From an uncultured Eubacteriales bacterium (GTDB lineage Bacteria; Bacillota; Clostridia; Oscillospirales; Acutalibacteraceae), in assembly GCA_934636435.1 (NCBI GenBank), contig CAKUAQ010000001.1:12732-76731 (forward strand): a stretch of 64,000 nt of DNA. Reading direction: 5' to 3'. Both the position numbers and the translations under genes were made by a program. Of this stretch, positions 1-64,000 are shown piece by piece. The notes under the pieces are model-generated. The model worked only from the letters and a program-made list of their open reading frames with translations. It did no database searches and had not been told where the DNA came from. How positions within the stretch are numbered: the first letter of the stretch is position 1; each line of letters opens with the position of its first letter.

Positions 1-1
1 G

Positions 2-127
2 GTGGCGCTTCTTTCGCTGCTGATGATGGCGGTGATCTGGGCGGTGATTCTGCTGGTGGCCTCGATGACGGTGCAGTTTGCCACGTTCTTTACCGATGTG
101 TTCAAAGAGTTTTCCTATAAGCTGTGA
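2..127 (+). CDS. 3' end of an upstream membrane-protein gene (partial, last 41 codons)
   Basis: Frame is open from the window edge to TGA at 125-127. Translation VALLSLLMMAVIWAVILLVASMTVQFATFF... is a hydrophobic helix. No family can be assigned. Confidence 0.4.
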   Translation: MALLSLLMMAVIWAVILLVASMTVQFATFFTDVFKEFSYKL

Positions 128-141
128 GGGAGGGAAAGCGT

Positions 142-2331
142 ATGACGAAACAGAAGAAGATCGCCGCTCTTTTCCTCGCGGCTGCGGTGCTGCTGCTCAG
201 CTGTTTTGCCGTGCTGGCGGAGACGGTGCCGGAGGGCTTTTCCTCCATGGAGGAATATCTGGATTTTCTGCTCAACGGCGGCACGCAGACTGCCGAAAAG
301 CCGCCGCTGCACCAAATGAAACTGGCGGGGGAAAACGAGCGGTTCCGGCTGTATTTCTATGATCGGGGCGTGGACCTGTTTCTGGAGGAGAAATCCACCG
401 GCAAGGTGTACGGCACGGCGGTGGACGATTCCTATTACGCCGTGGAGGAACTGCCGGAGAGCGCCTACAGCCGGCTGCTGACGCTGGAATACAGCGAGGA
501 CGGCAAGACCACGGCCGAGGCGGAGCTGGTGAATGCGACGGAGAATCAGTTTGCGGTTTCCGCCGCGGTGGACAGCGGCGCCGTCACCCTGCACGTGGGC
601 TTTATGGATGAAAAGCTCAATTTCGACGTAGTGGTGTCGCTGGAGGAGAACGGGCTGTGCGTGCGCATCCCCCAGTCCTCCATCGCGGAGAGCGACGGGC
701 TGCGGCTGGTGTCCATCCAGCTGTGTCCCTTCTTCGGGGCGGCCAAGCCCGGGGAGGACGGCTATGTGCTGTATCCGGACGGCTCCGGGGCGCTGATGAA
801 CGTGGCAACCTATAAAAAAGAGCAGCCGGAGTTTTATTCCTATCCCATCTATTGTGCGGACAAGGCGGATTTTTCCGCTCTGGAGGAGGCGGAATATCAG
901 GACCTGAAGTCCTGTATGCTGCCCTGCTACGGCATCAAGCATGCGGTGGGCGGAATCTTTACAGAGATCGAGCAGGGGGCGGAAAACGCCGTCCTCGACC
1001 TGTCGGTGGACACCTTCTATCAGGCGGCGTTCCGGCTGAATTACCGGGTGGCCTCGGCGGTGAAATACGAGTTTGCGTCCAAATCCTCCGGAGAGATCGA
1101 CACCATCGGCGAGGAGCTGTTTGCCGGCGACCGCACGGTGCATTACTATGTGCTGCCGGGGCAGCAAAACACGTATAGCGACATGGCGGTGCTGTATCGG
1201 CAGGTGCTGACCGACCGGCAGGTGCTGCAAAAGCAGGACACACCGCTGACCCTGTCGCTGGAGCTGTTCATGGGCATCGTGAAGAGCGGCATCTTCGGCG
1301 ATTCGCTGCAAAAGCTGACCACCTATGCCGGAGCCCAGAAGATCGTGGAGGATCTGAAAGACAGCGGCATCGACCGGGTGGATGTGCTGTTGCAGGGCTG
1401 GGCCGACGGAGGCTATACGGCGCTGCCCACCGGGACCGGCGCCGCCTCCGCGCTGGGCGGACAGGGGGCGCTGGATAAGCTGAGCGCGGCCGTGACGGGG
1501 AACGGCGGCCATGTGTATCTGGGCTGCAATATTTTGCGGGGGAACCGGGACACCGGCAGCTTCAACGCCCAATCCGATTCTCTGCGCAACGGCATCGACG
1601 TGGTGGTCACGGATAAGACCGAAAAGCTGTTTTTCCTCAATCCTGCGCGGACGCTGGAGACCTATGCCCGGAAGCTGTCCGCGGCGCAGAAAAACAGCGG
1701 CTATTGCTATCTGGATATGGGGCGTATCCTGCTGAGCAGCTTAGGGAAAACCAACGCCACCACCCGCGCACAGGTCATTGAACGGGAGCGGGCGGTGCTG
1801 GAGGGGCAGGAGAATGTGGCGGTTTCCGGCGGCGGGCTGTATACCTTCTCCTTTGCCGACCGGCTGTATGCTATTCCGGAGACCGATTCCGGCTATTATC
1901 AGTGCGACGCCACCGTTCCCTTTTATCCGATGGTGGTGCACGGCTATAAAAGCTATTCGGGGACGGCGGCGAACCTGAGCCACGATTACCGGTATCAGAA
2001 GCTGCAATTCATCGAGACCGGCTCTCTGCCCCATTTCGTCGTGACCGAAAACTCCCCGAATCTGCTGCAGGGCACGGACTATGACGGCATCTATTCTTCG
2101 GAGTATGCCGATTGGAGGGAGATCATCCTGGCCACCTACACCGATATGGCGCAGCGGCTGGGGGATCACTGGAGCGAGACCATCGACCGCCACGAGCGCC
2201 TGTCGGACAGTCTGGTACGCATCACCTACGGCAGCGGCACGACGGTGCTGCTGAATTACGGCGACAGCGAGGTCGTGCAGGACGGGGTGACGGTGCCGGC
2301 CATGGATTTTACCGTTGTGAAAGGACAGTGA
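142..2331 (+). CDS. Secreted protein of unknown function, first gene of the sugar-transporter locus
   Basis: ATG at 142 follows GAGGGAGGGAAAG. Signal-like N-terminus MTKQKKIAALFLAAAVLLLSCFAVLAE; 729 aa. No catalytic motif recognised. Large proteins of this kind commonly sit next to CUT1 sugar transporters in Clostridia, but I cannot name the family. Confidence 0.7.
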   Translation: MTKQKKIAALFLAAAVLLLSCFAVLAETVPEGFSSMEEYLDFLLNGGTQTAEKPPLHQMKLAGENERFRLYFYDRGVDLFLEEKSTGKVYGTAVDDSYYAVEELPESAYSRLLTLEYSEDGKTTAEAELVNATENQFAVSAAVDSGAVTLHVGFMDEKLNFDVVVSLEENGLCVRIPQSSIAESDGLRLVSIQLCPFFGAAKPGEDGYVLYPDGSGALMNVATYKKEQPEFYSYPIYCADKADFSALEEAEYQDLKSCMLPCYGIKHAVGGIFTEIEQGAENAVLDLSVDTFYQAAFRLNYRVASAVKYEFASKSSGEIDTIGEELFAGDRTVHYYVLPGQQNTYSDMAVLYRQVLTDRQVLQKQDTPLTLSLELFMGIVKSGIFGDSLQKLTTYAGAQKIVEDLKDSGIDRVDVLLQGWADGGYTALPTGTGAASALGGQGALDKLSAAVTGNGGHVYLGCNILRGNRDTGSFNAQSDSLRNGIDVVVTDKTEKLFFLNPARTLETYARKLSAAQKNSGYCYLDMGRILLSSLGKTNATTRAQVIERERAVLEGQENVAVSGGGLYTFSFADRLYAIPETDSGYYQCDATVPFYPMVVHGYKSYSGTAANLSHDYRYQKLQFIETGSLPHFVVTENSPNLLQGTDYDGIYSSEYADWREIILATYTDMAQRLGDHWSETIDRHERLSDSLVRITYGSGTTVLLNYGDSEVVQDGVTVPAMDFTVVKGQ

Positions 2332-2335
2332 GACT

Positions 2336-3205
2336 GTGAAGCGGACATTTGAACAAAAGCGGAAACTGACCGGTCTCATTTTCGTCGGCCCGTGGATGGT
2401 CATCGGGCTGGCGATGCTGGTGTATCCCTTTCTGTTTTCCTTTATTCTCAGCTTTTCCAAGCTGGAGAACAACGACTTTTCCCACATGGTGTTTGCGGGA
2501 CTGGTCAACTATAAAAAGGCATTCTTCACCGACGTCAAGTTTATCCCCTATTTCTGGGATACCGTTTCCAACACGCTTATCAACCTGCCGATGATCGTGA
2601 TCTTTTCGCTGATCCTGGCGATTCTGCTCAGCCGCAACATCAAGGGGCAGGGCTTCTTCCGGTCGGTGTTCTTCCTGCCGGTGCTGCTGGGCACCGGATT
2701 TGTGATGAATCAGCTGCTGGGGCAGGGGGTGGACTCCCAGAGCATGGAGGTTGCCCGGGGTATCCTAATGCCCAAGGTGGTAACGGATTATCTGGGGCCG
2801 GAGATCACCGAGGTGTGCGCCGCCTTTTTCAGCCGGATCACCACCGTGCTGTGGAAAAGCGGTGTGCAGATCGTGATCACTCTGGCGGGCATCCAGCAGA
2901 TCTCCCCGGCACTGTATGAGGCGGCTCGGGTGGACGGCGCCACCGAATGGGAGATGTTCTGGAAGATCACCCTGCCGATGATCACCCCGGTGCTGCTGCT
3001 GACCACGGTATACACCATCGTGGCATCCACTATCGAGGACAGTCAGGTGGTCAATTACATTATTGCCAACGCCTTCAACGGCGAGCACGTGCAATTTGAA
3101 TTTTCCGCCGCGATGGGCTGGGTGTATTTCCTGTTTGTGCTGGCGCTGGTCGGGATCGTGTTTGCCGCCATGCGTCCCTTCATCAAGCGGGTGGCGGAGG
3201 TTTGA
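2336..3205 (+). CDS. Carbohydrate ABC transporter permease (MalF/CUT1-type)
   Basis: Multi-TM protein with the EAA-loop signature ALYEAARVDGATEWEMFWKITLP. GTG start lies 4 nt after the previous stop. Confidence 0.85.
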   Translation: MKRTFEQKRKLTGLIFVGPWMVIGLAMLVYPFLFSFILSFSKLENNDFSHMVFAGLVNYKKAFFTDVKFIPYFWDTVSNTLINLPMIVIFSLILAILLSRNIKGQGFFRSVFFLPVLLGTGFVMNQLLGQGVDSQSMEVARGILMPKVVTDYLGPEITEVCAAFFSRITTVLWKSGVQIVITLAGIQQISPALYEAARVDGATEWEMFWKITLPMITPVLLLTTVYTIVASTIEDSQVVNYIIANAFNGEHVQFEFSAAMGWVYFLFVLALVGIVFAAMRPFIKRVAEV

Positions 3206-3207
3206 CG

Positions 3208-4152
3208 ATGAGTAAAGAGAGCTTGACATTTCAGACCGGTCTGCAAAAGGCACGGCTGCGGGGACCGGGGATTCTGCTGAAGATTCTGCTGTATGTGTTT
3301 CTGCTGGATCTGGTGTATACCTTTCTGTACCCGTTTCTCTATATGCTGGTGACTTCTTTCAAGTCCCCGGACGACATTCTGGATGCAACGGTCAACTGGG
3401 TGCCCTCCGTATTCTACCTGAAAAACTATCAGGTGAGCCTGGAGGTGCTGGATTATCCCCGGCGGCTGTTGAATACGGCGGCCATCACAGCTGTCTGTAC
3501 CGCCGGACATATCTTTTCCTGTGCGTATGTAGGCTACGGCTTTGCCCGGTATAATTTCTACGGAAAACGGTATGCCTTCACGCTGCTGATTCTGTCCATC
3601 ATTGTGCCGGTCCAGACCATCATCATTCCCCGGTATCTGCTGTACGGTGCCGTGGGCATCTCCCAGTCCAGCGCAGCCCTCTGGCTGCCGACGCTGTTCG
3701 GCTTCGGGCTGCAGGGCGGGCTGTTCATCTTCATCTTCCGGCAGTTTTTCCTGTCGCTGCCCAAATCACTGGAGGAGGCAGCCGCCATCGATGGCTGCGG
3801 CCCGGTGGGCACGTTTTTCCGCATCGCGCTGCCGACCGCCCGCTCCTCCATCATGGTGGTGCTGGTGCTGTCCATGGTATGGCACTGGAACGATTACTAT
3901 GAGCCGGGAATTTTCATTGTCCGGCAGGAGGATTTTCTGCTGACCATGATGCTGCCGGAGCTGTATTCGCTCATCAATTCCGGCGGGGCGACCGCCGGGG
4001 CGGTATCGGACGGCGGGATGGCGCAGATCTTCACGGAGGGCACCGCTATGGCGGCTACTGCCCTCACCGTCCTGCCCATATTCGTGGCGTATATGTTCCT
4101 GCAAAAGAAATTTGTGCAGGGCATTGAGAAAAGCGGCATCACCGGCGAATAA
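3208..4152 (+). CDS. Carbohydrate ABC transporter permease (MalG/CUT1-type)
   Basis: EAA loop LEEAAAIDGCGPVGTFFRIALP and multiple TM segments. ATG 3208 is 7 nt after GGCGGAGG (the track ORF starts at TTG 3202). Confidence 0.85.
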   Translation: MSKESLTFQTGLQKARLRGPGILLKILLYVFLLDLVYTFLYPFLYMLVTSFKSPDDILDATVNWVPSVFYLKNYQVSLEVLDYPRRLLNTAAITAVCTAGHIFSCAYVGYGFARYNFYGKRYAFTLLILSIIVPVQTIIIPRYLLYGAVGISQSSAALWLPTLFGFGLQGGLFIFIFRQFFLSLPKSLEEAAAIDGCGPVGTFFRIALPTARSSIMVVLVLSMVWHWNDYYEPGIFIVRQEDFLLTMMLPELYSLINSGGATAGAVSDGGMAQIFTEGTAMAATALTVLPIFVAYMFLQKKFVQGIEKSGITGE

Positions 4153-4199
4153 GCCGCCGGTGCATTCACACAACATATTTTTTTCAGGAGGTACGAATT

Positions 4200-5933
4200 A
4201 TGAAACGCATGTCAAGAGCGCTGGCGCTGGTTCTGGTACTGATCATGCTCACGAGCCTTTGCGCCTGCGGCAGACAGCCCACCACGTCCATCATCTATGA
4301 GGATGAGATCATCTATGAGAGCGGTGCGCCCCGGGACAACAGCGACGGCAGCACGTCGGACGGGAACACCTCCGGCGACACCGGCACCAAAGGGAACAAT
4401 TCCGGCTCCACCGGCGGCAAAACAGAGGTGATCAACAACTGCTATACCACCGGAACGAAGATCGCCAAGGATAAGATCACCTTTAAGGTGCTGGCCCGGG
4501 ATTATACCGGCGGTCAGTGCAATTTTGCCAACAGCGATTTCGCCAAGTATGTGGAAAAGAATCTGAATATTAAGCTGGAATGGACCACCTGCGTCCAGTC
4601 GGAGGTATCCACGAAGCTGACCTTGGCGTATGCCAGCAGCACCAATCCCTACGACCTGTATATGGGCGTTGCTCCCTCCGGTCACACAGCGTATATTCAG
4701 CAGGGCAAGCTGACGAAGCTCAATTCCTATATTGACAAATACGGCACCAACATTAAAAAGGTGTTCAAGGAATATCCGGAGGCGGAATACATCTGCACGG
4801 CGGAGGATAACGGCATCTATATGCTGCCCTTTGTCAACGACCGGCAGAATTTCTGCGACCTGCTGTATGTGAACAAGACCTGGCTGAAGGCGGCGGGCAA
4901 GTCCATCCCTCAGACCACCGACGAGCTGCGGGATGTGCTGGCAGCCTTCAAGAAGAAGTATCCCTCCAAGACCCCGCTGGTCTGCACCTCCGATGCCGGG
5001 CAGGATGTGGGTCCTTCCGTGTTCGGTATGTTCGGCATCTCCACCTATCATAACTGGTTGTACATCGACGATTCCAATAAGGTGCAGTTTGCCCCCATCG
5101 CCAACGAGTATCGGGACGGTCTGCGCTATTTCAACGGGCTGTTCAGTGCCGGGCTGCTGTCCTTTGCCTCCGGCGAGAGCGACGTGAAAGCTCTGACCGA
5201 TGCCGACAAGGTGGGCATGGTGCTGTGCGACTCCCCCGATATGGCGTTCTCCGCCGACAAATTCAACGCCAACTGGACGATGGTGCCGGTGCTGAATGTC
5301 GATAAGGGCGGCACCTGGTCCAACGTCAAGTATGAGAATACCTGGGCGGAATGGTTCATCGTCACCAAATCCTGCAAGTATCCGGAGGCGGCCGTGCGTC
5401 TGTGCGACTGGCTGTATTCCACCGAGGGCACGCTGATTGCCAGCTACGGCTCCGAGGGCAATTACTGGACCAGGAGCGGCAACAAGGTGACCCTGCACAA
5501 CGATAAAATTCCCTCCGGCAAGACTGCCCGGGAATATGGATATACGCTGACCCCCGGCTATTGCCTGCCCAAATGCGTGGGCGGCGACTATAACAAGCTG
5601 GAGATTGTGAACGCCAAGTCCACTCCCGAAAGCATAATGAGCAGCAGCATTGGTACGCTGCAAACCAACCTCATTGAACCGAAGGCGCAGCAGAAGTATT
5701 ATTTTCCCCACCTGACCTATCTCCAGTCGGAGTCCGCCAAGCTGGCGGAGCTGGGGGATTATAACCAGTATGTGTACGATATGCGGAAGCAGTTCATCAC
5801 CGGCACCAAGAGCGTGGATTCGGACTGGGATTCCTATGTGAATACCGTAAAATCCTCCTATAAGATGGATACACGTCTGTCGGTGGTAAATACCGCCTAT
5901 AAGCGGTTCTGCGCCTGGGAAAAATCCCGGTAA
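4200..5933 (+). CDS. Extracellular solute-binding lipoprotein (large sugar-binding component of the ABC transporter)
   Basis: RBS CAGGAGG. Lipobox LTSLCAC followed by a Ser/Gly/Thr/Asn-rich linker. 577 aa, the size class of large family-1 binding proteins. Directly follows the two permeases. Confidence 0.8.
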   Translation: MKRMSRALALVLVLIMLTSLCACGRQPTTSIIYEDEIIYESGAPRDNSDGSTSDGNTSGDTGTKGNNSGSTGGKTEVINNCYTTGTKIAKDKITFKVLARDYTGGQCNFANSDFAKYVEKNLNIKLEWTTCVQSEVSTKLTLAYASSTNPYDLYMGVAPSGHTAYIQQGKLTKLNSYIDKYGTNIKKVFKEYPEAEYICTAEDNGIYMLPFVNDRQNFCDLLYVNKTWLKAAGKSIPQTTDELRDVLAAFKKKYPSKTPLVCTSDAGQDVGPSVFGMFGISTYHNWLYIDDSNKVQFAPIANEYRDGLRYFNGLFSAGLLSFASGESDVKALTDADKVGMVLCDSPDMAFSADKFNANWTMVPVLNVDKGGTWSNVKYENTWAEWFIVTKSCKYPEAAVRLCDWLYSTEGTLIASYGSEGNYWTRSGNKVTLHNDKIPSGKTAREYGYTLTPGYCLPKCVGGDYNKLEIVNAKSTPESIMSSSIGTLQTNLIEPKAQQKYYFPHLTYLQSESAKLAELGDYNQYVYDMRKQFITGTKSVDSDWDSYVNTVKSSYKMDTRLSVVNTAYKRFCAWEKSR

Positions 5934-5949
5934 CGAAAGGACACTCGCT

Positions 5950-7404
5950 ATGAAGATTATCACCCCGGAGCAATTCGGTGCCGTCGCCGACGGCATCACC
6001 AATGACCTTTATGCGGTTTCTCTGGCGCTGGCCGAGGCGATGGCGGGAGACTGCACCGTGGAATTTGCGGCGGATAAGACCTACTATCTGGGCTATGACG
6101 GCCGGGTGGAGGCGCTGGCGGCGTTTGCGCTGCACGACTGCAAGAATGTGACCCTGCGGGGATGCAGGACCCGTATCCTCATCGACCGGCCGCTGTATTA
6201 TACCGAGATCGTCCGCACCGAAAACACCGTTCTGGAGGGCTTTATCTTTGATTATCGGGTGCGTCCCTTTGCACTGGGGACGGTGCTGGAGCGGGACGAC
6301 GAGGCGCTGACGGCGGTGGTGCAGGCGGATCGCAGCCTGCAGATCGACCGGGAGACGGATACGGAGTTTGCGGTGCTGCAGCGGGACGACGGTCGGTATC
6401 ACCTGTTTCTCCGGGGTGTGGAGCCGCTGGAGGAGGAGAACCGGTACCGGCTCCACTTCCGGGATGTGGCGGACACCCGGCGGTTCCTCAAGATGACCGA
6501 CACCTATCCGGTCATTCTGCCGTTGCCGGGCTTCGCCCATCGGATCGAGCGGGCGTTTTCCGTTACCGACAACACCGATTTCACCATGCGGCATTGCCGG
6601 GTGTGGAGCATGGCGCGGTTCGGCTTTGCCATCCTGCGGAATTACGGCACGCTGCTGTTTGACGATCTGCGGGTGGAAAAGGCGCCGGGCGAGCCCTGCA
6701 AGATCGTGGGCTGGCGGGACTGCTTCCATGTGAAGGAGAACCACGCCAAGTGCCTCTGGTATCGGTGCTATGCGGAATACTGCTACGACGATATTTTCAA
6801 TATTTCCGCTTCCACTCTCCATGTGCAGGAGGTGCTCTCCGAGACGGAGCTGGACTTCCGCTGGCGGGAAACGGGGGGCACCTACCCCTGTGTGGAAAAG
6901 GGGGATACCTTTTCCATCGTGGACACGGAGACCGGCCGGGATTACGGCACCGCCGTCGTCCGCGAGGTGGTGCGGCAGGAGGGCGGTCACAACGTGATCC
7001 GCTTCTGTACCCCCTTCCGGGGGGTGCCGGCGGGCGAGAGCATTTTCGCCTTCGATCTGGATAATGTGGCGCCCGGCTCCATCATTGAGGAATGCGATTT
7101 CCGGGGCACCTTCCGGTTCCGGGGTCCCATCGAGATCCGCCATTCCGACTTCTATGTTGCCAGAATGTGGATCGATGTGTACGAACGGCTGGAGGGTCCC
7201 GTCCCCCGGGACGTGTGCTTCCGGGATTGCACGCTCACCTGCGACGATGAGGAAAATCCCTATTTCCACATCGTAGCGCAGAGAAAATCCGTGCAGACGG
7301 AGCAGCCGTATCATCTGGAGAATATCGTGTTTGAACACTGCCGTTTGCCGGTGAAAACGCTGGAGATCGACCCGCTGGATAAGCCCTATGTGCGGCTGCC
7401 GTGA
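5950..7404 (+). CDS. Right-handed beta-helix (pectate-lyase-superfamily) glycan-active enzyme, cytoplasmic form
   Basis: N-terminus ITPEQFGAVADGITNDLYAVSLALAEA matches the FGAxGDGxTDD motif of the Pectate_lyase_3 family. No signal peptide. Clear paralog of 8563-10413. Confidence 0.7.
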   Translation: MKIITPEQFGAVADGITNDLYAVSLALAEAMAGDCTVEFAADKTYYLGYDGRVEALAAFALHDCKNVTLRGCRTRILIDRPLYYTEIVRTENTVLEGFIFDYRVRPFALGTVLERDDEALTAVVQADRSLQIDRETDTEFAVLQRDDGRYHLFLRGVEPLEEENRYRLHFRDVADTRRFLKMTDTYPVILPLPGFAHRIERAFSVTDNTDFTMRHCRVWSMARFGFAILRNYGTLLFDDLRVEKAPGEPCKIVGWRDCFHVKENHAKCLWYRCYAEYCYDDIFNISASTLHVQEVLSETELDFRWRETGGTYPCVEKGDTFSIVDTETGRDYGTAVVREVVRQEGGHNVIRFCTPFRGVPAGESIFAFDLDNVAPGSIIEECDFRGTFRFRGPIEIRHSDFYVARMWIDVYERLEGPVPRDVCFRDCTLTCDDEENPYFHIVAQRKSVQTEQPYHLENIVFEHCRLPVKTLEIDPLDKPYVRLP

Positions 7405-7425
7405 GGGCTCCGAAATGAGGTTCAA

Positions 7426-8550
7426 ATGAAGCGATACGATATAGCGGCCTATGTATGGCCGGCGTTTACCGGCGATGAGCCGCGCTCCCGGCTGTTTTGG
7501 CCGGAGGGCATCGGCGAATGGCAAACGGTGAAGAACGAGGTGCGGCAGTATCCGGAATTCAGTCTCAAGCGGAAACCCCTGTGGGGCTATGTGAATGAGG
7601 CAGACCCCGCCGTTATGGAAATGGAGATCGAGCAGGCCGTGTCCCATGGGGTCAATGTGTTTATCTATGACTGGTATTGGTACGATGGTCGTCCGTTTTT
7701 GGAGAATTGTCTCAACGAGGGCTTTCTCAAGGCGAAGAACCGACAGGATATGCGGTTTTACCTTATGTGGGCCAATCACGATGTGAATTACGGGTGGGAC
7801 ATCCGTAATTCCACGGCGGATTGCTTCGATTCGGTCATCTGGACGGGGCGGGTGGATGAAAAGCGGTTCGATGCAGTGTGCGACCGGGTGATCGGGCAGT
7901 ATTTTACCCGTCCGGAGTATTATTGCATCGACGGCTGTCCGGTGTTTATGATCTACGACATCGACAATCTGGTAAAAGGATTGGGTGGCGTGGATGTCGC
8001 CCGGCGAAAGCTCCACGAGTTTCGGGAAAGGTGCGTGAAAGCCGGTCTGCCGGGCTTACATCTGCAGATGGCGCAGTGGGGGAATGTGACCCACAACTAT
8101 TCCGGACTGGACACCAACGCCGGATGCAACACGGCGATCCTGGCGCACACCTTGGGCTTTGACAGTGCCACCAACTACCAGTTTACCCATTTTGTCGATG
8201 TGATCCGCAATTACAGCGAGGTGCTGCCGGATGCACAGGCGATGTGGGAGACGTTTTATGCTCAGTATGACGGGCGGTATTTTCCCCATGTGTCGGTGGG
8301 GTGGGATAACAATCTCCGCTATCGGGGATTCCGCAATGAGTATGTGCGCCATAACGAGCCGGAGGAATTCAAAAAGGCGCTGTGGGCGGTGAAGGACTTT
8401 GTGGATCGTCACAGACTGAAAACGCCCCTCATCACCGTCAACAGCTGGAACGAATGGACGGAATGCAGTTATCTGGAGCCGGATCTCCTGTATGGGTACG
8501 GATATCTTGAGGCGATCCGAGAGGTGTTTGTCAATCAATCCAAAGAGTAA
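7426..8550 (+). CDS. GH99-like / WbsX-family protein
   Basis: DIAAYVWPAF...WPEGIGEWQTVKN...PLWGYVNEADPAVMEMEIEQAVSHGVNVFIYDWYWYDG follows the N-terminal pattern I recall for Glyco_tran_WbsX (AFYLPQFH..W..GFTEW...GYYDL..vm..Q...A...GI..F..Y.YWF). Confidence 0.6.
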   Translation: MKRYDIAAYVWPAFTGDEPRSRLFWPEGIGEWQTVKNEVRQYPEFSLKRKPLWGYVNEADPAVMEMEIEQAVSHGVNVFIYDWYWYDGRPFLENCLNEGFLKAKNRQDMRFYLMWANHDVNYGWDIRNSTADCFDSVIWTGRVDEKRFDAVCDRVIGQYFTRPEYYCIDGCPVFMIYDIDNLVKGLGGVDVARRKLHEFRERCVKAGLPGLHLQMAQWGNVTHNYSGLDTNAGCNTAILAHTLGFDSATNYQFTHFVDVIRNYSEVLPDAQAMWETFYAQYDGRYFPHVSVGWDNNLRYRGFRNEYVRHNEPEEFKKALWAVKDFVDRHRLKTPLITVNSWNEWTECSYLEPDLLYGYGYLEAIREVFVNQSKE

Positions 8551-8562
8551 GAGGTGCCGTAT

Positions 8563-10413
8563 ATGAAACTGAACCCCAAGAATTTTACGAAAAAGCAGTG
8601 GATCATCGCCATTGCCGCGCTGGTGCTGGTGCTGGCGATCATCGGCGGGCTGCTGTGGTTTTTCCTCCTTTCCGATCCAGGGAAAAACGTGATCGTCAAG
8701 AAGCGGCGGAAGATCATCGTCCCCGCGCCCGAAACCAGCGACGTATCCGACCCGTCGGAGGATCCGGGCGGGGACGGGGACGGGGACGGGGGCGGCTCCT
8801 TCCTGGTCAACATCCTGTATAGGGTGCGCAATACGCTCTTCGACCTGTTCGGCGACGAGGAAGGCGGCACGGCGTACCTGAACGAAAGCTATGCGGTCAA
8901 GACCCTGTATGCCAAGGATTACGGGGTCAAGGGGGACGGCGTCACCGACGACGGCCCCGCCGTTGCCAAGGCCATTGTTGCCATTATGGACTGCGGTCCC
9001 GGCTCCCGGCTGGTTTTTGAAAGCAATAAGACCTACCTCATCAACGATATGCCCACCGCCTCCATCTATTTGCAGGGGGTGCGGGGGCTGACCGTGGACG
9101 GGGGCAACAGCACCTTCCTGCTGAAAAACAAGCGGCAGTATGTGTCGCTGTCGGGGACCAAGGACTGCACGGTGGAGAATTTCCGTTTTGACCATGCGGT
9201 GAAGTCCGCATTCACCGCCGCCTATGTGCGCACGGATAGCAACGGTATTCTTATGCGCGCCGATCGGGATATCGGTCTGGCGGACGGAGAGAAATACGGG
9301 TCGCCCATCTCCGACTGGTTCGGGGTCATCAATAAGCACGACAGCCGCTATCATATGTATGTCGCCTCCTATACGATGGTGAGCCGGAGCGAACGGACCT
9401 TCTATATACAATTCACCGAGGATGCCAACACCAATAACTGGGCGGCCAACGGGCTGCTGGAGCAGTACGGGATGATCTGCCCCATGCCCGGCACCGGCCA
9501 CACCAGCGAGCGGGGCTTCACCATCGACGGCAACGATTCCTGTACCCTGTCGGCGATCAAAATTCACGATTGCTCCCGGTTCGGTATGTATATCGGCAGC
9601 AACACGGGTAAGCTGACGTTCCGGGCGGTGGATTTTGTCCCGGCGGAAAATGATCTGGATCGGAAGATGAACTTCACCTCCTGGCGGGATGCGTTCCATG
9701 TGAAGGATAACACCGCCTCCATCCATTGGGAGAATTGCGTGGCCACCGGCAATTATGACGATGTGTTCAACATCTCCAGCACCACCTGCCATCTCAAGGA
9801 GTACAATCTGGCGAAAAACCGGCTGAACGTGGTGCGGAACGATACCCGAAGCACCTATGTGACCATCGTGCCGGGAGACACCGTCAACCTGGTGGATACC
9901 ACCACCGGGGAGGATCTGGGTTCGGCTACCGTCACCCGGGTCATCAGGCAGCAGGGCATCGACAATATTATCGTGCTGGATCGGTCTCTGGAGCGGCTGA
10001 ACGAGACGGGTGAGAGCATTCTTGTGTTCTTCACCAGCCGCTGCGCCCCCGGTTCCACCATCACCGGCTGCGATTTCGACGGCACCTTCCGTTTCCGGGG
10101 GCCGCTGACCGTGACCGATACGAAATTCTACAATATGCGGACCTGGATCGACCTCTATGGAAGCATTGAGGGACCGGTGCCGAAGAACATCATCTTCCGC
10201 AATTGTACAATCACCAAGGCCGGCGGTGCGACGATTATTCTGGGCGCCGACAGCGGAAATACCGAGAAGAACGCCTATCATATCGAGAATATTCGCTTTG
10301 AAAACTGCACGCTGGATCCCACCATGCTGAACCCCTACGCTTCGGATGAGGCCTATGTGATTCTGCGGGATTGTAAGGAGCCGGACGGAACAGCCATACC
10401 GGACAGGAACTGA
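8563..10413 (+). CDS. Membrane-anchored right-handed beta-helix (pectate-lyase-superfamily) enzyme, extracellular paralog
   Basis: ATG 8563 is 9 nt after AAGAGG. N-terminal TM helix WIIAIAALVLVLAIIGGLLWFFLL, acidic Gly/Asp linker, then YAKDYGVKGDGVTDDGPAVAKAI. Shares WRDAFHVKDN..DDVFNISS and CDFDGTFRFRGP...WIDLYGSIEGPVPKNIIFRNCT blocks with 5950-7404. Confidence 0.75.
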   Translation: MKLNPKNFTKKQWIIAIAALVLVLAIIGGLLWFFLLSDPGKNVIVKKRRKIIVPAPETSDVSDPSEDPGGDGDGDGGGSFLVNILYRVRNTLFDLFGDEEGGTAYLNESYAVKTLYAKDYGVKGDGVTDDGPAVAKAIVAIMDCGPGSRLVFESNKTYLINDMPTASIYLQGVRGLTVDGGNSTFLLKNKRQYVSLSGTKDCTVENFRFDHAVKSAFTAAYVRTDSNGILMRADRDIGLADGEKYGSPISDWFGVINKHDSRYHMYVASYTMVSRSERTFYIQFTEDANTNNWAANGLLEQYGMICPMPGTGHTSERGFTIDGNDSCTLSAIKIHDCSRFGMYIGSNTGKLTFRAVDFVPAENDLDRKMNFTSWRDAFHVKDNTASIHWENCVATGNYDDVFNISSTTCHLKEYNLAKNRLNVVRNDTRSTYVTIVPGDTVNLVDTTTGEDLGSATVTRVIRQQGIDNIIVLDRSLERLNETGESILVFFTSRCAPGSTITGCDFDGTFRFRGPLTVTDTKFYNMRTWIDLYGSIEGPVPKNIIFRNCTITKAGGATIILGADSGNTEKNAYHIENIRFENCTLDPTMLNPYASDEAYVILRDCKEPDGTAIPDRN

Positions 10414-10429
10414 ACGAAAGAGGGATATC

Positions 10430-11422
10430 ATGGAGCGACAGGGACTGAACAGCCCGTTTTTCCGGCAGGAGCGGGTGCCGGATGTGTGCAGCCTGCGGCA
10501 GAATTTTGCCAAGGTCTATCGGCTGTGCGATACCGGGCAGATTATCTGCGAAATTTCCATCTCCGCCGGGCTGAAAAGCCCGGTGGAGATTGCCGCCATC
10601 GCCGATCCACATATCTGCAAGGCGGATGCGATGGATGAGCAGGACGAGGAGCTGCGGCTGACCCGGCGGCGCCGGTTCTATCATGTATATAACGGCGTAT
10701 CGGTGCGGGCGGTGGAAAACTGTCTGGAGGTGTGCCGGCATTTTCCCCAGACGGTGGTGCTGGGGGATGTGATCGACTATTGCTCCCATGGCGCATTGAC
10801 GTTGGCGCAGCAATGCTTGTTCGGGGCAGAGGGAGCGCCCCTGTGCATCCCCGGCAACCACGAATACCGCAAGCAGATGGACACCGGTCTGCCGGAGAAA
10901 ACCCCCAATGAGGAAAAGGCCCGTCTGCTGGAGCAGTTCTGGCCCAACGACCTGCATTTTGTGAAGCGGCAGGTGGCGGAGGACCTCATTCTGCTGGGAC
11001 TGGATAACGGCACCGGGCATTTCTGGCCGGGAACGCTGGACCGGCTGCGGCAGGAGCTGAGCCGGGCGGAGGAAAAGGGCTGCAGGGTGCTGATTTTACA
11101 GCACATTGCCTTCCGCACCGCCAATTCCCAGGGGGAGACCTCTCTGGCGGATTGGGGCTTTGAGACGCAGCGGCAGGATTTTTCCCAGGGGGACGGCGCG
11201 CTGTGCGGCGCGGCCCGGGATGCGCAGGATCGGCAGATACTGGACCTGATCGCGGGCAAGCCGGATACCGTCAAGGCAGTCATAACCGGGCATTATCACA
11301 GCCTGTTCCGGACGGTTCTGCAGGACAGCGCCGGAGCGCCGACGGCCATCCCGCAATTTTCGTTGGCAGCGCCGATCTTTGTCGGCTTCTGCGGATTGGT
11401 ACATATACTGAAGGTGCAATAA
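10430..11422 (+). CDS. Metallophosphoesterase (calcineurin-like)
   Basis: Ordered phosphoesterase motifs: IADPH (DxH), VVLGDVIDY (GDxxD), IPGNHEY (GNHE), ILQHIAF (H), ITGHYHS (GHxH). RBS AGAGGGA precedes the ATG. Confidence 0.75.
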   Translation: MERQGLNSPFFRQERVPDVCSLRQNFAKVYRLCDTGQIICEISISAGLKSPVEIAAIADPHICKADAMDEQDEELRLTRRRRFYHVYNGVSVRAVENCLEVCRHFPQTVVLGDVIDYCSHGALTLAQQCLFGAEGAPLCIPGNHEYRKQMDTGLPEKTPNEEKARLLEQFWPNDLHFVKRQVAEDLILLGLDNGTGHFWPGTLDRLRQELSRAEEKGCRVLILQHIAFRTANSQGETSLADWGFETQRQDFSQGDGALCGAARDAQDRQILDLIAGKPDTVKAVITGHYHSLFRTVLQDSAGAPTAIPQFSLAAPIFVGFCGLVHILKVQ

Positions 11423-11470
11423 GCTTCGATGCCGCACAGAACTGCTCGGTGCGTTTTGTGCGGCGTTTTT

Positions 11471-14380
11471 ATGCAGCAGGCAGCTTGGATGGTGGAGAGT
11501 GGATTCGTGGACATCAGCGATATCATAGAAGAGATCCGGACAGGAGCGGCGGCCTATCGGCCGTTCCCTTTCTGGTCGTGGAACGGAAAATTGGAGAAAG
11601 AACGGCTGCTCCGGCAGATCGACGAGCTGTATGCGGACGGCATGGGCGGATTCATCATGCACGCCCGCAGCGGGCTGAAAACCGACTATCTCTCCGAGGA
11701 GTGGATGCAGGCGGTGGAGGCCTGCGGCGACTATGGCCGGGCGCGGGGCATGGAGCCGTGGATTTACGACGAGAACGGCTGGCCCAGCGGATTTGCCGGC
11801 GGCAGGCTGCTGGAGGATGCGCAGAACCGGGATAAATACATCGAGCATACTGTCGGCGCTTTGGATACGTCGGCGGACGTGTGCTATATACTGGAGGGGG
11901 AGCGGCTTGTCCGCACCGACCGTCCGGAGCCGGGGGCCACCTATCTGAATCTCCACATCCGCACCGCCGCCTCCACCGCCGATATCTGCAACCCGGCGGT
12001 GGTGCGCCGGTTCATCGCACTGACCCACGAGGCCTATAAGGCGCGCTTCGGGGCAGATTTTGCCGCCCGCATTCAGGGCTTTTTCACCGATGAGCCCCAG
12101 TATCAGCGCTGGGGCACCCCCTATACGGATATGGTGGCGGCTTACTTCCGGGAGATGTATCACGAGGATATTCTCGACCGGCTGGGGCTGCTGTTTGTGG
12201 AAAAGGACGGCTACCGGGATTTCCGCTATCGCTATTGGCGGGCGATGCAGACGCTGATGCTGCATTCCTTCGCCAAGACCGTGTACGACTGGTGCACGGA
12301 AAACGGCGTGCAGCTCACCGGGCATTATATCGAGGAGACCTCCATGGGGTATCAGCTGATGTGCTGCGGCGGGGTGATGCCGTTCTATGCCTATGAGCAT
12401 ATCCCCGGCATCGACTGGCTGCGGCGGGACACCGACAATGAGCTGCCGGTGCGGCAGGTTTCCTCCGTGGCGGCGCAGTTGGGGAAGAAGAAGGTGCTCA
12501 CGGAGTCTTTCGCCTGCTGCGGGTGGGATGTGACCCCCACCGAGCTGCGCCGGATCGTGGGATTTCAGTTTGTGGGCGGGGTGAACTGGCTGTGCACCCA
12601 TCTGGTGCCCTATTCCGAGGCGGGACTGCGTAAGCACGATTACCCGGCGCACTATTCCCGCATCAACCGATGGGTGGAGCAGGAGTTTCCCGCTTTCAAC
12701 ACGTTTGTGTCGCGGCTGGGCAGCCTGATCGGAGAGAGCGAAGAATTGGTGAATGTGGCGGTGCTGCATCCCATTCGCAGCGCCTATTTTGACTACCAGC
12801 GGGGAGATGAGCCCAACGAGGAGGAATTCCATATCCGCCCGCTGGACGAAGCTCTGCGCCGGGATGTGCGGCGGCTGTCCTCCCATGGGGTCAATTATCA
12901 TTTTGTGGATGAAACGCTGCTGGCCCGGTACGGCTCTGTGGAGGGGACGGCGCTCTGCTGCGGGCGGTGTCGGTATACCTATTGGGTGCTGCCCCATGTG
13001 CAGACCATGGACAGGTCCACCGAGGAGCTGCTGCGGAGGTTCGTACAGAACGGCGGCAAAGTGCTGGTGCTGGGTGAAAATCCCCGGTATCGGGAGGCGG
13101 AGAGCTACGCCTACGACTATCTGGAGGGCAATTGCACCTTTGAGGAGATCTGCGCGGCGCAGCCCTGCCGGGTGGCGGATCCGGACACGGAGCTATACTA
13201 CACCTATCGTCGGCTGCAGGGGCGGGATGTGCTGGTGGTACAGAACGCCTCCGGGGAAAACAGCTACACCCAGCGATTCCTGCCGGACGGGCGGTATCGC
13301 TCCTTTCTGCGGCTGGATCTGAACACGCTGGAGACCGAGAGCGTGCCGCTGGAGCTGGTCTTTGAGCCGAATGGGTGTATGGTGCTGTTTCCCGATGAGG
13401 CACAGGCACGCCCCCGCCCGCACAAGCCGGAGATACCGGTGTATCTGGAGCGGGACGCCGTCACCTTTGACGAGAATACGCTGGTGGTGGATACGGTGCG
13501 GTATTCCCGGGACGGGGCGGCCTTTTCCGGGCCCTACCCGGTGGCGGGGCTCTTTGCCAAGCTCCTGGAGGAGCGGTACGAGGGGGACATCTATTTTGCC
13601 TATACCTTTTCGGTGCGGGAGCGTCCCGGCCGGCTCTGCCTGCGGGTGGAGCCGATCCCGGGGGCGGAATACACCTTCAACGGCCGGCCGCTGACCATGG
13701 CCGGCTCCCCGAAGGATCCGGACGTGTGGTGCGCCGATGTGACGGCGCTGGTGCATGGAGGAGATAACACGCTGGTGGTCAAGGCCGACTGGCTTCAGAA
13801 CGACCGCGTATATTACGCCCTGTTCGGCGAAAACGTCACCGAGAGTCTCAAAAACTGTCTGGTCTATGACCGGGAATTGGAGCCGGTCTACTGCGTCGGT
13901 GATTTCGGTGTGTATACGGACGGCGGATTCCGGGATGTGGGGGACGGCTTTGCGGCGGCGCAGGATTTTTACATTGCCGCGCCGCCCCGGCGCGTCACCG
14001 AGCCGGTGACGGACGGATTGCCCTTCTTCTCCGGCATTCTGACGGTGCGCAAGACCCTGCATCTGACCGACCCGGATGTGACCCTCCGTCTCCCCGGCAA
14101 AAAAATGGTGGCGCGGGTGCGGCTGAACGGGCACGCGGTGGGAACGGTGCTGTTTGGCGAGACCATCGACATCGGCGCCTATGCGGTCGCGGGGGATAAC
14201 GAGCTGGAGATCGCCTATACCTTCAGCAACCGCAATACCTACGGTCCTCACCACAGCACCGACCCGGTCACCCGCCGTTGCGCTGCGCCGGAATTCTTTG
14301 AGATGAAGGATTGGAAGGATGGGGTCAGCCCCGGGTATTCCGATGCCTATGAGCTGCTGTGCTTCGGCGCAGCGCGGTGA
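11471..14380 (+). CDS. Large glycoside-hydrolase-like protein (possibly GH106-like; specificity unknown)
   Basis: N-terminal YRPFPFWSWNGKL...GMGGFIMHARSGL...WIYDENGWPSGFAGG resembles the uncharacterised glycosyl hydrolases of gut Firmicutes. C-terminus looks like a sugar-binding beta-sandwich (VRLNGHAVGTVLFGETIDIGAYAVAGDNELEI). Start is uncertain: in-frame ATGs at 11429, 11471 and 11489. Confidence 0.65.
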   Translation: MQQAAWMVESGFVDISDIIEEIRTGAAAYRPFPFWSWNGKLEKERLLRQIDELYADGMGGFIMHARSGLKTDYLSEEWMQAVEACGDYGRARGMEPWIYDENGWPSGFAGGRLLEDAQNRDKYIEHTVGALDTSADVCYILEGERLVRTDRPEPGATYLNLHIRTAASTADICNPAVVRRFIALTHEAYKARFGADFAARIQGFFTDEPQYQRWGTPYTDMVAAYFREMYHEDILDRLGLLFVEKDGYRDFRYRYWRAMQTLMLHSFAKTVYDWCTENGVQLTGHYIEETSMGYQLMCCGGVMPFYAYEHIPGIDWLRRDTDNELPVRQVSSVAAQLGKKKVLTESFACCGWDVTPTELRRIVGFQFVGGVNWLCTHLVPYSEAGLRKHDYPAHYSRINRWVEQEFPAFNTFVSRLGSLIGESEELVNVAVLHPIRSAYFDYQRGDEPNEEEFHIRPLDEALRRDVRRLSSHGVNYHFVDETLLARYGSVEGTALCCGRCRYTYWVLPHVQTMDRSTEELLRRFVQNGGKVLVLGENPRYREAESYAYDYLEGNCTFEEICAAQPCRVADPDTELYYTYRRLQGRDVLVVQNASGENSYTQRFLPDGRYRSFLRLDLNTLETESVPLELVFEPNGCMVLFPDEAQARPRPHKPEIPVYLERDAVTFDENTLVVDTVRYSRDGAAFSGPYPVAGLFAKLLEERYEGDIYFAYTFSVRERPGRLCLRVEPIPGAEYTFNGRPLTMAGSPKDPDVWCADVTALVHGGDNTLVVKADWLQNDRVYYALFGENVTESLKNCLVYDRELEPVYCVGDFGVYTDGGFRDVGDGFAAAQDFYIAAPPRRVTEPVTDGLPFFSGILTVRKTLHLTDPDVTLRLPGKKMVARVRLNGHAVGTVLFGETIDIGAYAVAGDNELEIAYTFSNRNTYGPHHSTDPVTRRCAAPEFFEMKDWKDGVSPGYSDAYELLCFGAAR

Positions 14381-14470
14381 ACAAACTCACCAATTTCTCT
14401 GTAAAATCGGAAAAACATTTACGATTGTTGCCCAACAAACGCACTATCTTGCTCTGTTGCCGTCCGGCGG

Positions 14471-14500
14471 TTGACATTCGATCCAGAGAATCGGTACAAT
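14471..14500 (+). promoter_or_regulatory. Sigma-70-type promoter for the surface-protein gene
   Basis: TTGACA (14471-14476), 18-nt spacer, TACAAT (14495-14500). Confidence 0.5.
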
Positions 14501-14549
14501 GGAGCCGATGGAGGCAATTCCGATAAAAAATGGCGAAAGGGGAACTGAC

Positions 14550-17500
14550 ATGAAAACAAACTGCACAAAAGCGCTGTCTTTGCTTTTGACGTTGGCCTTT
14601 GTTGTGTCGGCGGTGCCTTTCTTCGGGCTGACCGCGGCGGCGGAGACCGCCGAGGTGACGCTCGACGACGGCTCGGTATGGCTGACGGAGCTGGGCTCCA
14701 ACGTGACCTTTACCCAGAACGCGCCCGGTGATTATAGCGTCACCCGGACGGATACGGCCACCGAGGGCAACTCAAACTTTTCCCTTGTGTCCAAAACCGG
14801 CTTTGTGGCCGGGGAGGATGTCTACGGGGTAGCCGCGGATTATCGCGGCGGCTCGCCGAGCTTCGGCTTTACCGATGAGGCGGCGCTGGAGAGCGACAAC
14901 CGGGTGGAAATCTACCGGGAGGAATCCGGTAACAAAACGACGCTGTGTGTGTTTGTGAACGGCACGCGGTATAACGTGTGGCAGGGCACGGCCACCCGTG
15001 CCAGCCTGTGCAGGATCGCCATCGCGGAGCAGGACGGCAGCTATTATCTGTCCTTCCGGGATAAGGTGGTGGACGGCGCCGGGCTGGCGGAGGAGGCCCA
15101 GGCGTATCTCAAGCTGGAGAACCATTTCTCCCGGGAGCTGCTGGCAAGCGGCGGGATGCTGCACTTCTTCCTGAAGTCTCCGGGGTGCACCTTCGCCCGC
15201 ATCGTGAAGCTGGGGTCGGTCACCCAGACGTATTCCACCAGCGCCGGCTATACTTTTGGCGGAGACACCAATAACCCCTCCTCCTGGACATTCGCCGGGG
15301 CGATTCCGACGGTTGCGTTTGACAGCGCCAGCCGGAAATACACCTATACCGCAGCGGCGGCCGGCACCTCTGTGCGGCTGGGGCTGCCGGTGGCGCAGGT
15401 GGGCGGCGCGGCAGAGGACGCCAAGTTCAGCGCCGTGATCACCCGGGATGCCGCCCCCGGCGACAATGAGTGGCTGTCGGTGGCTTTCTCTAACGATCCG
15501 GCGTTTGCCGACGGCACGGTAGAGTCCGTCAGCACCGTGGAGATCGGCGGTACAACGCAGGTACACTTTATCTACGGCAGAGATACCCTTACAGCGAACC
15601 ACAATATGTATAACGGTGCCGGTACGAGCTTCACCTTTAGTGGCGATGAGGAGAATGTGACCACTCTGAAAATCAAGGTAGGCAATCTAAGTGATGTCGT
15701 AGTGGATTTCACCGGCAATGTGCTGAAAACGGGCAAGCCCATCTACGCCCGGTTTGACAAACCCAGCTCTAACGTGACCCGCACCTATGCCATCACGGTG
15801 CCCGCTTTCAACGACAGCGCCATCGCGGCGCGGAATGCGCTGGTGGCCTGCACCACGGAGGATGCCGTGGCGGCAAAGGCGCTGGCGGAAGCCTATCTGG
15901 CGACGGATATCGCCTTTGATGCGGCGGCGCAGGAAAAGCTTACGGCTGTGTATCAGGCGTATGAGCAGCAGGTCGGCGTGCTGGCCAAGGCCATTGACGA
16001 TGCGGTGGCGGCACTGCCACCCATCGACGAGCTGCTCTGGCAGGATAAGGAAACCATTGATGCGGTGACGGCGCAGTATGACAGCGCACCGGCAGAGGTC
16101 AAGGCGCTGGTCACCTCTGCGGCGCACATCGAGGAATACCGCACGGCGGCTGCGGCGCTGGTCGATACCGGCGTATACCGCACCGGCGACGGCACCCGCT
16201 ATCGGGTGCAGCGCGATCCGGCGTACATTCAGATCGGCAGCCGGACGGGGGATAATGCGCTGACGGCGACGATCCTCGGCGGACAGAACGATTCGAAATC
16301 GGCGCTGTCCATTGTAACGGAAAATACCTATCCCATCCTCAGCGGCCAGTATGAGATGAGCTATTATTTCGGCAATCTGGCCAATGACCAGTCCTCCACC
16401 TTCGGGCTGGCGGCGGATATGGCGGATGCTCTCGGCGACGGCAGCACCAACAATACCTTTGCCCTCGTCCGCACCGAGAGCGGCAATGTCAACACCTTCT
16501 ATGTGGTGGCGGATGGCGCGGTGACACCGTGCTATGTGGCGGAGGGCACCACCCGCGCCCGAAACTGGCTTGTCGGTGTGGTTAAGGTCGGCGAAAACTA
16601 CTATATGACCGTGGATGGCAAGGCCGTGACCGGCGAGGGGTATTCCGCTGCGGTGCAGGAGGCGCTCAAGCTGAATAACCACTTCAGCCGGGAGTTCCTG
16701 GAGCAGAACGGCAGCGTGCATTTCTATGTGAAATCCAAGTCGATGAACGCCGGCGCGTCGCTGCGCCCGACGGTCAAGGTGGAAAACAATCTGATCCTCA
16801 ATACCCAGAACCGGTACAGCGACCGCAACGGCGCCGGCGCTATTGCCGAATACAATATTGCCGCCGCTACCGGTCTGACCGCCACGGAGGACGGCAATGT
16901 GTACACCTTCCAGGTGCCCTCTGCCGGTGCGGTGACGCTGGCGGAGCCGATCAATCCCGACGGCTTCCGGGTCAAGGCGTATATGCCGCCGGCTGGTGGC
17001 AATCAGGTTGTCGGCTATACGCTGTCCAACGATCCCACCTTCAGCGACGGAACCGGGGTATCCTTCGGCATCCTGCAGTTCTCCAACGGGACGCAGGTCG
17101 TTTATGCCGGCGGGAAAGAGCTGACCGCCCGTTTCTCCGGATTCTACGGCAATTCCGTGGTGCGCACCTTGTCGCTGGTGGAGAAGGACGGGGTCTATCG
17201 GCTGCGGATTTTCACCCCCGGCAATGATCTGACGGCAAGCACGCTGGATTTCACCGCTCTCGTCGGCAAGCCGATCTATCTGAAGCTTTCCGGGGCTGCC
17301 GGTGTGGAGCCTGCTTTCACCATTACGAACCACGTGACGGATGCTCCCTATCTGACTACGCAGGCGGCGCTGGATGCGGCAACCGAGAGTTTTCTCGCCG
17401 AAGAAGCCGCTGCCGTGGCGCAGGAGCTGGATGCAGCCATCGGTGATATCTACGCCCGGCCCACGGATTTCTGCCTGTACAGGGATGCGGCGGCGCAGCT

Positions 17501-17738
17501 GCGCACCCGTATGGCGCGGTTGTCCGCCCGCCAGAGTGAGGCGGTGACCGGCAAAACACAGCTGGAGGAGATCGGAGACTATCTGGATTCCCTGCCGGAG
17601 ACGGTGAATGAAGAGACGCTGACCGATTGCCGCCGGGCGCTGCTGGGTCTCACCGAGCCGACGGTCAGTTATGATTTTTGCCGGGACGGGGTGCTGGATA
17701 TCCGGGATCTGGTGCGCATGAGCGAGATGGCGGAGTGA
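14550..17738 (+). CDS. Secreted 1063-aa surface protein built from two copies of a roughly 500-aa module
   Basis: ATG 14550 follows AAAGGGGA. Signal peptide MKTNCTKALSLLLTLAFVVSAVPFFGLTAAAE. Repeated blocks: NHFSRELL/NHFSREFL, SNDPAFADGT/SNDPTFSDGT, GKPIYARF/GKPIYLKL. The C-terminal DFCRDGVLDIRDLVRM resembles one dockerin/EF-hand half-site. Confidence 0.8.
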   Translation: MKTNCTKALSLLLTLAFVVSAVPFFGLTAAAETAEVTLDDGSVWLTELGSNVTFTQNAPGDYSVTRTDTATEGNSNFSLVSKTGFVAGEDVYGVAADYRGGSPSFGFTDEAALESDNRVEIYREESGNKTTLCVFVNGTRYNVWQGTATRASLCRIAIAEQDGSYYLSFRDKVVDGAGLAEEAQAYLKLENHFSRELLASGGMLHFFLKSPGCTFARIVKLGSVTQTYSTSAGYTFGGDTNNPSSWTFAGAIPTVAFDSASRKYTYTAAAAGTSVRLGLPVAQVGGAAEDAKFSAVITRDAAPGDNEWLSVAFSNDPAFADGTVESVSTVEIGGTTQVHFIYGRDTLTANHNMYNGAGTSFTFSGDEENVTTLKIKVGNLSDVVVDFTGNVLKTGKPIYARFDKPSSNVTRTYAITVPAFNDSAIAARNALVACTTEDAVAAKALAEAYLATDIAFDAAAQEKLTAVYQAYEQQVGVLAKAIDDAVAALPPIDELLWQDKETIDAVTAQYDSAPAEVKALVTSAAHIEEYRTAAAALVDTGVYRTGDGTRYRVQRDPAYIQIGSRTGDNALTATILGGQNDSKSALSIVTENTYPILSGQYEMSYYFGNLANDQSSTFGLAADMADALGDGSTNNTFALVRTESGNVNTFYVVADGAVTPCYVAEGTTRARNWLVGVVKVGENYYMTVDGKAVTGEGYSAAVQEALKLNNHFSREFLEQNGSVHFYVKSKSMNAGASLRPTVKVENNLILNTQNRYSDRNGAGAIAEYNIAAATGLTATEDGNVYTFQVPSAGAVTLAEPINPDGFRVKAYMPPAGGNQVVGYTLSNDPTFSDGTGVSFGILQFSNGTQVVYAGGKELTARFSGFYGNSVVRTLSLVEKDGVYRLRIFTPGNDLTASTLDFTALVGKPIYLKLSGAAGVEPAFTITNHVTDAPYLTTQAALDAATESFLAEEAAAVAQELDAAIGDIYARPTDFCLYRDAAAQLRTRMARLSARQSEAVTGKTQLEEIGDYLDSLPETVNEETLTDCRRALLGLTEPTVSYDFCRDGVLDIRDLVRMSEMAE

Positions 17739-17849
17739 CGGAGGACCGTCCCTGCCGCAGGCCCTGCGCCGGATGCGGCCGCCCGTGGGATCGGACGGAA
17801 TGACCGGAGCCGCTGCACGGGCACAAATGTGTAACATTCCTATAAGCCA

Positions 17850-17895
17850 AGCCCCGGAGTCGTACCCGCGAATGGGTGCGGCTCCGGGGCTTTCG
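17850..17895 (+). terminator. Rho-independent terminator after the surface-protein gene
   Basis: AGCCCCGGAG (17850-17859) pairs with CTCCGGGGCT (17882-17891), followed by TTCG. The loop is long. Confidence 0.5.
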
Positions 17896-17936
17896 TCGGC
17901 GAAATACACGATGCATTATTTTGAGGATAGACTGTC

Positions 17937-18254
17937 ATGAAAGAAAAAACCGATCCTCCGTTTATTTTCGGCGCGCAGCATGACACGGCGGCGTTTGAGA
18001 CGTTTTTGCGGACGGTGTGTCGGGAAGCGGGGGTGGCGGATAACGGATTCCATGTGCCGAGAGGGGTGCATATCGACCGGATTTCGGATACCTTGATCGC
18101 CGTCACGAATACGACCGAAAACCCCGTGACCATCCATTGCGGCTGCGGGGTGCGCGGGGTGCTGTACGGGGGATACAGCGAGACCGGCATGTGGACCGTT
18201 CCCGGCGCGACGGCCGAAATACTCGCGGTCGGCGGGAGTGGTGCCGATGCGTGA
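17937..18254 (+). pseudogene. Probable relic of the C-terminal ~100 aa of a GH42-type beta-galactosidase
   Basis: FETFLRTVCREAGV...HVPRGVHIDRISDTLIAVTNTTENPVTIH...GVLYGGYSETGMWTVPGATAEILAV follows the pattern of the GH42 C-terminal beta-sandwich. No catalytic domain lies upstream. Confidence 0.4.
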
Positions 18255-18302
18255 GGAAACCTCCGGTGGGCTCGGTCGGCATTTGCTTTTTATATCAAAA
18301 AA

Positions 18303-18337
18303 CCGCGGGGGTCAGGCGCTATGCCTGACCCCCGCGG
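18303..18337. terminator. Bidirectional hairpin terminator between convergent genes
   Basis: CCGCGGGGGTCAGGC (18303-18317) and GCCTGACCCCCGCGG (18323-18337) form a perfect 15-bp stem, with an A-run upstream on the plus strand. Confidence 0.7.
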
Positions 18338-18372
18338 GGCGTTATAACCGAAGAATGCCGGCAGTCGGCATC

Positions 18373-19653
18373 TCACAGCCACTTGTCCAGCTCTGTTTCC
18401 ACCTCCGGAATCCTCCGAACCTGCGGGGCGCGGAAAATTTGCTGCTGCATGATCACCATGGCCGGATGGCGCAGCGTTTGCAGGTTTTCCAGCGGATTTT
18501 CGTCCGTGACGACCATCTCCGCCTGCTTGCCCGGCTCGATGGAGCCGGTGATGGCGCCGATCCCGGCCAGGGTCGCGTTGAGCAAGGTGGCGGAATAGAG
18601 GGCAAAGCGCGGGCTGACCCCGCAGAATTTCACATAATAGCACAGCTCCCGCCACATATCGTACTGGGTCACATAGGGGCAGGCCGTATCGGTGCCCAGC
18701 CCCACGGGGATGCCCTGCTTCAGGCATTCCCTGGCGAGGGCAATGATGCCCTCAAAGACGATCTTGCCGTTCTCCTGCTGCTCATAGGTGGCGTGGGACA
18801 CCTCCCGGTCAAACAGGGCAAAGGGGAGCGCCGGAGAAATCGTGGAAACCTGAAAGGCTTGGCGTTCCTTGAACAGCGTCATGATTTCTTCGGTGGGCTT
18901 TGCACCGTGCTCGATGGAATCGACGCCGTTTTCCAGCGCGACCAGTACCCCCTCCGGGCTTTCCACGTGCGCCGCCACCTTGAAACCCAGCGCATGCGCC
19001 CGGTCGCAGGCCGCCTTGACCAGTGCCGGCGGCATACGGAGCACGCCGGGCTCGCCGACCCTCTCCGCATCCAGCACGCCGCCGGTGATCATCAGCTTGA
19101 GGATGTCCGGCTTGTCCGCCGCGATCCGATCCACATAGGCGGCGGCCTCCTCCGGCGTGGCGGCCTCATAGGCCAGCGACCCGACCATGTGGCCGCCCTC
19201 TACGGAGATGGCCATATTGGATGCCAGAATACGCGGACCGATCCGCTTGCCGGCGCGGATGTCGTCCCGAATAGTTGTGTCGAAATCGGCGATTCCGCCC
19301 ACGGTGCGGATGGTGGTGACGCCGCTGAGCAGCTGCGTCTTGGCGTAATCGGCCACCAGCTTTCGGCCGAGACTGCGGGTGACGGCATTCGAGGTGATGA
19401 GCCGCACCAGCTTCACCGGGTCGGAGGGCTTTTTCTTCGGCTTGCCGGAACCCGCCAGATGCACGTGCAGATTGATCAGCCCCGGGAGGATGTATTTCCC
19501 CTCCAGATCCACCCGCTCAAAATCGGCGGGGACGGCGGTCTCCGCCACGATATCCGTAATGACGCCGTCTTCGATGAGAATGGCTTTCTCCGTTTGCGGG
19601 ATCATCGTTTCCGTTCCGTCCAGAATGATCCCGTTTGTCAATGCGCGTTTCAT
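18373..19653 (-). CDS. Amidohydrolase-family metallo-hydrolase
   Basis: ILPGLINLHVHL (HxH metal motif), later DSIEHG, and the typical N-terminal beta-sandwich ITNGIILDG...ILIEDGVI. 426 aa. Confidence 0.8.
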   Translation of the reverse strand: MKRALTNGIILDGTETMIPQTEKAILIEDGVITDIVAETAVPADFERVDLEGKYILPGLINLHVHLAGSGKPKKKPSDPVKLVRLITSNAVTRSLGRKLVADYAKTQLLSGVTTIRTVGGIADFDTTIRDDIRAGKRIGPRILASNMAISVEGGHMVGSLAYEAATPEEAAAYVDRIAADKPDILKLMITGGVLDAERVGEPGVLRMPPALVKAACDRAHALGFKVAAHVESPEGVLVALENGVDSIEHGAKPTEEIMTLFKERQAFQVSTISPALPFALFDREVSHATYEQQENGKIVFEGIIALARECLKQGIPVGLGTDTACPYVTQYDMWRELCYYVKFCGVSPRFALYSATLLNATLAGIGAITGSIEPGKQAEMVVTDENPLENLQTLRHPAMVIMQQQIFRAPQVRRIPEVETELDKWL

Positions 19654-19850
19654 CGGTTCTCGCTCTCCTTTTCCGTCTGTGCTTTAGGCAAAGCCGATTT
19701 TGTCAACCCTCCCATATTACCACATTTCGCCGTCCGTGGCAAGCGGCGGACAACGGATTTTGCCCGTCGGGCGGGGCTTTGGCTTTCCGCAGGAGCCGAA
19801 AAGTTTTCCATGCATAACGGAAACCGGATAATCCTGTGTATTTTCACTTA

Positions 19851-19880
19851 TTTACAAAGATGCGGTTCCTATGGTATAAT
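19851..19880 (+). promoter_or_regulatory. Candidate promoter of the LysR gene
   Basis: TTTACA, 18-nt spacer, TATAAT with upstream TGG (extended -10). Confidence 0.45.
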
Positions 19881-19934
19881 GCGTATGATGCAGCCCGGTT
19901 TACGGTTTGACATTGAAAAGCGGAGGAATCGTGC

Positions 19935-20861
19935 ATGAATCTGTTGCACATGAAATATGCGCTGGTGATCGCCAAGACCAATTCCATCAATAAGGCCGCG
20001 GAAGAGCTGTATGTGGGCGCCCCGGCGCTTTCCCGCGCCATTAAGGAGCTGGAGGCGGATCTGGGTGTCACCCTGTTTGAGCGGAGCGCCAAGGGGATGT
20101 TTCTGACGCCGGATGGGGAGCTGTTCGTAAGCTACGCCAAAAAGGTGCTGAAGCAGATCGACGACATCGAGTCGATTTTCAAGGACGGCTCCAAGGCCAG
20201 AGAGCATTTCTCGATCTCCGCCCCGCGGGCCAGCTATATTGCCGCCGCTTTCGCCGAATTCTCCAAGCGGGTGAATTCCGATTCCGGCGCGGAACTGTTC
20301 TACAAGGAAACAAACGCCTATCGGGTGATCCATACCGTATTGAAAGAGGATTACAAGCTGGGCATCCTCCGCTACGGCGAGCAGTACGAATCCTATTATA
20401 CGGCGATGATGGCCGAAAAGGGACTGGTGGGCGAGCCGGTCGCGGAGTTTTCCTACGTGCTGGTCATGAGCGAAAACAGCCCGATCGCCGCCGAGGAAAC
20501 GGTCACATACGACCGGCTGGACGGCTTCACCGAAATTGCCCACGCCGATCCGTATGTGCCGTCGCTGCCCCTCGCGCAGGTGAAAAAGAATGAGCTGCCG
20601 GAGCACCGGGGCAACCGGATTTTCGTGTATGAGCGGGGCAGTCAGTTTGAGCTGCTCTCCAAGAATCCGCACACCTATATGTGGGTATCGCCTATCCCGG
20701 AGGATCTGCTGAAGCGATATAAGCTGGTGGAGCGGCCCTGTCCGGACAATACGCGCCTGTATAAGGATGTGCTCATCCACCGGGCGGAGTATAAGCTGAC
20801 CGAGCTGGACAATCGGTTTATCGAGGAGCTGGTCAAGGCCAAGCGGAGGGTGTTTCCGTAA
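19935..20861 (+). CDS. LysR-family transcriptional regulator
   Basis: N-terminal HTH LLHMKYALVIAKTNSINKAAEELYVGAPALSRAIKELEADLGVTLFERSAKGMFLTPDG. 308 aa. Divergent from the amidohydrolase gene. Confidence 0.85.
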   Translation: MNLLHMKYALVIAKTNSINKAAEELYVGAPALSRAIKELEADLGVTLFERSAKGMFLTPDGELFVSYAKKVLKQIDDIESIFKDGSKAREHFSISAPRASYIAAAFAEFSKRVNSDSGAELFYKETNAYRVIHTVLKEDYKLGILRYGEQYESYYTAMMAEKGLVGEPVAEFSYVLVMSENSPIAAEETVTYDRLDGFTEIAHADPYVPSLPLAQVKKNELPEHRGNRIFVYERGSQFELLSKNPHTYMWVSPIPEDLLKRYKLVERPCPDNTRLYKDVLIHRAEYKLTELDNRFIEELVKAKRRVFP

Positions 20862-20894
20862 AGACGGCTGCACCGGCCGGGCGGCTTTTATCGT

Positions 20895-20966
20895 GATATC
20901 GGTAATTCGGATATCGGTAAACGGTATATCGAAATAGGAAATACCGAATTGCCGATTCGGCAATTC
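20895..20966. repeat. Phased 15-bp repeat array ending in a 10-bp perfect inverted repeat
   Basis: GATATCGGTAA at 20895 and 20910, degenerate copies TATATCGAAAT at 20925 and AATACCGAATT at 20940. Palindrome GAATTGCCGA-T-TCGGCAATTC at 20946-20966. Confidence 0.6.
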
Positions 20967-20983
20967 CCATACCACCCCGATTC

Positions 20984-20999
20984 TGTTAAAATATTAACA
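20984..20999. promoter_or_regulatory. Rex-type operator (perfect palindrome) overlapping a candidate -10
   Basis: TGTTAAAATATTAACA matches the clostridial Rex box TTGTTAA-N4-TTAACAA core. TAAAAT at 20988-20993 could be the -10. Confidence 0.6.
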
Positions 21000-21011
21000 A
21001 GCAGATGGGAG

Positions 21012-21644
21012 GTGGCGACAACGGAAAGCTGCGGAATATCGAAGGCGACACTCGGCCGGGTCCCCCAGTATCTGGAGTATGTGGATTCCCTGCCACAGGA
21101 CGTTGAACACATTTCCGCAACCAGGATCGCAACGGAGCTGGGTCTCGGCGAGGTGCAGGTGCGCAAGGATCTGGCCGCCCTGTGTAAGAAGGGCAGACCC
21201 CGGATCGGATACGACCGCACGGAGCTGAGGAACAGCCTGCGGGATTTTCTGACCGCGCAGAACGACGCTGCGGTGATCGTCGGCGCCGGAAAGCTCGGCA
21301 AGGCTCTGTTGGAATACAGTGGATTTGACATCTACGGTATCCGGATGGCCGCTGCGTTCGATACCAATGTGACCGATGAGACGGAGCTTCCTTCCGGGAA
21401 GCGCATTCTGCCCATCGGGATGCTGGAGCCCTTTTGCCGGGCGCACCGTGTCCGCATCGGCGTGATCACCACACCGGCTGCGTCGGCCCAGACCACGCTG
21501 AATCGGCTGTGCGCCTGCGGCATCCGGCGGATCTGGTGCTTTGCGCCGTGCCGTCTGTATACGCCGGCAGACACGATCGTACAGTATGAGGATCTGGCCC
21601 TGTCTCTGGCGCATCTGGGGCAATGCGGCGCAAAGCGTGCCTGA
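21012..21644 (+). CDS. rex: Redox-sensing transcriptional repressor Rex
   Basis: ISKATLGRVPQYLEYV (Rex wHTH), ISATRIATELGLGEVQVRKDL, Rossmann motif AVIVGAGKLGKALL. Start is uncertain: GTG 21012 is the first in-frame start downstream of the operator, and the track ORF begins at TTG 20949. Confidence 0.8.
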   Translation: MATTESCGISKATLGRVPQYLEYVDSLPQDVEHISATRIATELGLGEVQVRKDLAALCKKGRPRIGYDRTELRNSLRDFLTAQNDAAVIVGAGKLGKALLEYSGFDIYGIRMAAAFDTNVTDETELPSGKRILPIGMLEPFCRAHRVRIGVITTPAASAQTTLNRLCACGIRRIWCFAPCRLYTPADTIVQYEDLALSLAHLGQCGAKRA

Positions 21645-21709
21645 CCGCATGACCCCGGTTCCCCCCGACCGTAAGACCAAACAAGACCAAAAACCAAAAC
21701 GGAGGTAGT

Positions 21710-24424
21710 ATGTTCATGGAAAGAAAGATCGTTGACAGCGTGGAAGCGCTGGAAGAGACCCTCGTCCGCGTCAAGGAAGCGCAGAAGAAATTCGCCACCT
21801 ACACCCAGGAGCAGGTAGACGCCATATTCAAGGCGGCGGCCATCGCGGCCAACCAGGCGCGGATCCCGCTGGCGAAGATGGCGGTGGAAGAAACCGGCAT
21901 GGGTATCGTTGAGGACAAGGTGATCAAAAACAACTATGCCGCCGAGTACATATACAATGCCTATAAGGACACCCGGACCTGCGGCGTGTTGGAGGAGGAT
22001 AAGGCATACGGCATCAAGAAGATCGCCGAGCCCATCGGTGTGATCGCCGCGGTGATCCCCACCACGAACCCCACCTCCACGGCCATCTTCAAGACTCTCA
22101 TCGCGCTGAAGACCCGTAACGCCATCATCATCTCTCCCCACCCGCGGGCGAAGAAATCCACCATCGCCGCCGCCAAGGTGGTGCTGGATGCGGCCGTGAA
22201 GGCCGGCGCACCGGAGGGCATCATCGAGTGGATCGACGCGCCGAGTCTGGATATGACCAATCTGGTGATGCGGGAAGCCGACATCATCCTCGCCACCGGC
22301 GGTCCCGGCATGGTGAAGGCCGCGTATTCCAGCGGCAAGCCCGCTCTGGGCGTGGGCGCCGGCAATACCCCTGCCATCATCGACGATACGGCCGATATCA
22401 TTCTGGCGGTCAACTCCATCATCCATTCCAAAACCTTTGATAACGGCATGATCTGCGCCTCCGAGCAGTCGGTGATCGTTCATAAGAACGTGTACGACGC
22501 GGTGCGGGAGGAGTTTGCCAACCGCGGGTGCTACTTCCTTAAGCCGGACGAGATCGAGAAGGTGCGCAAGACCATCATCATCAACGGTGCGCTGAACGCC
22601 AAGATCGTCGGCCAGTCCGCCTACCGGATCGCCGCGCTGGCGGGGGTGAAGGTCCCCGAGGGCACCAAGATCCTCATCGGCGAGGTGGAGAGCGTAGAGC
22701 TGTCGGAGGAATTTGCCCACGAAAAGCTCTCGCCGGTGCTGGCTATGTATAAGGCCGAGGATATTCAGGATGCTTTCAGCAAGGCCGAGCACCTGATCGC
22801 CGACGGCGGCTATGGGCACACCTCCTCCATTTATCTCAATGTGGCCACCGAGCAGGATAAGCTCAATGAGTTTGCCGGCCGCATGAAGACCTGCCGCATT
22901 CTGGTCAACACACCCTCCTCCCACGGCGGCATCGGCGACCTGTATAACTTCAAGCTGGCCCCGTCGCTGACGCTGGGCTGCGGCTCCTGGGGCGGCAACT
23001 CGGTGTCCGAGAACGTCGGAGTGAAGCATCTCATCAACATCAAAACCGTGGCCGAAAGAAGGGAAAATATGCTGTGGTTCCGGGCGCCTGAAAAGGTGTA
23101 TATCAAAAAAGGCTGTCTCCCCGTTGCTCTGGATGAGCTGAAGCACGTGATGGGAAAGAAGCGGGCGTTCGTCGTCACCGATTCTTTCCTGTATCATCAC
23201 GGCTATACGAAGCCGATCACGGATAAGCTGGATGAAATGGGCATCGCCCACACGACCTTCTTCGATGTGGCTCCCGACCCGACCCTCGCCTGTGCCAAGG
23301 CCGGTGCAGAGCAGATGCGCGCCTTTGAGCCGGATTGCATCATTGCGCTGGGCGGCGGCTCGGCTATGGACGCGGGCAAGATCATGTGGGTGCTCTATGA
23401 GCATCCGGAAGTGGACTTCATGGATATGGCTATGCGGTTCATTGATATCCGCAAGCGTGTGTATACCTTCCCGAAGATGGGGGAGAAGGCTTACTTTATC
23501 GCCATCCCCACCTCCGCCGGCACCGGCTCCGAGGTGACGCCCTTCGCGGTGATCACCGATGAGCAGTCGGGCGTGAAATATCCGCTGGCGGATTATCAGC
23601 TGCTCCCGAACATGGCCATCATCGACACCGATTTCCATATGTCCGCGCCGAAGGGCCTGACCGCTGCCTCCGGTATCGATGCCGTGTCCCATGCGCTGGA
23701 GGCCATCGCTTCGGTGATGGCTACCGACTATACCGACGGGCTGGCGGTGAAGGCACTGCAGACCATCTTCACCTATCTGCCCCGCGCCTATGACAACGGC
23801 CAGAGCGATGTGGAGGCGAGAGAAAAGATGGCGAATGCCGCCACCATGGCCGGTATGGCTTTTGCCAACGCTTTCCTGGGTGTCTGCCACTCCATGGCCC
23901 ATAAGCTGGGCGCTTTCCACCATATCGCTCACGGCGTCGCCAACGCCCTGATGCTGGAGGAGGTGCTGCGGTTCAACGCAGCGGAAGCCCCCGTGAAGAT
24001 GGGCACCTTCAGCCAGTATGATCATCCTCACACGCTGGCACGGTACGCGATGGTGGCCGACGAGCTGCATCTGGGCGGCACGACCGACGAGGAGAAGCTG
24101 GAGAATCTCATCAAGGCGGTCAACGACCTGAAGGCCCGGGTGGGCATCAAGCCCACCATCCGGGACTATGTGCCGGATGAGCAGGATTTCCTCCATCGGC
24201 TGGATGCCATGGTGGAGCAGGCGTTCGACGATCAGTGCACCGGCGCCAACCCCCGCTATCCGCTGATGAGCGAGATCAAGCAGATGTATCTGAACGCCTA
24301 CTACGGAGGAAAGCACTTTGAGGAGCCGCCGATGCCCACCGCCGATTTCGGTACCGGCGCGGACGACGCCCACGATTTCAAGCAGCCCTATCGCCGCGCC
24401 AAGAGCGGCCTGAAAAAGAACTGA
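21710..24424 (+). CDS. adhE: Bifunctional acetaldehyde-CoA / alcohol dehydrogenase
   Basis: 904 aa. N-terminal ALDH domain (GGPGMVKAAYSSGKPALGVGAGNTP, ICASEQS) plus Fe-ADH domain (ALGGGSAMDAGK, CHSMAHKLGAFHHIAHG). RBS GGAGG. Confidence 0.95.
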   Translation: MFMERKIVDSVEALEETLVRVKEAQKKFATYTQEQVDAIFKAAAIAANQARIPLAKMAVEETGMGIVEDKVIKNNYAAEYIYNAYKDTRTCGVLEEDKAYGIKKIAEPIGVIAAVIPTTNPTSTAIFKTLIALKTRNAIIISPHPRAKKSTIAAAKVVLDAAVKAGAPEGIIEWIDAPSLDMTNLVMREADIILATGGPGMVKAAYSSGKPALGVGAGNTPAIIDDTADIILAVNSIIHSKTFDNGMICASEQSVIVHKNVYDAVREEFANRGCYFLKPDEIEKVRKTIIINGALNAKIVGQSAYRIAALAGVKVPEGTKILIGEVESVELSEEFAHEKLSPVLAMYKAEDIQDAFSKAEHLIADGGYGHTSSIYLNVATEQDKLNEFAGRMKTCRILVNTPSSHGGIGDLYNFKLAPSLTLGCGSWGGNSVSENVGVKHLINIKTVAERRENMLWFRAPEKVYIKKGCLPVALDELKHVMGKKRAFVVTDSFLYHHGYTKPITDKLDEMGIAHTTFFDVAPDPTLACAKAGAEQMRAFEPDCIIALGGGSAMDAGKIMWVLYEHPEVDFMDMAMRFIDIRKRVYTFPKMGEKAYFIAIPTSAGTGSEVTPFAVITDEQSGVKYPLADYQLLPNMAIIDTDFHMSAPKGLTAASGIDAVSHALEAIASVMATDYTDGLAVKALQTIFTYLPRAYDNGQSDVEAREKMANAATMAGMAFANAFLGVCHSMAHKLGAFHHIAHGVANALMLEEVLRFNAAEAPVKMGTFSQYDHPHTLARYAMVADELHLGGTTDEEKLENLIKAVNDLKARVGIKPTIRDYVPDEQDFLHRLDAMVEQAFDDQCTGANPRYPLMSEIKQMYLNAYYGGKHFEEPPMPTADFGTGADDAHDFKQPYRRAKSGLKKN

Positions 24425-24439
24425 GGGAGGATGACGACA

Positions 24440-25189
24440 ATGGAACTCAACCGCATTATTGCCGTAAGGAACAACAAAACCGTGTATCGGGACGGGAATC
24501 AGGTGTATAAGGTCTTTGACGCATCCTATTCCAAGGCCGACGTGCTCAATGAGGCACTGAACCAGGCGCGGGTCGAGGAAACGGGCCTGCATATCCCGAA
24601 AATTCTCGGCGTGACCATGACCGATGGGAAATGGACGATCATCTCGGAGTTTATCAAGGGGAAAACGCTGGCCGAGCTGATGAAAGAGAATCCGGAGAAA
24701 AAGGACGAGTATCTGGAGCTGTTTGTGGACCTGCAGCTGGAGATGCACTCCAAGACCTGCAAGGGGCTGAATAAGCTGAAGGATAAGATGAACCGCAAGA
24801 TCAGCGAAACGGATCTGTCCGCCACCGTGCGGTATGATCTGCACACCCGTCTGGAGGCTATGCCCAAGCACAATAAGGTATGCCACGGGGACTTCAACCC
24901 CTCCAACATCATCATCACCGATGACGGTACGCCCTATATCCTCGACTGGTCCCATGCAACCCAGGGCAATGCGTCCGCCGACGCGGCGCGCACCTATCTG
25001 CTGTTCTGGCTGAACGGCGATATCGACGGCGCCCGGAAGTATCTGGATCTGTTCTGCGAAAAGAGCAACACCGCCCGGCAGTATGTGCAGAAATGGATGC
25101 CCATCGTGGCCGCCTCCCAGACGGTCAAGGGCAACGAGCACGAGCGGGAATTCCTGCACACCTGGATCGACGTGGTGGATTACGAATAA
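24440..25189 (+). CDS. APH/choline-kinase-fold phosphotransferase (small protein-kinase-like fold)
   Basis: Catalytic loop CHGDFNPSNIIITDDG (HxDxxxxN) and metal-binding ILDWSHA, with an upstream VYKVF lysine. ATG 24440 is 9 nt after GGGAGG (the track ORF starts at 24431). Confidence 0.75.
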   Translation: MELNRIIAVRNNKTVYRDGNQVYKVFDASYSKADVLNEALNQARVEETGLHIPKILGVTMTDGKWTIISEFIKGKTLAELMKENPEKKDEYLELFVDLQLEMHSKTCKGLNKLKDKMNRKISETDLSATVRYDLHTRLEAMPKHNKVCHGDFNPSNIIITDDGTPYILDWSHATQGNASADAARTYLLFWLNGDIDGARKYLDLFCEKSNTARQYVQKWMPIVAASQTVKGNEHEREFLHTWIDVVDYE

Positions 25190-25204
25190 GGGAGGATAAA
25201 CAGC

Positions 25205-25447
25205 ATGAAAGTTACCGTATGCATCGGCTCTTCCTGTCATATCAAAGGCTCCAGACAGGTGGTAGAGCAGCTTCAGTATCTAGTTAACGAAGCCGGCGTC
25301 GGCGACAAGGTGGAGCTGGCGGGCACATTCTGTATGGGGAAATGCCAGCAGGGTGTGTGCGTGACCGTGGACGAGCAGTTTTATTCGGTCACCCCCGATA
25401 CCGTGGAGGCGTTCTTCCGGGATCATGTTTTAGGTCAGGTGAAATGA
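25205..25447 (+). CDS. Thioredoxin-like [2Fe-2S] ferredoxin (HfsA-like), copy 1
   Basis: 80 aa with CIGSSC...FCMGKC (Cx4C...Cx3C). RBS GGGAGG. Confidence 0.7.
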   Translation: MKVTVCIGSSCHIKGSRQVVEQLQYLVNEAGVGDKVELAGTFCMGKCQQGVCVTVDEQFYSVTPDTVEAFFRDHVLGQVK

Positions 25448-25448
25448 G

Positions 25449-25703
25449 ATGATCGTTCAGATTTGCGTGGGATCGTCCTGCCATTTGAAGGGATCGGAAC
25501 GCATCATCGGACTGTTTCAGAACGCCGTCAACGCACACGGATTGGAGAACGATGTGACACTGGCCGGGAGCTTTTGCACCGGCCGGTGTAACCGTGTGGG
25601 CGTCACCGTTTCGGTGGATGACGACGTATACACCGGTGTGACGCCGGAGAATTTCGACGAGTTTTTTAAGGATAAGGTGCTGACCGTGCTGGGGGCGGAG
25701 TAG
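25449..25703 (+). CDS. Thioredoxin-like [2Fe-2S] ferredoxin, copy 2 (tandem paralog)
   Basis: 84 aa with CVGSSC...FCTGRC. Starts 1 nt after the previous stop. Confidence 0.7.
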   Translation: MIVQICVGSSCHLKGSERIIGLFQNAVNAHGLENDVTLAGSFCTGRCNRVGVTVSVDDDVYTGVTPENFDEFFKDKVLTVLGAE

Positions 25704-25715
25704 GAGGTTTTATAC

Positions 25716-27386
25716 ATGGAGTGCTTGACTCTGAAAAAATCCAACTGCAAGAATTGCTATAAGTGCATTCGCCATTGTCCGGTGAAGTCTATCCGCTTCT
25801 CCGGGAATCAGGCCTATATTATCGGAAACGAGTGCATTATGTGCGGTCAGTGCTTCGTGGTTTGTCCCCAAAATGCCAAGCAGATTGTGGATGAGACCGA
25901 AAAGGTCCGGGTGCTGCTGCAAAGCGGCGACCCGGTGGTGGTCAGTCTGGCGCCGTCCTTTGTCGCCAACTACGACGGCGTGGGGATCGAATCCATGCGC
26001 ACGGCGCTGAAACAGCTGGGCTTCTACGATGTGGAGGAGACAGCCGTCGGCGCCACCATCGTGAAAAATGCGTATGAGCAGCTGTGCCGCGAGGAGCGGG
26101 ATGTGATCATCACCTCCTGCTGCCATGCGGTCAATCTGCTGATCCAGAAGCATTATCCGAAGCTGCTGCCCTATCTGGCCGATGTGCTGTCCCCCATGCA
26201 GGCGCACTGCAAGGACATCAAGAGCCGTATCCCCAACGCGAAAACCGTCTTTATCGGCCCGTGCGTGGCCAAGAAGGACGAGGCCCAGTATTATGAGGGC
26301 ATTGCGGACGCGGTGCTGACCTTCGACGAGCTGACGGCGTGGCTGAAGGCCGAGAATGTGCCGCTGGAGCAGCGCCTGGACGAGAATGAAAACAGCCGGG
26401 CCCGGCTGTTCCCCACCACCGGCGGCATTCTGAAAACGATGGCGCTGGACGAATCCGCCTATACCTATATGGCTATCGACGGCACGGAGAATTGCATTGC
26501 GGCGCTTAAGGATATCGAGGCCGGCAACGTTCACCACTGCTTTATCGAGATGTCGGCCTGCGTGGGCAGCTGCATCGGCGGCCCGGTCATGGAAAAATTC
26601 CACCGTTCCCCGGTGAAGGACTATGCGGCGGTGACCGGCTATGCGGGACGGGGCGATTTCCCCGTGACGCAGCCCGCACGGAGCGCGCTGGAAAAGGAAT
26701 TTGCCGTGATCGCCCAGCGTGGTGTCGAGCCCGGTGAGACGGAGATTCGGGAGACCCTGCGCCAGATGGGCAAGACGAAGCCCGGCGACGAGCTGAACTG
26801 CGGCTCCTGCGGCTATAACACCTGTCGGGAGAAGGCCATTGCCATCCTGCAGGGCAAGGCCGAGATTTCCATGTGTCTGCCTTTCCTGAAGGAAAAGGCG
26901 GAGAATTTCACCGACACCATCGCCCGCAACACGCCCAACGGTCTGATCGTGCTCAACGAAAAGCTGGAGGTGCAGCAGGTCAACAAGGCGGCTCTGAAGA
27001 TCCTGAATCTGCGCGCGCCGTCGGATATATTGGGCGATCAGGTGGTGCGGATCCTGGATCCCGCCGATTTCGTCACCGTCCTCTCCAAGGGGCGGAATAT
27101 CCACGATAAGCGGGAGTATCTGGCGGAATATGAGAAATACGTGGAAAAGACCGTTGTATACGACCGGGAATACAAGGTGATTCTGTGCATCCTCCGGGAC
27201 GTGACCGAGGAGGAGCTGCAGCGGGAGAAGAAAGAGGACATCAGCCGTCAGACGGTGGAGATCGCGGACAAGGTCGTGGATAAGCAGATGCGCATCGTGC
27301 AGGAGATCGCCTCGCTGCTGGGTGAGACCGCCGCGGAGACCAAGATCGCTCTGACCAAACTAAAGGAGTCCATCGGCGATGAATAA
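25716..27386 (+). CDS. hydS: Sensory [FeFe]-hydrogenase-like protein with C-terminal PAS domain (group C, HydS/HfsB-like)
   Basis: Ferredoxin motifs CKNCYKCIRHCP and CIMCGQCFVVCP. H-cluster-type motifs TSCCH, IGPCVAKKDE, EMSACVGSCIGGP. Extra CGSCGYNTC cluster motif. C-terminal ~120 aa is PAS-like (NTPNGLIVLNEKLEVQQVN...). Confidence 0.8.
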   Translation: MECLTLKKSNCKNCYKCIRHCPVKSIRFSGNQAYIIGNECIMCGQCFVVCPQNAKQIVDETEKVRVLLQSGDPVVVSLAPSFVANYDGVGIESMRTALKQLGFYDVEETAVGATIVKNAYEQLCREERDVIITSCCHAVNLLIQKHYPKLLPYLADVLSPMQAHCKDIKSRIPNAKTVFIGPCVAKKDEAQYYEGIADAVLTFDELTAWLKAENVPLEQRLDENENSRARLFPTTGGILKTMALDESAYTYMAIDGTENCIAALKDIEAGNVHHCFIEMSACVGSCIGGPVMEKFHRSPVKDYAAVTGYAGRGDFPVTQPARSALEKEFAVIAQRGVEPGETEIRETLRQMGKTKPGDELNCGSCGYNTCREKAIAILQGKAEISMCLPFLKEKAENFTDTIARNTPNGLIVLNEKLEVQQVNKAALKILNLRAPSDILGDQVVRILDPADFVTVLSKGRNIHDKREYLAEYEKYVEKTVVYDREYKVILCILRDVTEEELQREKKEDISRQTVEIADKVVDKQMRIVQEIASLLGETAAETKIALTKLKESIGDE

Positions 27387-28551
27387 TCTGTGTGCCGATA
27401 TCGGCTGGAAAAGCATCAACCACGACGGGGAGCAGCTCTGCGGCGACCACATCGACATTGTGGAGCAGGGGGAGAATTCGTCGGTCATCGTGTTGGCCGA
27501 CGGTCTGGGGAGCGGCGTGAAAGCCAGCATCCTCTCCACTCTGACCTCCAAGATCATCTCCACGATGCTGGCGGAGGGGCTGCAGCTGGAGGACTGTGTG
27601 TCCACCATTGCGGCCACCCTCCCGATCTGCTCGGTGCGCGGCGTGGCGTACTCCACCTTTACGATTCTCCACCTGATCGAGAACGAGACGGCGGAGATCA
27701 TTCAGTACGATAACCCCAATGTCATATTCCTCCGGGACGATGAGCTGTACGATTATCCGAAGCAGGAGCTGAATATCGGCGGCAAGACCGTGCTGAAATC
27801 GGTGGTCAAGCTGCAGGAGAACGACATTCTGGTCGCCATGAGCGATGGCTGTCCCCATGCGGGTATCGGCATCGCCTTCAATTTCGGCTGGAAATGGGAG
27901 GATATCGCCGCCTTCATGCAGTCCATCGCGGTGGCAGGATACACAGCCAAGACGCTGGCCACGATGCTGGTGGATCAGTGCAATAAGGAATACGGCTACC
28001 ATCCCGGCGACGACGCGACGGCCTGCGTGGTGAAGGTGCGGCGGCGGGAGCCGATGAATATTCTCTTCGGCCCTCCCCGGAACCGGGACGATTGCGACCG
28101 GATGATGTCGCTGTTTTTTTCCAAGGAGGGCAAACATATCGTGTGCGGCGGAACGACCGCCTCCATCGCTGCCAAGTATTTGGGGAAGCCGGTGAAGGCC
28201 AGCCTGAATTTTGAAAAGAGCGATGTGCCGCCGATCGCGGAGATCGAGGGAGTGGATCTGGTGACGGAGGGAGTCATCACCATCAATAAGGTGATCGAAT
28301 ATGCCCGGGATGCACTGGATAAAAATGAGCTGTACGAGCAGTGGGGCTTCAATCGGGATGGGGCATCCCGCATCTGTCGGCTGCTGTTCGAGGAGGCTAC
28401 CGATATCAATTTCTATGTGGGGCGTGCGGTGAACCCGGCGCACCAGAATCCCGATCTGCCGATCACTTTCAACATCAAGATGAATCTGGTGGAAGAGCTT
28501 TCCACCTGTCTGAAAAAGATGGGCAAGCGCATTAAGGTGAGCTATTTCTGA
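27379..28551 (+). CDS. SpoIIE/PP2C-family serine phosphatase (HfsC-like)
   Basis: GEQLCGDHIDIVEQGENSSVIVLADGLGSGVKASILS...AMSDG, plus a ~190-aa C-terminal domain of unknown function. Overlaps the hydS stop by 8 nt. Confidence 0.75.
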   Translation: MNNLCADIGWKSINHDGEQLCGDHIDIVEQGENSSVIVLADGLGSGVKASILSTLTSKIISTMLAEGLQLEDCVSTIAATLPICSVRGVAYSTFTILHLIENETAEIIQYDNPNVIFLRDDELYDYPKQELNIGGKTVLKSVVKLQENDILVAMSDGCPHAGIGIAFNFGWKWEDIAAFMQSIAVAGYTAKTLATMLVDQCNKEYGYHPGDDATACVVKVRRREPMNILFGPPRNRDDCDRMMSLFFSKEGKHIVCGGTTASIAAKYLGKPVKASLNFEKSDVPPIAEIEGVDLVTEGVITINKVIEYARDALDKNELYEQWGFNRDGASRICRLLFEEATDINFYVGRAVNPAHQNPDLPITFNIKMNLVEELSTCLKKMGKRIKVSYF

Positions 28552-28563
28552 GGAGGCATGACA

Positions 28564-29988
28564 ATGCGTAAGTTTGATACCAAGGTGCAACATTTGAAGT
28601 ATAAGGTGCTCCGTGAAGTGGCCCGCCATGCATGGAACGATACGCTGCTGGAAAATGTGATGGATATTCCCAAACAGATCGTGCCGGGGAAGATCCCCAC
28701 CATGCGCTGCTGCGTGTATAAGGAGCGCGCCATTCTCGGCGAGCGGGTGCGTCTGGCCATGGGCGGCAACAAGGATAACCCCAATGTGATCGAGGTCATC
28801 GAAACGGCCTGCGACGAATGCCCCATGGGCGGCTATGAGGTGACGAACGCCTGCCGGGGATGTCTGGCGCACCGCTGCGAGGACGTGTGTCGGTTCGGAG
28901 CGCTGTCCTTTGATCAGGACCATGTGGCGCATATAGATAAAACGAAGTGCAAGGAATGCGGTGCCTGCGCTCGTGTGTGTCCCTATACGGCCATCATCAG
29001 CCGCAAGCGCCCCTGCGAAAATGCCTGTAAGATCAAGGCTATCCATATGAATGAGGATAAGGCCGCCGCCATTGATAACGATAAGTGCATCTCCTGCGGT
29101 GCCTGCGTATACCAGTGCCCCTTCGGCGCGATCATGGACAAGTCTTATATACTGGACGTGATCGACATTCTGAAAAAAAGCGAGAACAACCGGCGCTACA
29201 AGGTGTATGCCGTGGTGGCGCCGTCCATCTCCAGCCAGTTCAACTACGCGAAGCTGGGACAGGTGATCACGGGGATGAAGCGGCTCGGTTTCCACACGGT
29301 CGTTGAGGCGGCGCTGGGGGCCGACATGGTGGCCGATGCCGAGAGCCGCGAGCTGGTGGAAAAGGGATTCCTCACCAGCTCCTGCTGCCCCGCCTTTGTC
29401 AGCTATATCGAGAAGAATTTCCCCGATCTGGTGCCGTTTATCTCCCACAACCTGTCGCCGATGGCGGCCATCGCCCGGTATCTGAAGGAGCATGAGGACG
29501 GGTGCAAGGTGGTTTTCATCGGTCCGTGCACGGCCAAAAAGGCCGAGGTGCAGAGGGAACAGGTCAAGCAGTATGTGGATGTGGTCATGACCTTCGAGGA
29601 GCTGCAGGCCATGTTCGACTCCCGGGATGTGGATATCACCGCGCTGGAGGAAAGCTGCCTGGACAACGCCTCGTATTTCGGTCGGATTTTTGCCCGCTCC
29701 GGCGGCCTTTCCGACGCGGTGGCCCAGGGGCTCAAGGAGCACGGCGACACGGAATTCCCGCTGAAAGCCTTCCCCTGCGACGGCATTGAGCAGTGCCGGA
29801 TCGCGCTGCTGAAAAAGAGCAAGGGGCTGCTGGATGCCAACTTTGTGGAGGGTATGGCCTGCATCGGCGGCTGTATCGGCGGCGCCGGCTGCCTCACCCA
29901 CGGCGAGAAGAACAAGGCCGAGGTGGATAAATACGGCAAGGAAGCGCTTGAAAAAACCATCTCCGATGCTATCGCCCAGCTGAAATGA
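28564..29988 (+). CDS. [FeFe]-hydrogenase catalytic subunit (group B-like, HfsD-like)
   Basis: CKECGACARVCP and CISCGACVYQCP, with canonical H-cluster motifs TSSCCPAFV, FIGPCTAKKAE, EGMACIGGCIGGAG. ATG 28564 is 8 nt after GAGGAGG. Confidence 0.85.
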   Translation: MRKFDTKVQHLKYKVLREVARHAWNDTLLENVMDIPKQIVPGKIPTMRCCVYKERAILGERVRLAMGGNKDNPNVIEVIETACDECPMGGYEVTNACRGCLAHRCEDVCRFGALSFDQDHVAHIDKTKCKECGACARVCPYTAIISRKRPCENACKIKAIHMNEDKAAAIDNDKCISCGACVYQCPFGAIMDKSYILDVIDILKKSENNRRYKVYAVVAPSISSQFNYAKLGQVITGMKRLGFHTVVEAALGADMVADAESRELVEKGFLTSSCCPAFVSYIEKNFPDLVPFISHNLSPMAAIARYLKEHEDGCKVVFIGPCTAKKAEVQREQVKQYVDVVMTFEELQAMFDSRDVDITALEESCLDNASYFGRIFARSGGLSDAVAQGLKEHGDTEFPLKAFPCDGIEQCRIALLKKSKGLLDANFVEGMACIGGCIGGAGCLTHGEKNKAEVDKYGKEALEKTISDAIAQLK

Positions 29989-30011
29989 TTTGTCCGGAAT
30001 GACCGGCCGCG

Positions 30012-30041
30012 CCCGCAAGCCCGATCTCACGGGCTTGCGGG
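30012..30041 (+). terminator. Rho-independent terminator closing the rex-to-hydrogenase operon
   Basis: CCCGCAAGCCCG (30012-30023) pairs with CGGGCTTGCGGG (30030-30041), followed by a T-containing tail. Confidence 0.75.
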
Positions 30042-30066
30042 CGATTTGCTTTGCCTGAGCCGGATT

Positions 30067-30097
30067 GCCCGAGGGGGAGTTCTTCGGGCTGTTTTTT
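30067..30097 (+). terminator. Second (backup) terminator hairpin
   Basis: GCCCGA...TCGGGC stem followed by TGTTTTTT. Confidence 0.5.
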
Positions 30098-30361
30098 GAG
30101 CCGGTTGACCGGGTGAGCTCACGTTGGACGGTGCCCCCGCAACAGGGGAAACCTTCGCGCCGTGCCGGCTCTTGCGCGGAGATGGGATGCAGGTGCGCTT
30201 TGCGCAGAACGGCAAGGGGAGAATGCTGCTGACGGCGGCGGAAACGGCCGCCGGATCGAAAAACACGGATATCCCCATGAGGCGCACAGGGGAAATGCAG
30301 GCGAAATTCACCGGGAGAATGTGCGATTTATTGATGGCCGGATTTTTTTGCAGTCCGGCTC

Positions 30362-30390
30362 TTGACAAACCTCCAACTATCCGCTATAAT
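30362..30390 (+). promoter_or_regulatory. Consensus sigma-70 promoter of tRNA-Val
   Basis: TTGACA, 17 nt, TATAAT (both hexamers perfect). tRNA starts 26 nt downstream. Confidence 0.8.
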
Positions 30391-30415
30391 GATATACGCT
30401 CTGTGAGAGTGCTAT

Positions 30416-30491
30416 GGACAATTAGCTCAGCTGGTAGAGCATCCGCTTGACGTGCGGAGGGTCAGCGGTTCGAGTCCGTTATTGTCCACCA
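30416..30491 (+). tRNA. tRNA-Val (anticodon GAC), CCA encoded
   Basis: Manual cloverleaf: acceptor GGACAAT/ATTGTCC, D arm GCTC-AGCTGGTA-GAGC, anticodon arm TCCGC-TTGACGT-GCGGA, T arm AGCGG-TTCGAGT-CCGTT. Confidence 0.9.
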
Positions 30492-30549
30492 GTACAGAGT
30501 CATCCGGATCAAAGCTTTATCTTGGGGTTTGTGAGCGGGTGTACGACGA

Positions 30550-30589
30550 GACACCGACAAGGCTAATGCCTTGTCGGTGTCTTTCGTTT
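30550..30589 (+). terminator. Rho-independent terminator after tRNA-Val
   Basis: GACACCGACAAGG / CCTTGTCGGTGTC form a perfect 13-bp stem followed by TTTCGTTT. Confidence 0.8.
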
Positions 30590-30923
30590 ATTCCCCGCCC
30601 TTTTGCGGATTTTGCCCATCAAATCATTCACATAATTACTTCCCCGGCCGACGAAAATTTCGGTCGGCGGCGTTCCGACCCGCAGCGCGACAAGAGCCAC
30701 CCCCGGCACGACAAACAAATCCGCTCCGGCGGCGAAGCACAGGCGCACCGCTGTCCGCCCGGAGAACGGTCGCCGGGGAACGACCTTTCATCCGCTGCTG
30801 TCTGGGTTGGCATCCGGTCGTTCCCCCCGTCCTGTCCGGGCTGGCAGGGCCGCCGGGGGAGCGGGTGTGTCCGGCATTTGCTGCCGCCGGTGAAAAACGC
30901 GCAAAAAAATGAAAATTACCTCT

Positions 30924-30952
30924 TGACAAACTGCATATCTTGGTGTATGATA
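30924..30952 (+). promoter_or_regulatory. Strong promoter of the tRNA-Lys/Glu/5S/Asn unit
   Basis: TTGACA, 17 nt, TATGAT with upstream TGGTG (extended -10). Confidence 0.75.
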
Positions 30953-30984
30953 GTCAAGCGGTTTTCGAGAAACCGCTCATGTTT

Positions 30985-31060
30985 GCACCTTTAGCTCAGT
31001 TGGTAGAGCACCTGACTCTTAATCAGGGTGTCCAGGGTTCGAGTCCCTGAAGGTGCACCA
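30985..31060 (+). tRNA. tRNA-Lys (anticodon CTT), CCA encoded
   Basis: Acceptor GCACCTT/AAGGTGC, anticodon arm CCTGA-CTCTTAA-TCAGG, T arm CCAGG-GTTCGAG-TCCCTG region. Confidence 0.9.
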
Positions 31061-31065
31061 TACAT

Positions 31066-31141
31066 GGCCCGTTGGTCAAGTGGCCTAAGACTCCGGCCTC
31101 TCACGCCGGCAACAGCGGTTCGAATCCGCTACGGGTCACCA
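31066..31141 (+). tRNA. tRNA-Glu (anticodon CTC), CCA encoded
   Basis: GGCCCGTTGGTCAAG... start typical of Firmicute tRNA-Glu. Anticodon arm CCGGC-CTCTCAC-GCCGG. 3' end ACGGGTCACCA. Confidence 0.9.
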
Positions 31142-31143
31142 CG

Positions 31144-31259
<116 letters not shown>

Positions 31260-31290
31260 CACAAGCCCCTGCAATTGTGGGGGCGCATAT

Positions 31291-31366
31291 TGCTCCTTAG
31301 CTCAGTCGGTAGAGCGCATGACTGTTAATCATGATGTCGTCAGTTCGAGCCTGACAGGAGCAGCCA
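31291..31366 (+). tRNA. tRNA-Asn (anticodon GTT), CCA encoded
   Basis: Acceptor TGCTCCT/AGGAGCA, discriminator G, anticodon arm CATGA-CTGTTAA-TCATG. Confidence 0.9.
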
Positions 31367-31371
31367 CACGA

Positions 31372-31400
31372 AAAAGCACTTGCGATCGCAGGTGCTTTTT
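31372..31400 (+). terminator. Terminator of the tRNA/5S unit
   Basis: AAAAGCACTTGCGA / TCGCAGGTGCTTTT stem with one G-T pair, ending in TTTTT. Confidence 0.75.
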
Positions 31401-31653
31401 CGGTCATATGCGCCTTATGGCGAGCGATATGTCCCTGTGACCGGGGATATTCGACTTCGTCGGATGATATTCACTTGGCGAGCGCGAGGGCAAGTATCAC
31501 ACCCCTGTGAGCAAAGCAAAAAACACCGCTTTTGCACAGCCGGTAATACCCACACCCGGGAAGGCGCGGCCTATCTGCGTCTCTGTTTGAAAGCGACCGG
31601 CGAGGGTGAACGGTCAGACACGTCCCGTCCGTCCCGTTTTCGCACCCGGCAGC

Positions 31654-32274
31654 CTATTCCGGAATCTCACCCCGGTCGATGGGGCGGTTCTTGAAATAGT
31701 ATTGCCGGTCCCGGTCGTTCACCGTACGCAGCACCCGGCAGGGATTGCCGACGGCCACCACGTCGGAGGGAATGTCCTTTGTCACCACGCTGCCGGCGCC
31801 GATGACGGCATTGTCCCCGACGGTGACACCCGGCAGCACCACGGCTCCGGCGCCGATCCGGCAGTTGCGTCCGATGTGCACGGGTGCGTTATACGGATAC
31901 CCCTGCTCCCGCAGAGCCAGCAGGATGGGATGTCCGGCGGTGGCCAGCGTGACCCGGGGAGCGATCATGGTGTGGTCGCCTATATAGATATGGGTATCGT
32001 CCACGCAGGTCAGCCCGAAATTCACATAGACATGGCTGCCGAGATGGATGTGGTGGCCGCCCCGGTTGGCGTAAAAGGGAGGCTCGACATAGCAGCCCTC
32101 CCCCAACTCCGCCAGCATGGCTTGCAGCAATGTCTGCCGCTCCTCCAGCTGGAAGGGACGGGTGTGGTTGAAATCATACAGCCGTTCCAGACACCGCTAT
32201 TGCTTCTCCAGAATGTCCGGATCGTCCGGTAAATATAATTCGCCGGTGTGCATACGGTCTGTCATGGGCTTCAT
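31654..32274 (-). pseudogene. maa: Maltose/galactoside O-acetyltransferase-like gene interrupted by an in-frame TAG
   Basis: Minus strand: RBS AAGGGAGAA, then ATG (32274-32272) and MKPMTDRMHTGELYLPDDPDILEKQ. TAG at 32199-32197. The same frame continues RCLERLYDFNHTRPFQLEERQTLLQAMLAELGEG... into hexapeptide repeats (IGRNCRIGAGAVVLPGVTVGDNAVIGAGSVV). Confidence 0.75.
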
Positions 32275-32356
32275 TGAAAATTTCTCCCTTCGGTTTTCTT
32301 CATTATAGCAGTTGGCGTCGGCGAATGCAGGAACGGGAATTTTTGCAAAATACGCC

Positions 32357-32385
32357 TTGCAATGCGGCGGGATTTGCGGTACAAT
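32357..32385 (+). promoter_or_regulatory. Candidate promoter of pduL
   Basis: TTGCAA, 17 nt, TACAAT. Confidence 0.55.
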
Positions 32386-32437
32386 GACGCGGTAAGCAGA
32401 TGATTCGTCTGCGATTATGCGAAGGAGTGAATGAACA

Positions 32438-33016
32438 ATGTCTAAGGAAGTGTTGGTGGAGACCTCCGCCCGTCACGTGCACGTGACCAAAGAGGTGCTG
32501 GAGAGCCTGTTCGGCAAGGGGTATGAGCTGACGAAGAAAAAGGATCTGTCCCAGCCCGGGCAGTTTGCTTCCAATGAGCGTGTGGATGTGGTGGGGCCGA
32601 AGAAAACCCTGTCCGGCGTGTCGATCCTGGGACCGGTGCGCCCGGAGACCCAGGTGGAGCTGTCCCTGACCGATGCCCGCAGCATTGGCGTGACCGCCCC
32701 GGTGCGGGAATCCGGCGATATCGCCGGCAGCGGCGCCTGCAAGCTGGTGGGGCCCTGCGGTGAGGTGGAGCTGTCCGAAGGCGTGATCGCCGCCAAGCGG
32801 CACATCCATATGACCACCGCCGATGCCGCGGCCATGGGGCTGGCGGACAAGCAGGTGGTGTCGGTGCAGGTGCCCTCGGCCAACGGGCGCGCGCTGACCT
32901 TTGGCGATGTGGTGGTGCGTGTCAGCGACAAGTATGCGCTGGCCATGCACATCGACACCGACGAGTCCAACGCCGCAGGCGTGGCTCCCGGCACCATGGG
33001 CGTGATCTTGAAATAA
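32438..33016 (+). CDS. pduL: Phosphate propanoyl/acetyl-transferase PduL
   Basis: VETSARHVHVTKEVLESLFGKGYELTKKKDLSQPGQFA...ILGPVRPETQVELSLTDA...AAKRHIHM...HIDTDESNAAGV matches the two PduL repeat motifs. Confidence 0.9.
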   Translation: MSKEVLVETSARHVHVTKEVLESLFGKGYELTKKKDLSQPGQFASNERVDVVGPKKTLSGVSILGPVRPETQVELSLTDARSIGVTAPVRESGDIAGSGACKLVGPCGEVELSEGVIAAKRHIHMTTADAAAMGLADKQVVSVQVPSANGRALTFGDVVVRVSDKYALAMHIDTDESNAAGVAPGTMGVILK

Positions 33017-33135
33017 GCGTGTCTCTATACGGAAAGACGGGGGAAAGCCATGGGCTTTTTCCCGCCTTTCCGCTTTCTGCGGCTTGTGAAAACCGGTGCG
33101 CCGCCGCCGCGAAAAACCGGAGAAACAGAAAACAC

Positions 33136-33164
33136 TTGCCAATCGGTACCATATGGTGTATAAT
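33136..33164 (+). promoter_or_regulatory. Candidate promoter of the rfb/polysaccharide operon
   Basis: TTGCCA, 17 nt, TATAAT with extended TGGTG. Confidence 0.6.
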
Positions 33165-33219
33165 ATCCCCAGTTATATCCGGTGTTCTATAACTGTGCGG
33201 ATGAAGGAGGAAGAATCCT

Positions 33220-34116
33220 GTGAAAGGTATTATTCTGGCAGGCGGCTCCGGTACCCGGCTGTACCCTCTGACAAAAGTGACGTCCAAGCAACTGCTGCCC
33301 ATATACGATAAACCCATGATCTATTATCCCATGTCCGTGCTGATGAGCGCCGGTATTCGGGATATACTCATCATCTCGACCCCTCAGGATACGCCCCGGT
33401 TTCAGGAGCTTCTGGGCGACGGCCATCATTTCGGTGTGGAGCTGTCCTATGCGGTGCAGCCCTCCCCGGACGGTCTGGCACAGGCGTTTATTATCGGCGC
33501 CGATTTCATCGGCGACGATACCGTGGCGATGATTCTGGGGGATAATATTTTCTCCGGCCACGGCCTGCGTAAGCGGCTGAAGGCAGCGGTGGAAAATGCG
33601 GAGAACGGGCGCGGCGCTACGGTGTTCGGCTATTATGTGGACGATCCGGAGCGATTCGGCATCGTGGAATTTGATGCCGCCGGACGGGCGGTTTCCATTG
33701 AGGAAAAGCCTGCGAACCCCAAGAGCAATTATTGCGTCACGGGGCTGTATTTCTACGACAATCGGGTGGTAAACTATGCCCGGGAGCTGAAGCCCTCCGC
33801 CCGGGGCGAGCTGGAGATCACCGACCTGAACCGCATCTATCTGGAGCGGGGCGCGCTGAATGTGGAGCTGCTGGGGCAGGGCTTTACCTGGCTGGATACC
33901 GGCACCCACGAGAGTCTGGTGGACGCCACCAACTTTGTCAAGACCGTGGAGACCCACCAGCACCGCAAGATCGCCTGCCTGGAGGAGATCGCCTACCGCA
34001 ACGGCTGGATCAGCCGGGAGGATGTGCTGCGGGTGTATGAGGAGCTGAAAAAGAACCAGTACGGCCAGTATCTCAAGGATGTGCTGGATGGCAAATATCT
34101 GGACATTCTTCATTGA
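33220..34116 (+). CDS. rfbA: Glucose-1-phosphate thymidylyltransferase
   Basis: [60 protein letters not shown] start after AAGGAGG. Confidence 0.95.
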
Positions 34117-34136
34117 AAGGAACGAAAGGATACCGT

Positions 34137-35162
34137 ATGAAAAAGACGATTGTTGTGACCGGCGGCGCCGGATTTATCGGCAGCAACTTTGTGTTCCATA
34201 TGCTGAAAAAGTATCCGGACTACCGCATCGTCTGCCTAGACAAGCTGACCTACGCGGGCAACCTGTCCACGCTGGCGCCGGTGATGGATAATCCGCAGTT
34301 CCGCTTTGTCAAGGCGGATATCTGCGACCGGGAGGCGGTGAACCGCCTGTTTGAGGAGGAGCACCCGGACGTGGTGGTGAACTTCGCCGCCGAGAGCCAC
34401 GTGGACCGCTCCATTGAGGACCCGGGCATCTTCCTGCAGACCAACATCATCGGCACCGCCACCCTTATGGATGCCTGCCGGAAATACGGCATCGAGCGGT
34501 ATCATCAGGTATCCACCGACGAGGTATACGGCGACCTGCCGCTGGATCGGCCGGACCTGTTCTTCACCGAGGAGACCCCCATCCACACCAGCTCCCCCTA
34601 CAGCAGCTCCAAGGCGGGCGCCGATCTGCTGGTGCTGGCCTATCACCGCACCTATGGGCTGCCGGTGACCATCAGCCGCTGCTCCAACAACTACGGTCCC
34701 TACCAGTTCCCGGAGAAGCTGATTCCCCTGATGATCGCCAATGCGCTCAACGATAAGCCCCTGCCGGTATACGGCGAGGGGCTGAATGTGCGGGACTGGC
34801 TGTATGTGGAGGATCACTGCAAGGCCATCGACCTCATCATCCATAAAGGTCGCGTGGGCGAGGTGTACAACGTGGGCGGCCATAACGAGATGAAGAACAT
34901 CGACATTGTCCGGCTCATCTGCAAGGAGCTGGGCAAGCCGGAGAGCCTCATCACCCACGTAGCGGACCGCAAGGGGCACGATATGCGGTACGCCATCGAC
35001 CCCACGAAGATTCATAACGAGCTGGGCTGGCTGCCGGAGACCCCCTTCGCGGAGGGCATCAAAAAAACCATCCGCTGGTATTTGGACAACCGTGAGTGGT
35101 GGGAGACCATCATCTCCGGCGAATATCAGAATTATTATGAGAAAATGTACGGCAACCGCTGA
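34137..35162 (+). CDS. rfbB: dTDP-glucose 4,6-dehydratase
   Basis: MKKTIVVTGGAGFIGSNF...YSSSKAGADLLV...CSNNYGPYQFPEKLIP. Confidence 0.95.
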   Translation: MKKTIVVTGGAGFIGSNFVFHMLKKYPDYRIVCLDKLTYAGNLSTLAPVMDNPQFRFVKADICDREAVNRLFEEEHPDVVVNFAAESHVDRSIEDPGIFLQTNIIGTATLMDACRKYGIERYHQVSTDEVYGDLPLDRPDLFFTEETPIHTSSPYSSSKAGADLLVLAYHRTYGLPVTISRCSNNYGPYQFPEKLIPLMIANALNDKPLPVYGEGLNVRDWLYVEDHCKAIDLIIHKGRVGEVYNVGGHNEMKNIDIVRLICKELGKPESLITHVADRKGHDMRYAIDPTKIHNELGWLPETPFAEGIKKTIRWYLDNREWWETIISGEYQNYYEKMYGNR

Positions 35163-35186
35163 GGCGGCGGGAGGAACGGACGGCAT

Positions 35187-36110
35187 ATGAGAGTATTGGT
35201 AACCGGCGTAGCCGGTCAGCTGGGGCACGACGTGATGAACGAGCTGCACCGCCGGGGGCATACGGGTGTCGGCTCGGACCTGGCGCCCGCTTACAGCGGG
35301 ATCGCGGACGGCAGCCCGGTGACGCAGATGCCCTATGAGCCGCTGGATATCACCGACAGCGCTGCCGTAGAGCGGGTGCTGGAGAGGGTGCAGCCGGACG
35401 CGGTGATTCACTGTGCCGCCTGGACGGCGGTGGACGCCGCCGAGGAGCCGGAAAACCGGGACAAGGTCACGGCGGTCAACGCCACCGGCACCCGGAATAT
35501 CGCCGCCGTATGCGGCAAATTGGGCTGCAAGCTCATGTATATCAGCACCGACTATGTGTTCGACGGTCAGGGAGAGACCCCCTGGGAGCCGGATTGTCGG
35601 GCGTATGCGCCGCTGAACGTATACGGGCGCACCAAGCTGGACGGCGAGCTGGCGGTGGAGGAGCTGACGGACAAGCACTTCATCGTCCGCATCGCCTGGG
35701 TATTCGGCAAAAACGGCAAAAATTTCATCAAAACCATGCTGCGGCTGGGGGAGACCCACGACACCCTGCGGGTGGTGGACGACCAGATCGGCACCCCCAC
35801 CTATACCTTGGATCTGGCGCGGCTGCTGGCGGATATGATCGAGACGGAGCGATTCGGCACCTACCACGCCACCAACGAGGGCGGCTATATTTCCTGGGCG
35901 GAGTTTGCCCGGGAGATTTTCCGGCAGTCGGGGATGGACGGCGTGACGGTGATCCCGGTGACCACGGAGGAATACGGGCTGTCGAAGGCTGCCCGCCCCT
36001 TCAACAGCCGACTGGATAAGCGTAAGCTGACGCAAATGGGCTTCACACCTCTGCCGGACTGGCGGGATGCGCTGGCGCGGTATTTACAGGAAATCGGAAA
36101 CGGAGATTGA
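35187..36110 (+). CDS. rfbD: dTDP-4-dehydrorhamnose reductase
   Basis: MRVLVTGVAGQLGHDV...NVYGRTKLDGE...DQIGTPTYTLDLA. Confidence 0.9.
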   Translation: MRVLVTGVAGQLGHDVMNELHRRGHTGVGSDLAPAYSGIADGSPVTQMPYEPLDITDSAAVERVLERVQPDAVIHCAAWTAVDAAEEPENRDKVTAVNATGTRNIAAVCGKLGCKLMYISTDYVFDGQGETPWEPDCRAYAPLNVYGRTKLDGELAVEELTDKHFIVRIAWVFGKNGKNFIKTMLRLGETHDTLRVVDDQIGTPTYTLDLARLLADMIETERFGTYHATNEGGYISWAEFAREIFRQSGMDGVTVIPVTTEEYGLSKAARPFNSRLDKRKLTQMGFTPLPDWRDALARYLQEIGNGD

Positions 36111-36115
36111 ACGCT

Positions 36116-36718
36116 ATGGGACAGATTCAGGTGACGAAGGCTCCCATTGAGGGGTTGTATGTGATCGAGCCGACCGTTCACGGGGATGAACGGGGCTATT
36201 TTATGGAAACCTATAACCAGCGGGATATGCAGGACGCCGGACTGAATATGGTGTTCGTGCAGGATAACCAGAGTATGTCCAAAAAGGGCGTGCTGCGGGG
36301 TCTGCATTTCCAGAAGCAGTATCCCCAGGGCAAGCTGGTGCGGGTCATCAAGGGCAGCGTCTTTGATGTGGCGGTGGATCTGCGCGCCGGCAGCGTCACC
36401 TACGGACAGTGGTACGGCGTGGAGCTGACCGAGGAGAATAAAAAGCAGTTTTATATTGCCGAGGGGTTTGCCCACGGCTTTTTGGTGCTGAGCGATACGG
36501 CGGAATTTTGCTATAAGGTGACGGATTTCTACCACCCCGGCGATGAGGGCGGTCTGGCGTGGAACGACCCCGCCATCGGCATCGACTGGCCGCAGCTCAC
36601 CGGCAGCTATCCCGGCTCGGCCGACGGCAGCGGCTACACGCTGGCGGACGGCACCCCGCTGACCCTTAGCGATAAGGATCAGAAATGGCTGGGGCTGCGG
36701 GATACATTCCGGTTCTGA
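36116..36718 (+). CDS. rfbC: dTDP-4-dehydrorhamnose 3,5-epimerase
   Basis: IEGLYVIEPTVHGDERGYFMETYN...GVLRGLHFQKQYPQGKLVRVIKGSVFDVAVDLR. Confidence 0.9.
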   Translation: MGQIQVTKAPIEGLYVIEPTVHGDERGYFMETYNQRDMQDAGLNMVFVQDNQSMSKKGVLRGLHFQKQYPQGKLVRVIKGSVFDVAVDLRAGSVTYGQWYGVELTEENKKQFYIAEGFAHGFLVLSDTAEFCYKVTDFYHPGDEGGLAWNDPAIGIDWPQLTGSYPGSADGSGYTLADGTPLTLSDKDQKWLGLRDTFRF

Positions 36719-36822
36719 CAGCAGCACACCGACAATTCACACGAGCCTGCGGCGAATGACTGTGGGCTTGTTGTTTTTCAGGGAGAGTCCCGGCAGATAA
36801 AATGATTGAGGATGGAAGAAAG

Positions 36823-38067
36823 ATGGAGGCAAGAAGCGATATTCAACATGTGTATCTGGTGGGAGCCAAATCCATGGGCGCTTACGGTGGGTATGAAACA
36901 TTTGTATATAAGCTCACGGAATACCATCAGAACCAGTCAAATATACAGTACCACGTGGCCTGTAAGGAAAACGGCGACGGCTGCATGGACGAGACAAAGT
37001 GCGCGGGCGCAACGAAGCTGAACGACCGGGAGTTTCTGTTGCACAATGCCCACTGCTTTAAGATTCATGTACCGCAGATTGGTCCCGCGCAGGCCATCTA
37101 CTACGACGTGGCGGCGCTGCGGGCTTGCTGCAAGCACATAAGGGAAAATCACATTCCCCATCCGATCGTATATATCATGGCCTGCCGCATCGGACCGTTC
37201 GCCGGGCATTATTATCGAAAGGTCCATAAGCTGGGCGGTACGGTATATCTCAATCCGGATGGCCATGAATGGATGCGGGCGAAATGGTCGGCGCCTATTC
37301 GCAGGTACTGGAAGCTGTCGGAACGGATGATGGTGAAATACTGCGATCTGGCGATTTGCGATTCTGTGAATATCGAGCGGTACATCCATGAAAGCTATGA
37401 TGGGAAGGGAATCCGCGGTCGGGATCCGAAAACGACCTTCATTGCTTACGGAGCGGATCTGATTCCCAGTAAGCTGACGGACGATGATGAAAAGCTCACA
37501 GCCTGGTATCGGGAAAAGGGGCTGACCAAAAAGGGCTACTATCTGGTGGTGGGGCGTTTTGTGCCGGAGAATTCCTTTGAGGTGATGATCCGGGAGTTTA
37601 TGCAGAGCCACAGCCGCCGGGATTTTGCTCTGATCACCAATGTGAACGGCCGCTTTTTGGCGGAGTTGGAGGCTAAACTCCACTTCGAAAGCGACCCACG
37701 CATCAAATTTGTCGGCACCGTGTATGATCAGGAATTGCTGAAAAAAATCCGGGAGAATGCCTATGCCTATTTTCATGGGCACACGGTGGGGGGCACGAAT
37801 CCGTCACTGATTGAGGCGCTGGGCAGCACAGATCTAAACCTGCTGGTAGACGTGGGCTTTAACCGGGAGGTGGCGGAGGATTGCGCCCTGTATTGGACCC
37901 GGTACGAGGGCGACCTGGCGCGGCTGATTGATGAAGTGGATACGATGGACGCAGATGAGATCGCCCGCATGGGCGAAAAGGCCCGGAGGCGGGTGAGAGA
38001 CGCATATAGCTGGGATTATATCACAGAGCGGTATGCGGAGGTGTTCGTGGGGTCTGAAAGGGACTGA
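36823..38067 (+). CDS. DUF1972 + GT1-family glycosyltransferase (RgpA/WchF-like rhamnosyltransferase)
   Basis: VYLVGAKSMGAYGGYETFVYKLTEY (DUF1972-type N-terminus) and C-terminal HGHTVGGTNPSLIEALG (GT1 E-x7-E region). Follows rfbC. Confidence 0.7.
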   Translation: MEARSDIQHVYLVGAKSMGAYGGYETFVYKLTEYHQNQSNIQYHVACKENGDGCMDETKCAGATKLNDREFLLHNAHCFKIHVPQIGPAQAIYYDVAALRACCKHIRENHIPHPIVYIMACRIGPFAGHYYRKVHKLGGTVYLNPDGHEWMRAKWSAPIRRYWKLSERMMVKYCDLAICDSVNIERYIHESYDGKGIRGRDPKTTFIAYGADLIPSKLTDDDEKLTAWYREKGLTKKGYYLVVGRFVPENSFEVMIREFMQSHSRRDFALITNVNGRFLAELEAKLHFESDPRIKFVGTVYDQELLKKIRENAYAYFHGHTVGGTNPSLIEALGSTDLNLLVDVGFNREVAEDCALYWTRYEGDLARLIDEVDTMDADEIARMGEKARRRVRDAYSWDYITERYAEVFVGSERD

Positions 38068-38070
38068 ATA

Positions 38071-39039
38071 ATGGATTTGGTAAGTGTTATTGTTCCCGTA
38101 TACAACGTTGAACAGTATATAAAAGTGTGTGTTGAGAGTTTAATCGCGCAAAGCTATCGAAATTTGGACATTATTTTGGTGGATGATGGTTCTACCGATC
38201 AAAGCGGAGAACTGTGCGACGCACTTGCGAGAGAGGACACGCGAATCCGGGTGTTGCACAAAATCAACGGCGGTTTGTCGGATGCAAGAAATTACGGGAT
38301 GGAGTATGCGGCAGGTCAGTATGTCATGTTCGTGGATTCTGACGATGTGGTAGATAAGGAGATTGTTGCACGACTTCATACGCTGATTACCACATACCCG
38401 GATGTTGCACTCGCGGTGTGTGGTTTGTCGCATTTTTACGATGGAGAGGTGCCGGCTTTTTCCTACGACGACGCGATTGCTGTGATGGAGCGCGACGAAG
38501 CTCTTGCGGATTTTTTATATCAAAAGCGGATTCCTACGTCCGCCTGCGGAAAGCTGTATTTTAAAGAATCTTTGGAAGCGGTCCGCTTTGTGAAAGGGCA
38601 GAGATTTGAGGATAACGAGTTCGTTTTTAAGGTTCTGCTGGAGTCCCGCCGGGTGGTTTACAGCGCCTCCGGATTGTATGCGTATCGTCATAGGCACAAC
38701 AGTATAACAACGGCTACCTTTGACGATAAGGAGTTTGACATTATCCGTATCGGGCAGAAGATTATGGAGGAGACTGCAGTTCTGGATGACCGGATAAAGA
38801 TGGCTGCTCTGGCCTATCAGTGTACCAACTGCTTTCGACTATATGTGACCGCTTCTGCAGAGTTTGTCAACAGCGCGGAATTTGCATATTGTAAAGATTT
38901 TTTGAAAAAAAACGCCGGTGAAGCTTCTAGGGATCCGGGTGTCAGAAAGAAAGTAAAGATAGGATTAATGCTATTCCGTGTGAGGACACCGAGAGCGGTT
39001 TTAGAATATATACGCAGTAAAAAAAGTCGGTGGAGTTAG
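38071..39039 (+). CDS. Family-2 glycosyltransferase
   Basis: VSVIVPVYNVEQYIKVCVESLIAQSYRNLDIILVDDGSTDQSG...FVDSDD. Confidence 0.85.
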   Translation: MDLVSVIVPVYNVEQYIKVCVESLIAQSYRNLDIILVDDGSTDQSGELCDALAREDTRIRVLHKINGGLSDARNYGMEYAAGQYVMFVDSDDVVDKEIVARLHTLITTYPDVALAVCGLSHFYDGEVPAFSYDDAIAVMERDEALADFLYQKRIPTSACGKLYFKESLEAVRFVKGQRFEDNEFVFKVLLESRRVVYSASGLYAYRHRHNSITTATFDDKEFDIIRIGQKIMEETAVLDDRIKMAALAYQCTNCFRLYVTASAEFVNSAEFAYCKDFLKKNAGEASRDPGVRKKVKIGLMLFRVRTPRAVLEYIRSKKSRWS

Positions 39040-39042
39040 ACA

Positions 39043-40206
39043 ATGACAGTAATGAAGCGTAATATACGAGTTAATGAATTTTTATTCGGCATTAGCTTTA
39101 TTATACTATTTGTTGCCCTGTTCTTAGAGGATGTCGCGTTTACCGTCGAGGTTTCCACAATTATCAAGCTATTAAAAATGTCCTCCTGGGCAGTGCTGGC
39201 GGTAAGTACGGTATATCGGACGTGGAGGAAAAGCACCTTCAAAGAATTGATGATTGTCTTTTCTACGGGATGTGTGGTGCTGGTTTGCACAGGTGATTTC
39301 TTCCTGGCCATTGTGGTGTTGCTCAGCTACAATTCTATGACGATAGATGATGGGGAGATATTCAGACTTTCGTTTGTGTGCTGTTTGGTGGGTGTCGGCT
39401 TGACACTACTATTGTTTGCAGTCGGGTTGTTGCCGGATGTTCTGTCTTATCGTACGGACTTTAGCGCCGAGGCAAGGCATGCTTTCGGGTTTCAGCACAG
39501 CGCTGTTTTGCCGCTGGGCATTTGTTATATGCTGTGTTACTATATTGGGATGAATGGCACAGGCGGGAAAATTAAGGGCTGGATAGTGGCAATATTCCTG
39601 CTCCTCGGTGTGGTTACCTACAAATACTGTAAAAGTCGGAATGCTCTTGTGGGAATCTTAGCTCTCTCGCTGTTCTCACTGACCATGCAAAGCACGTTTT
39701 TTCGACAGATAATGAATCGGCCGGTTCAGTTTGTTTCGAAATGGATCACCTTGTTTTGTATGATTCTGGCTATTTTGCCGGCTTTTTTGAGGTCAAAGGG
39801 TGTGCTGTTGCCTTTGTGGAACGTATACGATTCGATTTTTACAAATCGTTCGCTGCTCGGAGCATCTGCGATAGACAGCTATGGTATACACTTGATCAAT
39901 CGCATGACATATTCCGCTTATGCAGGTTTTGAGGTCAATGTGAATTCGTATGTGTACCAGGGGATTGTTCTGGACAGCGCTTATATGTATATGCTGGTTC
40001 GCTATGGGGTCCTCATACTGTTGTTTTTTTACATCGTTCTGACATCCTTTTGCAGGAGAGAAAAAAACAATACCTCTCTGTGTGCCGTCTTTTGTATCAT
40101 TGTATTATTGAACATGACCGATAACGATATGCTCAGCTATGGCTGTTTGCCGTTCCTTTTAATTGGAATTAAGAATATTTGGAATAAACAACTGGATAGA
40201 GGGTGA
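39043..40206 (+). CDS. wzy: Polytopic membrane protein, probable polysaccharide polymerase (Wzy-like)
   Basis: About 10 predicted hydrophobic segments, very AT-rich, located in a Wzx/Wzy-type locus. Function comes from context only. Confidence 0.5.
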   Translation: MTVMKRNIRVNEFLFGISFIILFVALFLEDVAFTVEVSTIIKLLKMSSWAVLAVSTVYRTWRKSTFKELMIVFSTGCVVLVCTGDFFLAIVVLLSYNSMTIDDGEIFRLSFVCCLVGVGLTLLLFAVGLLPDVLSYRTDFSAEARHAFGFQHSAVLPLGICYMLCYYIGMNGTGGKIKGWIVAIFLLLGVVTYKYCKSRNALVGILALSLFSLTMQSTFFRQIMNRPVQFVSKWITLFCMILAILPAFLRSKGVLLPLWNVYDSIFTNRSLLGASAIDSYGIHLINRMTYSAYAGFEVNVNSYVYQGIVLDSAYMYMLVRYGVLILLFFYIVLTSFCRREKNNTSLCAVFCIIVLLNMTDNDMLSYGCLPFLLIGIKNIWNKQLDRG

Positions 40207-40210
40207 TTTG

Positions 40211-41137
40211 ATGGAGTTGATCACTGTTTTGCTTAGTGCCTATAACGAGCCGATTTCCATGATTCAAAAGAGCGTGGAATCGGTTATCAACCAAACCCAC
40301 ACAAATCTTGAAATTATCCTCATAAATGATAATCCATATAACAGAGAACTGGACGAGACGCTGCAAAGATACCGGGATTCCGACACAAGAATTCAATACA
40401 GGAAGCATGATGAAAACAAAGGTTTGGTATATTCCCTCAATGAGGGAATTAAAATTGCCAGTGGTGAATATGTGGCGCGGATGGATGCAGATGATATTTC
40501 TTACCCTGACAGACTGGAAAAACAGTTGGCGTTTATGCAGACCGGCGATTATGATATGGTGGGTACCAGCGTCGTCAAGATCAACGAAAAAGGGGAAGAA
40601 ATAGGAGAACTGAAGGTGCCGGCTGATTTTGAAAGTATTATAAAGTATCAAAAATACGGCAGTTGCGTCTTGCATCCGACCTGGTTGGTGAAGAAGGCAG
40701 TATATGATGCGTTGCATGGATATCGAGCCATTTATGCATGTGAGGATTATGATTTCATCCTCAGAGCGATTGCTCAAGGCTACAAGATTGGCAATTTGTC
40801 CGAGGCAAAGCTGTATTACCGTATCCGGACGAGTGGTATTTCCATGTCGGCCAATGTCAAGCAAAAGTTAACGATGTATTTTTTGGCAGAAGGCGCTGTA
40901 CAGGGTCGAACGGTCCCGCTTGAGGAAATCAACCACTATTTAGAATCTGAGGTCTACAAGAAAGACTTTTCCAACCTGCAACGATATGAGGACACAAAAT
41001 GCGCTATGTTAAAAAGCCGTTCCTGTGTGGTGAAAATCCGATGTCTGTTGCGTATGTTGCGGAATCGCTTTTTTTATAAGAATATTGTGGAGCACAGTAA
41101 AATGCATGAGAGGCAACGGCGCGCCCGATCTACCTGA
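40211..41137 (+). CDS. Family-2 glycosyltransferase
   Basis: ITVLLSAYNEPISMIQKSVESVINQTHTNLEIILINDNP...ARMDADDIS. ATG 40211 follows GAGGGTG. Confidence 0.85.
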   Translation: MELITVLLSAYNEPISMIQKSVESVINQTHTNLEIILINDNPYNRELDETLQRYRDSDTRIQYRKHDENKGLVYSLNEGIKIASGEYVARMDADDISYPDRLEKQLAFMQTGDYDMVGTSVVKINEKGEEIGELKVPADFESIIKYQKYGSCVLHPTWLVKKAVYDALHGYRAIYACEDYDFILRAIAQGYKIGNLSEAKLYYRIRTSGISMSANVKQKLTMYFLAEGAVQGRTVPLEEINHYLESEVYKKDFSNLQRYEDTKCAMLKSRSCVVKIRCLLRMLRNRFFYKNIVEHSKMHERQRRARST

Positions 41138-41197
41138 CCCGGTCTGTGTTGATGGGTCATTTTCCGAGATAACTATAGAGAATTGGAGATTCGAAAG

Positions 41198-42259
41198 ATG
41201 CAACATCAAGTCGTAATTCCGACCGGATACATGGGTTCCGGCTCATCCGCAATCACCGATCTTTTGAGCGAAGTGGATGGATATTCCTGTGCGAACGGAA
41301 ACTTTGAATATGTGTTTATGCACTGTCCGGATGGGGTTTTCGATCTGGAGGATAAGTTACTGCTTGGCAATACCGCTGTTCGAAGCGATGAGGCACTGCA
41401 CTCTTTCTATCAGTGTATGAAGAATTTATATAAAAACCGGCGTTATTGGGTGGCGGATTATGCCCATAAGATCGCACCGGAGTTTTTGGATTGGTGCACG
41501 GAATTTGTAAATTCTCTGATTAGCGAAAAAATTACGGCATCCTACTGGTATTATCAGGAAAATCCGAATTTCAGGATCTATCTGAAGAAAGCAATCGCAA
41601 AGGCGCTGAAAATGGTCAGTTTTCAAAAAATACAGATGAAACCGGGCATTCGATATAACGAGATGTGGATTTCCTATGCCACAAAGGAGGAGTTCTACAG
41701 CGCCGCAAAAATTCTCATAGAAAGATTTTTCACAAAAATGGGAGCGCGGGAGACGGCTGTTATTTTAGATCAATTCCTGTTGCCGCATAACCTGTTCAGA
41801 ATGCAGAGCTATTTTGAGGATAATTGCAAGGCCCTTGTGGTTGAACGGGATCCTCGGGATGTGTTTTTGTTGAACAAATACTACTGGAGTAAGGCCAACT
41901 GTCCCGTTCCTTACTCCTTTAATGTGGCAGAGTTTTGCAAAAATTACAGAAAAATGCGGTTGGCGGAGAAGTCCTGTGACAACAAGAACGTGATGCGCCT
42001 TCACTTTGAAGATTTGATTTATCGATATGATACCGAAGTGTGTGCGGTTTTTGAATTTCTGGGTATCCGAGAGGAAGCGCACACCCGCAAAAAGACAAAG
42101 TTGATTCCGGAAAAATCCCGTATCAACACCCAATTGTTCCGAAAAAAGGAGGAGTATATAGAGGAGGCAAGGTATATAGAGGATCAGTTGAAGGAATATC
42201 TGTATGATTTCCCCTACACAGAAAATGAACAGATCACAGAGAAAAATCTGATATTGTAG
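41198..42259 (+). CDS. Sulfotransferase-fold protein
   Basis: P-loop-like PTGYMGSGSSAITDLL (5'-PSB-like), VVERDPRDVFL (3'-PB-like RDPxD) and LHFEDLIYRYDTEVCAVFEFLGI (the YEDL...FLG tail common in sulfotransferases). Confidence 0.5.
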   Translation: MQHQVVIPTGYMGSGSSAITDLLSEVDGYSCANGNFEYVFMHCPDGVFDLEDKLLLGNTAVRSDEALHSFYQCMKNLYKNRRYWVADYAHKIAPEFLDWCTEFVNSLISEKITASYWYYQENPNFRIYLKKAIAKALKMVSFQKIQMKPGIRYNEMWISYATKEEFYSAAKILIERFFTKMGARETAVILDQFLLPHNLFRMQSYFEDNCKALVVERDPRDVFLLNKYYWSKANCPVPYSFNVAEFCKNYRKMRLAEKSCDNKNVMRLHFEDLIYRYDTEVCAVFEFLGIREEAHTRKKTKLIPEKSRINTQLFRKKEEYIEEARYIEDQLKEYLYDFPYTENEQITEKNLIL

Positions 42260-42379
42260 GGATGCAGCGGGTTATACTTCTTTATGCTGGCATACTAGCG
42301 AAAAGATGCCGTCTGCTATGGCATCGGTCGACACGTGCCGTACCGTTTGAAGATTCTGGGATAAAGGAACGTATTGGAA

Positions 42380-43687
42380 ATGGCCAATTGTATACATTGG
42401 ATAAAGGAAAAAATTTCGAAAAGTAGTCTCATAAAGAACTTTTTGCTGATTTTTTCCGGAGAAGGTATCAGCTCCGTTTTCGGATTTCTGGCGACTATTT
42501 TTATTGTCAATGCTATCGGTTCATACAAGCACGGCATTCTGGTGGCCGTGCAGACTTACACGAATTTATTTTACGGATTATTTTCATTCAAGACATTTCA
42601 GTCGCTGATCAAGTTTTTGGCAAAATCGGAAAAAGAGCAGGACCTCGAAATGTCCAAGCTCTATGTGAAGTGGGCGGTCATCTTGGACGGCGTTTGTCTG
42701 GTAGCCACGTTGCTTTTCGGTGTTGTTTTGAAAAGCTTTGTGATTCGCATTATGGGATGGGATGTAGAAATATCCCGATATTGCGTACTCTATCTGTGCG
42801 TCTATATGCTGTATTTCCAGGGCACATCCATCGGCGTATTGCGGTATTATGAGAGATATTCGTGTGTGGTGATTTCAAATGTCACGAGTGCGGTGATCCG
42901 CTGTGTCGGTTTTCTCGTTTGCTTTATCATGAAATGCGATTTCATTTCTTTCTTCTTGGTAGATTGTTTTGCTAACGTAGTTAAGTTCCTCTTGATGGAC
43001 TTTTATACGATTCAGACACTGATTCGGCAAAAACTGATCCGTTTTTACAAGGTGAAGCTATCCTGGTGTTCGGACTTTCTGAAGTTCAGTTTTTACAGCA
43101 ATTTAACATCTACGATCGATCTGCCGGTGAACCAGGTTACATCGCTGATTATCAATAAGTATTTGGGCTTTGAAGCGACCTCCGTATACAGTGTGTTCGG
43201 AAACATCGGATCGGTGATCAATAAATTGGGCGACCCAATCAGTCAGGTGATTTATCCGGAAATGAACAAAATGATTACGCAGGATAATGTAGAAGGCGCC
43301 AAAAAGCTGTCCGTCAAACTGAAGATGATTATGCTGATGTTGTTTGGTGCGGGTGCCGTTTTCGTGGCTACGACGCACAGCTTCTGGCTCAAGCTGCTGA
43401 TTACCAACCCCGCCCCGTATGTGATTCCGCTGATTTTGTATATCGGGTATTGCTGTTATGCCAATTCGGCCATGGGGACGCATAATTTATTTATGGCGTT
43501 GGGTTATGTAAAATACAACATTCCCATACTGCTGGCAGTTAATATGGTGTATTTGGTGATGTTGTTGTTTGCTGTGCAAGGGTATGGACTGACGGGTGTG
43601 ATCTGCACCTATATTTTCCAAGCGTTTGTAGTGGTGCTTATCAAAGAGATCATTATGCGCAGTCATAAGTATAAGGAGTTGATGTGA
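42380..43687 (+). CDS. wzx: Oligosaccharide flippase (Wzx / MOP superfamily)
   Basis: About 12 TM segments. N-terminus SSLIKNFLLIFSGEGISSVFGFLATIFIVNAIG is typical of polysaccharide-biosynthesis flippases. Confidence 0.7.
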   Translation: MANCIHWIKEKISKSSLIKNFLLIFSGEGISSVFGFLATIFIVNAIGSYKHGILVAVQTYTNLFYGLFSFKTFQSLIKFLAKSEKEQDLEMSKLYVKWAVILDGVCLVATLLFGVVLKSFVIRIMGWDVEISRYCVLYLCVYMLYFQGTSIGVLRYYERYSCVVISNVTSAVIRCVGFLVCFIMKCDFISFFLVDCFANVVKFLLMDFYTIQTLIRQKLIRFYKVKLSWCSDFLKFSFYSNLTSTIDLPVNQVTSLIINKYLGFEATSVYSVFGNIGSVINKLGDPISQVIYPEMNKMITQDNVEGAKKLSVKLKMIMLMLFGAGAVFVATTHSFWLKLLITNPAPYVIPLILYIGYCCYANSAMGTHNLFMALGYVKYNIPILLAVNMVYLVMLLFAVQGYGLTGVICTYIFQAFVVVLIKEIIMRSHKYKELM

Positions 43688-44790
43688 TGCAACACAGGAA
43701 GAGTGTTTTATTTATAATTTGGTCCTTGAGTTATGGCGGCGGTGCGGAAAAAATATTGGCCAATATCGTCAATCACATGGATTATGAAAAATATGACATT
43801 GAAGTTCTGGAATACCTGCATTCCGATAAAATGGAAACAGTCGACCCCCATGTAAAAATCCTCCCTCCGATCGTAGACATCACGAAAAAAAGTCTGTTTC
43901 GCAAAGCGTTGAATGCGTTTATCAACCGATTTTTGATAAAGGTATGGCCTGTTCTTGTCAGAAAAGTGTGTCTTAACCGGGCATACGATGTGGAGATATC
44001 TTTCAATTATTTGATTCCGACCTTTTTGCTGAACCGTTCGAGTAAAAAACGAATATCATGGATCCATAGCTCTGTTTATGATCTTGAGAAAAAAAAGCGC
44101 CAAAAAAAGCTGCAGGCAAAGGCATTCAAAAATGTCGATACAATTGTAGCCATATCGGAGACCACGAGGGAATCGCTGATCACGGAATTCCCGGAGTGTG
44201 CAGAAAAGCTCTTGACCATCTATAACGGGTACGAATTTCAAAAGATGGTCCCCGACGGGGATGTTGTCGATTTTGATCTGCTGTACTGTAACCGATTTGA
44301 TGAAAACAAGAATCCCGTGCGATTTGTTCAGCTGTTTGGGAAACTGCGGGATGCCGGGCTGTCTGTGACGGGAAAAATGCTGGGCACGGGAACACAGTAC
44401 GCGGAAGTGGTGCGATTGATCAAAGAGCTCGGATTGGATGATTGTCTTGAATGCGTCGGGTACAAAAAGAACCCGTATGCTTATTTTTCACACTGCAAGG
44501 TGTTCTGCCTGACTACGCATATAGAAGGATTCCCCACAACGTTAGTTGAGTCAATGTACTTTGGTAAGCCGTTTGTGTCGACACCGGTTGCCGGGACAAA
44601 AGAACTGGCACAGAATGGGAAATGCGGTATCGTGGCAACGGATGATGAAGAGTACATTGACGGATTGGTCCTGCTGATGACTGATGTTCAAGCGTATGAA
44701 AGCATGAGCCGTTCATGCCGGAAAGCGGTGGAGAAGTATTCAATTGAAAGCCAGATAAGCGCCCTTGAATCTTGCTTAGAAACTCCGTAA
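43687..44790 (+). CDS. GT4 (GT1-fold) glycosyltransferase
   Basis: VLFIIWSLSYGGGAEKILANIVN...EGFPTTLVESMYFGKPFVSTPVAGTKE (E-x7-E). Confidence 0.8.
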   Translation: MQHRKSVLFIIWSLSYGGGAEKILANIVNHMDYEKYDIEVLEYLHSDKMETVDPHVKILPPIVDITKKSLFRKALNAFINRFLIKVWPVLVRKVCLNRAYDVEISFNYLIPTFLLNRSSKKRISWIHSSVYDLEKKKRQKKLQAKAFKNVDTIVAISETTRESLITEFPECAEKLLTIYNGYEFQKMVPDGDVVDFDLLYCNRFDENKNPVRFVQLFGKLRDAGLSVTGKMLGTGTQYAEVVRLIKELGLDDCLECVGYKKNPYAYFSHCKVFCLTTHIEGFPTTLVESMYFGKPFVSTPVAGTKELAQNGKCGIVATDDEEYIDGLVLLMTDVQAYESMSRSCRKAVEKYSIESQISALESCLETP

Positions 44791-44973
44791 TAGGACGGAT
44801 GTTTCGATGCGGTTTTTGACGGTTGTGAAAGCTTTTCTCCGGATGAGAAAAAGGGTACGAAATCGGTTTTTGCCGCATGACCGGAATTCGCACTTTAACG
44901 ACAAAAATATACCGCCATGCCGGCGTTCCATTGTCTCCTTGCACAATTGTTGGTATGAGGATTGACAAAGCTA

Positions 44974-45002
44974 TTGACGGCAGGCGACTTTTGTGGTACA
45001 CT
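44974..45002 (+). promoter_or_regulatory. Candidate promoter of the choline module
   Basis: TTGACG, 17 nt, TACACT. Overlapped by the palindrome TTGTGGTACACTGTTCACAA (44991-45010). Confidence 0.45.
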
Positions 45003-45030
45003 GTTCACAAAAACTGGCAGGAGGAAAATC

Positions 45031-46821
45031 ATGAACGCGCAAGAATGCGATGTGCTGAACGCTATTTTTCGCGATTCCTTTGTCAATCAGAGGATCCTTT
45101 CGGAAGAGTCCGGCCATTCTCTGGGAGTTGTCAATCGCTCGCTGAAGCAGTTGATGCAGGAGGGCTATATAGATGAATTGTATCGCCCGACGGAACAAGC
45201 TGTGACGGAGTATGCACAGAAAATGCCCCAAAGAGCCGTCATTTTAGCGGCCGGATTTGGTATGCGGATGGTTCCGATCAATACAGAAGTGCCGAAGGGT
45301 CTTCTGGAGGTCAACGGGGAGCCGTTAATTGAACGGCTGATCAAGCAGTTGCACGAGGTTGGAATTCGGGAAATTTATGTTGTTGTGGGATTCCTGAAGG
45401 AAAAATTCGAGTATCTGATTGACGATTACGGGGTTGAGCTGATTGTAAATCCCGCGTATGCCTCCAAAAACAACCTGCATTCCCTACAGTTGGCGAAGGA
45501 ACATCTGGAAAACTGTTATGTCATACCATGCGACATCTGGTGTGATGTAAACCCGTTTCATGAGCACGAAATGTATTCCTGGTATATGGTCAGTGATCTG
45601 GTGGATGACGATAGCGATGTGCGGGTCAACCGCAAAATGGAGCTTGTTACGGTGCCAAAGCAAAGCGCCGGAAACGCCATGATCGGTATCTGCTATCTGG
45701 CCAAGGAGGATGCTGTGGCCGTCAAACAACGGATCGAGGAGCTTTGCCGAAGCAGGCGGTACGATGATTCGTTCTGGGAAGAGGCCCTCTACGAGCAGGA
45801 CAGGATGACGGTGCAGGCCCGTGTTGTGCATTCGACCGATTGTGTGGAAATTAACACCTACGAGCAGCTCCGGGAATTGGATAGTCAATCCAACCAGCTT
45901 AAGACGGATGCCATACAGGTGATCTGTAAGGCGCTGTCCGCACGGCCGGAGGATATAACCAATATTGCTGTTCTGAAAAAAGGAATGACCAATCGCTCGT
46001 TTCTGTTTACCTGTAACGGGAGACGGTACATCATGCGAATTCCCGGCGAGGGGACCGACCGCCTGATCAACCGTCGGCAGGAGGCGGATGTATACCGCGT
46101 CATACAGGACAAACACATTTGTGACGATATTGTATATATCGACCCGGAGAACGGATATAAGATCACAGAGTATCTGGAAGGCGCCCGCGTATGCGATTCG
46201 TCGGATCCCGAGGATATAAAGAAATGTATGCGGCGTCTGCGGGAATTCCACGGGCTTAAACTGAAGGTCGACCACGGGTTCGACATTTTTGGACAGCTGG
46301 AATTTTACGAAGACTTGTGGGGGGGGACGCCCTCCGTGTACAAGGACTATGCGCGCACGAAAAGAAATGTGTTGGCACTAAAGCCGTATATTGATGCACA
46401 TGCAGGGGAAAAGGTGCTGACCCATATTGACGCCGTGCCGGATAATTTCCTGTTTGTCGAGAGAGACGGTGCCGAAGATATCCGCCTGATTGACTGGGAA
46501 TATGCGGGAATGCAGGATCCGCACGTGGATGTGGCAATGTTCTGCATCTACGCATTGTACAATAAGCGGCAGGTGGATCAGCTGATCGCGGCCTATTTTA
46601 CCGAGGGCTGTGACGCGGTTACCAGAACGAAAATCTATTGCTACATTGCGGTATGCGGTCTGCTGTGGAGCAACTGGTGTGAGTATAAGCGGAATCTCGG
46701 CGTGGACTTCGGCGAGTATTCTCTGTGTCAATATCGGTATGCGAAGGACTATTACCGCATTGTACAGGACGAACTGAAAAAGCAGACAGAAAGCGGGGAC
46801 GGCGTGTATGTACAAGGTTGA
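45031..46821 (+). CDS. Tripartite fusion: winged-helix domain + LicC-like nucleotidyltransferase + LicA-like choline kinase
   Basis: RBS AGGAGG. aa 1-50 NQRILSEESGHSLGVVNRSLKQLMQEGYI (wHTH-like), then AVILAAGFGMRMVPINTEVPKGLLEVNG (NTP-transferase), then C-terminal LTHIDAVPDNFLF and LIDWEYAGMQDPHVDVA (choline-kinase Brenner and ChoK motifs). Confidence 0.8.
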   Translation: MNAQECDVLNAIFRDSFVNQRILSEESGHSLGVVNRSLKQLMQEGYIDELYRPTEQAVTEYAQKMPQRAVILAAGFGMRMVPINTEVPKGLLEVNGEPLIERLIKQLHEVGIREIYVVVGFLKEKFEYLIDDYGVELIVNPAYASKNNLHSLQLAKEHLENCYVIPCDIWCDVNPFHEHEMYSWYMVSDLVDDDSDVRVNRKMELVTVPKQSAGNAMIGICYLAKEDAVAVKQRIEELCRSRRYDDSFWEEALYEQDRMTVQARVVHSTDCVEINTYEQLRELDSQSNQLKTDAIQVICKALSARPEDITNIAVLKKGMTNRSFLFTCNGRRYIMRIPGEGTDRLINRRQEADVYRVIQDKHICDDIVYIDPENGYKITEYLEGARVCDSSDPEDIKKCMRRLREFHGLKLKVDHGFDIFGQLEFYEDLWGGTPSVYKDYARTKRNVLALKPYIDAHAGEKVLTHIDAVPDNFLFVERDGAEDIRLIDWEYAGMQDPHVDVAMFCIYALYNKRQVDQLIAAYFTEGCDAVTRTKIYCYIAVCGLLWSNWCEYKRNLGVDFGEYSLCQYRYAKDYYRIVQDELKKQTESGDGVYVQG

Positions 46822-47527
46822 GAGAGCAATCATTATGGCGGCCGGACTGGGGAACCGGATGCATCCGGTGACGCGCTCGGTTCCCAAGCCGCTGGTGCAG
46901 GTAAACGGAGTGCGTATGATCGACACGGTGATCAACGGACTGCACAAGAACGGAATCCACAAGATATATGTTGTGATAGGATACCTGAAGGAGCAGTTTC
47001 GGGGATTGGAAACGGAATACCCGGGTGTACGGCTGATCGAAAATCCGTATTACGATACCTGTAACAATATTTCCTCTCTTTATGTGGCGAGGGAGCATAT
47101 TGAAAATGCGATCATTCTGGATGGCGACCAGATTATTTATAATCCTGCGGTGCTGTCGTCCGGATTCGACCGTTCCGGATACAACAGCGTGTGGACGGAT
47201 AGCGAAACGGATGAATGGCTGCAAACGGTGGAGAATGGGATCGTAACCGCATGCAGCCGAACCGGAGGTAAAGGCGGATGGCAGCTGTACAGCATTTCTC
47301 GCTGGACGGCAGAGGACGGGAAGCGGCTCAAACGCCATTTGGAGATTGAATTTGAGCAGAAGCAGAACCGGCAGATATACTGGGACGATGTCGCGATGTT
47401 TTGCTATCCGCAGGAATATCAGCTGGGAATTTATCCGATGAAGGCGGGCGACGTGATCGAAGTGGATAATCTGAGCGAACTGATCGCTCTGGATGCCAGT
47501 TACCGGATTTATGAGGAGGATACTTGA
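46808..47527 (+). CDS. licC: CTP:phosphocholine cytidylyltransferase (LicC-like)
   Basis: AIIMAAGLGNRMHPVTRSVPKPLVQVNG...VIGYLKEQF...YWDDV...IEVDNLSEL parallels pneumococcal LicC blocks as I recall them. Overlaps the upstream gene by 14 nt. Confidence 0.75.
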   Translation: MYKVERAIIMAAGLGNRMHPVTRSVPKPLVQVNGVRMIDTVINGLHKNGIHKIYVVIGYLKEQFRGLETEYPGVRLIENPYYDTCNNISSLYVAREHIENAIILDGDQIIYNPAVLSSGFDRSGYNSVWTDSETDEWLQTVENGIVTACSRTGGKGGWQLYSISRWTAEDGKRLKRHLEIEFEQKQNRQIYWDDVAMFCYPQEYQLGIYPMKAGDVIEVDNLSELIALDASYRIYEEDT

Positions 47528-47528
47528 A

Positions 47529-49082
47529 ATGAAAATCAAAAGTGAGCGCGGCAGAATTGACTGGATGATCACATTGGTGCCGCTGGCAATTGTGGTCGCA
47601 TTGTGCATTCTTTTCTTCTTTATGCCGGAGCAATCAAATGCGGTGTTAAGTCAGGTTCGGTTTTTCTTCGGTGATACCTTCGGCACCTATTATCTGGTAA
47701 TCGGGCTGGGAATTTTTATTCTGTCCCTGTACATTGCTGGTTCAAAGTATGGCAATATCGTTCTCGGAAAACCCGATGAAAAGCCAAAGTATTCTTTCTT
47801 CGCATGGGGCTCTATGATGTTTACTTGCGGGCTTGCCGCGGATATCCTGTTCTATTCATTTTCGGAATGGGTGATGTATGCGACGGATCCCCACCTGGAG
47901 GAAATGGGTAGCATTCAGGACTGGGCGGGGGTTTATCCTTTGTTCCATTGGAGCTTTATACCGTGGGGATTTTATCTGGTGTTGGCGGTCGCATTCGGTT
48001 TCATGCTGCATGTGCGCAAAAGGAACCGTCAGAAATATTCGGAAGCCTGTCGTCCGCTTTTGGGAAAGCACACGGATGGATGGCTCGGACGGATCATCGA
48101 CCTTCTGGCGGTATTTGCGCTCCTCGCAGGTACGGCAACGACCTTCAGCGTGGCGACTCCCCTGATGGCGGCTATCATCGGCGAGCTGTTTCATGTGACA
48201 ATCAGCCGCACGGTGATTAATATTATCATTTTGCTGATTACCTGCGCGGTGTACACGTATTCTTTGCTGCACGGCTTCAAGGGTATCAGCAAGCTGGCAA
48301 ACATCTGCATTTATATGTTCTTCGGACTGATTGCATACGTCCTGCTCTTTGGCGGAGAAATGCGGTATATCATTGAGACCGGCCTTGCTTCGTTTGGCCG
48401 CATGGTGCAGGATTTTATCGGATTGTCCACCTTTACCGATCCGTTGAGAACTTCCAGTTTCCCGCAAACCTGGACGATTTATTATTGGGCCTACTGGATG
48501 GTGTGGTGTGTTGCCGCCCCATTCTTTATCGGCAGCATCTCCCGGGGACGTACGGTGCGCCAGACGATCCTCGGCGGATATATGTTTGGGATCGGTTCAA
48601 CGCTGGCCAGCTTTGTGGTGTTGGGCAACTACTCCATGGGTATGCAGACCGCCGGAAAAGCTGATTTTATCGCCCAGTATCAGGAAACCGGCGATCTGTA
48701 CTCCATGATCGTCGGCATCATCAAAACGATGCCCTGTGCTCCGGTGATCATGGTTGTCGTGCTGCTGACTATGATCGCGTTTTACGCCACATCCTTCGAT
48801 TCGATCGCGCTGACGGCCTCTTGTTACAGCTATCATAAGCTGAAGGATGGGGAACAGCCCAATAAGGCTATCCAGCTGATGTGGTGCATACTGCTGATCC
48901 TGCTGCCGATCGCATTGCTGTTTGCGGAAAGCTCAATGACCAATCTGCAATCGGTCAGCATCGTGGCGGCGTTTCCAATCGGTATCGTCATCGTCATGAT
49001 TGCTGTGAGCTTTTTGAAGGATGCAAACAAGTATATAAAGAATCCGACGGATGCCATTGAGGAAGAAACAAAAACGGAATAA
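47529..49082 (+). CDS. BCCT-family (betaine/carnitine/choline) transporter
   Basis: WTIYYWAYWMVWCVAAPFFIGSISRGRTVRQ is the BCCT signature region, with about 12 TM segments. ATG lies 2 nt after the licC stop. Confidence 0.85.
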   Translation: MKIKSERGRIDWMITLVPLAIVVALCILFFFMPEQSNAVLSQVRFFFGDTFGTYYLVIGLGIFILSLYIAGSKYGNIVLGKPDEKPKYSFFAWGSMMFTCGLAADILFYSFSEWVMYATDPHLEEMGSIQDWAGVYPLFHWSFIPWGFYLVLAVAFGFMLHVRKRNRQKYSEACRPLLGKHTDGWLGRIIDLLAVFALLAGTATTFSVATPLMAAIIGELFHVTISRTVINIIILLITCAVYTYSLLHGFKGISKLANICIYMFFGLIAYVLLFGGEMRYIIETGLASFGRMVQDFIGLSTFTDPLRTSSFPQTWTIYYWAYWMVWCVAAPFFIGSISRGRTVRQTILGGYMFGIGSTLASFVVLGNYSMGMQTAGKADFIAQYQETGDLYSMIVGIIKTMPCAPVIMVVVLLTMIAFYATSFDSIALTASCYSYHKLKDGEQPNKAIQLMWCILLILLPIALLFAESSMTNLQSVSIVAAFPIGIVIVMIAVSFLKDANKYIKNPTDAIEEETKTE

Positions 49083-49252
49083 TCGCGGTAGCCGAATGTA
49101 TACACGCCTGTGCGGTTCGGCGAATGGCTGTCCGTATCTGCTAAAGGGGGTAAACCGGACCTGGTGTTGCAGGAAGAAGCCGCTGCCATCGCTCCGATAA
49201 TTGCAAATTCCACCAGGAGGGTGCCGATTGGATTGCATAAATGTGCCTGTGC

Positions 49253-49281
49253 TTGCAATTTAAGGAAAAGCGGAGTACAAT
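49253..49281 (+). promoter_or_regulatory. Candidate promoter of the sugar-kinase gene
   Basis: TTGCAA, 17 nt, TACAAT. Confidence 0.5.
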
Positions 49282-49332
49282 GAATATGCAGGAATCCGGC
49301 ATATATGCTGTTGCTTAAAAGGAGTGTGTACG

Positions 49333-50427
49333 ATGATTCAATTACGGGATAAGGAAAGCTGCCGCTACGACTGTCTGTCGCTGGGCGAGATCATGCTGCG
49401 GCTGGACCCGGCCGACGGCCGGATCCGGGGCGCCCGGCGGTTTGATGCATGGGCCGGTGGCGGGGAATACAACGTCACCTACGGACTGACCCACTGCTTC
49501 GGTCTGCGGGGCGGTGTGGTCACGGCGCTGGCCGATAACGAGGTGGGACATCTCATCGAGGATTTCGTTCGGCAGGGGGGCGTGGATACGTCTCTCATCC
49601 AGTGGAAGCCCTTTGACGGCATCGGTCGCACGGTGCGCAATGGCCTCAATTTCACCGAGCGCGGCTTCGGGGTGCGGGGCGCTCTGGGCGTGTCCGACCG
49701 GGGCAACACCGCCATCTCGCAGCTGAAGCCCGGCGAGGTGGATTGGGATCATATCTTCGGTGAACTGGGTGTGCGCTGGCTGCATACCGGCGGCATCTAT
49801 GCGGCCCTGTCCGAGAACAGCGCCGCCGTGGTGCTGGAGGCGCTGAAGGCGGCGAAAAAGTACGGCACGGTGGTGTCCTATGACCTCAACTACCGTCCCT
49901 CCCTGTGGAAATCCATCGGCGGTCAGGAAAAGTGCCGGGAGGTGAACCGGGAGATTGCCCGGTATGTGGATGTGCTCATCGGCAACGAGGAGGATTTTAC
50001 CGCTTGCCTGGGCTTTGAGATCGAGGGCAATGATGAGAATCTCACCTCCCTGTCGCTGGATGGCTATGCCGCGATGATGCGGCGGGTCATTGCGGCCTAC
50101 CCCAATGTGCAGCTCACCGCCACCACCCTGCGGACGGTGCATTCAGCCTCCTTCAACGATTGGAGCGCCATGGGCTTTGATGGCGAAAAGCTGGTGCAGG
50201 CCCGTTCCTTTGAGAATTTGCAGATCTTCGACCGGGTCGGCGGCGGCGACAGCTTTGCCTCCGGCTTGGTGTTCGGCATTCTGGATGGACGCGACCTGGA
50301 GGAGGCGCTGAATATCGGCGCCGCCCACGGGGCACTGGCCATGACCACCCCCGGCGACCTGACCATGGCCACCAAGGCGGAGGTTCTCAAGCTGGCCGGC
50401 GGCGGCAACGCCCGTGTGGTGCGCTGA
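49333..50427 (+). CDS. PfkB-family sugar kinase (2-dehydro-3-deoxygluconokinase-like)
   Basis: DCLSLGEIMLRLDP...GGGEYNVTYGL...GVDTSLI...VGGGDSFASGLVFGIL (PfkB signature 2). RBS AAGGAG. Confidence 0.7.
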   Translation: MIQLRDKESCRYDCLSLGEIMLRLDPADGRIRGARRFDAWAGGGEYNVTYGLTHCFGLRGGVVTALADNEVGHLIEDFVRQGGVDTSLIQWKPFDGIGRTVRNGLNFTERGFGVRGALGVSDRGNTAISQLKPGEVDWDHIFGELGVRWLHTGGIYAALSENSAAVVLEALKAAKKYGTVVSYDLNYRPSLWKSIGGQEKCREVNREIARYVDVLIGNEEDFTACLGFEIEGNDENLTSLSLDGYAAMMRRVIAAYPNVQLTATTLRTVHSASFNDWSAMGFDGEKLVQARSFENLQIFDRVGGGDSFASGLVFGILDGRDLEEALNIGAAHGALAMTTPGDLTMATKAEVLKLAGGGNARVVR

Positions 50428-50486
50428 CGGTGCCAAGCGATCCGCTAAAATCGATTTTGCACCGAAGATACCGACCGATCAGGCGG

Positions 50487-50525
50487 CCTTGCACCGGTTT
50501 TCCCCGGCGCAAGGTCGCTTTTTTC
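50487..50525 (+). terminator. Terminator of the kinase gene
   Basis: CCTTGCACCGG / CCGGCGCAAGG stem followed by TCGCTTTTTTCTC. Confidence 0.7.
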
Positions 50526-50613
50526 TCATTGTGCTTGAGGTATGCAGACGTGGATACACGTCGCCTACATGGACAAAGCCCCCGGTTTTTTCAAAAAAGT
50601 GCGAAAAAAGCAT

Positions 50614-50642
50614 TTGAAAATCAATTTTCCCCGTGGTATAAT
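50614..50642 (+). promoter_or_regulatory. Promoter of the MATE gene
   Basis: TTGAAA, 17 nt, TATAAT with extended TGG. Confidence 0.6.
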
Positions 50643-50663
50643 ACAGGCAACGAGTAGCAGAGA

Positions 50664-50700
50664 TGCGTAAGTCCAGTTTGGGCTTACGCATTATTTTTTT
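50664..50700 (+). terminator. Leader hairpin plus U-tract between promoter and MATE start (possible attenuator)
   Basis: TGCGTAAG (50664-50671) / CTTACGCA (50683-50690) followed by TTATTTTTTT. The RBS AGGAGGG lies 10 nt downstream. Confidence 0.55.
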
Positions 50701-50722
50701 GCGCTTTTAGGAGGGTATACCA

Positions 50723-52135
50723 ATGGAAAATCATGCATCCCCGCTGTTCGCCGAACCGATTGGAAAGCTCATGGGCCGATACGCCGTGCCTTGTAACATT
50801 TCGCTGCTTGTGGGCGCTCTGTACAACATTGTGGATCAAATCTTCATCGCCAATGCCGACTATCTCGGCTCCTACGGCAATGCCGCGAACACGGTTGTTT
50901 TCCCGCTTACGGTCATTGCGTTGGGCATTGCGGTGATGCTGGGCGACGGCTGCTGCGCCTTCGTCAGCCTGTCTCTGGGGGAGAATAAGCCGGAAAATGC
51001 CACCCGCAGCGTCGGAAATGCTCTGGTGCTTTGCGTGATCAGCAGTGTTGCGCTGACGGCAGTGTATCTGATCTTTGCCGAGTCGATCCTGACAGCCTTC
51101 GGCGGACGGGTCAATGACGAGACCTTTCGGTTGTCCAGGGAGTATTTCTTCTGGATCACTGTCGGCATCCCGTTTTATATGTTCGGGCAGGCGATGAATC
51201 CCATCATCCGCGCCGACGGAAATCCGCAATTCGCCATGCTTTCCACGCTGGCCGGTGCTGTGACGAACATCGTCCTCGACCCGATCTTCATTTTCGCCTG
51301 CCGGTGGGGGATGATGGGTGCCGCCGTCGCCACGGTGATCGGTCAGATCGTTACGGCGGCTCTTGCGGTATGGTATCTGTTCCGCGCAAGGATCATCCGG
51401 CTGCGCCGTGCGGATTTGAAATTCCGTGGCGAAATTGTCGGCCGGACGCTTTCGCTGGGTCTCTGCAGATTTCTGGCGCAGATATCGCTGGTTGCGGCGA
51501 TGATGGCCATCAACAATATGATCCGTCAATACGGCGCTGCGGACGAAATCTTCGGTCAGGCGGCGTATGCCCAGATTCCCATGGCGGTGGTCGGGATCGT
51601 AATGAAATTCTTCCAGATCGTTATATCCGTGGTGATCGGCATGGCGGCTGGCTGCATTCCCATCGTCGGCTTCAATATGGGCGCAAAGCTGTTTGATCGG
51701 GTCCGGGAGCTGTTCACGCGGCTGCTTGTGGCGGAGGCCGCTGTCGGGACGGTCGCGCTCCTGATCGTCGAGCTGTTCCCCCGGGTGTTGATACAGATTT
51801 TCGGTGCTGCAAATGAGAGCGTGTATTATACCGAATTTGCGGTCAAGGCCTTTCGGCTGTACCTGTGCATGATCGTTTTGGCCTGTGTCAACAAGGCTAC
51901 CTTCATTTTCATGCAGGCCATGGGTAAGGCCGCAGAGTCTACGCTGCTGTCCATGGTACGGGAAATCGTATTCGGTGTCGGCTTTGCGTTGCTGCTGCCC
52001 GTGTTTTTCGGACTGGACGGTGTGTTGTATTCCATGCCGGTGTCGGATATTCTGACCGCCGGGATTTCTGCCGTACTGATGGTCCGAACCTATCGGCAGC
52101 TCTCGGCGGCAGCGCGCGAAACGGCGCGGCCCTGA
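50723..52135 (+). CDS. MATE-family efflux transporter
   Basis: 470 aa, 12 TM. N-terminus IGKLMGRYAVPCNISLLVGALYNIVDQIFI is typical of MATE/NorM. Confidence 0.85.
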   Translation: MENHASPLFAEPIGKLMGRYAVPCNISLLVGALYNIVDQIFIANADYLGSYGNAANTVVFPLTVIALGIAVMLGDGCCAFVSLSLGENKPENATRSVGNALVLCVISSVALTAVYLIFAESILTAFGGRVNDETFRLSREYFFWITVGIPFYMFGQAMNPIIRADGNPQFAMLSTLAGAVTNIVLDPIFIFACRWGMMGAAVATVIGQIVTAALAVWYLFRARIIRLRRADLKFRGEIVGRTLSLGLCRFLAQISLVAAMMAINNMIRQYGAADEIFGQAAYAQIPMAVVGIVMKFFQIVISVVIGMAAGCIPIVGFNMGAKLFDRVRELFTRLLVAEAAVGTVALLIVELFPRVLIQIFGAANESVYYTEFAVKAFRLYLCMIVLACVNKATFIFMQAMGKAAESTLLSMVREIVFGVGFALLLPVFFGLDGVLYSMPVSDILTAGISAVLMVRTYRQLSAAARETARP

Positions 52136-52350
52136 TCCTGCGGCGGTGCGCGGCCCGTAGAATCAGCGATTGTATTGCCCGGGGCGGCTTTGTCCTTGAC
52201 GGGAGACCGAAAAGAGGAGGTATTGACGATATCAGGCCGGTGATCGACAGGGCTTAATAAAACACAAAAATATAAAATTCTGCTTGTGAGAAAGGACATC
52301 CTGTGCTATACTTGAACCCGGTGCTATGGCTTTTTCCTTCTGCGGGAAGG

Positions 52351-52524
52351 AGTACGTCGTGCTTACGCAGCGGTAGACGATTGAACGTCCCCCCCAAACA
52401 GCTGGGTCATGCAAGCAGGATAGCAACCATGGACCGGTATGTTCACGCCACGACTGAATCTATAAATCAGGCTGTGCGTCCATGGGAGTCCGGTAGGATT
52501 TGTGCTATAAAGGCCCACGTATAA
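52351..52524 (+). pseudogene. Relic of the C-terminal ~50 aa of a tyrosine recombinase/integrase
   Basis: [33 protein letters not shown] matches the ...G..pk.lq.lLGHs.i.tTmd.YvH... tail that carries the catalytic Tyr. Nothing upstream is recognisable. Confidence 0.6.
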
Positions 52525-52544
52525 ATGGCGTATAAATGGCGTAA
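52518..52544. repeat. 11-bp tandem direct repeat (2.4 copies)
   Basis: CGTATAAATGG CGTATAAATGG CGTAA at the end of the integrase relic. Confidence 0.7.
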
Positions 52545-52609
52545 GTCCCAAACACCATGATAGGCAAAGCGTTGATAAATCCAGAATTTTTAAGGAGATG
52601 TGGAGATAA

Positions 52610-53719
52610 ATGAAATTGGGAATTGTGGGATTACCGAACGTGGGCAAGTCCACACTGTTTAACGCCATCACCAATGCCGGGGCGCAGAGCGCCAATTTTC
52701 CGTTCTGCACCATCGACCCCAATGTGGGGGTGGTGGCGGTGCCGGACAAGCGGCTGAACCGTCTGCAGGAGATGTACACCGAGGGCAGCAAGGTACCGCC
52801 CATCGTGCCGGCGGTGATCGAGTTTGTGGACATTGCCGGTCTGGTGAAGGGCGCCAGCAAGGGAGAGGGACTGGGCAACAAGTTCCTCGCCAATATCCGG
52901 GAGTGCGATGCCATCGTTCATGTGGTGCGCTGCTTTGAAAATCCCGATATTATCCATGTGGAGGGCAGTATCGACCCTTTGCGGGATATTGACACCATCG
53001 ACATGGAGCTGATCCTCTCCGATCTGGAGATGGTGGAGCGCCGCATTGCCCGGGTGACCAAGGACCTCAAGGGGGACAAGAGCCTGCAAAAGGAGCTGGA
53101 TTTCCTCCACCGGGTGCAGGAAACACTGGAAGCCGGCAAACCTGCCCGGTCAGTCGTCTGCGACGAGGACGAGCAGGGGATGCTGAATACCATGACCCTG
53201 CTCACCGCGAAACCCATCATCTATGCGGCGAACCTCAGCGAAGGCGATTTCTCGGGAGGCGAGCCGAAGAATAACCCTCACTACCGGAAGGTGGCGGCGC
53301 TGGCCGAGGAGCAGGGTGCCGAGGTGCTGCCCATCTGCGCCCAGATGGAGGCGGACATGGTGGATATGGACGAGGAGGAAAAGCAGCTGTTTCTGGCGGA
53401 GCTGGGGCTGGAGCATTCCGGTCTGGATCGGCTGATCCAAAAGAGCTATCATCTGCTGGGGCTGATCTCCTTTCTCACCGCCGGCGAAAAAGAGGTGCGC
53501 GCCTGGACGATCCACCGGGGCTGGACGGCGCCCAAAGCGGCGGGACGGATCCACACCGATTTCGAGCGGGGGTTTATCCGGGCGCAAGTGGTGGCGTATA
53601 CTGACCTGATGGAGTGCGGCAGTCTGGCGGCCGCCCGCGCCAAGGGCTTGGTGCGCACTGAGGGTAAGGAATACGTCATGCAGGACGGCGATGTGGTGGA
53701 ATTCCTGTTCAATGTATGA
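52610..53719 (+). CDS. ychF: Ribosome-binding ATPase YchF
   Basis: [41 protein letters not shown]-terminal TGS-like [19 protein letters not shown]. Confidence 0.95.
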
Positions 53720-53843
53720 GCGGAGATCGTACCGGGCAGATGGTATGCCCGGAGTTTCATCGATAAAAAGGCACGAGAAACCGGCAGCGCATCATATCTG
53801 AAGTGATCCCAAAAGTCAGACAAAGAATTGGAATAAAAGCTGT

Positions 53844-54330
53844 TCAAGCAACCGAAAGGGCTTGCTGCCTGTGAATTGCAGGCGGCAAGCCCTTTAGCTT
53901 TGCCTTGATTCTGCGGTTGCTGTAATAATCCGGATATTCGATCAGCTCCTGCTTGAAGTGTTCCATGGATTGAAATTCCTGCAGATACAGCAGTTCACTT
54001 TTGAGCAGCCCGAAGAAGTTTTCCATCATCGCATTGTCCGGACAGCTCCCCTTGCGGCTCACGCTCTGCCGGACACCCTTCTCACGGAGCATCCGGTGGT
54101 ACTGCCAACCTTGATCGGAATGAAAAATACGGTCTGTTCCGTCCGGAATCCTTGCAAACGCCTTCTCCAACATGGTTTCCGCAACCATCTTTTTTGGATT
54201 CCGGCGTATATCGTTTATTCGGTACTCCTCTTGGGCGTAGAAAAACACCCCATTTATTAGTCCGGGTATTTTGCCATACCTGTCTAACCAATGGGGGCTG
54301 TTCATATCGGAGATCGTGCCGTGCCCGTCA
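53844..54330 (-). mobile_element. Truncated IS3-family (IS150-group) transposase OrfB relic
   Basis: IFHSDQGWQY..MLREKGVRQSVSRKGSCPDNAMMENFFGLLKSELLYLQEFQSMEHFKQELIEYPDYYSNRRIKAKLKGLPP is the rve/DDE C-terminal half. The N-terminal half and OrfA are absent, there appears to be a deletion after WQY, and no inverted repeats were seen. Confidence 0.7.
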
Positions 54331-54633
54331 AAACATAGGCCATGCCCGTGCGTATTGGTTTGCATGGCTTTTCCCGGGAGTGGCGGACAAGAAGAGGGAA
54401 AGCACGGCGCCCGCCGGGGCAATGCTTTTTCTTTTTGCTCATGGGGCACCGGGGGGGAATCGTCGGCCGCGGCGGCGGGGACGGCGACGATTCGGAGCGG
54501 CGAACGATTGGCGGTCCGGTGCGTCACCGGTGGCGCGCCACCGCTGCGCTATTGTCGCTCCGCTGACCCGCCGATTTCTGTTTTCCATCTGCTAAAGGCG
54601 ATCGACTAACGACCAACCGCCGACAACTAACGA

Positions 54634-56001
54634 CTACTTTCCTACGCAAAAACGGGCGAACACCTCATCCACCACCGTCTCGGTGGCCCGTTCGCCGGTC
54701 AGCTCCAGAATGGCGGCGATCGCCCCGTGCAGACTCACCGATACCGCGTCCGGAGTCAAGCCGCTGCCGAGAGCGGCATCCGCCTCTTCCAGGCAGATCC
54801 GGCAGCGCACAGCGCAATCCCGCTGGCGCTCGGTGGACAGGACCGGCTCGGCGGCGGTCAGCCGTTCCACTCCGGTGATGTCCGCCACCGCCGCCGCCAA
54901 CTCCGGCAGACCGCTGCCTTCCCGGGCGGACAAGGTCACGACCCGGGAGAATCGGCCCTCCAGAAAGGCCCGGTCGATCCGCTGCGGTCGATCGGCCTTG
55001 TTGATCACGGCGATGGCCGCGGTGCGGCAGCTTTCCTCCGCCAGCGCCCGATCCGCATCGGTCAGCGGCCGGCTGCCGTCAAACACCGCCAGCACCAGTG
55101 CCGCCTGCCGCAGACGGGTGCGCGCTTTTTCCACCCCCGCCGATTCGATCCGGTCGCCGGTATCCCGGATGCCGGCGGTATCCGCCAGCCGCAGGGTGAC
55201 TTCTCCCAGCCGCACGGTGTTTTCGATCACATCCCGGGTGGTTCCGGCCACCTCGGTCACGATGCTCCGCTCGCAGCCGGACAGGGCATTCATCAGCGTG
55301 GACTTGCCCACGTTGGGACATCCCACAATAGCGGTGTCCACCCCCTCCCGCAACACCTGCCCGGCGTCAAAGGTGTCCACAAGCCCCTGTACCGTCTGCT
55401 GCGCCCGGTGGATGACCCGGGCCAGAGCCTCCGGGTGCAGCTCCGGGATATCCTCGTCCGGATAATCCACATAGGCGCTGAACTGGGCTTCCACCGCCAG
55501 CAGCGCCTCCCTGACCTCCTGCAACCGCCGATAGGTGACTCCCTCATGGGCAGCCAGCGCCGTGCGGGCGGCCAGCCGCCCGTCGGCGGCGATCAGCGCC
55601 GTCACGCTCTCCGCCTGGGTCAGATCCATTTTCCCCGCCAGAAATGCCCGCCGGGTGAATTCGCCCGGCTGCGCCATCCGCGCCCCGGCCGCCAGACACG
55701 CCCGCAGCACCCGCCGCAGCAGGTACAGTCCTCCGTGGCAGGACAGCTCCGCCACGTGTTCACCCGTATAGCTGCGGGGGGCGCGAAACACCAGCAGCAC
55801 GCAATCGTCGATATCCCCCTCGGCATCGTATACATGGCCGTATGCGGCGGTATATCCCGCCAGCCGTTCGGCGGAACGGGCCGGGTTTGCCGGGCGGAAC
55901 ACCCGGGCGGCCACCGCCAGCGCTTCCTCCCCGGACAGGCGCACCACCCCCAGACCGGCGGGTGCCGCAGGGGTGGCGATGGCAGCAATGGTATCGGACA
56001 T
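54634..56001 (-). CDS. mnmE: tRNA modification GTPase MnmE
   Basis: DTIAAIATPAAPAGLGVVRLSG, G-domain [14 protein letters not shown]...DTAGIR, C-terminal FCVGK. ATG 56001 follows AAGGAG (the track ORF starts at TTG 56010). Confidence 0.95.
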   Translation of the reverse strand: MSDTIAAIATPAAPAGLGVVRLSGEEALAVAARVFRPANPARSAERLAGYTAAYGHVYDAEGDIDDCVLLVFRAPRSYTGEHVAELSCHGGLYLLRRVLRACLAAGARMAQPGEFTRRAFLAGKMDLTQAESVTALIAADGRLAARTALAAHEGVTYRRLQEVREALLAVEAQFSAYVDYPDEDIPELHPEALARVIHRAQQTVQGLVDTFDAGQVLREGVDTAIVGCPNVGKSTLMNALSGCERSIVTEVAGTTRDVIENTVRLGEVTLRLADTAGIRDTGDRIESAGVEKARTRLRQAALVLAVFDGSRPLTDADRALAEESCRTAAIAVINKADRPQRIDRAFLEGRFSRVVTLSAREGSGLPELAAAVADITGVERLTAAEPVLSTERQRDCAVRCRICLEEADAALGSGLTPDAVSVSLHGAIAAILELTGERATETVVDEVFARFCVGK

Positions 56002-56207
56002 GGCAAACAAACTCCTTTACGGATCAGAATTTTTCGGTATTCCGCGGCAACCGCGGAATTCTGCCCGGCGAAACCGGTCGCCGCACCGACATGGCGGCAA
56101 AGCCCGCCGATACGCCGCCCGACAGGGTCCGGAGCTGCATTCCCGCTCCGTACCCACCGGCGCATCCGGGGGACAATCGCCTGGCGGCCGGCCGGTTCTT
56201 TCCGGTG

Positions 56208-56933
56208 TCAGGCGCGCCACATGGTGCTTTCGCCCGACGTCTCCGGTACCGAGTCCGGGAACAGCATCCGAAACAGCTCCTGCGCAAACAGCTCATGCAG
56301 CTCTGCGCAGGGATGGTTGATGCCGTTCGCCAGCAGCCGGGTGGTATCCTCCGTCCGACTGCGCTGTTTCCACAGGGCATAGCAGTCGCACACGGGGATC
56401 CCATGCTCCCGGGCGGTGCGGCAGGCCGCCAGCATATAGGCATCCATGGTGCCGTCATTCTGCATGGCGGCGGTTTTAGCCGCATAGTCCCGCAGCTCGG
56501 CGGGGGTATCCTCGGTCACGTAGGTGTTCAGCATATTGGGGGTCATAAAAATTGCCGCAACCCCGCGCTGACGGCAGGCATCGAAGATGGCGGCCAGCGC
56601 ATCGGTATATTCCTCAAGGGGGTCGTTGATGTCGTTGAGCCCGAAGCACACGATCACCAGATCGGGATGATGGCTGAACACATCCCGCTCCATCCGCGCC
56701 AGCGACATGGCGGCCGTCACCCCGCCGATGCCGGCATTGATGGCATTCACCGGCACATAATTCCGCAGCGCCGATATTTTGCGCCGCAGCCGGTTCCAGT
56801 ATACCGTCTCGTAGTTGATCTCGTCCAGTCCCACCGCTCCATGGGTCACACTGTCCCCGAACGCCACGATGTTGATGGGGCCGTGCTCCATCAGCTGATC
56901 AAAATTCATGCCCAGCTTTTCCTGTATTGTCAT
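56208..56933 (-). CDS. SGNH/GDSL-family hydrolase
   Basis: Block I IVAFGDSVTHG, block II NAGIGG, block III FGLNDI, block V NGINHP. Confidence 0.8.
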   Translation of the reverse strand: MTIQEKLGMNFDQLMEHGPINIVAFGDSVTHGAVGLDEINYETVYWNRLRRKISALRNYVPVNAINAGIGGVTAAMSLARMERDVFSHHPDLVIVCFGLNDINDPLEEYTDALAAIFDACRQRGVAAIFMTPNMLNTYVTEDTPAELRDYAAKTAAMQNDGTMDAYMLAACRTAREHGIPVCDCYALWKQRSRTEDTTRLLANGINHPCAELHELFAQELFRMLFPDSVPETSGESTMWRA

Positions 56934-56976
56934 GGTTGCTTCCTCTCCCTATACAAATTTCGCCTGCGCGGCGCGA

Positions 56977-58227
56977 TCAGACATTCCAGAAGGATCGGAC
57001 AATCCGCTGCAGCTCCGTGTCGTCCATGTCCTGTATATCCTCGACGAGCCGGATGTTCATTTCTCTGGCTCGCTGCCGCAGCACCGCCGCGAAGGGGCTG
57101 TCCTGCTCCAGTGCGGTGGCCACCAACACCTTTTTCGCATACTGCCCGCCGAACCGGTCGGCGACGGTATCCAGCTTATACAGCTCGTCCATGTCCACAT
57201 AGCCGTTCTTGCAGGACACAAACACCGGCACTGCACCGTGCATCAGCAGCACGTCGATCTCATTCATCGTGTCGGCCCGGTCGCTTTCGGTCTGCGCCGC
57301 GCCGTCCCAATCAATGTATACCCCGGTTTTCACATCATTATAGGTATAGGCGCCATCCTTTTCCTGAGCGCGTAGGGCGGCAAGGTACATTTTCAGCTCC
57401 AGCGCCTGCCCGGCCTTGGTCAGGCAGCGCTTCACCTGTTCGTCCTTATACACCACCGACAGGATGGACTCTCCCTCAAAAATGTCGATCAGCCCGCCCT
57501 GATACAGCGCCCTCAGGATCGTGGTGTCGAATATATAGGCGGCACCGATCTGCTGCAGCCGCTCCTTGAGGTATTCCAGCGGCACCTGTAAGGTCAGGCT
57601 GTCGTCCCCCGGCACACGGAATTGCTCGGCCACCATCAGCACGCCCATCTGGGTGTTCCAGCGGCGCACATCCGGTCGGCATACCTCCCACATATAGTCT
57701 ACATCCTCCACGAATGCGTCGGTCAGCTCCCAGTGCAGCGTCGTGCCCGGCTTTTCATCCGCATAGACCACCTCGCCGCCATAGATGCGGACATTCTCCT
57801 CCACCGACAGCTGGGGCATGCTCCCCTCGTAGATGGTTCTCCCGTCCAGGTCGCAGTCGATGATGGTATTGTTGTGCAGATTGAACCGGTGCATTTGCAG
57901 ATGCTTATCCTTATACCGCTCCAGAAGAATGCCGCAGGCGAACAGTAGCATATCCTCCCCGCCCGTCAGGTCAAATACGCAGTCGTCGTAGGTCTCCACC
58001 AGCTCCGACAGCACCCGCAGCACCTCCTGCAGGTCGTTTTTATTCACACAGCGGCAGAGAAACTCCACCTCGCTGCCCTGGTCCAGCAGCACCCGCCGGT
58101 AGAGCGCCCCGCAAGCCTCCAGCCGCTTTTTCTTATCGCCGATCAGGATCACCCGCTGCGGCGGGTGGGTCAGGCTGGTGCAGATGTTTTCGATCCCGGT
58201 TTTGTCAAACAGTTCAATATACGTCAT
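56977..58227 (-). CDS. CARF-domain / Card1-Can2-like (DUF1887) nuclease-fold protein, stand-alone
   Basis: N-terminal Rossmann-like region ending in FDLTGGEDMLLFA (CARF [DN]x[ST]xxx[RK]-type loop, last residue Asp). C-terminal ALELKMYLAALRA...NEIDVLLMHGAVPVFVSCKNG...FGGQYAKKVLVAT follows the DUF1887 PD-(D/E)xK layout, with Ser at the Glu position. Confidence 0.6.
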   Translation of the reverse strand: MTYIELFDKTGIENICTSLTHPPQRVILIGDKKKRLEACGALYRRVLLDQGSEVEFLCRCVNKNDLQEVLRVLSELVETYDDCVFDLTGGEDMLLFACGILLERYKDKHLQMHRFNLHNNTIIDCDLDGRTIYEGSMPQLSVEENVRIYGGEVVYADEKPGTTLHWELTDAFVEDVDYMWEVCRPDVRRWNTQMGVLMVAEQFRVPGDDSLTLQVPLEYLKERLQQIGAAYIFDTTILRALYQGGLIDIFEGESILSVVYKDEQVKRCLTKAGQALELKMYLAALRAQEKDGAYTYNDVKTGVYIDWDGAAQTESDRADTMNEIDVLLMHGAVPVFVSCKNGYVDMDELYKLDTVADRFGGQYAKKVLVATALEQDSPFAAVLRQRAREMNIRLVEDIQDMDDTELQRIVRSFWNV

Positions 58228-58262
58228 GCCCTCGGTTCCTTTCCTTTCGTTTCCGTGTGTCC

Positions 58263-58292
58263 ATTATAGTACGCCCGGCGACCGGATGTCAA
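58263..58292 (-). promoter_or_regulatory. Near-consensus promoter of the CARF gene
   Basis: Minus strand TTGACA (58292-58287), 18 nt, TATAAT (58268-58263). Confidence 0.65.
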
Positions 58293-58648
58293 GCCGGATC
58301 ACCGCCACACAAACGCGCCTTACGGTGCGTTCGTTTCGCAATCGGTCGATGCCGCATGGATGAGTTTTTCCCACCTGTAGGGGACACGTCCGGTCACATC
58401 ACAGAAGTCCTTGAAAGCTTTTTTCAAAGGTTCATTTGTCAATGATGCAGACCGGAAAAACGAAATAGTTACAGGCTTCGAAGATTAATTTTCCTGTGCC
58501 TGTGCTGCCATATCCGTGGCGATTGGGTCCTTTCGGCGGGGGTTGTTGCGGTGACTCTGTTCCATCGAACGCAATCGCCTTTTTCGATGCCCTCTGGTCT
58601 CACATCAAGTGTAACGCTACAAAAAAATTAAAAAACTTGTAAAAAGGT

Positions 58649-58677
58649 GTTGACAAATCTGCTTTAGCGCGCTATAC
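58649..58677 (+). promoter_or_regulatory. Promoter of the T-box leader
   Basis: TTGACA, 17 nt, TATACT. Confidence 0.7.
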
Positions 58678-58689
58678 TGTGAAAAAGTA

Positions 58690-58976
58690 AAACCTTTGAC
58701 CGAGAGTAAGTACCCACAGGCAGGGCTGTGTCAAGAGAGTCGCAGGCGGTGAGATTGCGACGACAGCGGCGGTGGCGAATGGGCTCGGGAGGGCAAACCG
58801 AACACCGCAGCGGCGGTCGGTAGGGGCGCCGGGATCTCCACCCGTTATCCAGGGAGCGCGTATCATGAGGTGCGCGAGAGAGTGCGTCGGAGCATACATC
58901 TCCGGCGAAGTCGGGTGGTACCGCAGGTTTGTTTATAACGCCTGTCCCAACAGCAATGTTGAGACAGGCGTTTTTT
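58690..58976 (+). promoter_or_regulatory. T-box riboswitch leader, specifier UGG (Trp) by position
   Basis: Stem I base CCGAG (58700)/CTCGG (58784). S-turn AGTA...GAA. GAA-TGG-G specifier at 58780-58782. AG bulge AGAGAG (58734) and distal loop GGTGAGA (58748). T-box GGGTGGTACCGCAG (58913-58926). Terminator AACGCCTGTC/GACAGGCGTT plus TTTTTT (58937-58976). Confidence 0.85.
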
Positions 58977-59102
58977 GTATGATTTTTGAAGGAGTTGAGA
59001 GCGATGAAAGCACAGAAACCGGGGCGGCGATGGCGTCGCTCCCAGTGGAGATTCCGTCCGCCCATTGATTTACGATCATACGAATGAAAGAGGTAAATAG
59101 TG

Positions 59103-60092
59103 ATGAAACAGTATACACGTGTGTTGGCATTGGCTTTGTGTGGAGCGCTGCTGATGGCGCTTGGTCTGGCGGGCTGCGGCGGCCAGAAGCAGGATACATT
59201 GAAGGTCGGTATCATCCAGTATATGAGCCACCCCTCGCTGGGTAACTGCTATGAGGGTGTGGTGCAGGCGTTGGAGGCCTCCGGGCTGGACTACACCGTG
59301 GAGCGGCAGATCGGCTCCAGCAGCTCAGCGGCGGCGGATTGCAGCACCTTCGCCCAGAATATGGTGGGCAAGGGCTGCGACCTGATTGTGGCAATCGCCA
59401 CCCCGGCGGCGACCGCCGCCTATGCGGCGGTGGAGGGCACGGATATTCCCCTCATCTTCTGCGCAGTCTCCGACCCGGTGGCAGAGGATCTGGTAAAGGA
59501 TATGAACGCCCCCGGCGGCAACTGCACCGGCACCAGCGATGTGCTGGATCTGGCGGCGCAGGTGGAGCTGATCAAGGCTATGCAGCCCACCGCCAAATCC
59601 ATCGGCATTCTCTATACCACCAGCGAGCAGAACTCCCTCTCCAACCTCAAGCGGATGCAGGAGCTGTGCGATAAGCAGGGCATCGCCATTGAAGCCACCG
59701 GCGTGCAGAACGCCTCGGATATTCCGGCGGCAGCCGCGGCGCTGGCGGGCAAGGTGGACTGCATCAACAACTTCACCGATAACAACGTAGTGGAAAATCT
59801 GAACGTGGTGCTGGATGCGGCCAACGCGGCGAAGATCCCGGTCTACGGCAGCGAGGTGGAGCAGGTATCCAACGGATGTCTGGCCTCCATGTCCATCGAC
59901 TATGTGGCGCTGGGCAAGACCACCGGCGACATGGCGGTGCGGGTGCTGAAGGGTGAGGCGAAGCCGGCCACGATGCCGGTGGAGTCCATCACCGAGGCGA
60001 CCCCGGTCATCAACACCGATGTGACGGCGGCGCTGGGGCTGACCATTCCGGAGCAGTATGCCGGCGCGGAGAAGGTCACCACAAAGCAGTAA
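59103..60092 (+). CDS. ABC transporter substrate-binding lipoprotein (ABC_sub_bind / COG2984 type, TrpX-like)
   Basis: Lipobox LGLAGCGG. LKVGIIQYMSHPSL...LIVAIATPAA...ILYTTSEQNS pattern of the family. Directly controlled by the T-box. Confidence 0.75.
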   Translation: MKQYTRVLALALCGALLMALGLAGCGGQKQDTLKVGIIQYMSHPSLGNCYEGVVQALEASGLDYTVERQIGSSSSAAADCSTFAQNMVGKGCDLIVAIATPAATAAYAAVEGTDIPLIFCAVSDPVAEDLVKDMNAPGGNCTGTSDVLDLAAQVELIKAMQPTAKSIGILYTTSEQNSLSNLKRMQELCDKQGIAIEATGVQNASDIPAAAAALAGKVDCINNFTDNNVVENLNVVLDAANAAKIPVYGSEVEQVSNGCLASMSIDYVALGKTTGDMAVRVLKGEAKPATMPVESITEATPVINTDVTAALGLTIPEQYAGAEKVTTKQ

Positions 60093-60152
60093 GCCATCCG
60101 GGCACCGACGGAAGCCGTCGGTGCCCGATCCTGCCGAAAAGGAGCACGATTC

Positions 60153-61076
60153 ATGCTGTTCAACTATCTGAGTATATTCCTGTCCGACGGGCTGATGTAT
60201 TCCCTGCTGTCCATGGGATTTTATGTATCGTACAGTACGCTGGACTTCCCCGATCTGTCGGTGGAGGGCACGGTGCTGACCGGCGGGCTGGTGTTCAGCC
60301 TGCTGTGCAACCTCATCACCCCCTATCTGGCGCTGGTAGCGGCGCTGCTGGCAGGGGCGGCGGCGGGGGCCGTCACCGGGCTGCTGCACGTGAAGCTGCA
60401 TATCCGCCCGCTGCTGTGCGGCATTCTGGTGTCCACCGGGCTCATTTCCGTCAATCTGGTGGCGGCGGCTCTCATCAACGGCGGCGACCTGAAAGCAATG
60501 GGCAGCGCACAGGTGATGATGACCGGGCGGGATACCCTGCTGACGGTGTTCCCCGCCACATTGCTGCCCAAGGTGGCTGACGGCTTCTACGTGCGTAAGC
60601 TGGTGGTGTTTCTGGTGGTGGCGGTGCTGTTCAAGGTGCTGATGGATCTGTTCTTCAAGACCAAATGCGGGCTGCTGCTGCGGGCGGCGGGCAACAACGC
60701 CCAATATGTCACCATGCTGGGCCGGAACCCCGGCCGCAGTAAAATTCTGGGGCTCGCCATCGGCAACGGCTACGCCGCCGTGGCGGGAGCGCTCATCGTC
60801 CAGAGCCGGGGCAGCGCCACCCAGGATATGGGGCTGGGCATGATTGTCATCGGGCTGGCGTCGGTGATCATCGGACTGTCTCTGTTCGGCCGGGTGCGGT
60901 TTCTCCGCCCCACCACCCAGGTGATTCTGGGCTCCGTTCTCTACCAGGCATGTCTGGTGCTGGCGTCGGCGGTGGGACTGCCCTCCGCCTACAATAAGCT
61001 GCTGATGGCGGCGCTGTTCACCGTGGCGTTGGTGCTCAGCTCCGTGAAGAAAAAAGGAAAGCGGGTGGCGGCATGA
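60153..61076 (+). CDS. ABC transporter permease (COG4120 type, TrpY-like)
   Basis: 307 aa, about 8-9 TM segments. Overlaps the ATPase gene by 4 nt. Confidence 0.75.
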   Translation: MLFNYLSIFLSDGLMYSLLSMGFYVSYSTLDFPDLSVEGTVLTGGLVFSLLCNLITPYLALVAALLAGAAAGAVTGLLHVKLHIRPLLCGILVSTGLISVNLVAAALINGGDLKAMGSAQVMMTGRDTLLTVFPATLLPKVADGFYVRKLVVFLVVAVLFKVLMDLFFKTKCGLLLRAAGNNAQYVTMLGRNPGRSKILGLAIGNGYAAVAGALIVQSRGSATQDMGLGMIVIGLASVIIGLSLFGRVRFLRPTTQVILGSVLYQACLVLASAVGLPSAYNKLLMAALFTVALVLSSVKKKGKRVAA

Positions 61077-61846
61077 TCCGGCTGGAACACATCGAAAAGG
61101 CCTTTAAGCCCGGCACTCCCGACGAAAATCGGTTGTTCACCGATTTCAACCTGACGGTGGCGGACGGCTCCTTTGTGTCGGTGGTCGGCTCCAACGGCAG
61201 CGGCAAGACCACCATGCTCAATCTCATCAGCGGCACGTTGCTGCCGGATGAGGGGCGCATCTACGCCAACCAAACGGACATCACCGGCTGGCCGGAATAT
61301 AAGCGTGCCCGCCGCATCGGCCGGGTGTTTCAGGACCCCCAGAAGGGCACCTGCGCCGACCTGACGATACTGGAAAATATGGCGCTGGCGGACAACAAGG
61401 GCCGCGCCTATTCGCTGGGCAGAGCGGTCAACCCCAGACGTCGGGCCTATTACCGGGAGCTGCTGGCGCGCTGCCGCATGGGTCTGGAGGAGCGTCTGGG
61501 GGTGGCGGTGGGCAGCCTCTCCGGCGGTCAGCGACAGGCGCTGGCGCTGGTGATCGCCACCATGAACGACATCGACCTGCTGCTGCTGGACGAGCATACG
61601 GCGGCACTGGATCCCAAATCCAGCGAGACGGTCATGGAGCTGACCGGTCGGCTGGTGGCGGAAAAGGGGGTCACCACCCTGATGGTGACCCACAATCTGC
61701 GCTTTGCCGTGGAATACGGCGACCGGCTGCTGATGATGCATCAGGGACAGGCGGTGCTGGATCTGGCGGGGGATGCCAAGCGGCAGGCCACCGTGGAGCA
61801 GCTGCTGGAGCAGTTCAACACCATCAGCATCGAGTGCGGCAACTGA
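61073..61846 (+). CDS. ABC transporter ATP-binding protein (COG1101 type, TrpZ-like)
   Basis: Walker A GSNGSGKTT, signature LSGGQRQ, Walker B LLLLDEHTAALD. Confidence 0.85.
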   Translation: MIRLEHIEKAFKPGTPDENRLFTDFNLTVADGSFVSVVGSNGSGKTTMLNLISGTLLPDEGRIYANQTDITGWPEYKRARRIGRVFQDPQKGTCADLTILENMALADNKGRAYSLGRAVNPRRRAYYRELLARCRMGLEERLGVAVGSLSGGQRQALALVIATMNDIDLLLLDEHTAALDPKSSETVMELTGRLVAEKGVTTLMVTHNLRFAVEYGDRLLMMHQGQAVLDLAGDAKRQATVEQLLEQFNTISIECGN

Positions 61847-61888
61847 GACAATACGGATCGCGAAAGGCGGTCCGGAGCATCGGATGAT

Positions 61889-61928
61889 CCGGGGAAACGA
61901 CTTGGTTTCTCCGGATCGTTTTCTGTTT
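61889..61928 (+). terminator. Terminator of the T-box-controlled ABC operon
   Basis: CCGGGGAAAC / GTTTCTCCGG 10-bp stem followed by ATCGTTTTCTGTTT. Confidence 0.65.
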
Positions 61929-62038
61929 GGGTTTTCCATCGTTTCCGACCATTTGCTTTGGCGGAAAGAAGTGGTAAAGTTATGCAGTAGTCCACTGTGT
62001 TGTTGTAAATTTTCGTACATACTGCTTAAAATATCCCA

Positions 62039-62067
62039 TTCAAATTCCGCGTTCGAGTTCCTATAAT
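62039..62067 (+). promoter_or_regulatory. Candidate mgl promoter
   Basis: TTCAAA, 17 nt, TATAAT. Confidence 0.5.
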
Positions 62068-62125
62068 GAAGCCAGCGACACGGAAAGTCGTGAAAAAATC
62101 AAACACCTAAAAGGAGGCAACAACT

Positions 62126-63199
62126 ATGAACTTTACGAAAAAACTGATGGCGCTGGCTTTGGCGCTGACGCTGGTTCTCGGGCTGGCTGCCTGCGGCAGT
62201 ACCGGAGGCGGTACGGACGGCGAGGTGTCGGTTTTCTACTACACCTACGGCGATACCTACATCTCCAGTGTGCGTTCCGCAATGGATAAGCTGCTGAAGG
62301 ATGCAGGCATCAAATACCAGAATTACGACGCCAACGGCAACCAGACCACCCAGACCGAGCAGGTCACCACGGCCATTGCCAAGGGTTCCCGGGCGCTGAT
62401 TGTCAATGTGGTGGACACCGGCTCCGACGATGCGGCACAGAACATCGTGAATCTGGCGAAGGCGAAGAACATCCCGGTAATCTTCTTCAACCGCTCCGTG
62501 AATGAGAGCGTCGTCACCAGCTATGACAAATGCGTGTTCGTGGGCACCGACTATGAGATGGCCGGCCATATGCAGGGTGAGCTGGTGGGCAACTATGTGC
62601 TGAAAAACTTCGATAAGCTGGATCTCAACGGCGACGGCAAGATCAGCTACGTGATGTTCAAGGGTCAGGAAGGCAACGCCGAGGCTATCGCCCGTACCAA
62701 GTACGGTGTGGAGGATGCGGATGCGATCCTGACGGCGGCCGGTAAACCGGCGCTGGAATTCTATGATTCCTCCAACGCTCAGAAGTATCTGGTGGACCAG
62801 AACGGCACTTGGGCAGCGGCGGCGGCTACCGACTATATGTCCACGATCCTGGCCCGTTACAGCGAGAGCAACAACAACATGGTGGAGCTGGTCATCGCCA
62901 ACAACGACGACATGGCGCTGGGCGCCATCTCCGCTCTGCAGACCAACGGTTATAACAAAGAGGGTGGCAAGATCATCCCGGTATTCGGCGTGGACGCCAT
63001 CGAGGCAGCAAAGACTGCCATCACGAGCGGCACCATGACCGGCAGCATCAAGCAGGATGCCGACGGTATGGCCAAGGCGATCTCCACCATCGTGCAGAAC
63101 TTTATCAACGCTAAGGGCACTTTCGAGGGCATCGACGAGGCCAACAAGGTAGGCGAGTGGCGGGTGAACATCCCCTACGGCACCTATACCGGCGAATAA
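62126..63199 (+). CDS. mglB: Galactose/glucose ABC transporter substrate-binding lipoprotein
   Basis: Lipobox LGLAACGS. Aligns by eye with E. coli MglB, including the Ca-loop [10 protein letters not shown] (E. coli DLNKDGQIQF), [13 protein letters not shown] and IPVFGVDA. Confidence 0.85.
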
Positions 63200-63215
63200 G
63201 CGGCAGCCGGCTTTC

Positions 63216-63246
63216 GGCCGGGGACGGCATATGTGCCGCCCCGGCC
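63216..63246 (+). other. GC-rich intercistronic hairpin between mglB and mglA
   Basis: GGCCGGGGACGGCA / TGCCGCCCCGGCC with one bulge and no U-tract. Possibly an mRNA-stabilising or partial-termination element. Confidence 0.4.
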
Positions 63247-63287
63247 GGGCCGGACCGAGCACACAACAGATAGGAGATGAAACACAT

Positions 63288-64000
63288 ATGGCGGACGAGC
63301 GGATTTTAGCCACGCAGACACAGCCGGCGGACACGCGGCCGGTGCTGCTGCGTATGGAAAATATCGAAAAGGCATTTCCGGGCGTCAAGGCGCTGGACGG
63401 CGTGAGTCTGACGGTCAAGGCCGGCACGGTACACGCGCTGATGGGGGAAAACGGCGCCGGTAAATCCACCCTGATGAAGTGCCTGTTCGGGGTGTATTCC
63501 AAGGACGGCGGCCGGATTTTCCTGGAGGGACAGGAGGTCAGCTTCCGGAATTCCCGGGAGGCGCTGGAGAACGGCGTAGCCATGGTGCATCAGGAGCTGA
63601 ATCAGGCGCTCAAGCGCAGCGTCATGGACAATATGTGGCTGGGACGGTTCCCCACGGTGGCGAGGGGAGTGCCGCTGACCAGCGAAAAGAAGATGTACAC
63701 CGCCACCAAAGAGGTCTTTGACCGGCTGGGGATCGTGGTGGACCCCAAGACCATCATGAGCAAGATGCCGGTCTCTCAGCGGCAGATGGTGGAGATCGCC
63801 AAGGCGGTCTCCTATCAGGCCAAGGTGATCGTATTCGACGAGCCCACCTCCTCGCTGACCGAGGAAGAGGTGGAGCATCTGTTCCGCATCATTCGTATGT
63901 TGCGGGATGAGGGATGCGGGATCATTTATATCTCCCATAAAATGAAAGAAATTCTGGAGATCTCCGATGAAGTGACCATCATGCGGGACGGCCGGTGGGT
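63288..64000 (+). CDS. mglA: Galactose/methyl-galactoside ABC transporter ATP-binding protein (5' part, runs off the window)
   Basis: My own translation from ATG 63288 after AGGAGA: ...[51 protein letters not shown]...MVHQELN...[12 protein letters not shown]...[12 protein letters not shown]. Closely parallels E. coli MglA. Confidence 0.85.

What the first reader, a model, noticed from the sequence alone, without database searches (positions are those of the whole stretch)
20984..30050. One operon joins Rex, AdhE, an APH-fold kinase, two [2Fe-2S] ferredoxins, sensory hydrogenase HydS, a PP2C phosphatase and a catalytic [FeFe]-hydrogenase
Seen in sequence:
- Eight co-directional genes with junctions of +65, +15, +15, +1, +12, -8 and +12 nt.
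- A perfect Rex-type palindrome lies just upstream, and tandem terminators appear only after the last gene.

Established (from memory):
- Group C PAS-containing HydS proteins are putative H2 sensors and are usually encoded next to a PP2C/SpoIIE phosphatase.
- The four-gene hfsABCD cluster of Thermoanaerobacterium saccharolyticum has this ferredoxin-like/HydS/phosphatase/hydrogenase composition.
- hfsB deletion there was reported to raise ethanol formation through adhE.

Inference:
- Here the presumed output gene (adhE), the NADH/NAD sensor (rex) and the H2-sensing phospho-module are physically fused into one transcription unit.
- That would make this locus a self-contained controller that partitions reducing equivalents between ethanol and H2.
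- I do not know of a description of this arrangement, and the output of the HydS phospho-relay remains unidentified.
Basis: partly seen in the sequence, partly recalled or inferred. Interest (0 to 1): 0.75.

Follow-up and report, generated by a model that had tools for sequence, protein, structure and literature searches.

The report
Known Ruminococcus hydrogen-sensing ethanol/hydrogenase operon
This is a real eight-gene operon, but it is the counterpart of one already described and shown to be switched off about 100-fold at low hydrogen in Ruminococcus albus 7, so only a conserved neighbouring regulator gene and shared promoter layout may be new.

Summary
Eight co-directional genes (Rex, AdhE, APH/RIO-like kinase, two thioredoxin-like [2Fe-2S] ferredoxins, PAS-containing HydS, SpoIIE/PP2C phosphatase, group B [FeFe]-hydrogenase) lie at 21012-29988. 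A perfect Rex-type palindrome sits at 20984-20999 and tandem terminators at 30010-30089.

The novelty claim fails. Ruminococcus albus 7 plasmid pRUMAL01 carries the same eight genes in the same order (47-76% aa identity). Zheng et al. 2014 described that unit, and Greening et al. 2019 showed all eight genes fall 90-130-fold in co-culture with an H2 consumer.

Among the 80 closest HydS loci from species-representative genomes, HydS is followed by the phosphatase in 74/74. adhE lies upstream in 32/52, and the full rex-adhE-kinase set in 19/52.

Three points I found in no accessible paper:
- A LysR-family regulator gene (19935-20861) is conserved just upstream and co-occurs with the kinase and adhE.
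- About 34 species share one promoter layout, with upstream TATCGATA/ATACCGAT boxes.
- The Rex box overlaps the extended -10.

The phospho-relay output remains unknown. Interest is low to moderate.

The parts
19935..20861 (+). LysR-family transcriptional regulator gene (308 aa).
   Evidence: Pfam HTH_1 68.6 bits; NCBIfam LTTR models match the N-terminal half. An orthologue lies directly upstream and co-directional in 38 related loci, and one gene away in 5 more, including R. albus RUMAL_RS17345. It co-occurs with the kinase (38/43 vs 2/15) and adhE (30/31 vs 10/27).
20895..20949 (+). Conserved upstream promoter boxes: GATATCGGTAA (20895-20905 and 20910-20920), GGTATATCGAAA (20923-20934) and AATACCGAAT (20940-20949).
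   Evidence: The -35-anchored alignment of 34 species gives the consensus ggtaTATcgata...a.AAtACcgaTaT at a fixed distance from the -35. TATCGATA/TACCGATA words are 20-fold enriched in these promoter zones.
20946..20966 (.). Perfect inverted repeat GAATTGCCGA-T-TCGGCAATTC (TTGC-N7-GCAA core) abutting and overlapping the -35.
   Evidence: (9-pair stem). TTGC-N7-GCAA is also seen in the closest relatives L004 and L006.
20964..20992 (+). Sigma-70-type promoter: -35 TTCCCA (20964-20969), 14-nt gap to the extended -10 motif, extended -10 TGTTAAAAT (20984-20992).
   Evidence: 9/12 match with TG. The same architecture is found at the 5' end of the cluster in about 34 species.
20984..20999 (.). Rex-type operator TGTTAAAATATTAACA, overlapping the -10 and the predicted transcription start.
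   Evidence: Sites with at most 1 mismatch: 12 in 14.4 kb of orthologous promoter zones versus 4 in 1.25 Mb elsewhere.
21012..21644 (+). rex (redox-sensing repressor). The start is uncertain: GTG 21012 lies inside the SD, or ACG 21021 at the orthologous start position.
   Evidence: PF06971 + PF02629. NF003994 scores 198.7 bits against a cut-off of 130. Closest solved structure is Thermoanaerobacter ethanolicus Rex 3WG9. VRKDL, the GxGxxG-type loop and FD are conserved among 31 orthologues.
21710..24424 (+). adhE, bifunctional acetaldehyde-CoA/alcohol dehydrogenase (904 aa).
   Evidence: Pfam Aldedh + Fe-ADH. NF010378 scores 1382.8 bits against a cut-off of 951. 75% identical to R. albus AdhE.
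24431..25189 (+). APH/RIO-like kinase (252 aa; alternative start 24440).
   Evidence: PF01636 51.7 bits and RIO1 34.7 bits. The Lys of YKV, HGD..N and the D of LDW are conserved in 58 orthologues. 73% identical to Rumal_3402.
25205..25447 (+). Thioredoxin-like [2Fe-2S] ferredoxin 1 (80 aa).
   Evidence: PF01257 34.3 bits; 76% identical to R. albus.
25449..25703 (+). Thioredoxin-like [2Fe-2S] ferredoxin 2 (84 aa).
   Evidence: PF01257 34.8 bits; 70% identical to R. albus.
25716..27386 (+). hydS, PAS-containing group C [FeFe]-hydrogenase-like sensor (556 aa).
   Evidence: Fe_hyd_lg_C + FeS (PF04060) + PAS. It scores below every catalytic-hydrogenase cut-off in NCBIfam. In CpI numbering: C299 kept, M353->G, M497->S, E279->K. 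69% identical to Rumal_3405, which Greening et al. class as group C3.
27379..28551 (+). SpoIIE/PP2C phosphatase (390 aa) with an uncharacterised C-terminal domain. It overlaps hydS by 8 nt.
   Evidence: PF07228. Foldseek top hits are SpoIIE, RsbU and RssB phosphatase domains. Catalytic Asp residues are invariant. The gene follows hydS in 74/74 loci, with the same overlap in 73.
28558..29988 (+). hydA2, monomeric group B [FeFe]-hydrogenase (476 aa; alternative start 28564).
   Evidence: TIGR04105 FeFe_hydrog_B1 scores 574.9 bits against a cut-off of 450. 75% identical to Rumal_3407. H-cluster motifs TSSCCP, GPCTAKK and EGMACIGGCIGG are present.
30010..30089 (+). Tandem intrinsic terminators (30010-30043 and 30067-30089).
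   Evidence: sequence.

Best explanation
The locus is the orthologue, in an uncultured Clostridia (Oscillospiraceae-like) gut or rumen bacterium, of the R. albus 7 Rumal_3400-3407 'high-H2' operon.

Layout (read from the sequence). One promoter (-35 at 20964, extended -10 at 20984) drives rex-adhE-kinase-fd-fd-hydS-pp2c-hydA2. Transcription stops at two terminators after hydA2.

Function (shown in R. albus, inferred here). At low H2 the unit is almost silent, and the cell makes acetate using its bifurcating hydrogenase. At high H2 it is induced about 100-fold. It then supplies AdhE to reoxidise NADH as ethanol and a ferredoxin-dependent group B hydrogenase to dispose of reduced ferredoxin.

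Control (inferred).
1. Rex sits on the operator that overlaps the -10 and start site, and leaves when NADH/NAD+ rises. Because rex is the first gene, this also gives negative autoregulation.
2. HydS binds H2 at a tuned H-cluster. Through its PAS domain and conserved C-terminal helix it modulates the translationally coupled PP2C phosphatase, which opposes the APH/RIO-like kinase on a still unknown phosphoprotein.
3. An activator acts from the conserved boxes just upstream of the -35. The conserved LysR-family neighbour is the leading candidate.
For: Identity of the system:
- Same eight genes, same order and the same 8-nt hydS/pp2c overlap as R. albus pRUMAL01, with 47-76% aa identity.
- All eight R. 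albus genes fall 90-130-fold in H2-consuming co-culture, with ethanol replaced by acetate.
- Co-transcription and H2-sensing feedback are stated in the literature.

Single transcription unit here:
- Junctions are at most 65 nt, with no strong internal terminator and strong tandem terminators at the end.
- No Rfam element lies in the leader.

Protein memberships:
- Rex, AdhE and the group B hydrogenase pass curated NCBIfam cut-offs.
- HydS has sensor-type substitutions at M353 and M497.
- Catalytic residues of the kinase and PP2C are conserved.

Operator and promoter:
- The Rex box is perfect, unique in 64 kb and about 260-fold enriched at orthologous promoters.
- Promoter architecture is conserved in about 34 species.
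- LysR synteny and co-occurrence with the kinase and adhE.
Against: - No expression data exist for this organism. Everything functional is transferred from R. albus.
- The R. albus promoter itself lacks the second Rex half-site (TGTTATAATTGAATTA). Only 7/27 promoters of clusters carrying rex have a box within 2 mismatches. Rex control of this promoter is therefore not a general feature.
- rex here lacks a normal start codon.
- The kinase could be a small-molecule kinase. Its best family is APH, and Pkinase scores below cut-off.
- No phospho-target is known, and the mechanism is still called unknown in 2026.
- In Thermoanaerobacterium the homologous Hfs proteins are often treated as one hydrogenase.
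- The strict TATCGATA boxes track the presence of rex, not LysR.
Confidence: 0.8

Rival explanations
1. Rex alone sets transcription, with NADH/NAD+ serving as the proxy for H2. HydS, kinase and PP2C act post-translationally, for example on the activity of HydA2, AdhE or ferredoxin flow, and have no transcriptional output.
For: - A perfect Rex operator lies over the -10.
- Rex boxes are present on 14/20 rex-less LysR+ promoters.
- In T. saccharolyticum hfsB deletion strains, NADH-ADH activity rose without a matching rise in ALDH activity, which the authors read as possible post-transcriptional regulation.
- No DNA-binding domain is present in HydS, kinase or PP2C.
Against: - R. albus shows 100-fold regulation yet has no recognisable Rex box at this promoter.
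- In T. saccharolyticum, rex expression rose with ethanol production, opposite to simple Rex repression.
Confidence: 0.3
2. HydS is not a sensor. It is a subunit of a multi-protein hydrogenase (Fd-Fd-HydS-PP2C-HydA2, as in 'Hfs hydrogenase'), and the cluster is simply an enzyme operon placed next to adhE.
For: - The fd-hydS-pp2c-hydA2 core is the invariant part: 74/74 loci have pp2c after hydS and 61/65 have hydA2 after pp2c.
- HydS keeps all H-cluster cysteines and the C299 equivalent.
- Thermoanaerobacterium papers discuss HfsABC as a possible functional hydrogenase.
Against: - The PAS domain, the PP2C partner and the sensor-type M353G/M497S substitutions.
- HydS scores far below the catalytic family cut-offs.
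- hfsB deletion changes adhE expression.
Confidence: 0.2
3. The LysR-family neighbour is the main activator and responds to a metabolite such as acetyl-CoA, acetaldehyde or a redox metabolite, independently of HydS. The kinase makes or removes that effector.
For: - LysR co-occurs with the kinase and adhE rather than with the hydS core.
- The kinase's best Pfam match is the small-molecule APH family.
- Conserved boxes lie at activator positions upstream of the -35.
Against: - The substrate-binding domain of LysR is only weakly recognised (18.5 bits against a cut-off of 28).
- Strict boxes track rex rather than LysR.
- The R. albus gene immediately upstream of Rumal_3400, which I take to be Rumal_3399 (the LysR gene; tag mapping not verified), was not found in the held supplementary text, which was truncated when stored. 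An activator need not change in level, so this is neutral.
- Co-occurrence was not phylogenetically corrected.
Confidence: 0.25
4. The genes are clustered but transcribed as several units from internal promoters.
For: - Weak promoter-like sites lie at 25725 and 26266, and there is a 65-nt rex-adhE gap.
- Related species have clusters beginning at adhE, the kinase or fd.
Against: - Internal sites match only 9/12 and are at chance frequency.
- There are no internal terminators.
- The R. albus genes change by nearly the same factor, with similar read levels.
- Overlapping or 1-15 nt junctions.
Confidence: 0.1

Closest known systems
Ruminococcus albus 7 Rumal_3400-3407 (RUMAL_RS17350-17385) on pRUMAL01: rex-aad(adhE)-kinase-fd-fd-hydS-phosphatase-hydA2 (Zheng et al. 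2014; Greening et al. 2019)
   Same: - Identical gene content and order.
- 8-nt hydS/pp2c overlap.
- 47-76% aa identity.
- LysR-family gene immediately upstream.
- Same promoter skeleton with TATATCGATA / ATATCGATAT boxes, -35 and TGTTATAAT.
   Different: - The window is 57% G+C against 42%.
- It carries a perfect Rex box where R. albus has only one half-site.
- The rex-adhE gap is 65 nt against 16 nt.
- The rex start codon is non-canonical.
- Replicon type here is unknown.
- No experimental data exist for this organism.
Thermoanaerobacterium saccharolyticum / thermosaccharolyticum hfsABCD
   Same: A core of PAS-containing HydS-type protein (HfsB), PP2C-type phosphatase (HfsC) and ferredoxin-linked hydrogenase (HfsD), with a genetic link to ethanol yield and adhE expression.
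   Different: - As those papers describe the four-gene hfs operon, it holds no rex, adhE or kinase; adhE and rex are discussed there as separate loci (Tsac_0416 for adhE). I did not inspect the Thermoanaerobacterium locus itself.
- HfsA is described as not aligning well with known proteins, rather than as two small [2Fe-2S] ferredoxins.
Thermotoga maritima HydS (biochemically characterised sensory [FeFe]-hydrogenase)
   Same: H-domain plus PAS architecture. Small residue at CpI M353 (Gly) and Ser at CpI M497.
   Different: The window HydS keeps the Cys equivalent to CpI C299, where TmHydS has Ala131. It belongs to the C3-type R. albus lineage.
Rex regulons of Clostridia / Thermoanaerobacter (Rex repressing adhE and hydrogenase genes; consensus TTGTTAANNNNTTAACAA, from memory of Ravcheev et al. 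2012)
   Same: The protein passes the Rex equivalog model. Its closest solved structure is T. ethanolicus Rex. The operator matches the 16-bp core perfectly and overlaps the -10.
   Different: rex is here the first gene of its own target operon. The wing region after the recognition helix differs from canonical Rex (AALCKKGRPRIGY against NNFGGFGQQGYGY). Many sister promoters lack the box.
Ralstonia eutropha HoxBC-HoxJ-HoxA H2-sensing system
   Same: The logic is the same: a low-activity hydrogenase acts as H2 sensor, coupled to a phosphorylation switch that controls hydrogenase genes (cited).
   Different: The proteins are unrelated: [NiFe] regulatory hydrogenase, histidine kinase and response regulator. 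It controls H2 uptake rather than fermentation.

Membership tests
R. albus-type rex-adhE-kinase-fd-fd-hydS-pp2c-hydA2 operon | Same eight genes in the same order and orientation | tested here: met
   Also found in at least 19 of 52 related species loci with enough upstream sequence.
R. albus-type rex-adhE-kinase-fd-fd-hydS-pp2c-hydA2 operon | Co-transcription and strong repression at low H2 | not testable with these tools
   Shown only for R. albus. Here there is only sequence: short junctions, one promoter and terminal terminators.
Rex (redox-sensing repressor) | Winged-helix N-domain plus Rossmann NAD(H) domain, scoring above the curated family cut-off | tested here: met
   PF06971 + PF02629. 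NF003994 198.7 bits > 130. VRKDL, G-x-G-x-x-G and FD are conserved. Aligns to 3WG9 over residues 9-199.
Rex (redox-sensing repressor) | NADH-sensitive binding to a TTGTTAA-N4-TTAACAA-type operator at the target promoter | tested here: inconclusive
   A perfect 16-bp core is present and unique and enriched at orthologous promoters. It is absent in R. albus and in most rex-first promoters. Binding is not testable.
AdhE (bifunctional acetaldehyde-CoA/alcohol dehydrogenase) | N-terminal acylating ALDH fused to C-terminal Fe-ADH, above the equivalog cut-off | tested here: met
   NF010378 1382.8 bits > 951.
Group C (sensory) [FeFe]-hydrogenase HydS | H-cluster domain with all ligating cysteines, a C-terminal four-Cys FeS motif and a PAS domain | tested here: met
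   Fe_hyd_lg_C 172 bits, PF04060 42 bits, PAS_9/PAS/PAS_8. Cys equivalents of CpI C300, C355, C499 and C503 are present.
Group C (sensory) [FeFe]-hydrogenase HydS | Non-catalytic second-sphere residues (CpI C299, M353, M497 replaced, as in TmHydS) | tested here: inconclusive
   M353->G and M497->S are met. C299 is retained (TSCCH), unlike TmHydS A131. The position is variable among sensory enzymes.
Group C (sensory) [FeFe]-hydrogenase HydS | Adjacent PP2C/SpoIIE phosphatase gene | tested here: met
   8-nt overlap here. 74/74 related loci.
Group C (sensory) [FeFe]-hydrogenase HydS | H2-dependent signalling | not testable with these tools
   Still a hypothesis in the literature.
PP2C / SpoIIE-type Ser/Thr phosphatase | PPM fold with metal-binding aspartates | tested here: met
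   PF07228. D23, D41, D156 and D211/D212 are invariant in 32 sequences. Foldseek top hits are SpoIIE, RsbU and RssB, probability 1.00.
Group B monomeric [FeFe]-hydrogenase (HydA2/HfsD type) | Score above the TIGR04105 cut-off, with H-cluster motifs L1-L3 | tested here: met
   574.9 bits > 450. Motifs are visible in the translation. The R. albus orthologue is classed as group B in Greening's supplementary sequence file, although the main text calls it group A1.
Protein Ser/Thr kinase (as named by Zheng et al.) | Kinase catalytic core (VAIK-type Lys, HxD..N loop, metal-binding Asp) | tested here: met
   The Lys of YKV, HGDFNPSN and the D of LDW are conserved in 58 orthologues.
Protein Ser/Thr kinase (as named by Zheng et al.) | A protein, not a small molecule, as substrate | tested here: inconclusive
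   Best Pfam families are APH (51.7 bits) and RIO1 (34.7 bits). Pkinase scores 23.5 bits, below its 31.7 cut-off. PDB sequence hits are weak and mixed.
LysR-type transcriptional regulator (neighbour gene) | N-terminal HTH_1 plus C-terminal LysR substrate-binding domain, about 300 aa | tested here: inconclusive
   HTH_1 68.6 bits is met. LysR_substrate scores only 18.5 bits against a cut-off of 28. Length is 308 aa. NCBIfam LTTR models align up to about residue 200.
LysR-type transcriptional regulator (neighbour gene) | Binds dyad boxes upstream of or overlapping the -35 of the adjacent target promoter | not testable with these tools
   Candidate dyads are present (TTATC-N6-GATAA in relatives; TTGC-N7-GCAA at 20950-20964 here). 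Strict boxes track rex rather than LysR.

The most novel reading that the evidence does not exclude
The long-missing output of the HydS phospho-relay may be encoded next door. In this reading, the conserved LysR-family regulator (19935-20861) is the factor whose activity is set by the APH/RIO-like kinase and the HydS-coupled PP2C phosphatase, and it activates the operon from the conserved boxes upstream of the -35. A variant is that the operon-borne Rex paralogue recognises the TATCGATA boxes instead. Either way, Rex on the -10 would add the NADH input, making a two-input (H2 AND NADH) promoter shared by dozens of gut and rumen Oscillospirales.
Probability: 0.25. Interest if true: 0.6.

Novelty: already known. 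Interest (0 to 1): 0.25.

Why it matters
The operon type matters for rumen and gut hydrogen economy. It decides whether abundant fibre-degrading Clostridia make acetate plus H2, which feeds methanogens, or ethanol. That significance is already recognised from R. albus.

This analysis adds three things:
- The arrangement is widespread. There are at least 552 HydS relatives among species-representative genomes and more than 8000 phosphatase clusters in metagenomes. Variants are modular: a core fd-hydS-pp2c-hydA2, with or without kinase, adhE and rex.
- There are concrete cis elements and a candidate regulator (LysR) to test by EMSA, DAP-seq or genetics in R. albus.
- It cautions that Rex control of this promoter is lineage-specific.

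Tried and rejected
- Zheng et al. 2014 could not be opened by DOI or PMC id. Its content is taken from my memory of the abstract and from citing papers. I therefore cannot say whether it mentions the LysR gene.
- Literature searches linking LysR with HydS or adhE, and for the TATCGATA motif, returned nothing relevant.
- The C-terminal domain of the phosphatase (about aa 225-390) has no Pfam hit and no PDB sequence hit. The AF2 model has pLDDT 36-76 there because the available alignment was shallow (85-100% identity). Foldseek matched only the N-terminal PP2C domain. The fold remains unknown.
- No Rfam family (riboswitch or leader) lies in 17000-33000 apart from the tRNAs and 5S rRNA.
- No second Rex box occurs in the window, even with 2 mismatches.
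- A hairpin after the LysR gene (20866-20886 plus UUUUAU) is no more stable than shuffles (z = -0.18). Separation of the LysR and operon transcripts is therefore not shown here, although clear terminators follow LysR in several relatives.
- The long antisense ORFs 21332-25240 and 27241-30030 are mechanical products of high G+C (GC3 0.56-0.58 against about 0.8 for real genes) and were rejected as genes.
- Whether these genomes carry a second, housekeeping rex could not be tested.


Full report
WHAT IS THERE

The interval holds eight co-directional + strand genes. Pfam and NCBIfam identify them as follows:
- Rex: PF06971 + PF02629; NF003994 198.7 bits against a cut-off of 130.
- AdhE: NF010378 1382.8 bits against 951.
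- A 252-aa APH/RIO-like kinase.
- Two thioredoxin-like [2Fe-2S] ferredoxins of 80 and 84 aa.
- A 556-aa HydS with an H-cluster domain, a four-Cys FeS motif and a PAS domain.
- A 390-aa SpoIIE/PP2C phosphatase.
- A 476-aa group B monomeric [FeFe]-hydrogenase: TIGR04105 574.9 bits against 450.

Junctions are +65, +6 (or +15), +15, +1, +12, -8 and +6 (or +12) nt, depending on which of two neighbouring ATGs is used.

TGTTAAAATATTAACA at 20984-20999 is the only match in the window even with two mismatches allowed. No shuffle gives a perfect match.

Two strong terminators follow hydA2 at 30010-30043 and 30067-30089. Inside the operon there are only two weak, chance-level hits. Downstream lies a consensus promoter and a tRNA/5S rRNA cluster.

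IT IS A KNOWN OPERON

A protein search of plasmid records with HydS hit Ruminococcus albus 7 pRUMAL01 at 69% identity. The annotated region there reads Rex, AdhE, phosphotransferase, two (2Fe-2S) ferredoxin-domain proteins, the HydS-type protein, SpoIIE phosphatase and the hydrogenase. The order is the same and hydS/pp2c overlap by the same 8 nt. Identities to the window are 47, 75, 73, 76, 70, 69, 76 and 75%.

From my memory of the abstract, Zheng, Kahnt, Kwon, Mackie and Thauer (J Bacteriol 2014) showed three things. hydS and hydA2 belong to a larger transcription unit. That unit also carries the acetaldehyde/ethanol dehydrogenase, a Ser/Thr kinase, a phosphatase and a redox-sensing repressor. 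They proposed HydS as an H2 sensor. I could not open the paper, but citing papers summarise it consistently.

Greening et al. 2019 describe 'a putative eight-gene cluster' that is down 111-fold when R. albus grows with the H2 consumer Wolinella. They propose direct H2 sensing and a feedback loop. Their Table S7 lists Rumal_3400 to Rumal_3407 at -130, -121, -114, -109, -107, -122, -101 and -90-fold.

As of 2025-2026 the mechanism and the relay output are still called unknown.

HOW COMMON IT IS

A scan of species-representative genomes with a HydS alignment found at least 552 relatives. I kept the 80 closest (72-99% identity). One of them, an uncultured Clostridia MAG, is 99% identical to the window. 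Mapping the eight proteins onto these loci gave the following:

| Feature | Count |
|---|---|
| pp2c directly after hydS | 74/74 (same overlap in 73) |
| hydA2-type gene after pp2c | 61/65 |
| adhE within 5.2 kb upstream | 32/52 |
| full rex-adhE-kinase set | 19/52 |

Other forms begin at adhE, the kinase, rex-kinase, rex-fd or fd. The system is thus modular around an invariant fd-hydS-pp2c-hydA2 core of the hfsABCD type. The phosphatase alone has more than 8000 clusters at 90% identity in metagenomes.

Immediately upstream, on the same strand, is a LysR-family regulator gene at 19935-20861 (HTH_1 68.6 bits). Its orthologue is directly adjacent in 38 loci and one gene away in 5 more. R. albus is among them.

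Co-occurrence of the LysR gene, none of it phylogenetically corrected:

| Partner gene | LysR present when partner present | LysR present when partner absent | Fisher p |
|---|---|---|---|
| kinase | 38/43 | 2/15 | 2e-7 |
| adhE | 30/31 | 10/27 | 1e-6 |
| rex | 20/26 | 20/32 | 0.27 |

Anchoring the 5' regions on the -35 shows one promoter architecture in about 34 species. The consensus is ggtaTATcgata...a.AAtACcgaTaT, then the -35 (TTCcCA), 14 nt, and TGtTAaAAT followed by atTAac.

In the window the elements are:
- Boxes at 20895-20949.
- A perfect dyad GAATTGCCGA-T-TCGGCAATTC at 20946-20966, abutting the -35.
- The -35 at 20964-20969.
- The extended -10 at 20984-20992.

The Rex palindrome therefore overlaps the -10 and the likely start site. 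This is a classic repressor position, and it also explains why its 'spacer' is conserved.

HOW GENERAL REX CONTROL IS

Boxes with at most one mismatch occur 12 times in 14.4 kb of orthologous promoter zones, against 4 times in 1.25 Mb elsewhere. The site is not chance. Its distribution is uneven, though:
- 14/20 rex-less, LysR-linked promoters have a box within two mismatches.
- Only 7/27 promoters of clusters that carry rex do.
- R. albus has only one half-site.

The CG-containing TATCGATA/ACCGAT words show the opposite pattern. They average about 1.9-2.0 per promoter when rex is in the cluster, with or without LysR. The average is 0.45 and 0.08 when rex is absent, against a background of 0.22.

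I cannot say who binds these boxes. It could be LysR, an operon-borne Rex with altered specificity, or a third factor. The window Rex keeps the VRKDL recognition helix but differs from T. ethanolicus Rex in the wing.

PROTEIN DETAILS BEARING ON MECHANISM

- HydS aligned to CpI keeps all cluster cysteines and the C299 equivalent. It has Gly at M353, Ser at M497 and Lys at E279. Gly and Ser are the states found in characterised T. maritima HydS, whereas that protein has Ala at C299.
- The PP2C metal-binding aspartates are invariant, and its N-domain model matches SpoIIE, RsbU and RssB.
- The kinase catalytic Lys, HGD..N and Asp are conserved in 58 orthologues. Family assignment (APH above RIO1 above Pkinase) does not settle whether the substrate is a protein.
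- At the position where orthologues have ATG, GTG or TTG 5-7 nt after the SD, the window rex has ACG (21021). The only upstream in-frame start, GTG 21012, is inside the SD. This may keep Rex synthesis low relative to AdhE.

VERDICT

The locus is a genuine, well-formed member of a known system. The best-supported mechanism is the published one: induction at high H2 and high NADH of AdhE plus a ferredoxin-dependent hydrogenase, with Rex and a HydS/PP2C/kinase relay as inputs.

The shown steps are gene identity, orthology, promoter/operator/terminator anatomy, and, in R. albus only, about 100-fold co-regulation. The inferred steps are Rex binding here, H2 sensing by HydS, the kinase/phosphatase target, and the role of LysR.

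Novelty is 'already known'. The residual interest lies in the conserved LysR neighbour and promoter boxes, which give a concrete handle on the unidentified relay output.

Noticed in passing
window 19935-20861 (+): A LysR-family regulator gene is conserved immediately upstream of the operon in 38 (+5 nearby) related loci, including R. albus 7. It co-occurs with the kinase and adhE but not with rex.
   Followed up: yes
window 20895-20969; loci L001-L081 promoter zones: Upstream boxes (TATATCGATA ... AATACCGATAT) lie at a fixed distance from the -35 in about 34 species. The strict CG-containing form tracks clusters that carry rex, not LysR. The binder is unknown.
   Followed up: partly
window 20946-20966: A perfect inverted repeat GAATTGCCGA-T-TCGGCAATTC (TTGC-N7-GCAA geometry, LysR-box-like) overlaps the -35 hexamer. 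It is shared in weaker form with the two closest relatives.
   Followed up: partly
window 21007-21023: rex has ACG where orthologues have ATG/GTG/TTG after the Shine-Dalgarno sequence. The only canonical in-frame start, GTG 21012, lies within the SD. This suggests a non-canonical or weak start.
   Followed up: partly
window 28051-28551 (phosphatase residues ~225-390): The C-terminal 165-residue domain of the HydS-linked phosphatase is highly conserved. It has no Pfam or PDB match and only a low-confidence AF2 model.
   Followed up: partly
window 27215-27386 (HydS residues ~500-556): The HydS C-terminal helix ([29 protein letters not shown]) is almost invariant even against the 55%-identical Monoglobus protein. 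It ends inside the overlapping phosphatase start, so it may be a docking element.
   Followed up: no
window 30362-31363: A consensus 12/12 promoter (TTGACA-17-TATAAT, 30362-30390) is followed by four tRNA genes and a 5S rRNA (31143-31259), directly after the operon terminators.
   Followed up: partly
window 21332-25240 (-) and 27241-30030 (-): Very long antisense ORFs (1302 and 929 aa) lie opposite adhE and pp2c-hydA2. Their GC3 is 0.56-0.58 against about 0.8 for real genes, so they are artefacts of high G+C.
   Followed up: yes
window 18373-19653 (-); 11429-14380 (+); 124-4152 (+): Flanking genes are unrelated to redox control: a NagA-like amidohydrolase divergent from LysR, a GH106-like rhamnosidase, and DUF5696 plus two ABC permeases.
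   Followed up: partly
Greening et al. 2019 main text versus supplementary file 2: R. albus HydA2 (Rumal_3407) is called group A1 in the text but aligns to a group B reference in the supplement. The window orthologue passes the group B1 model (TIGR04105).
   Followed up: partly
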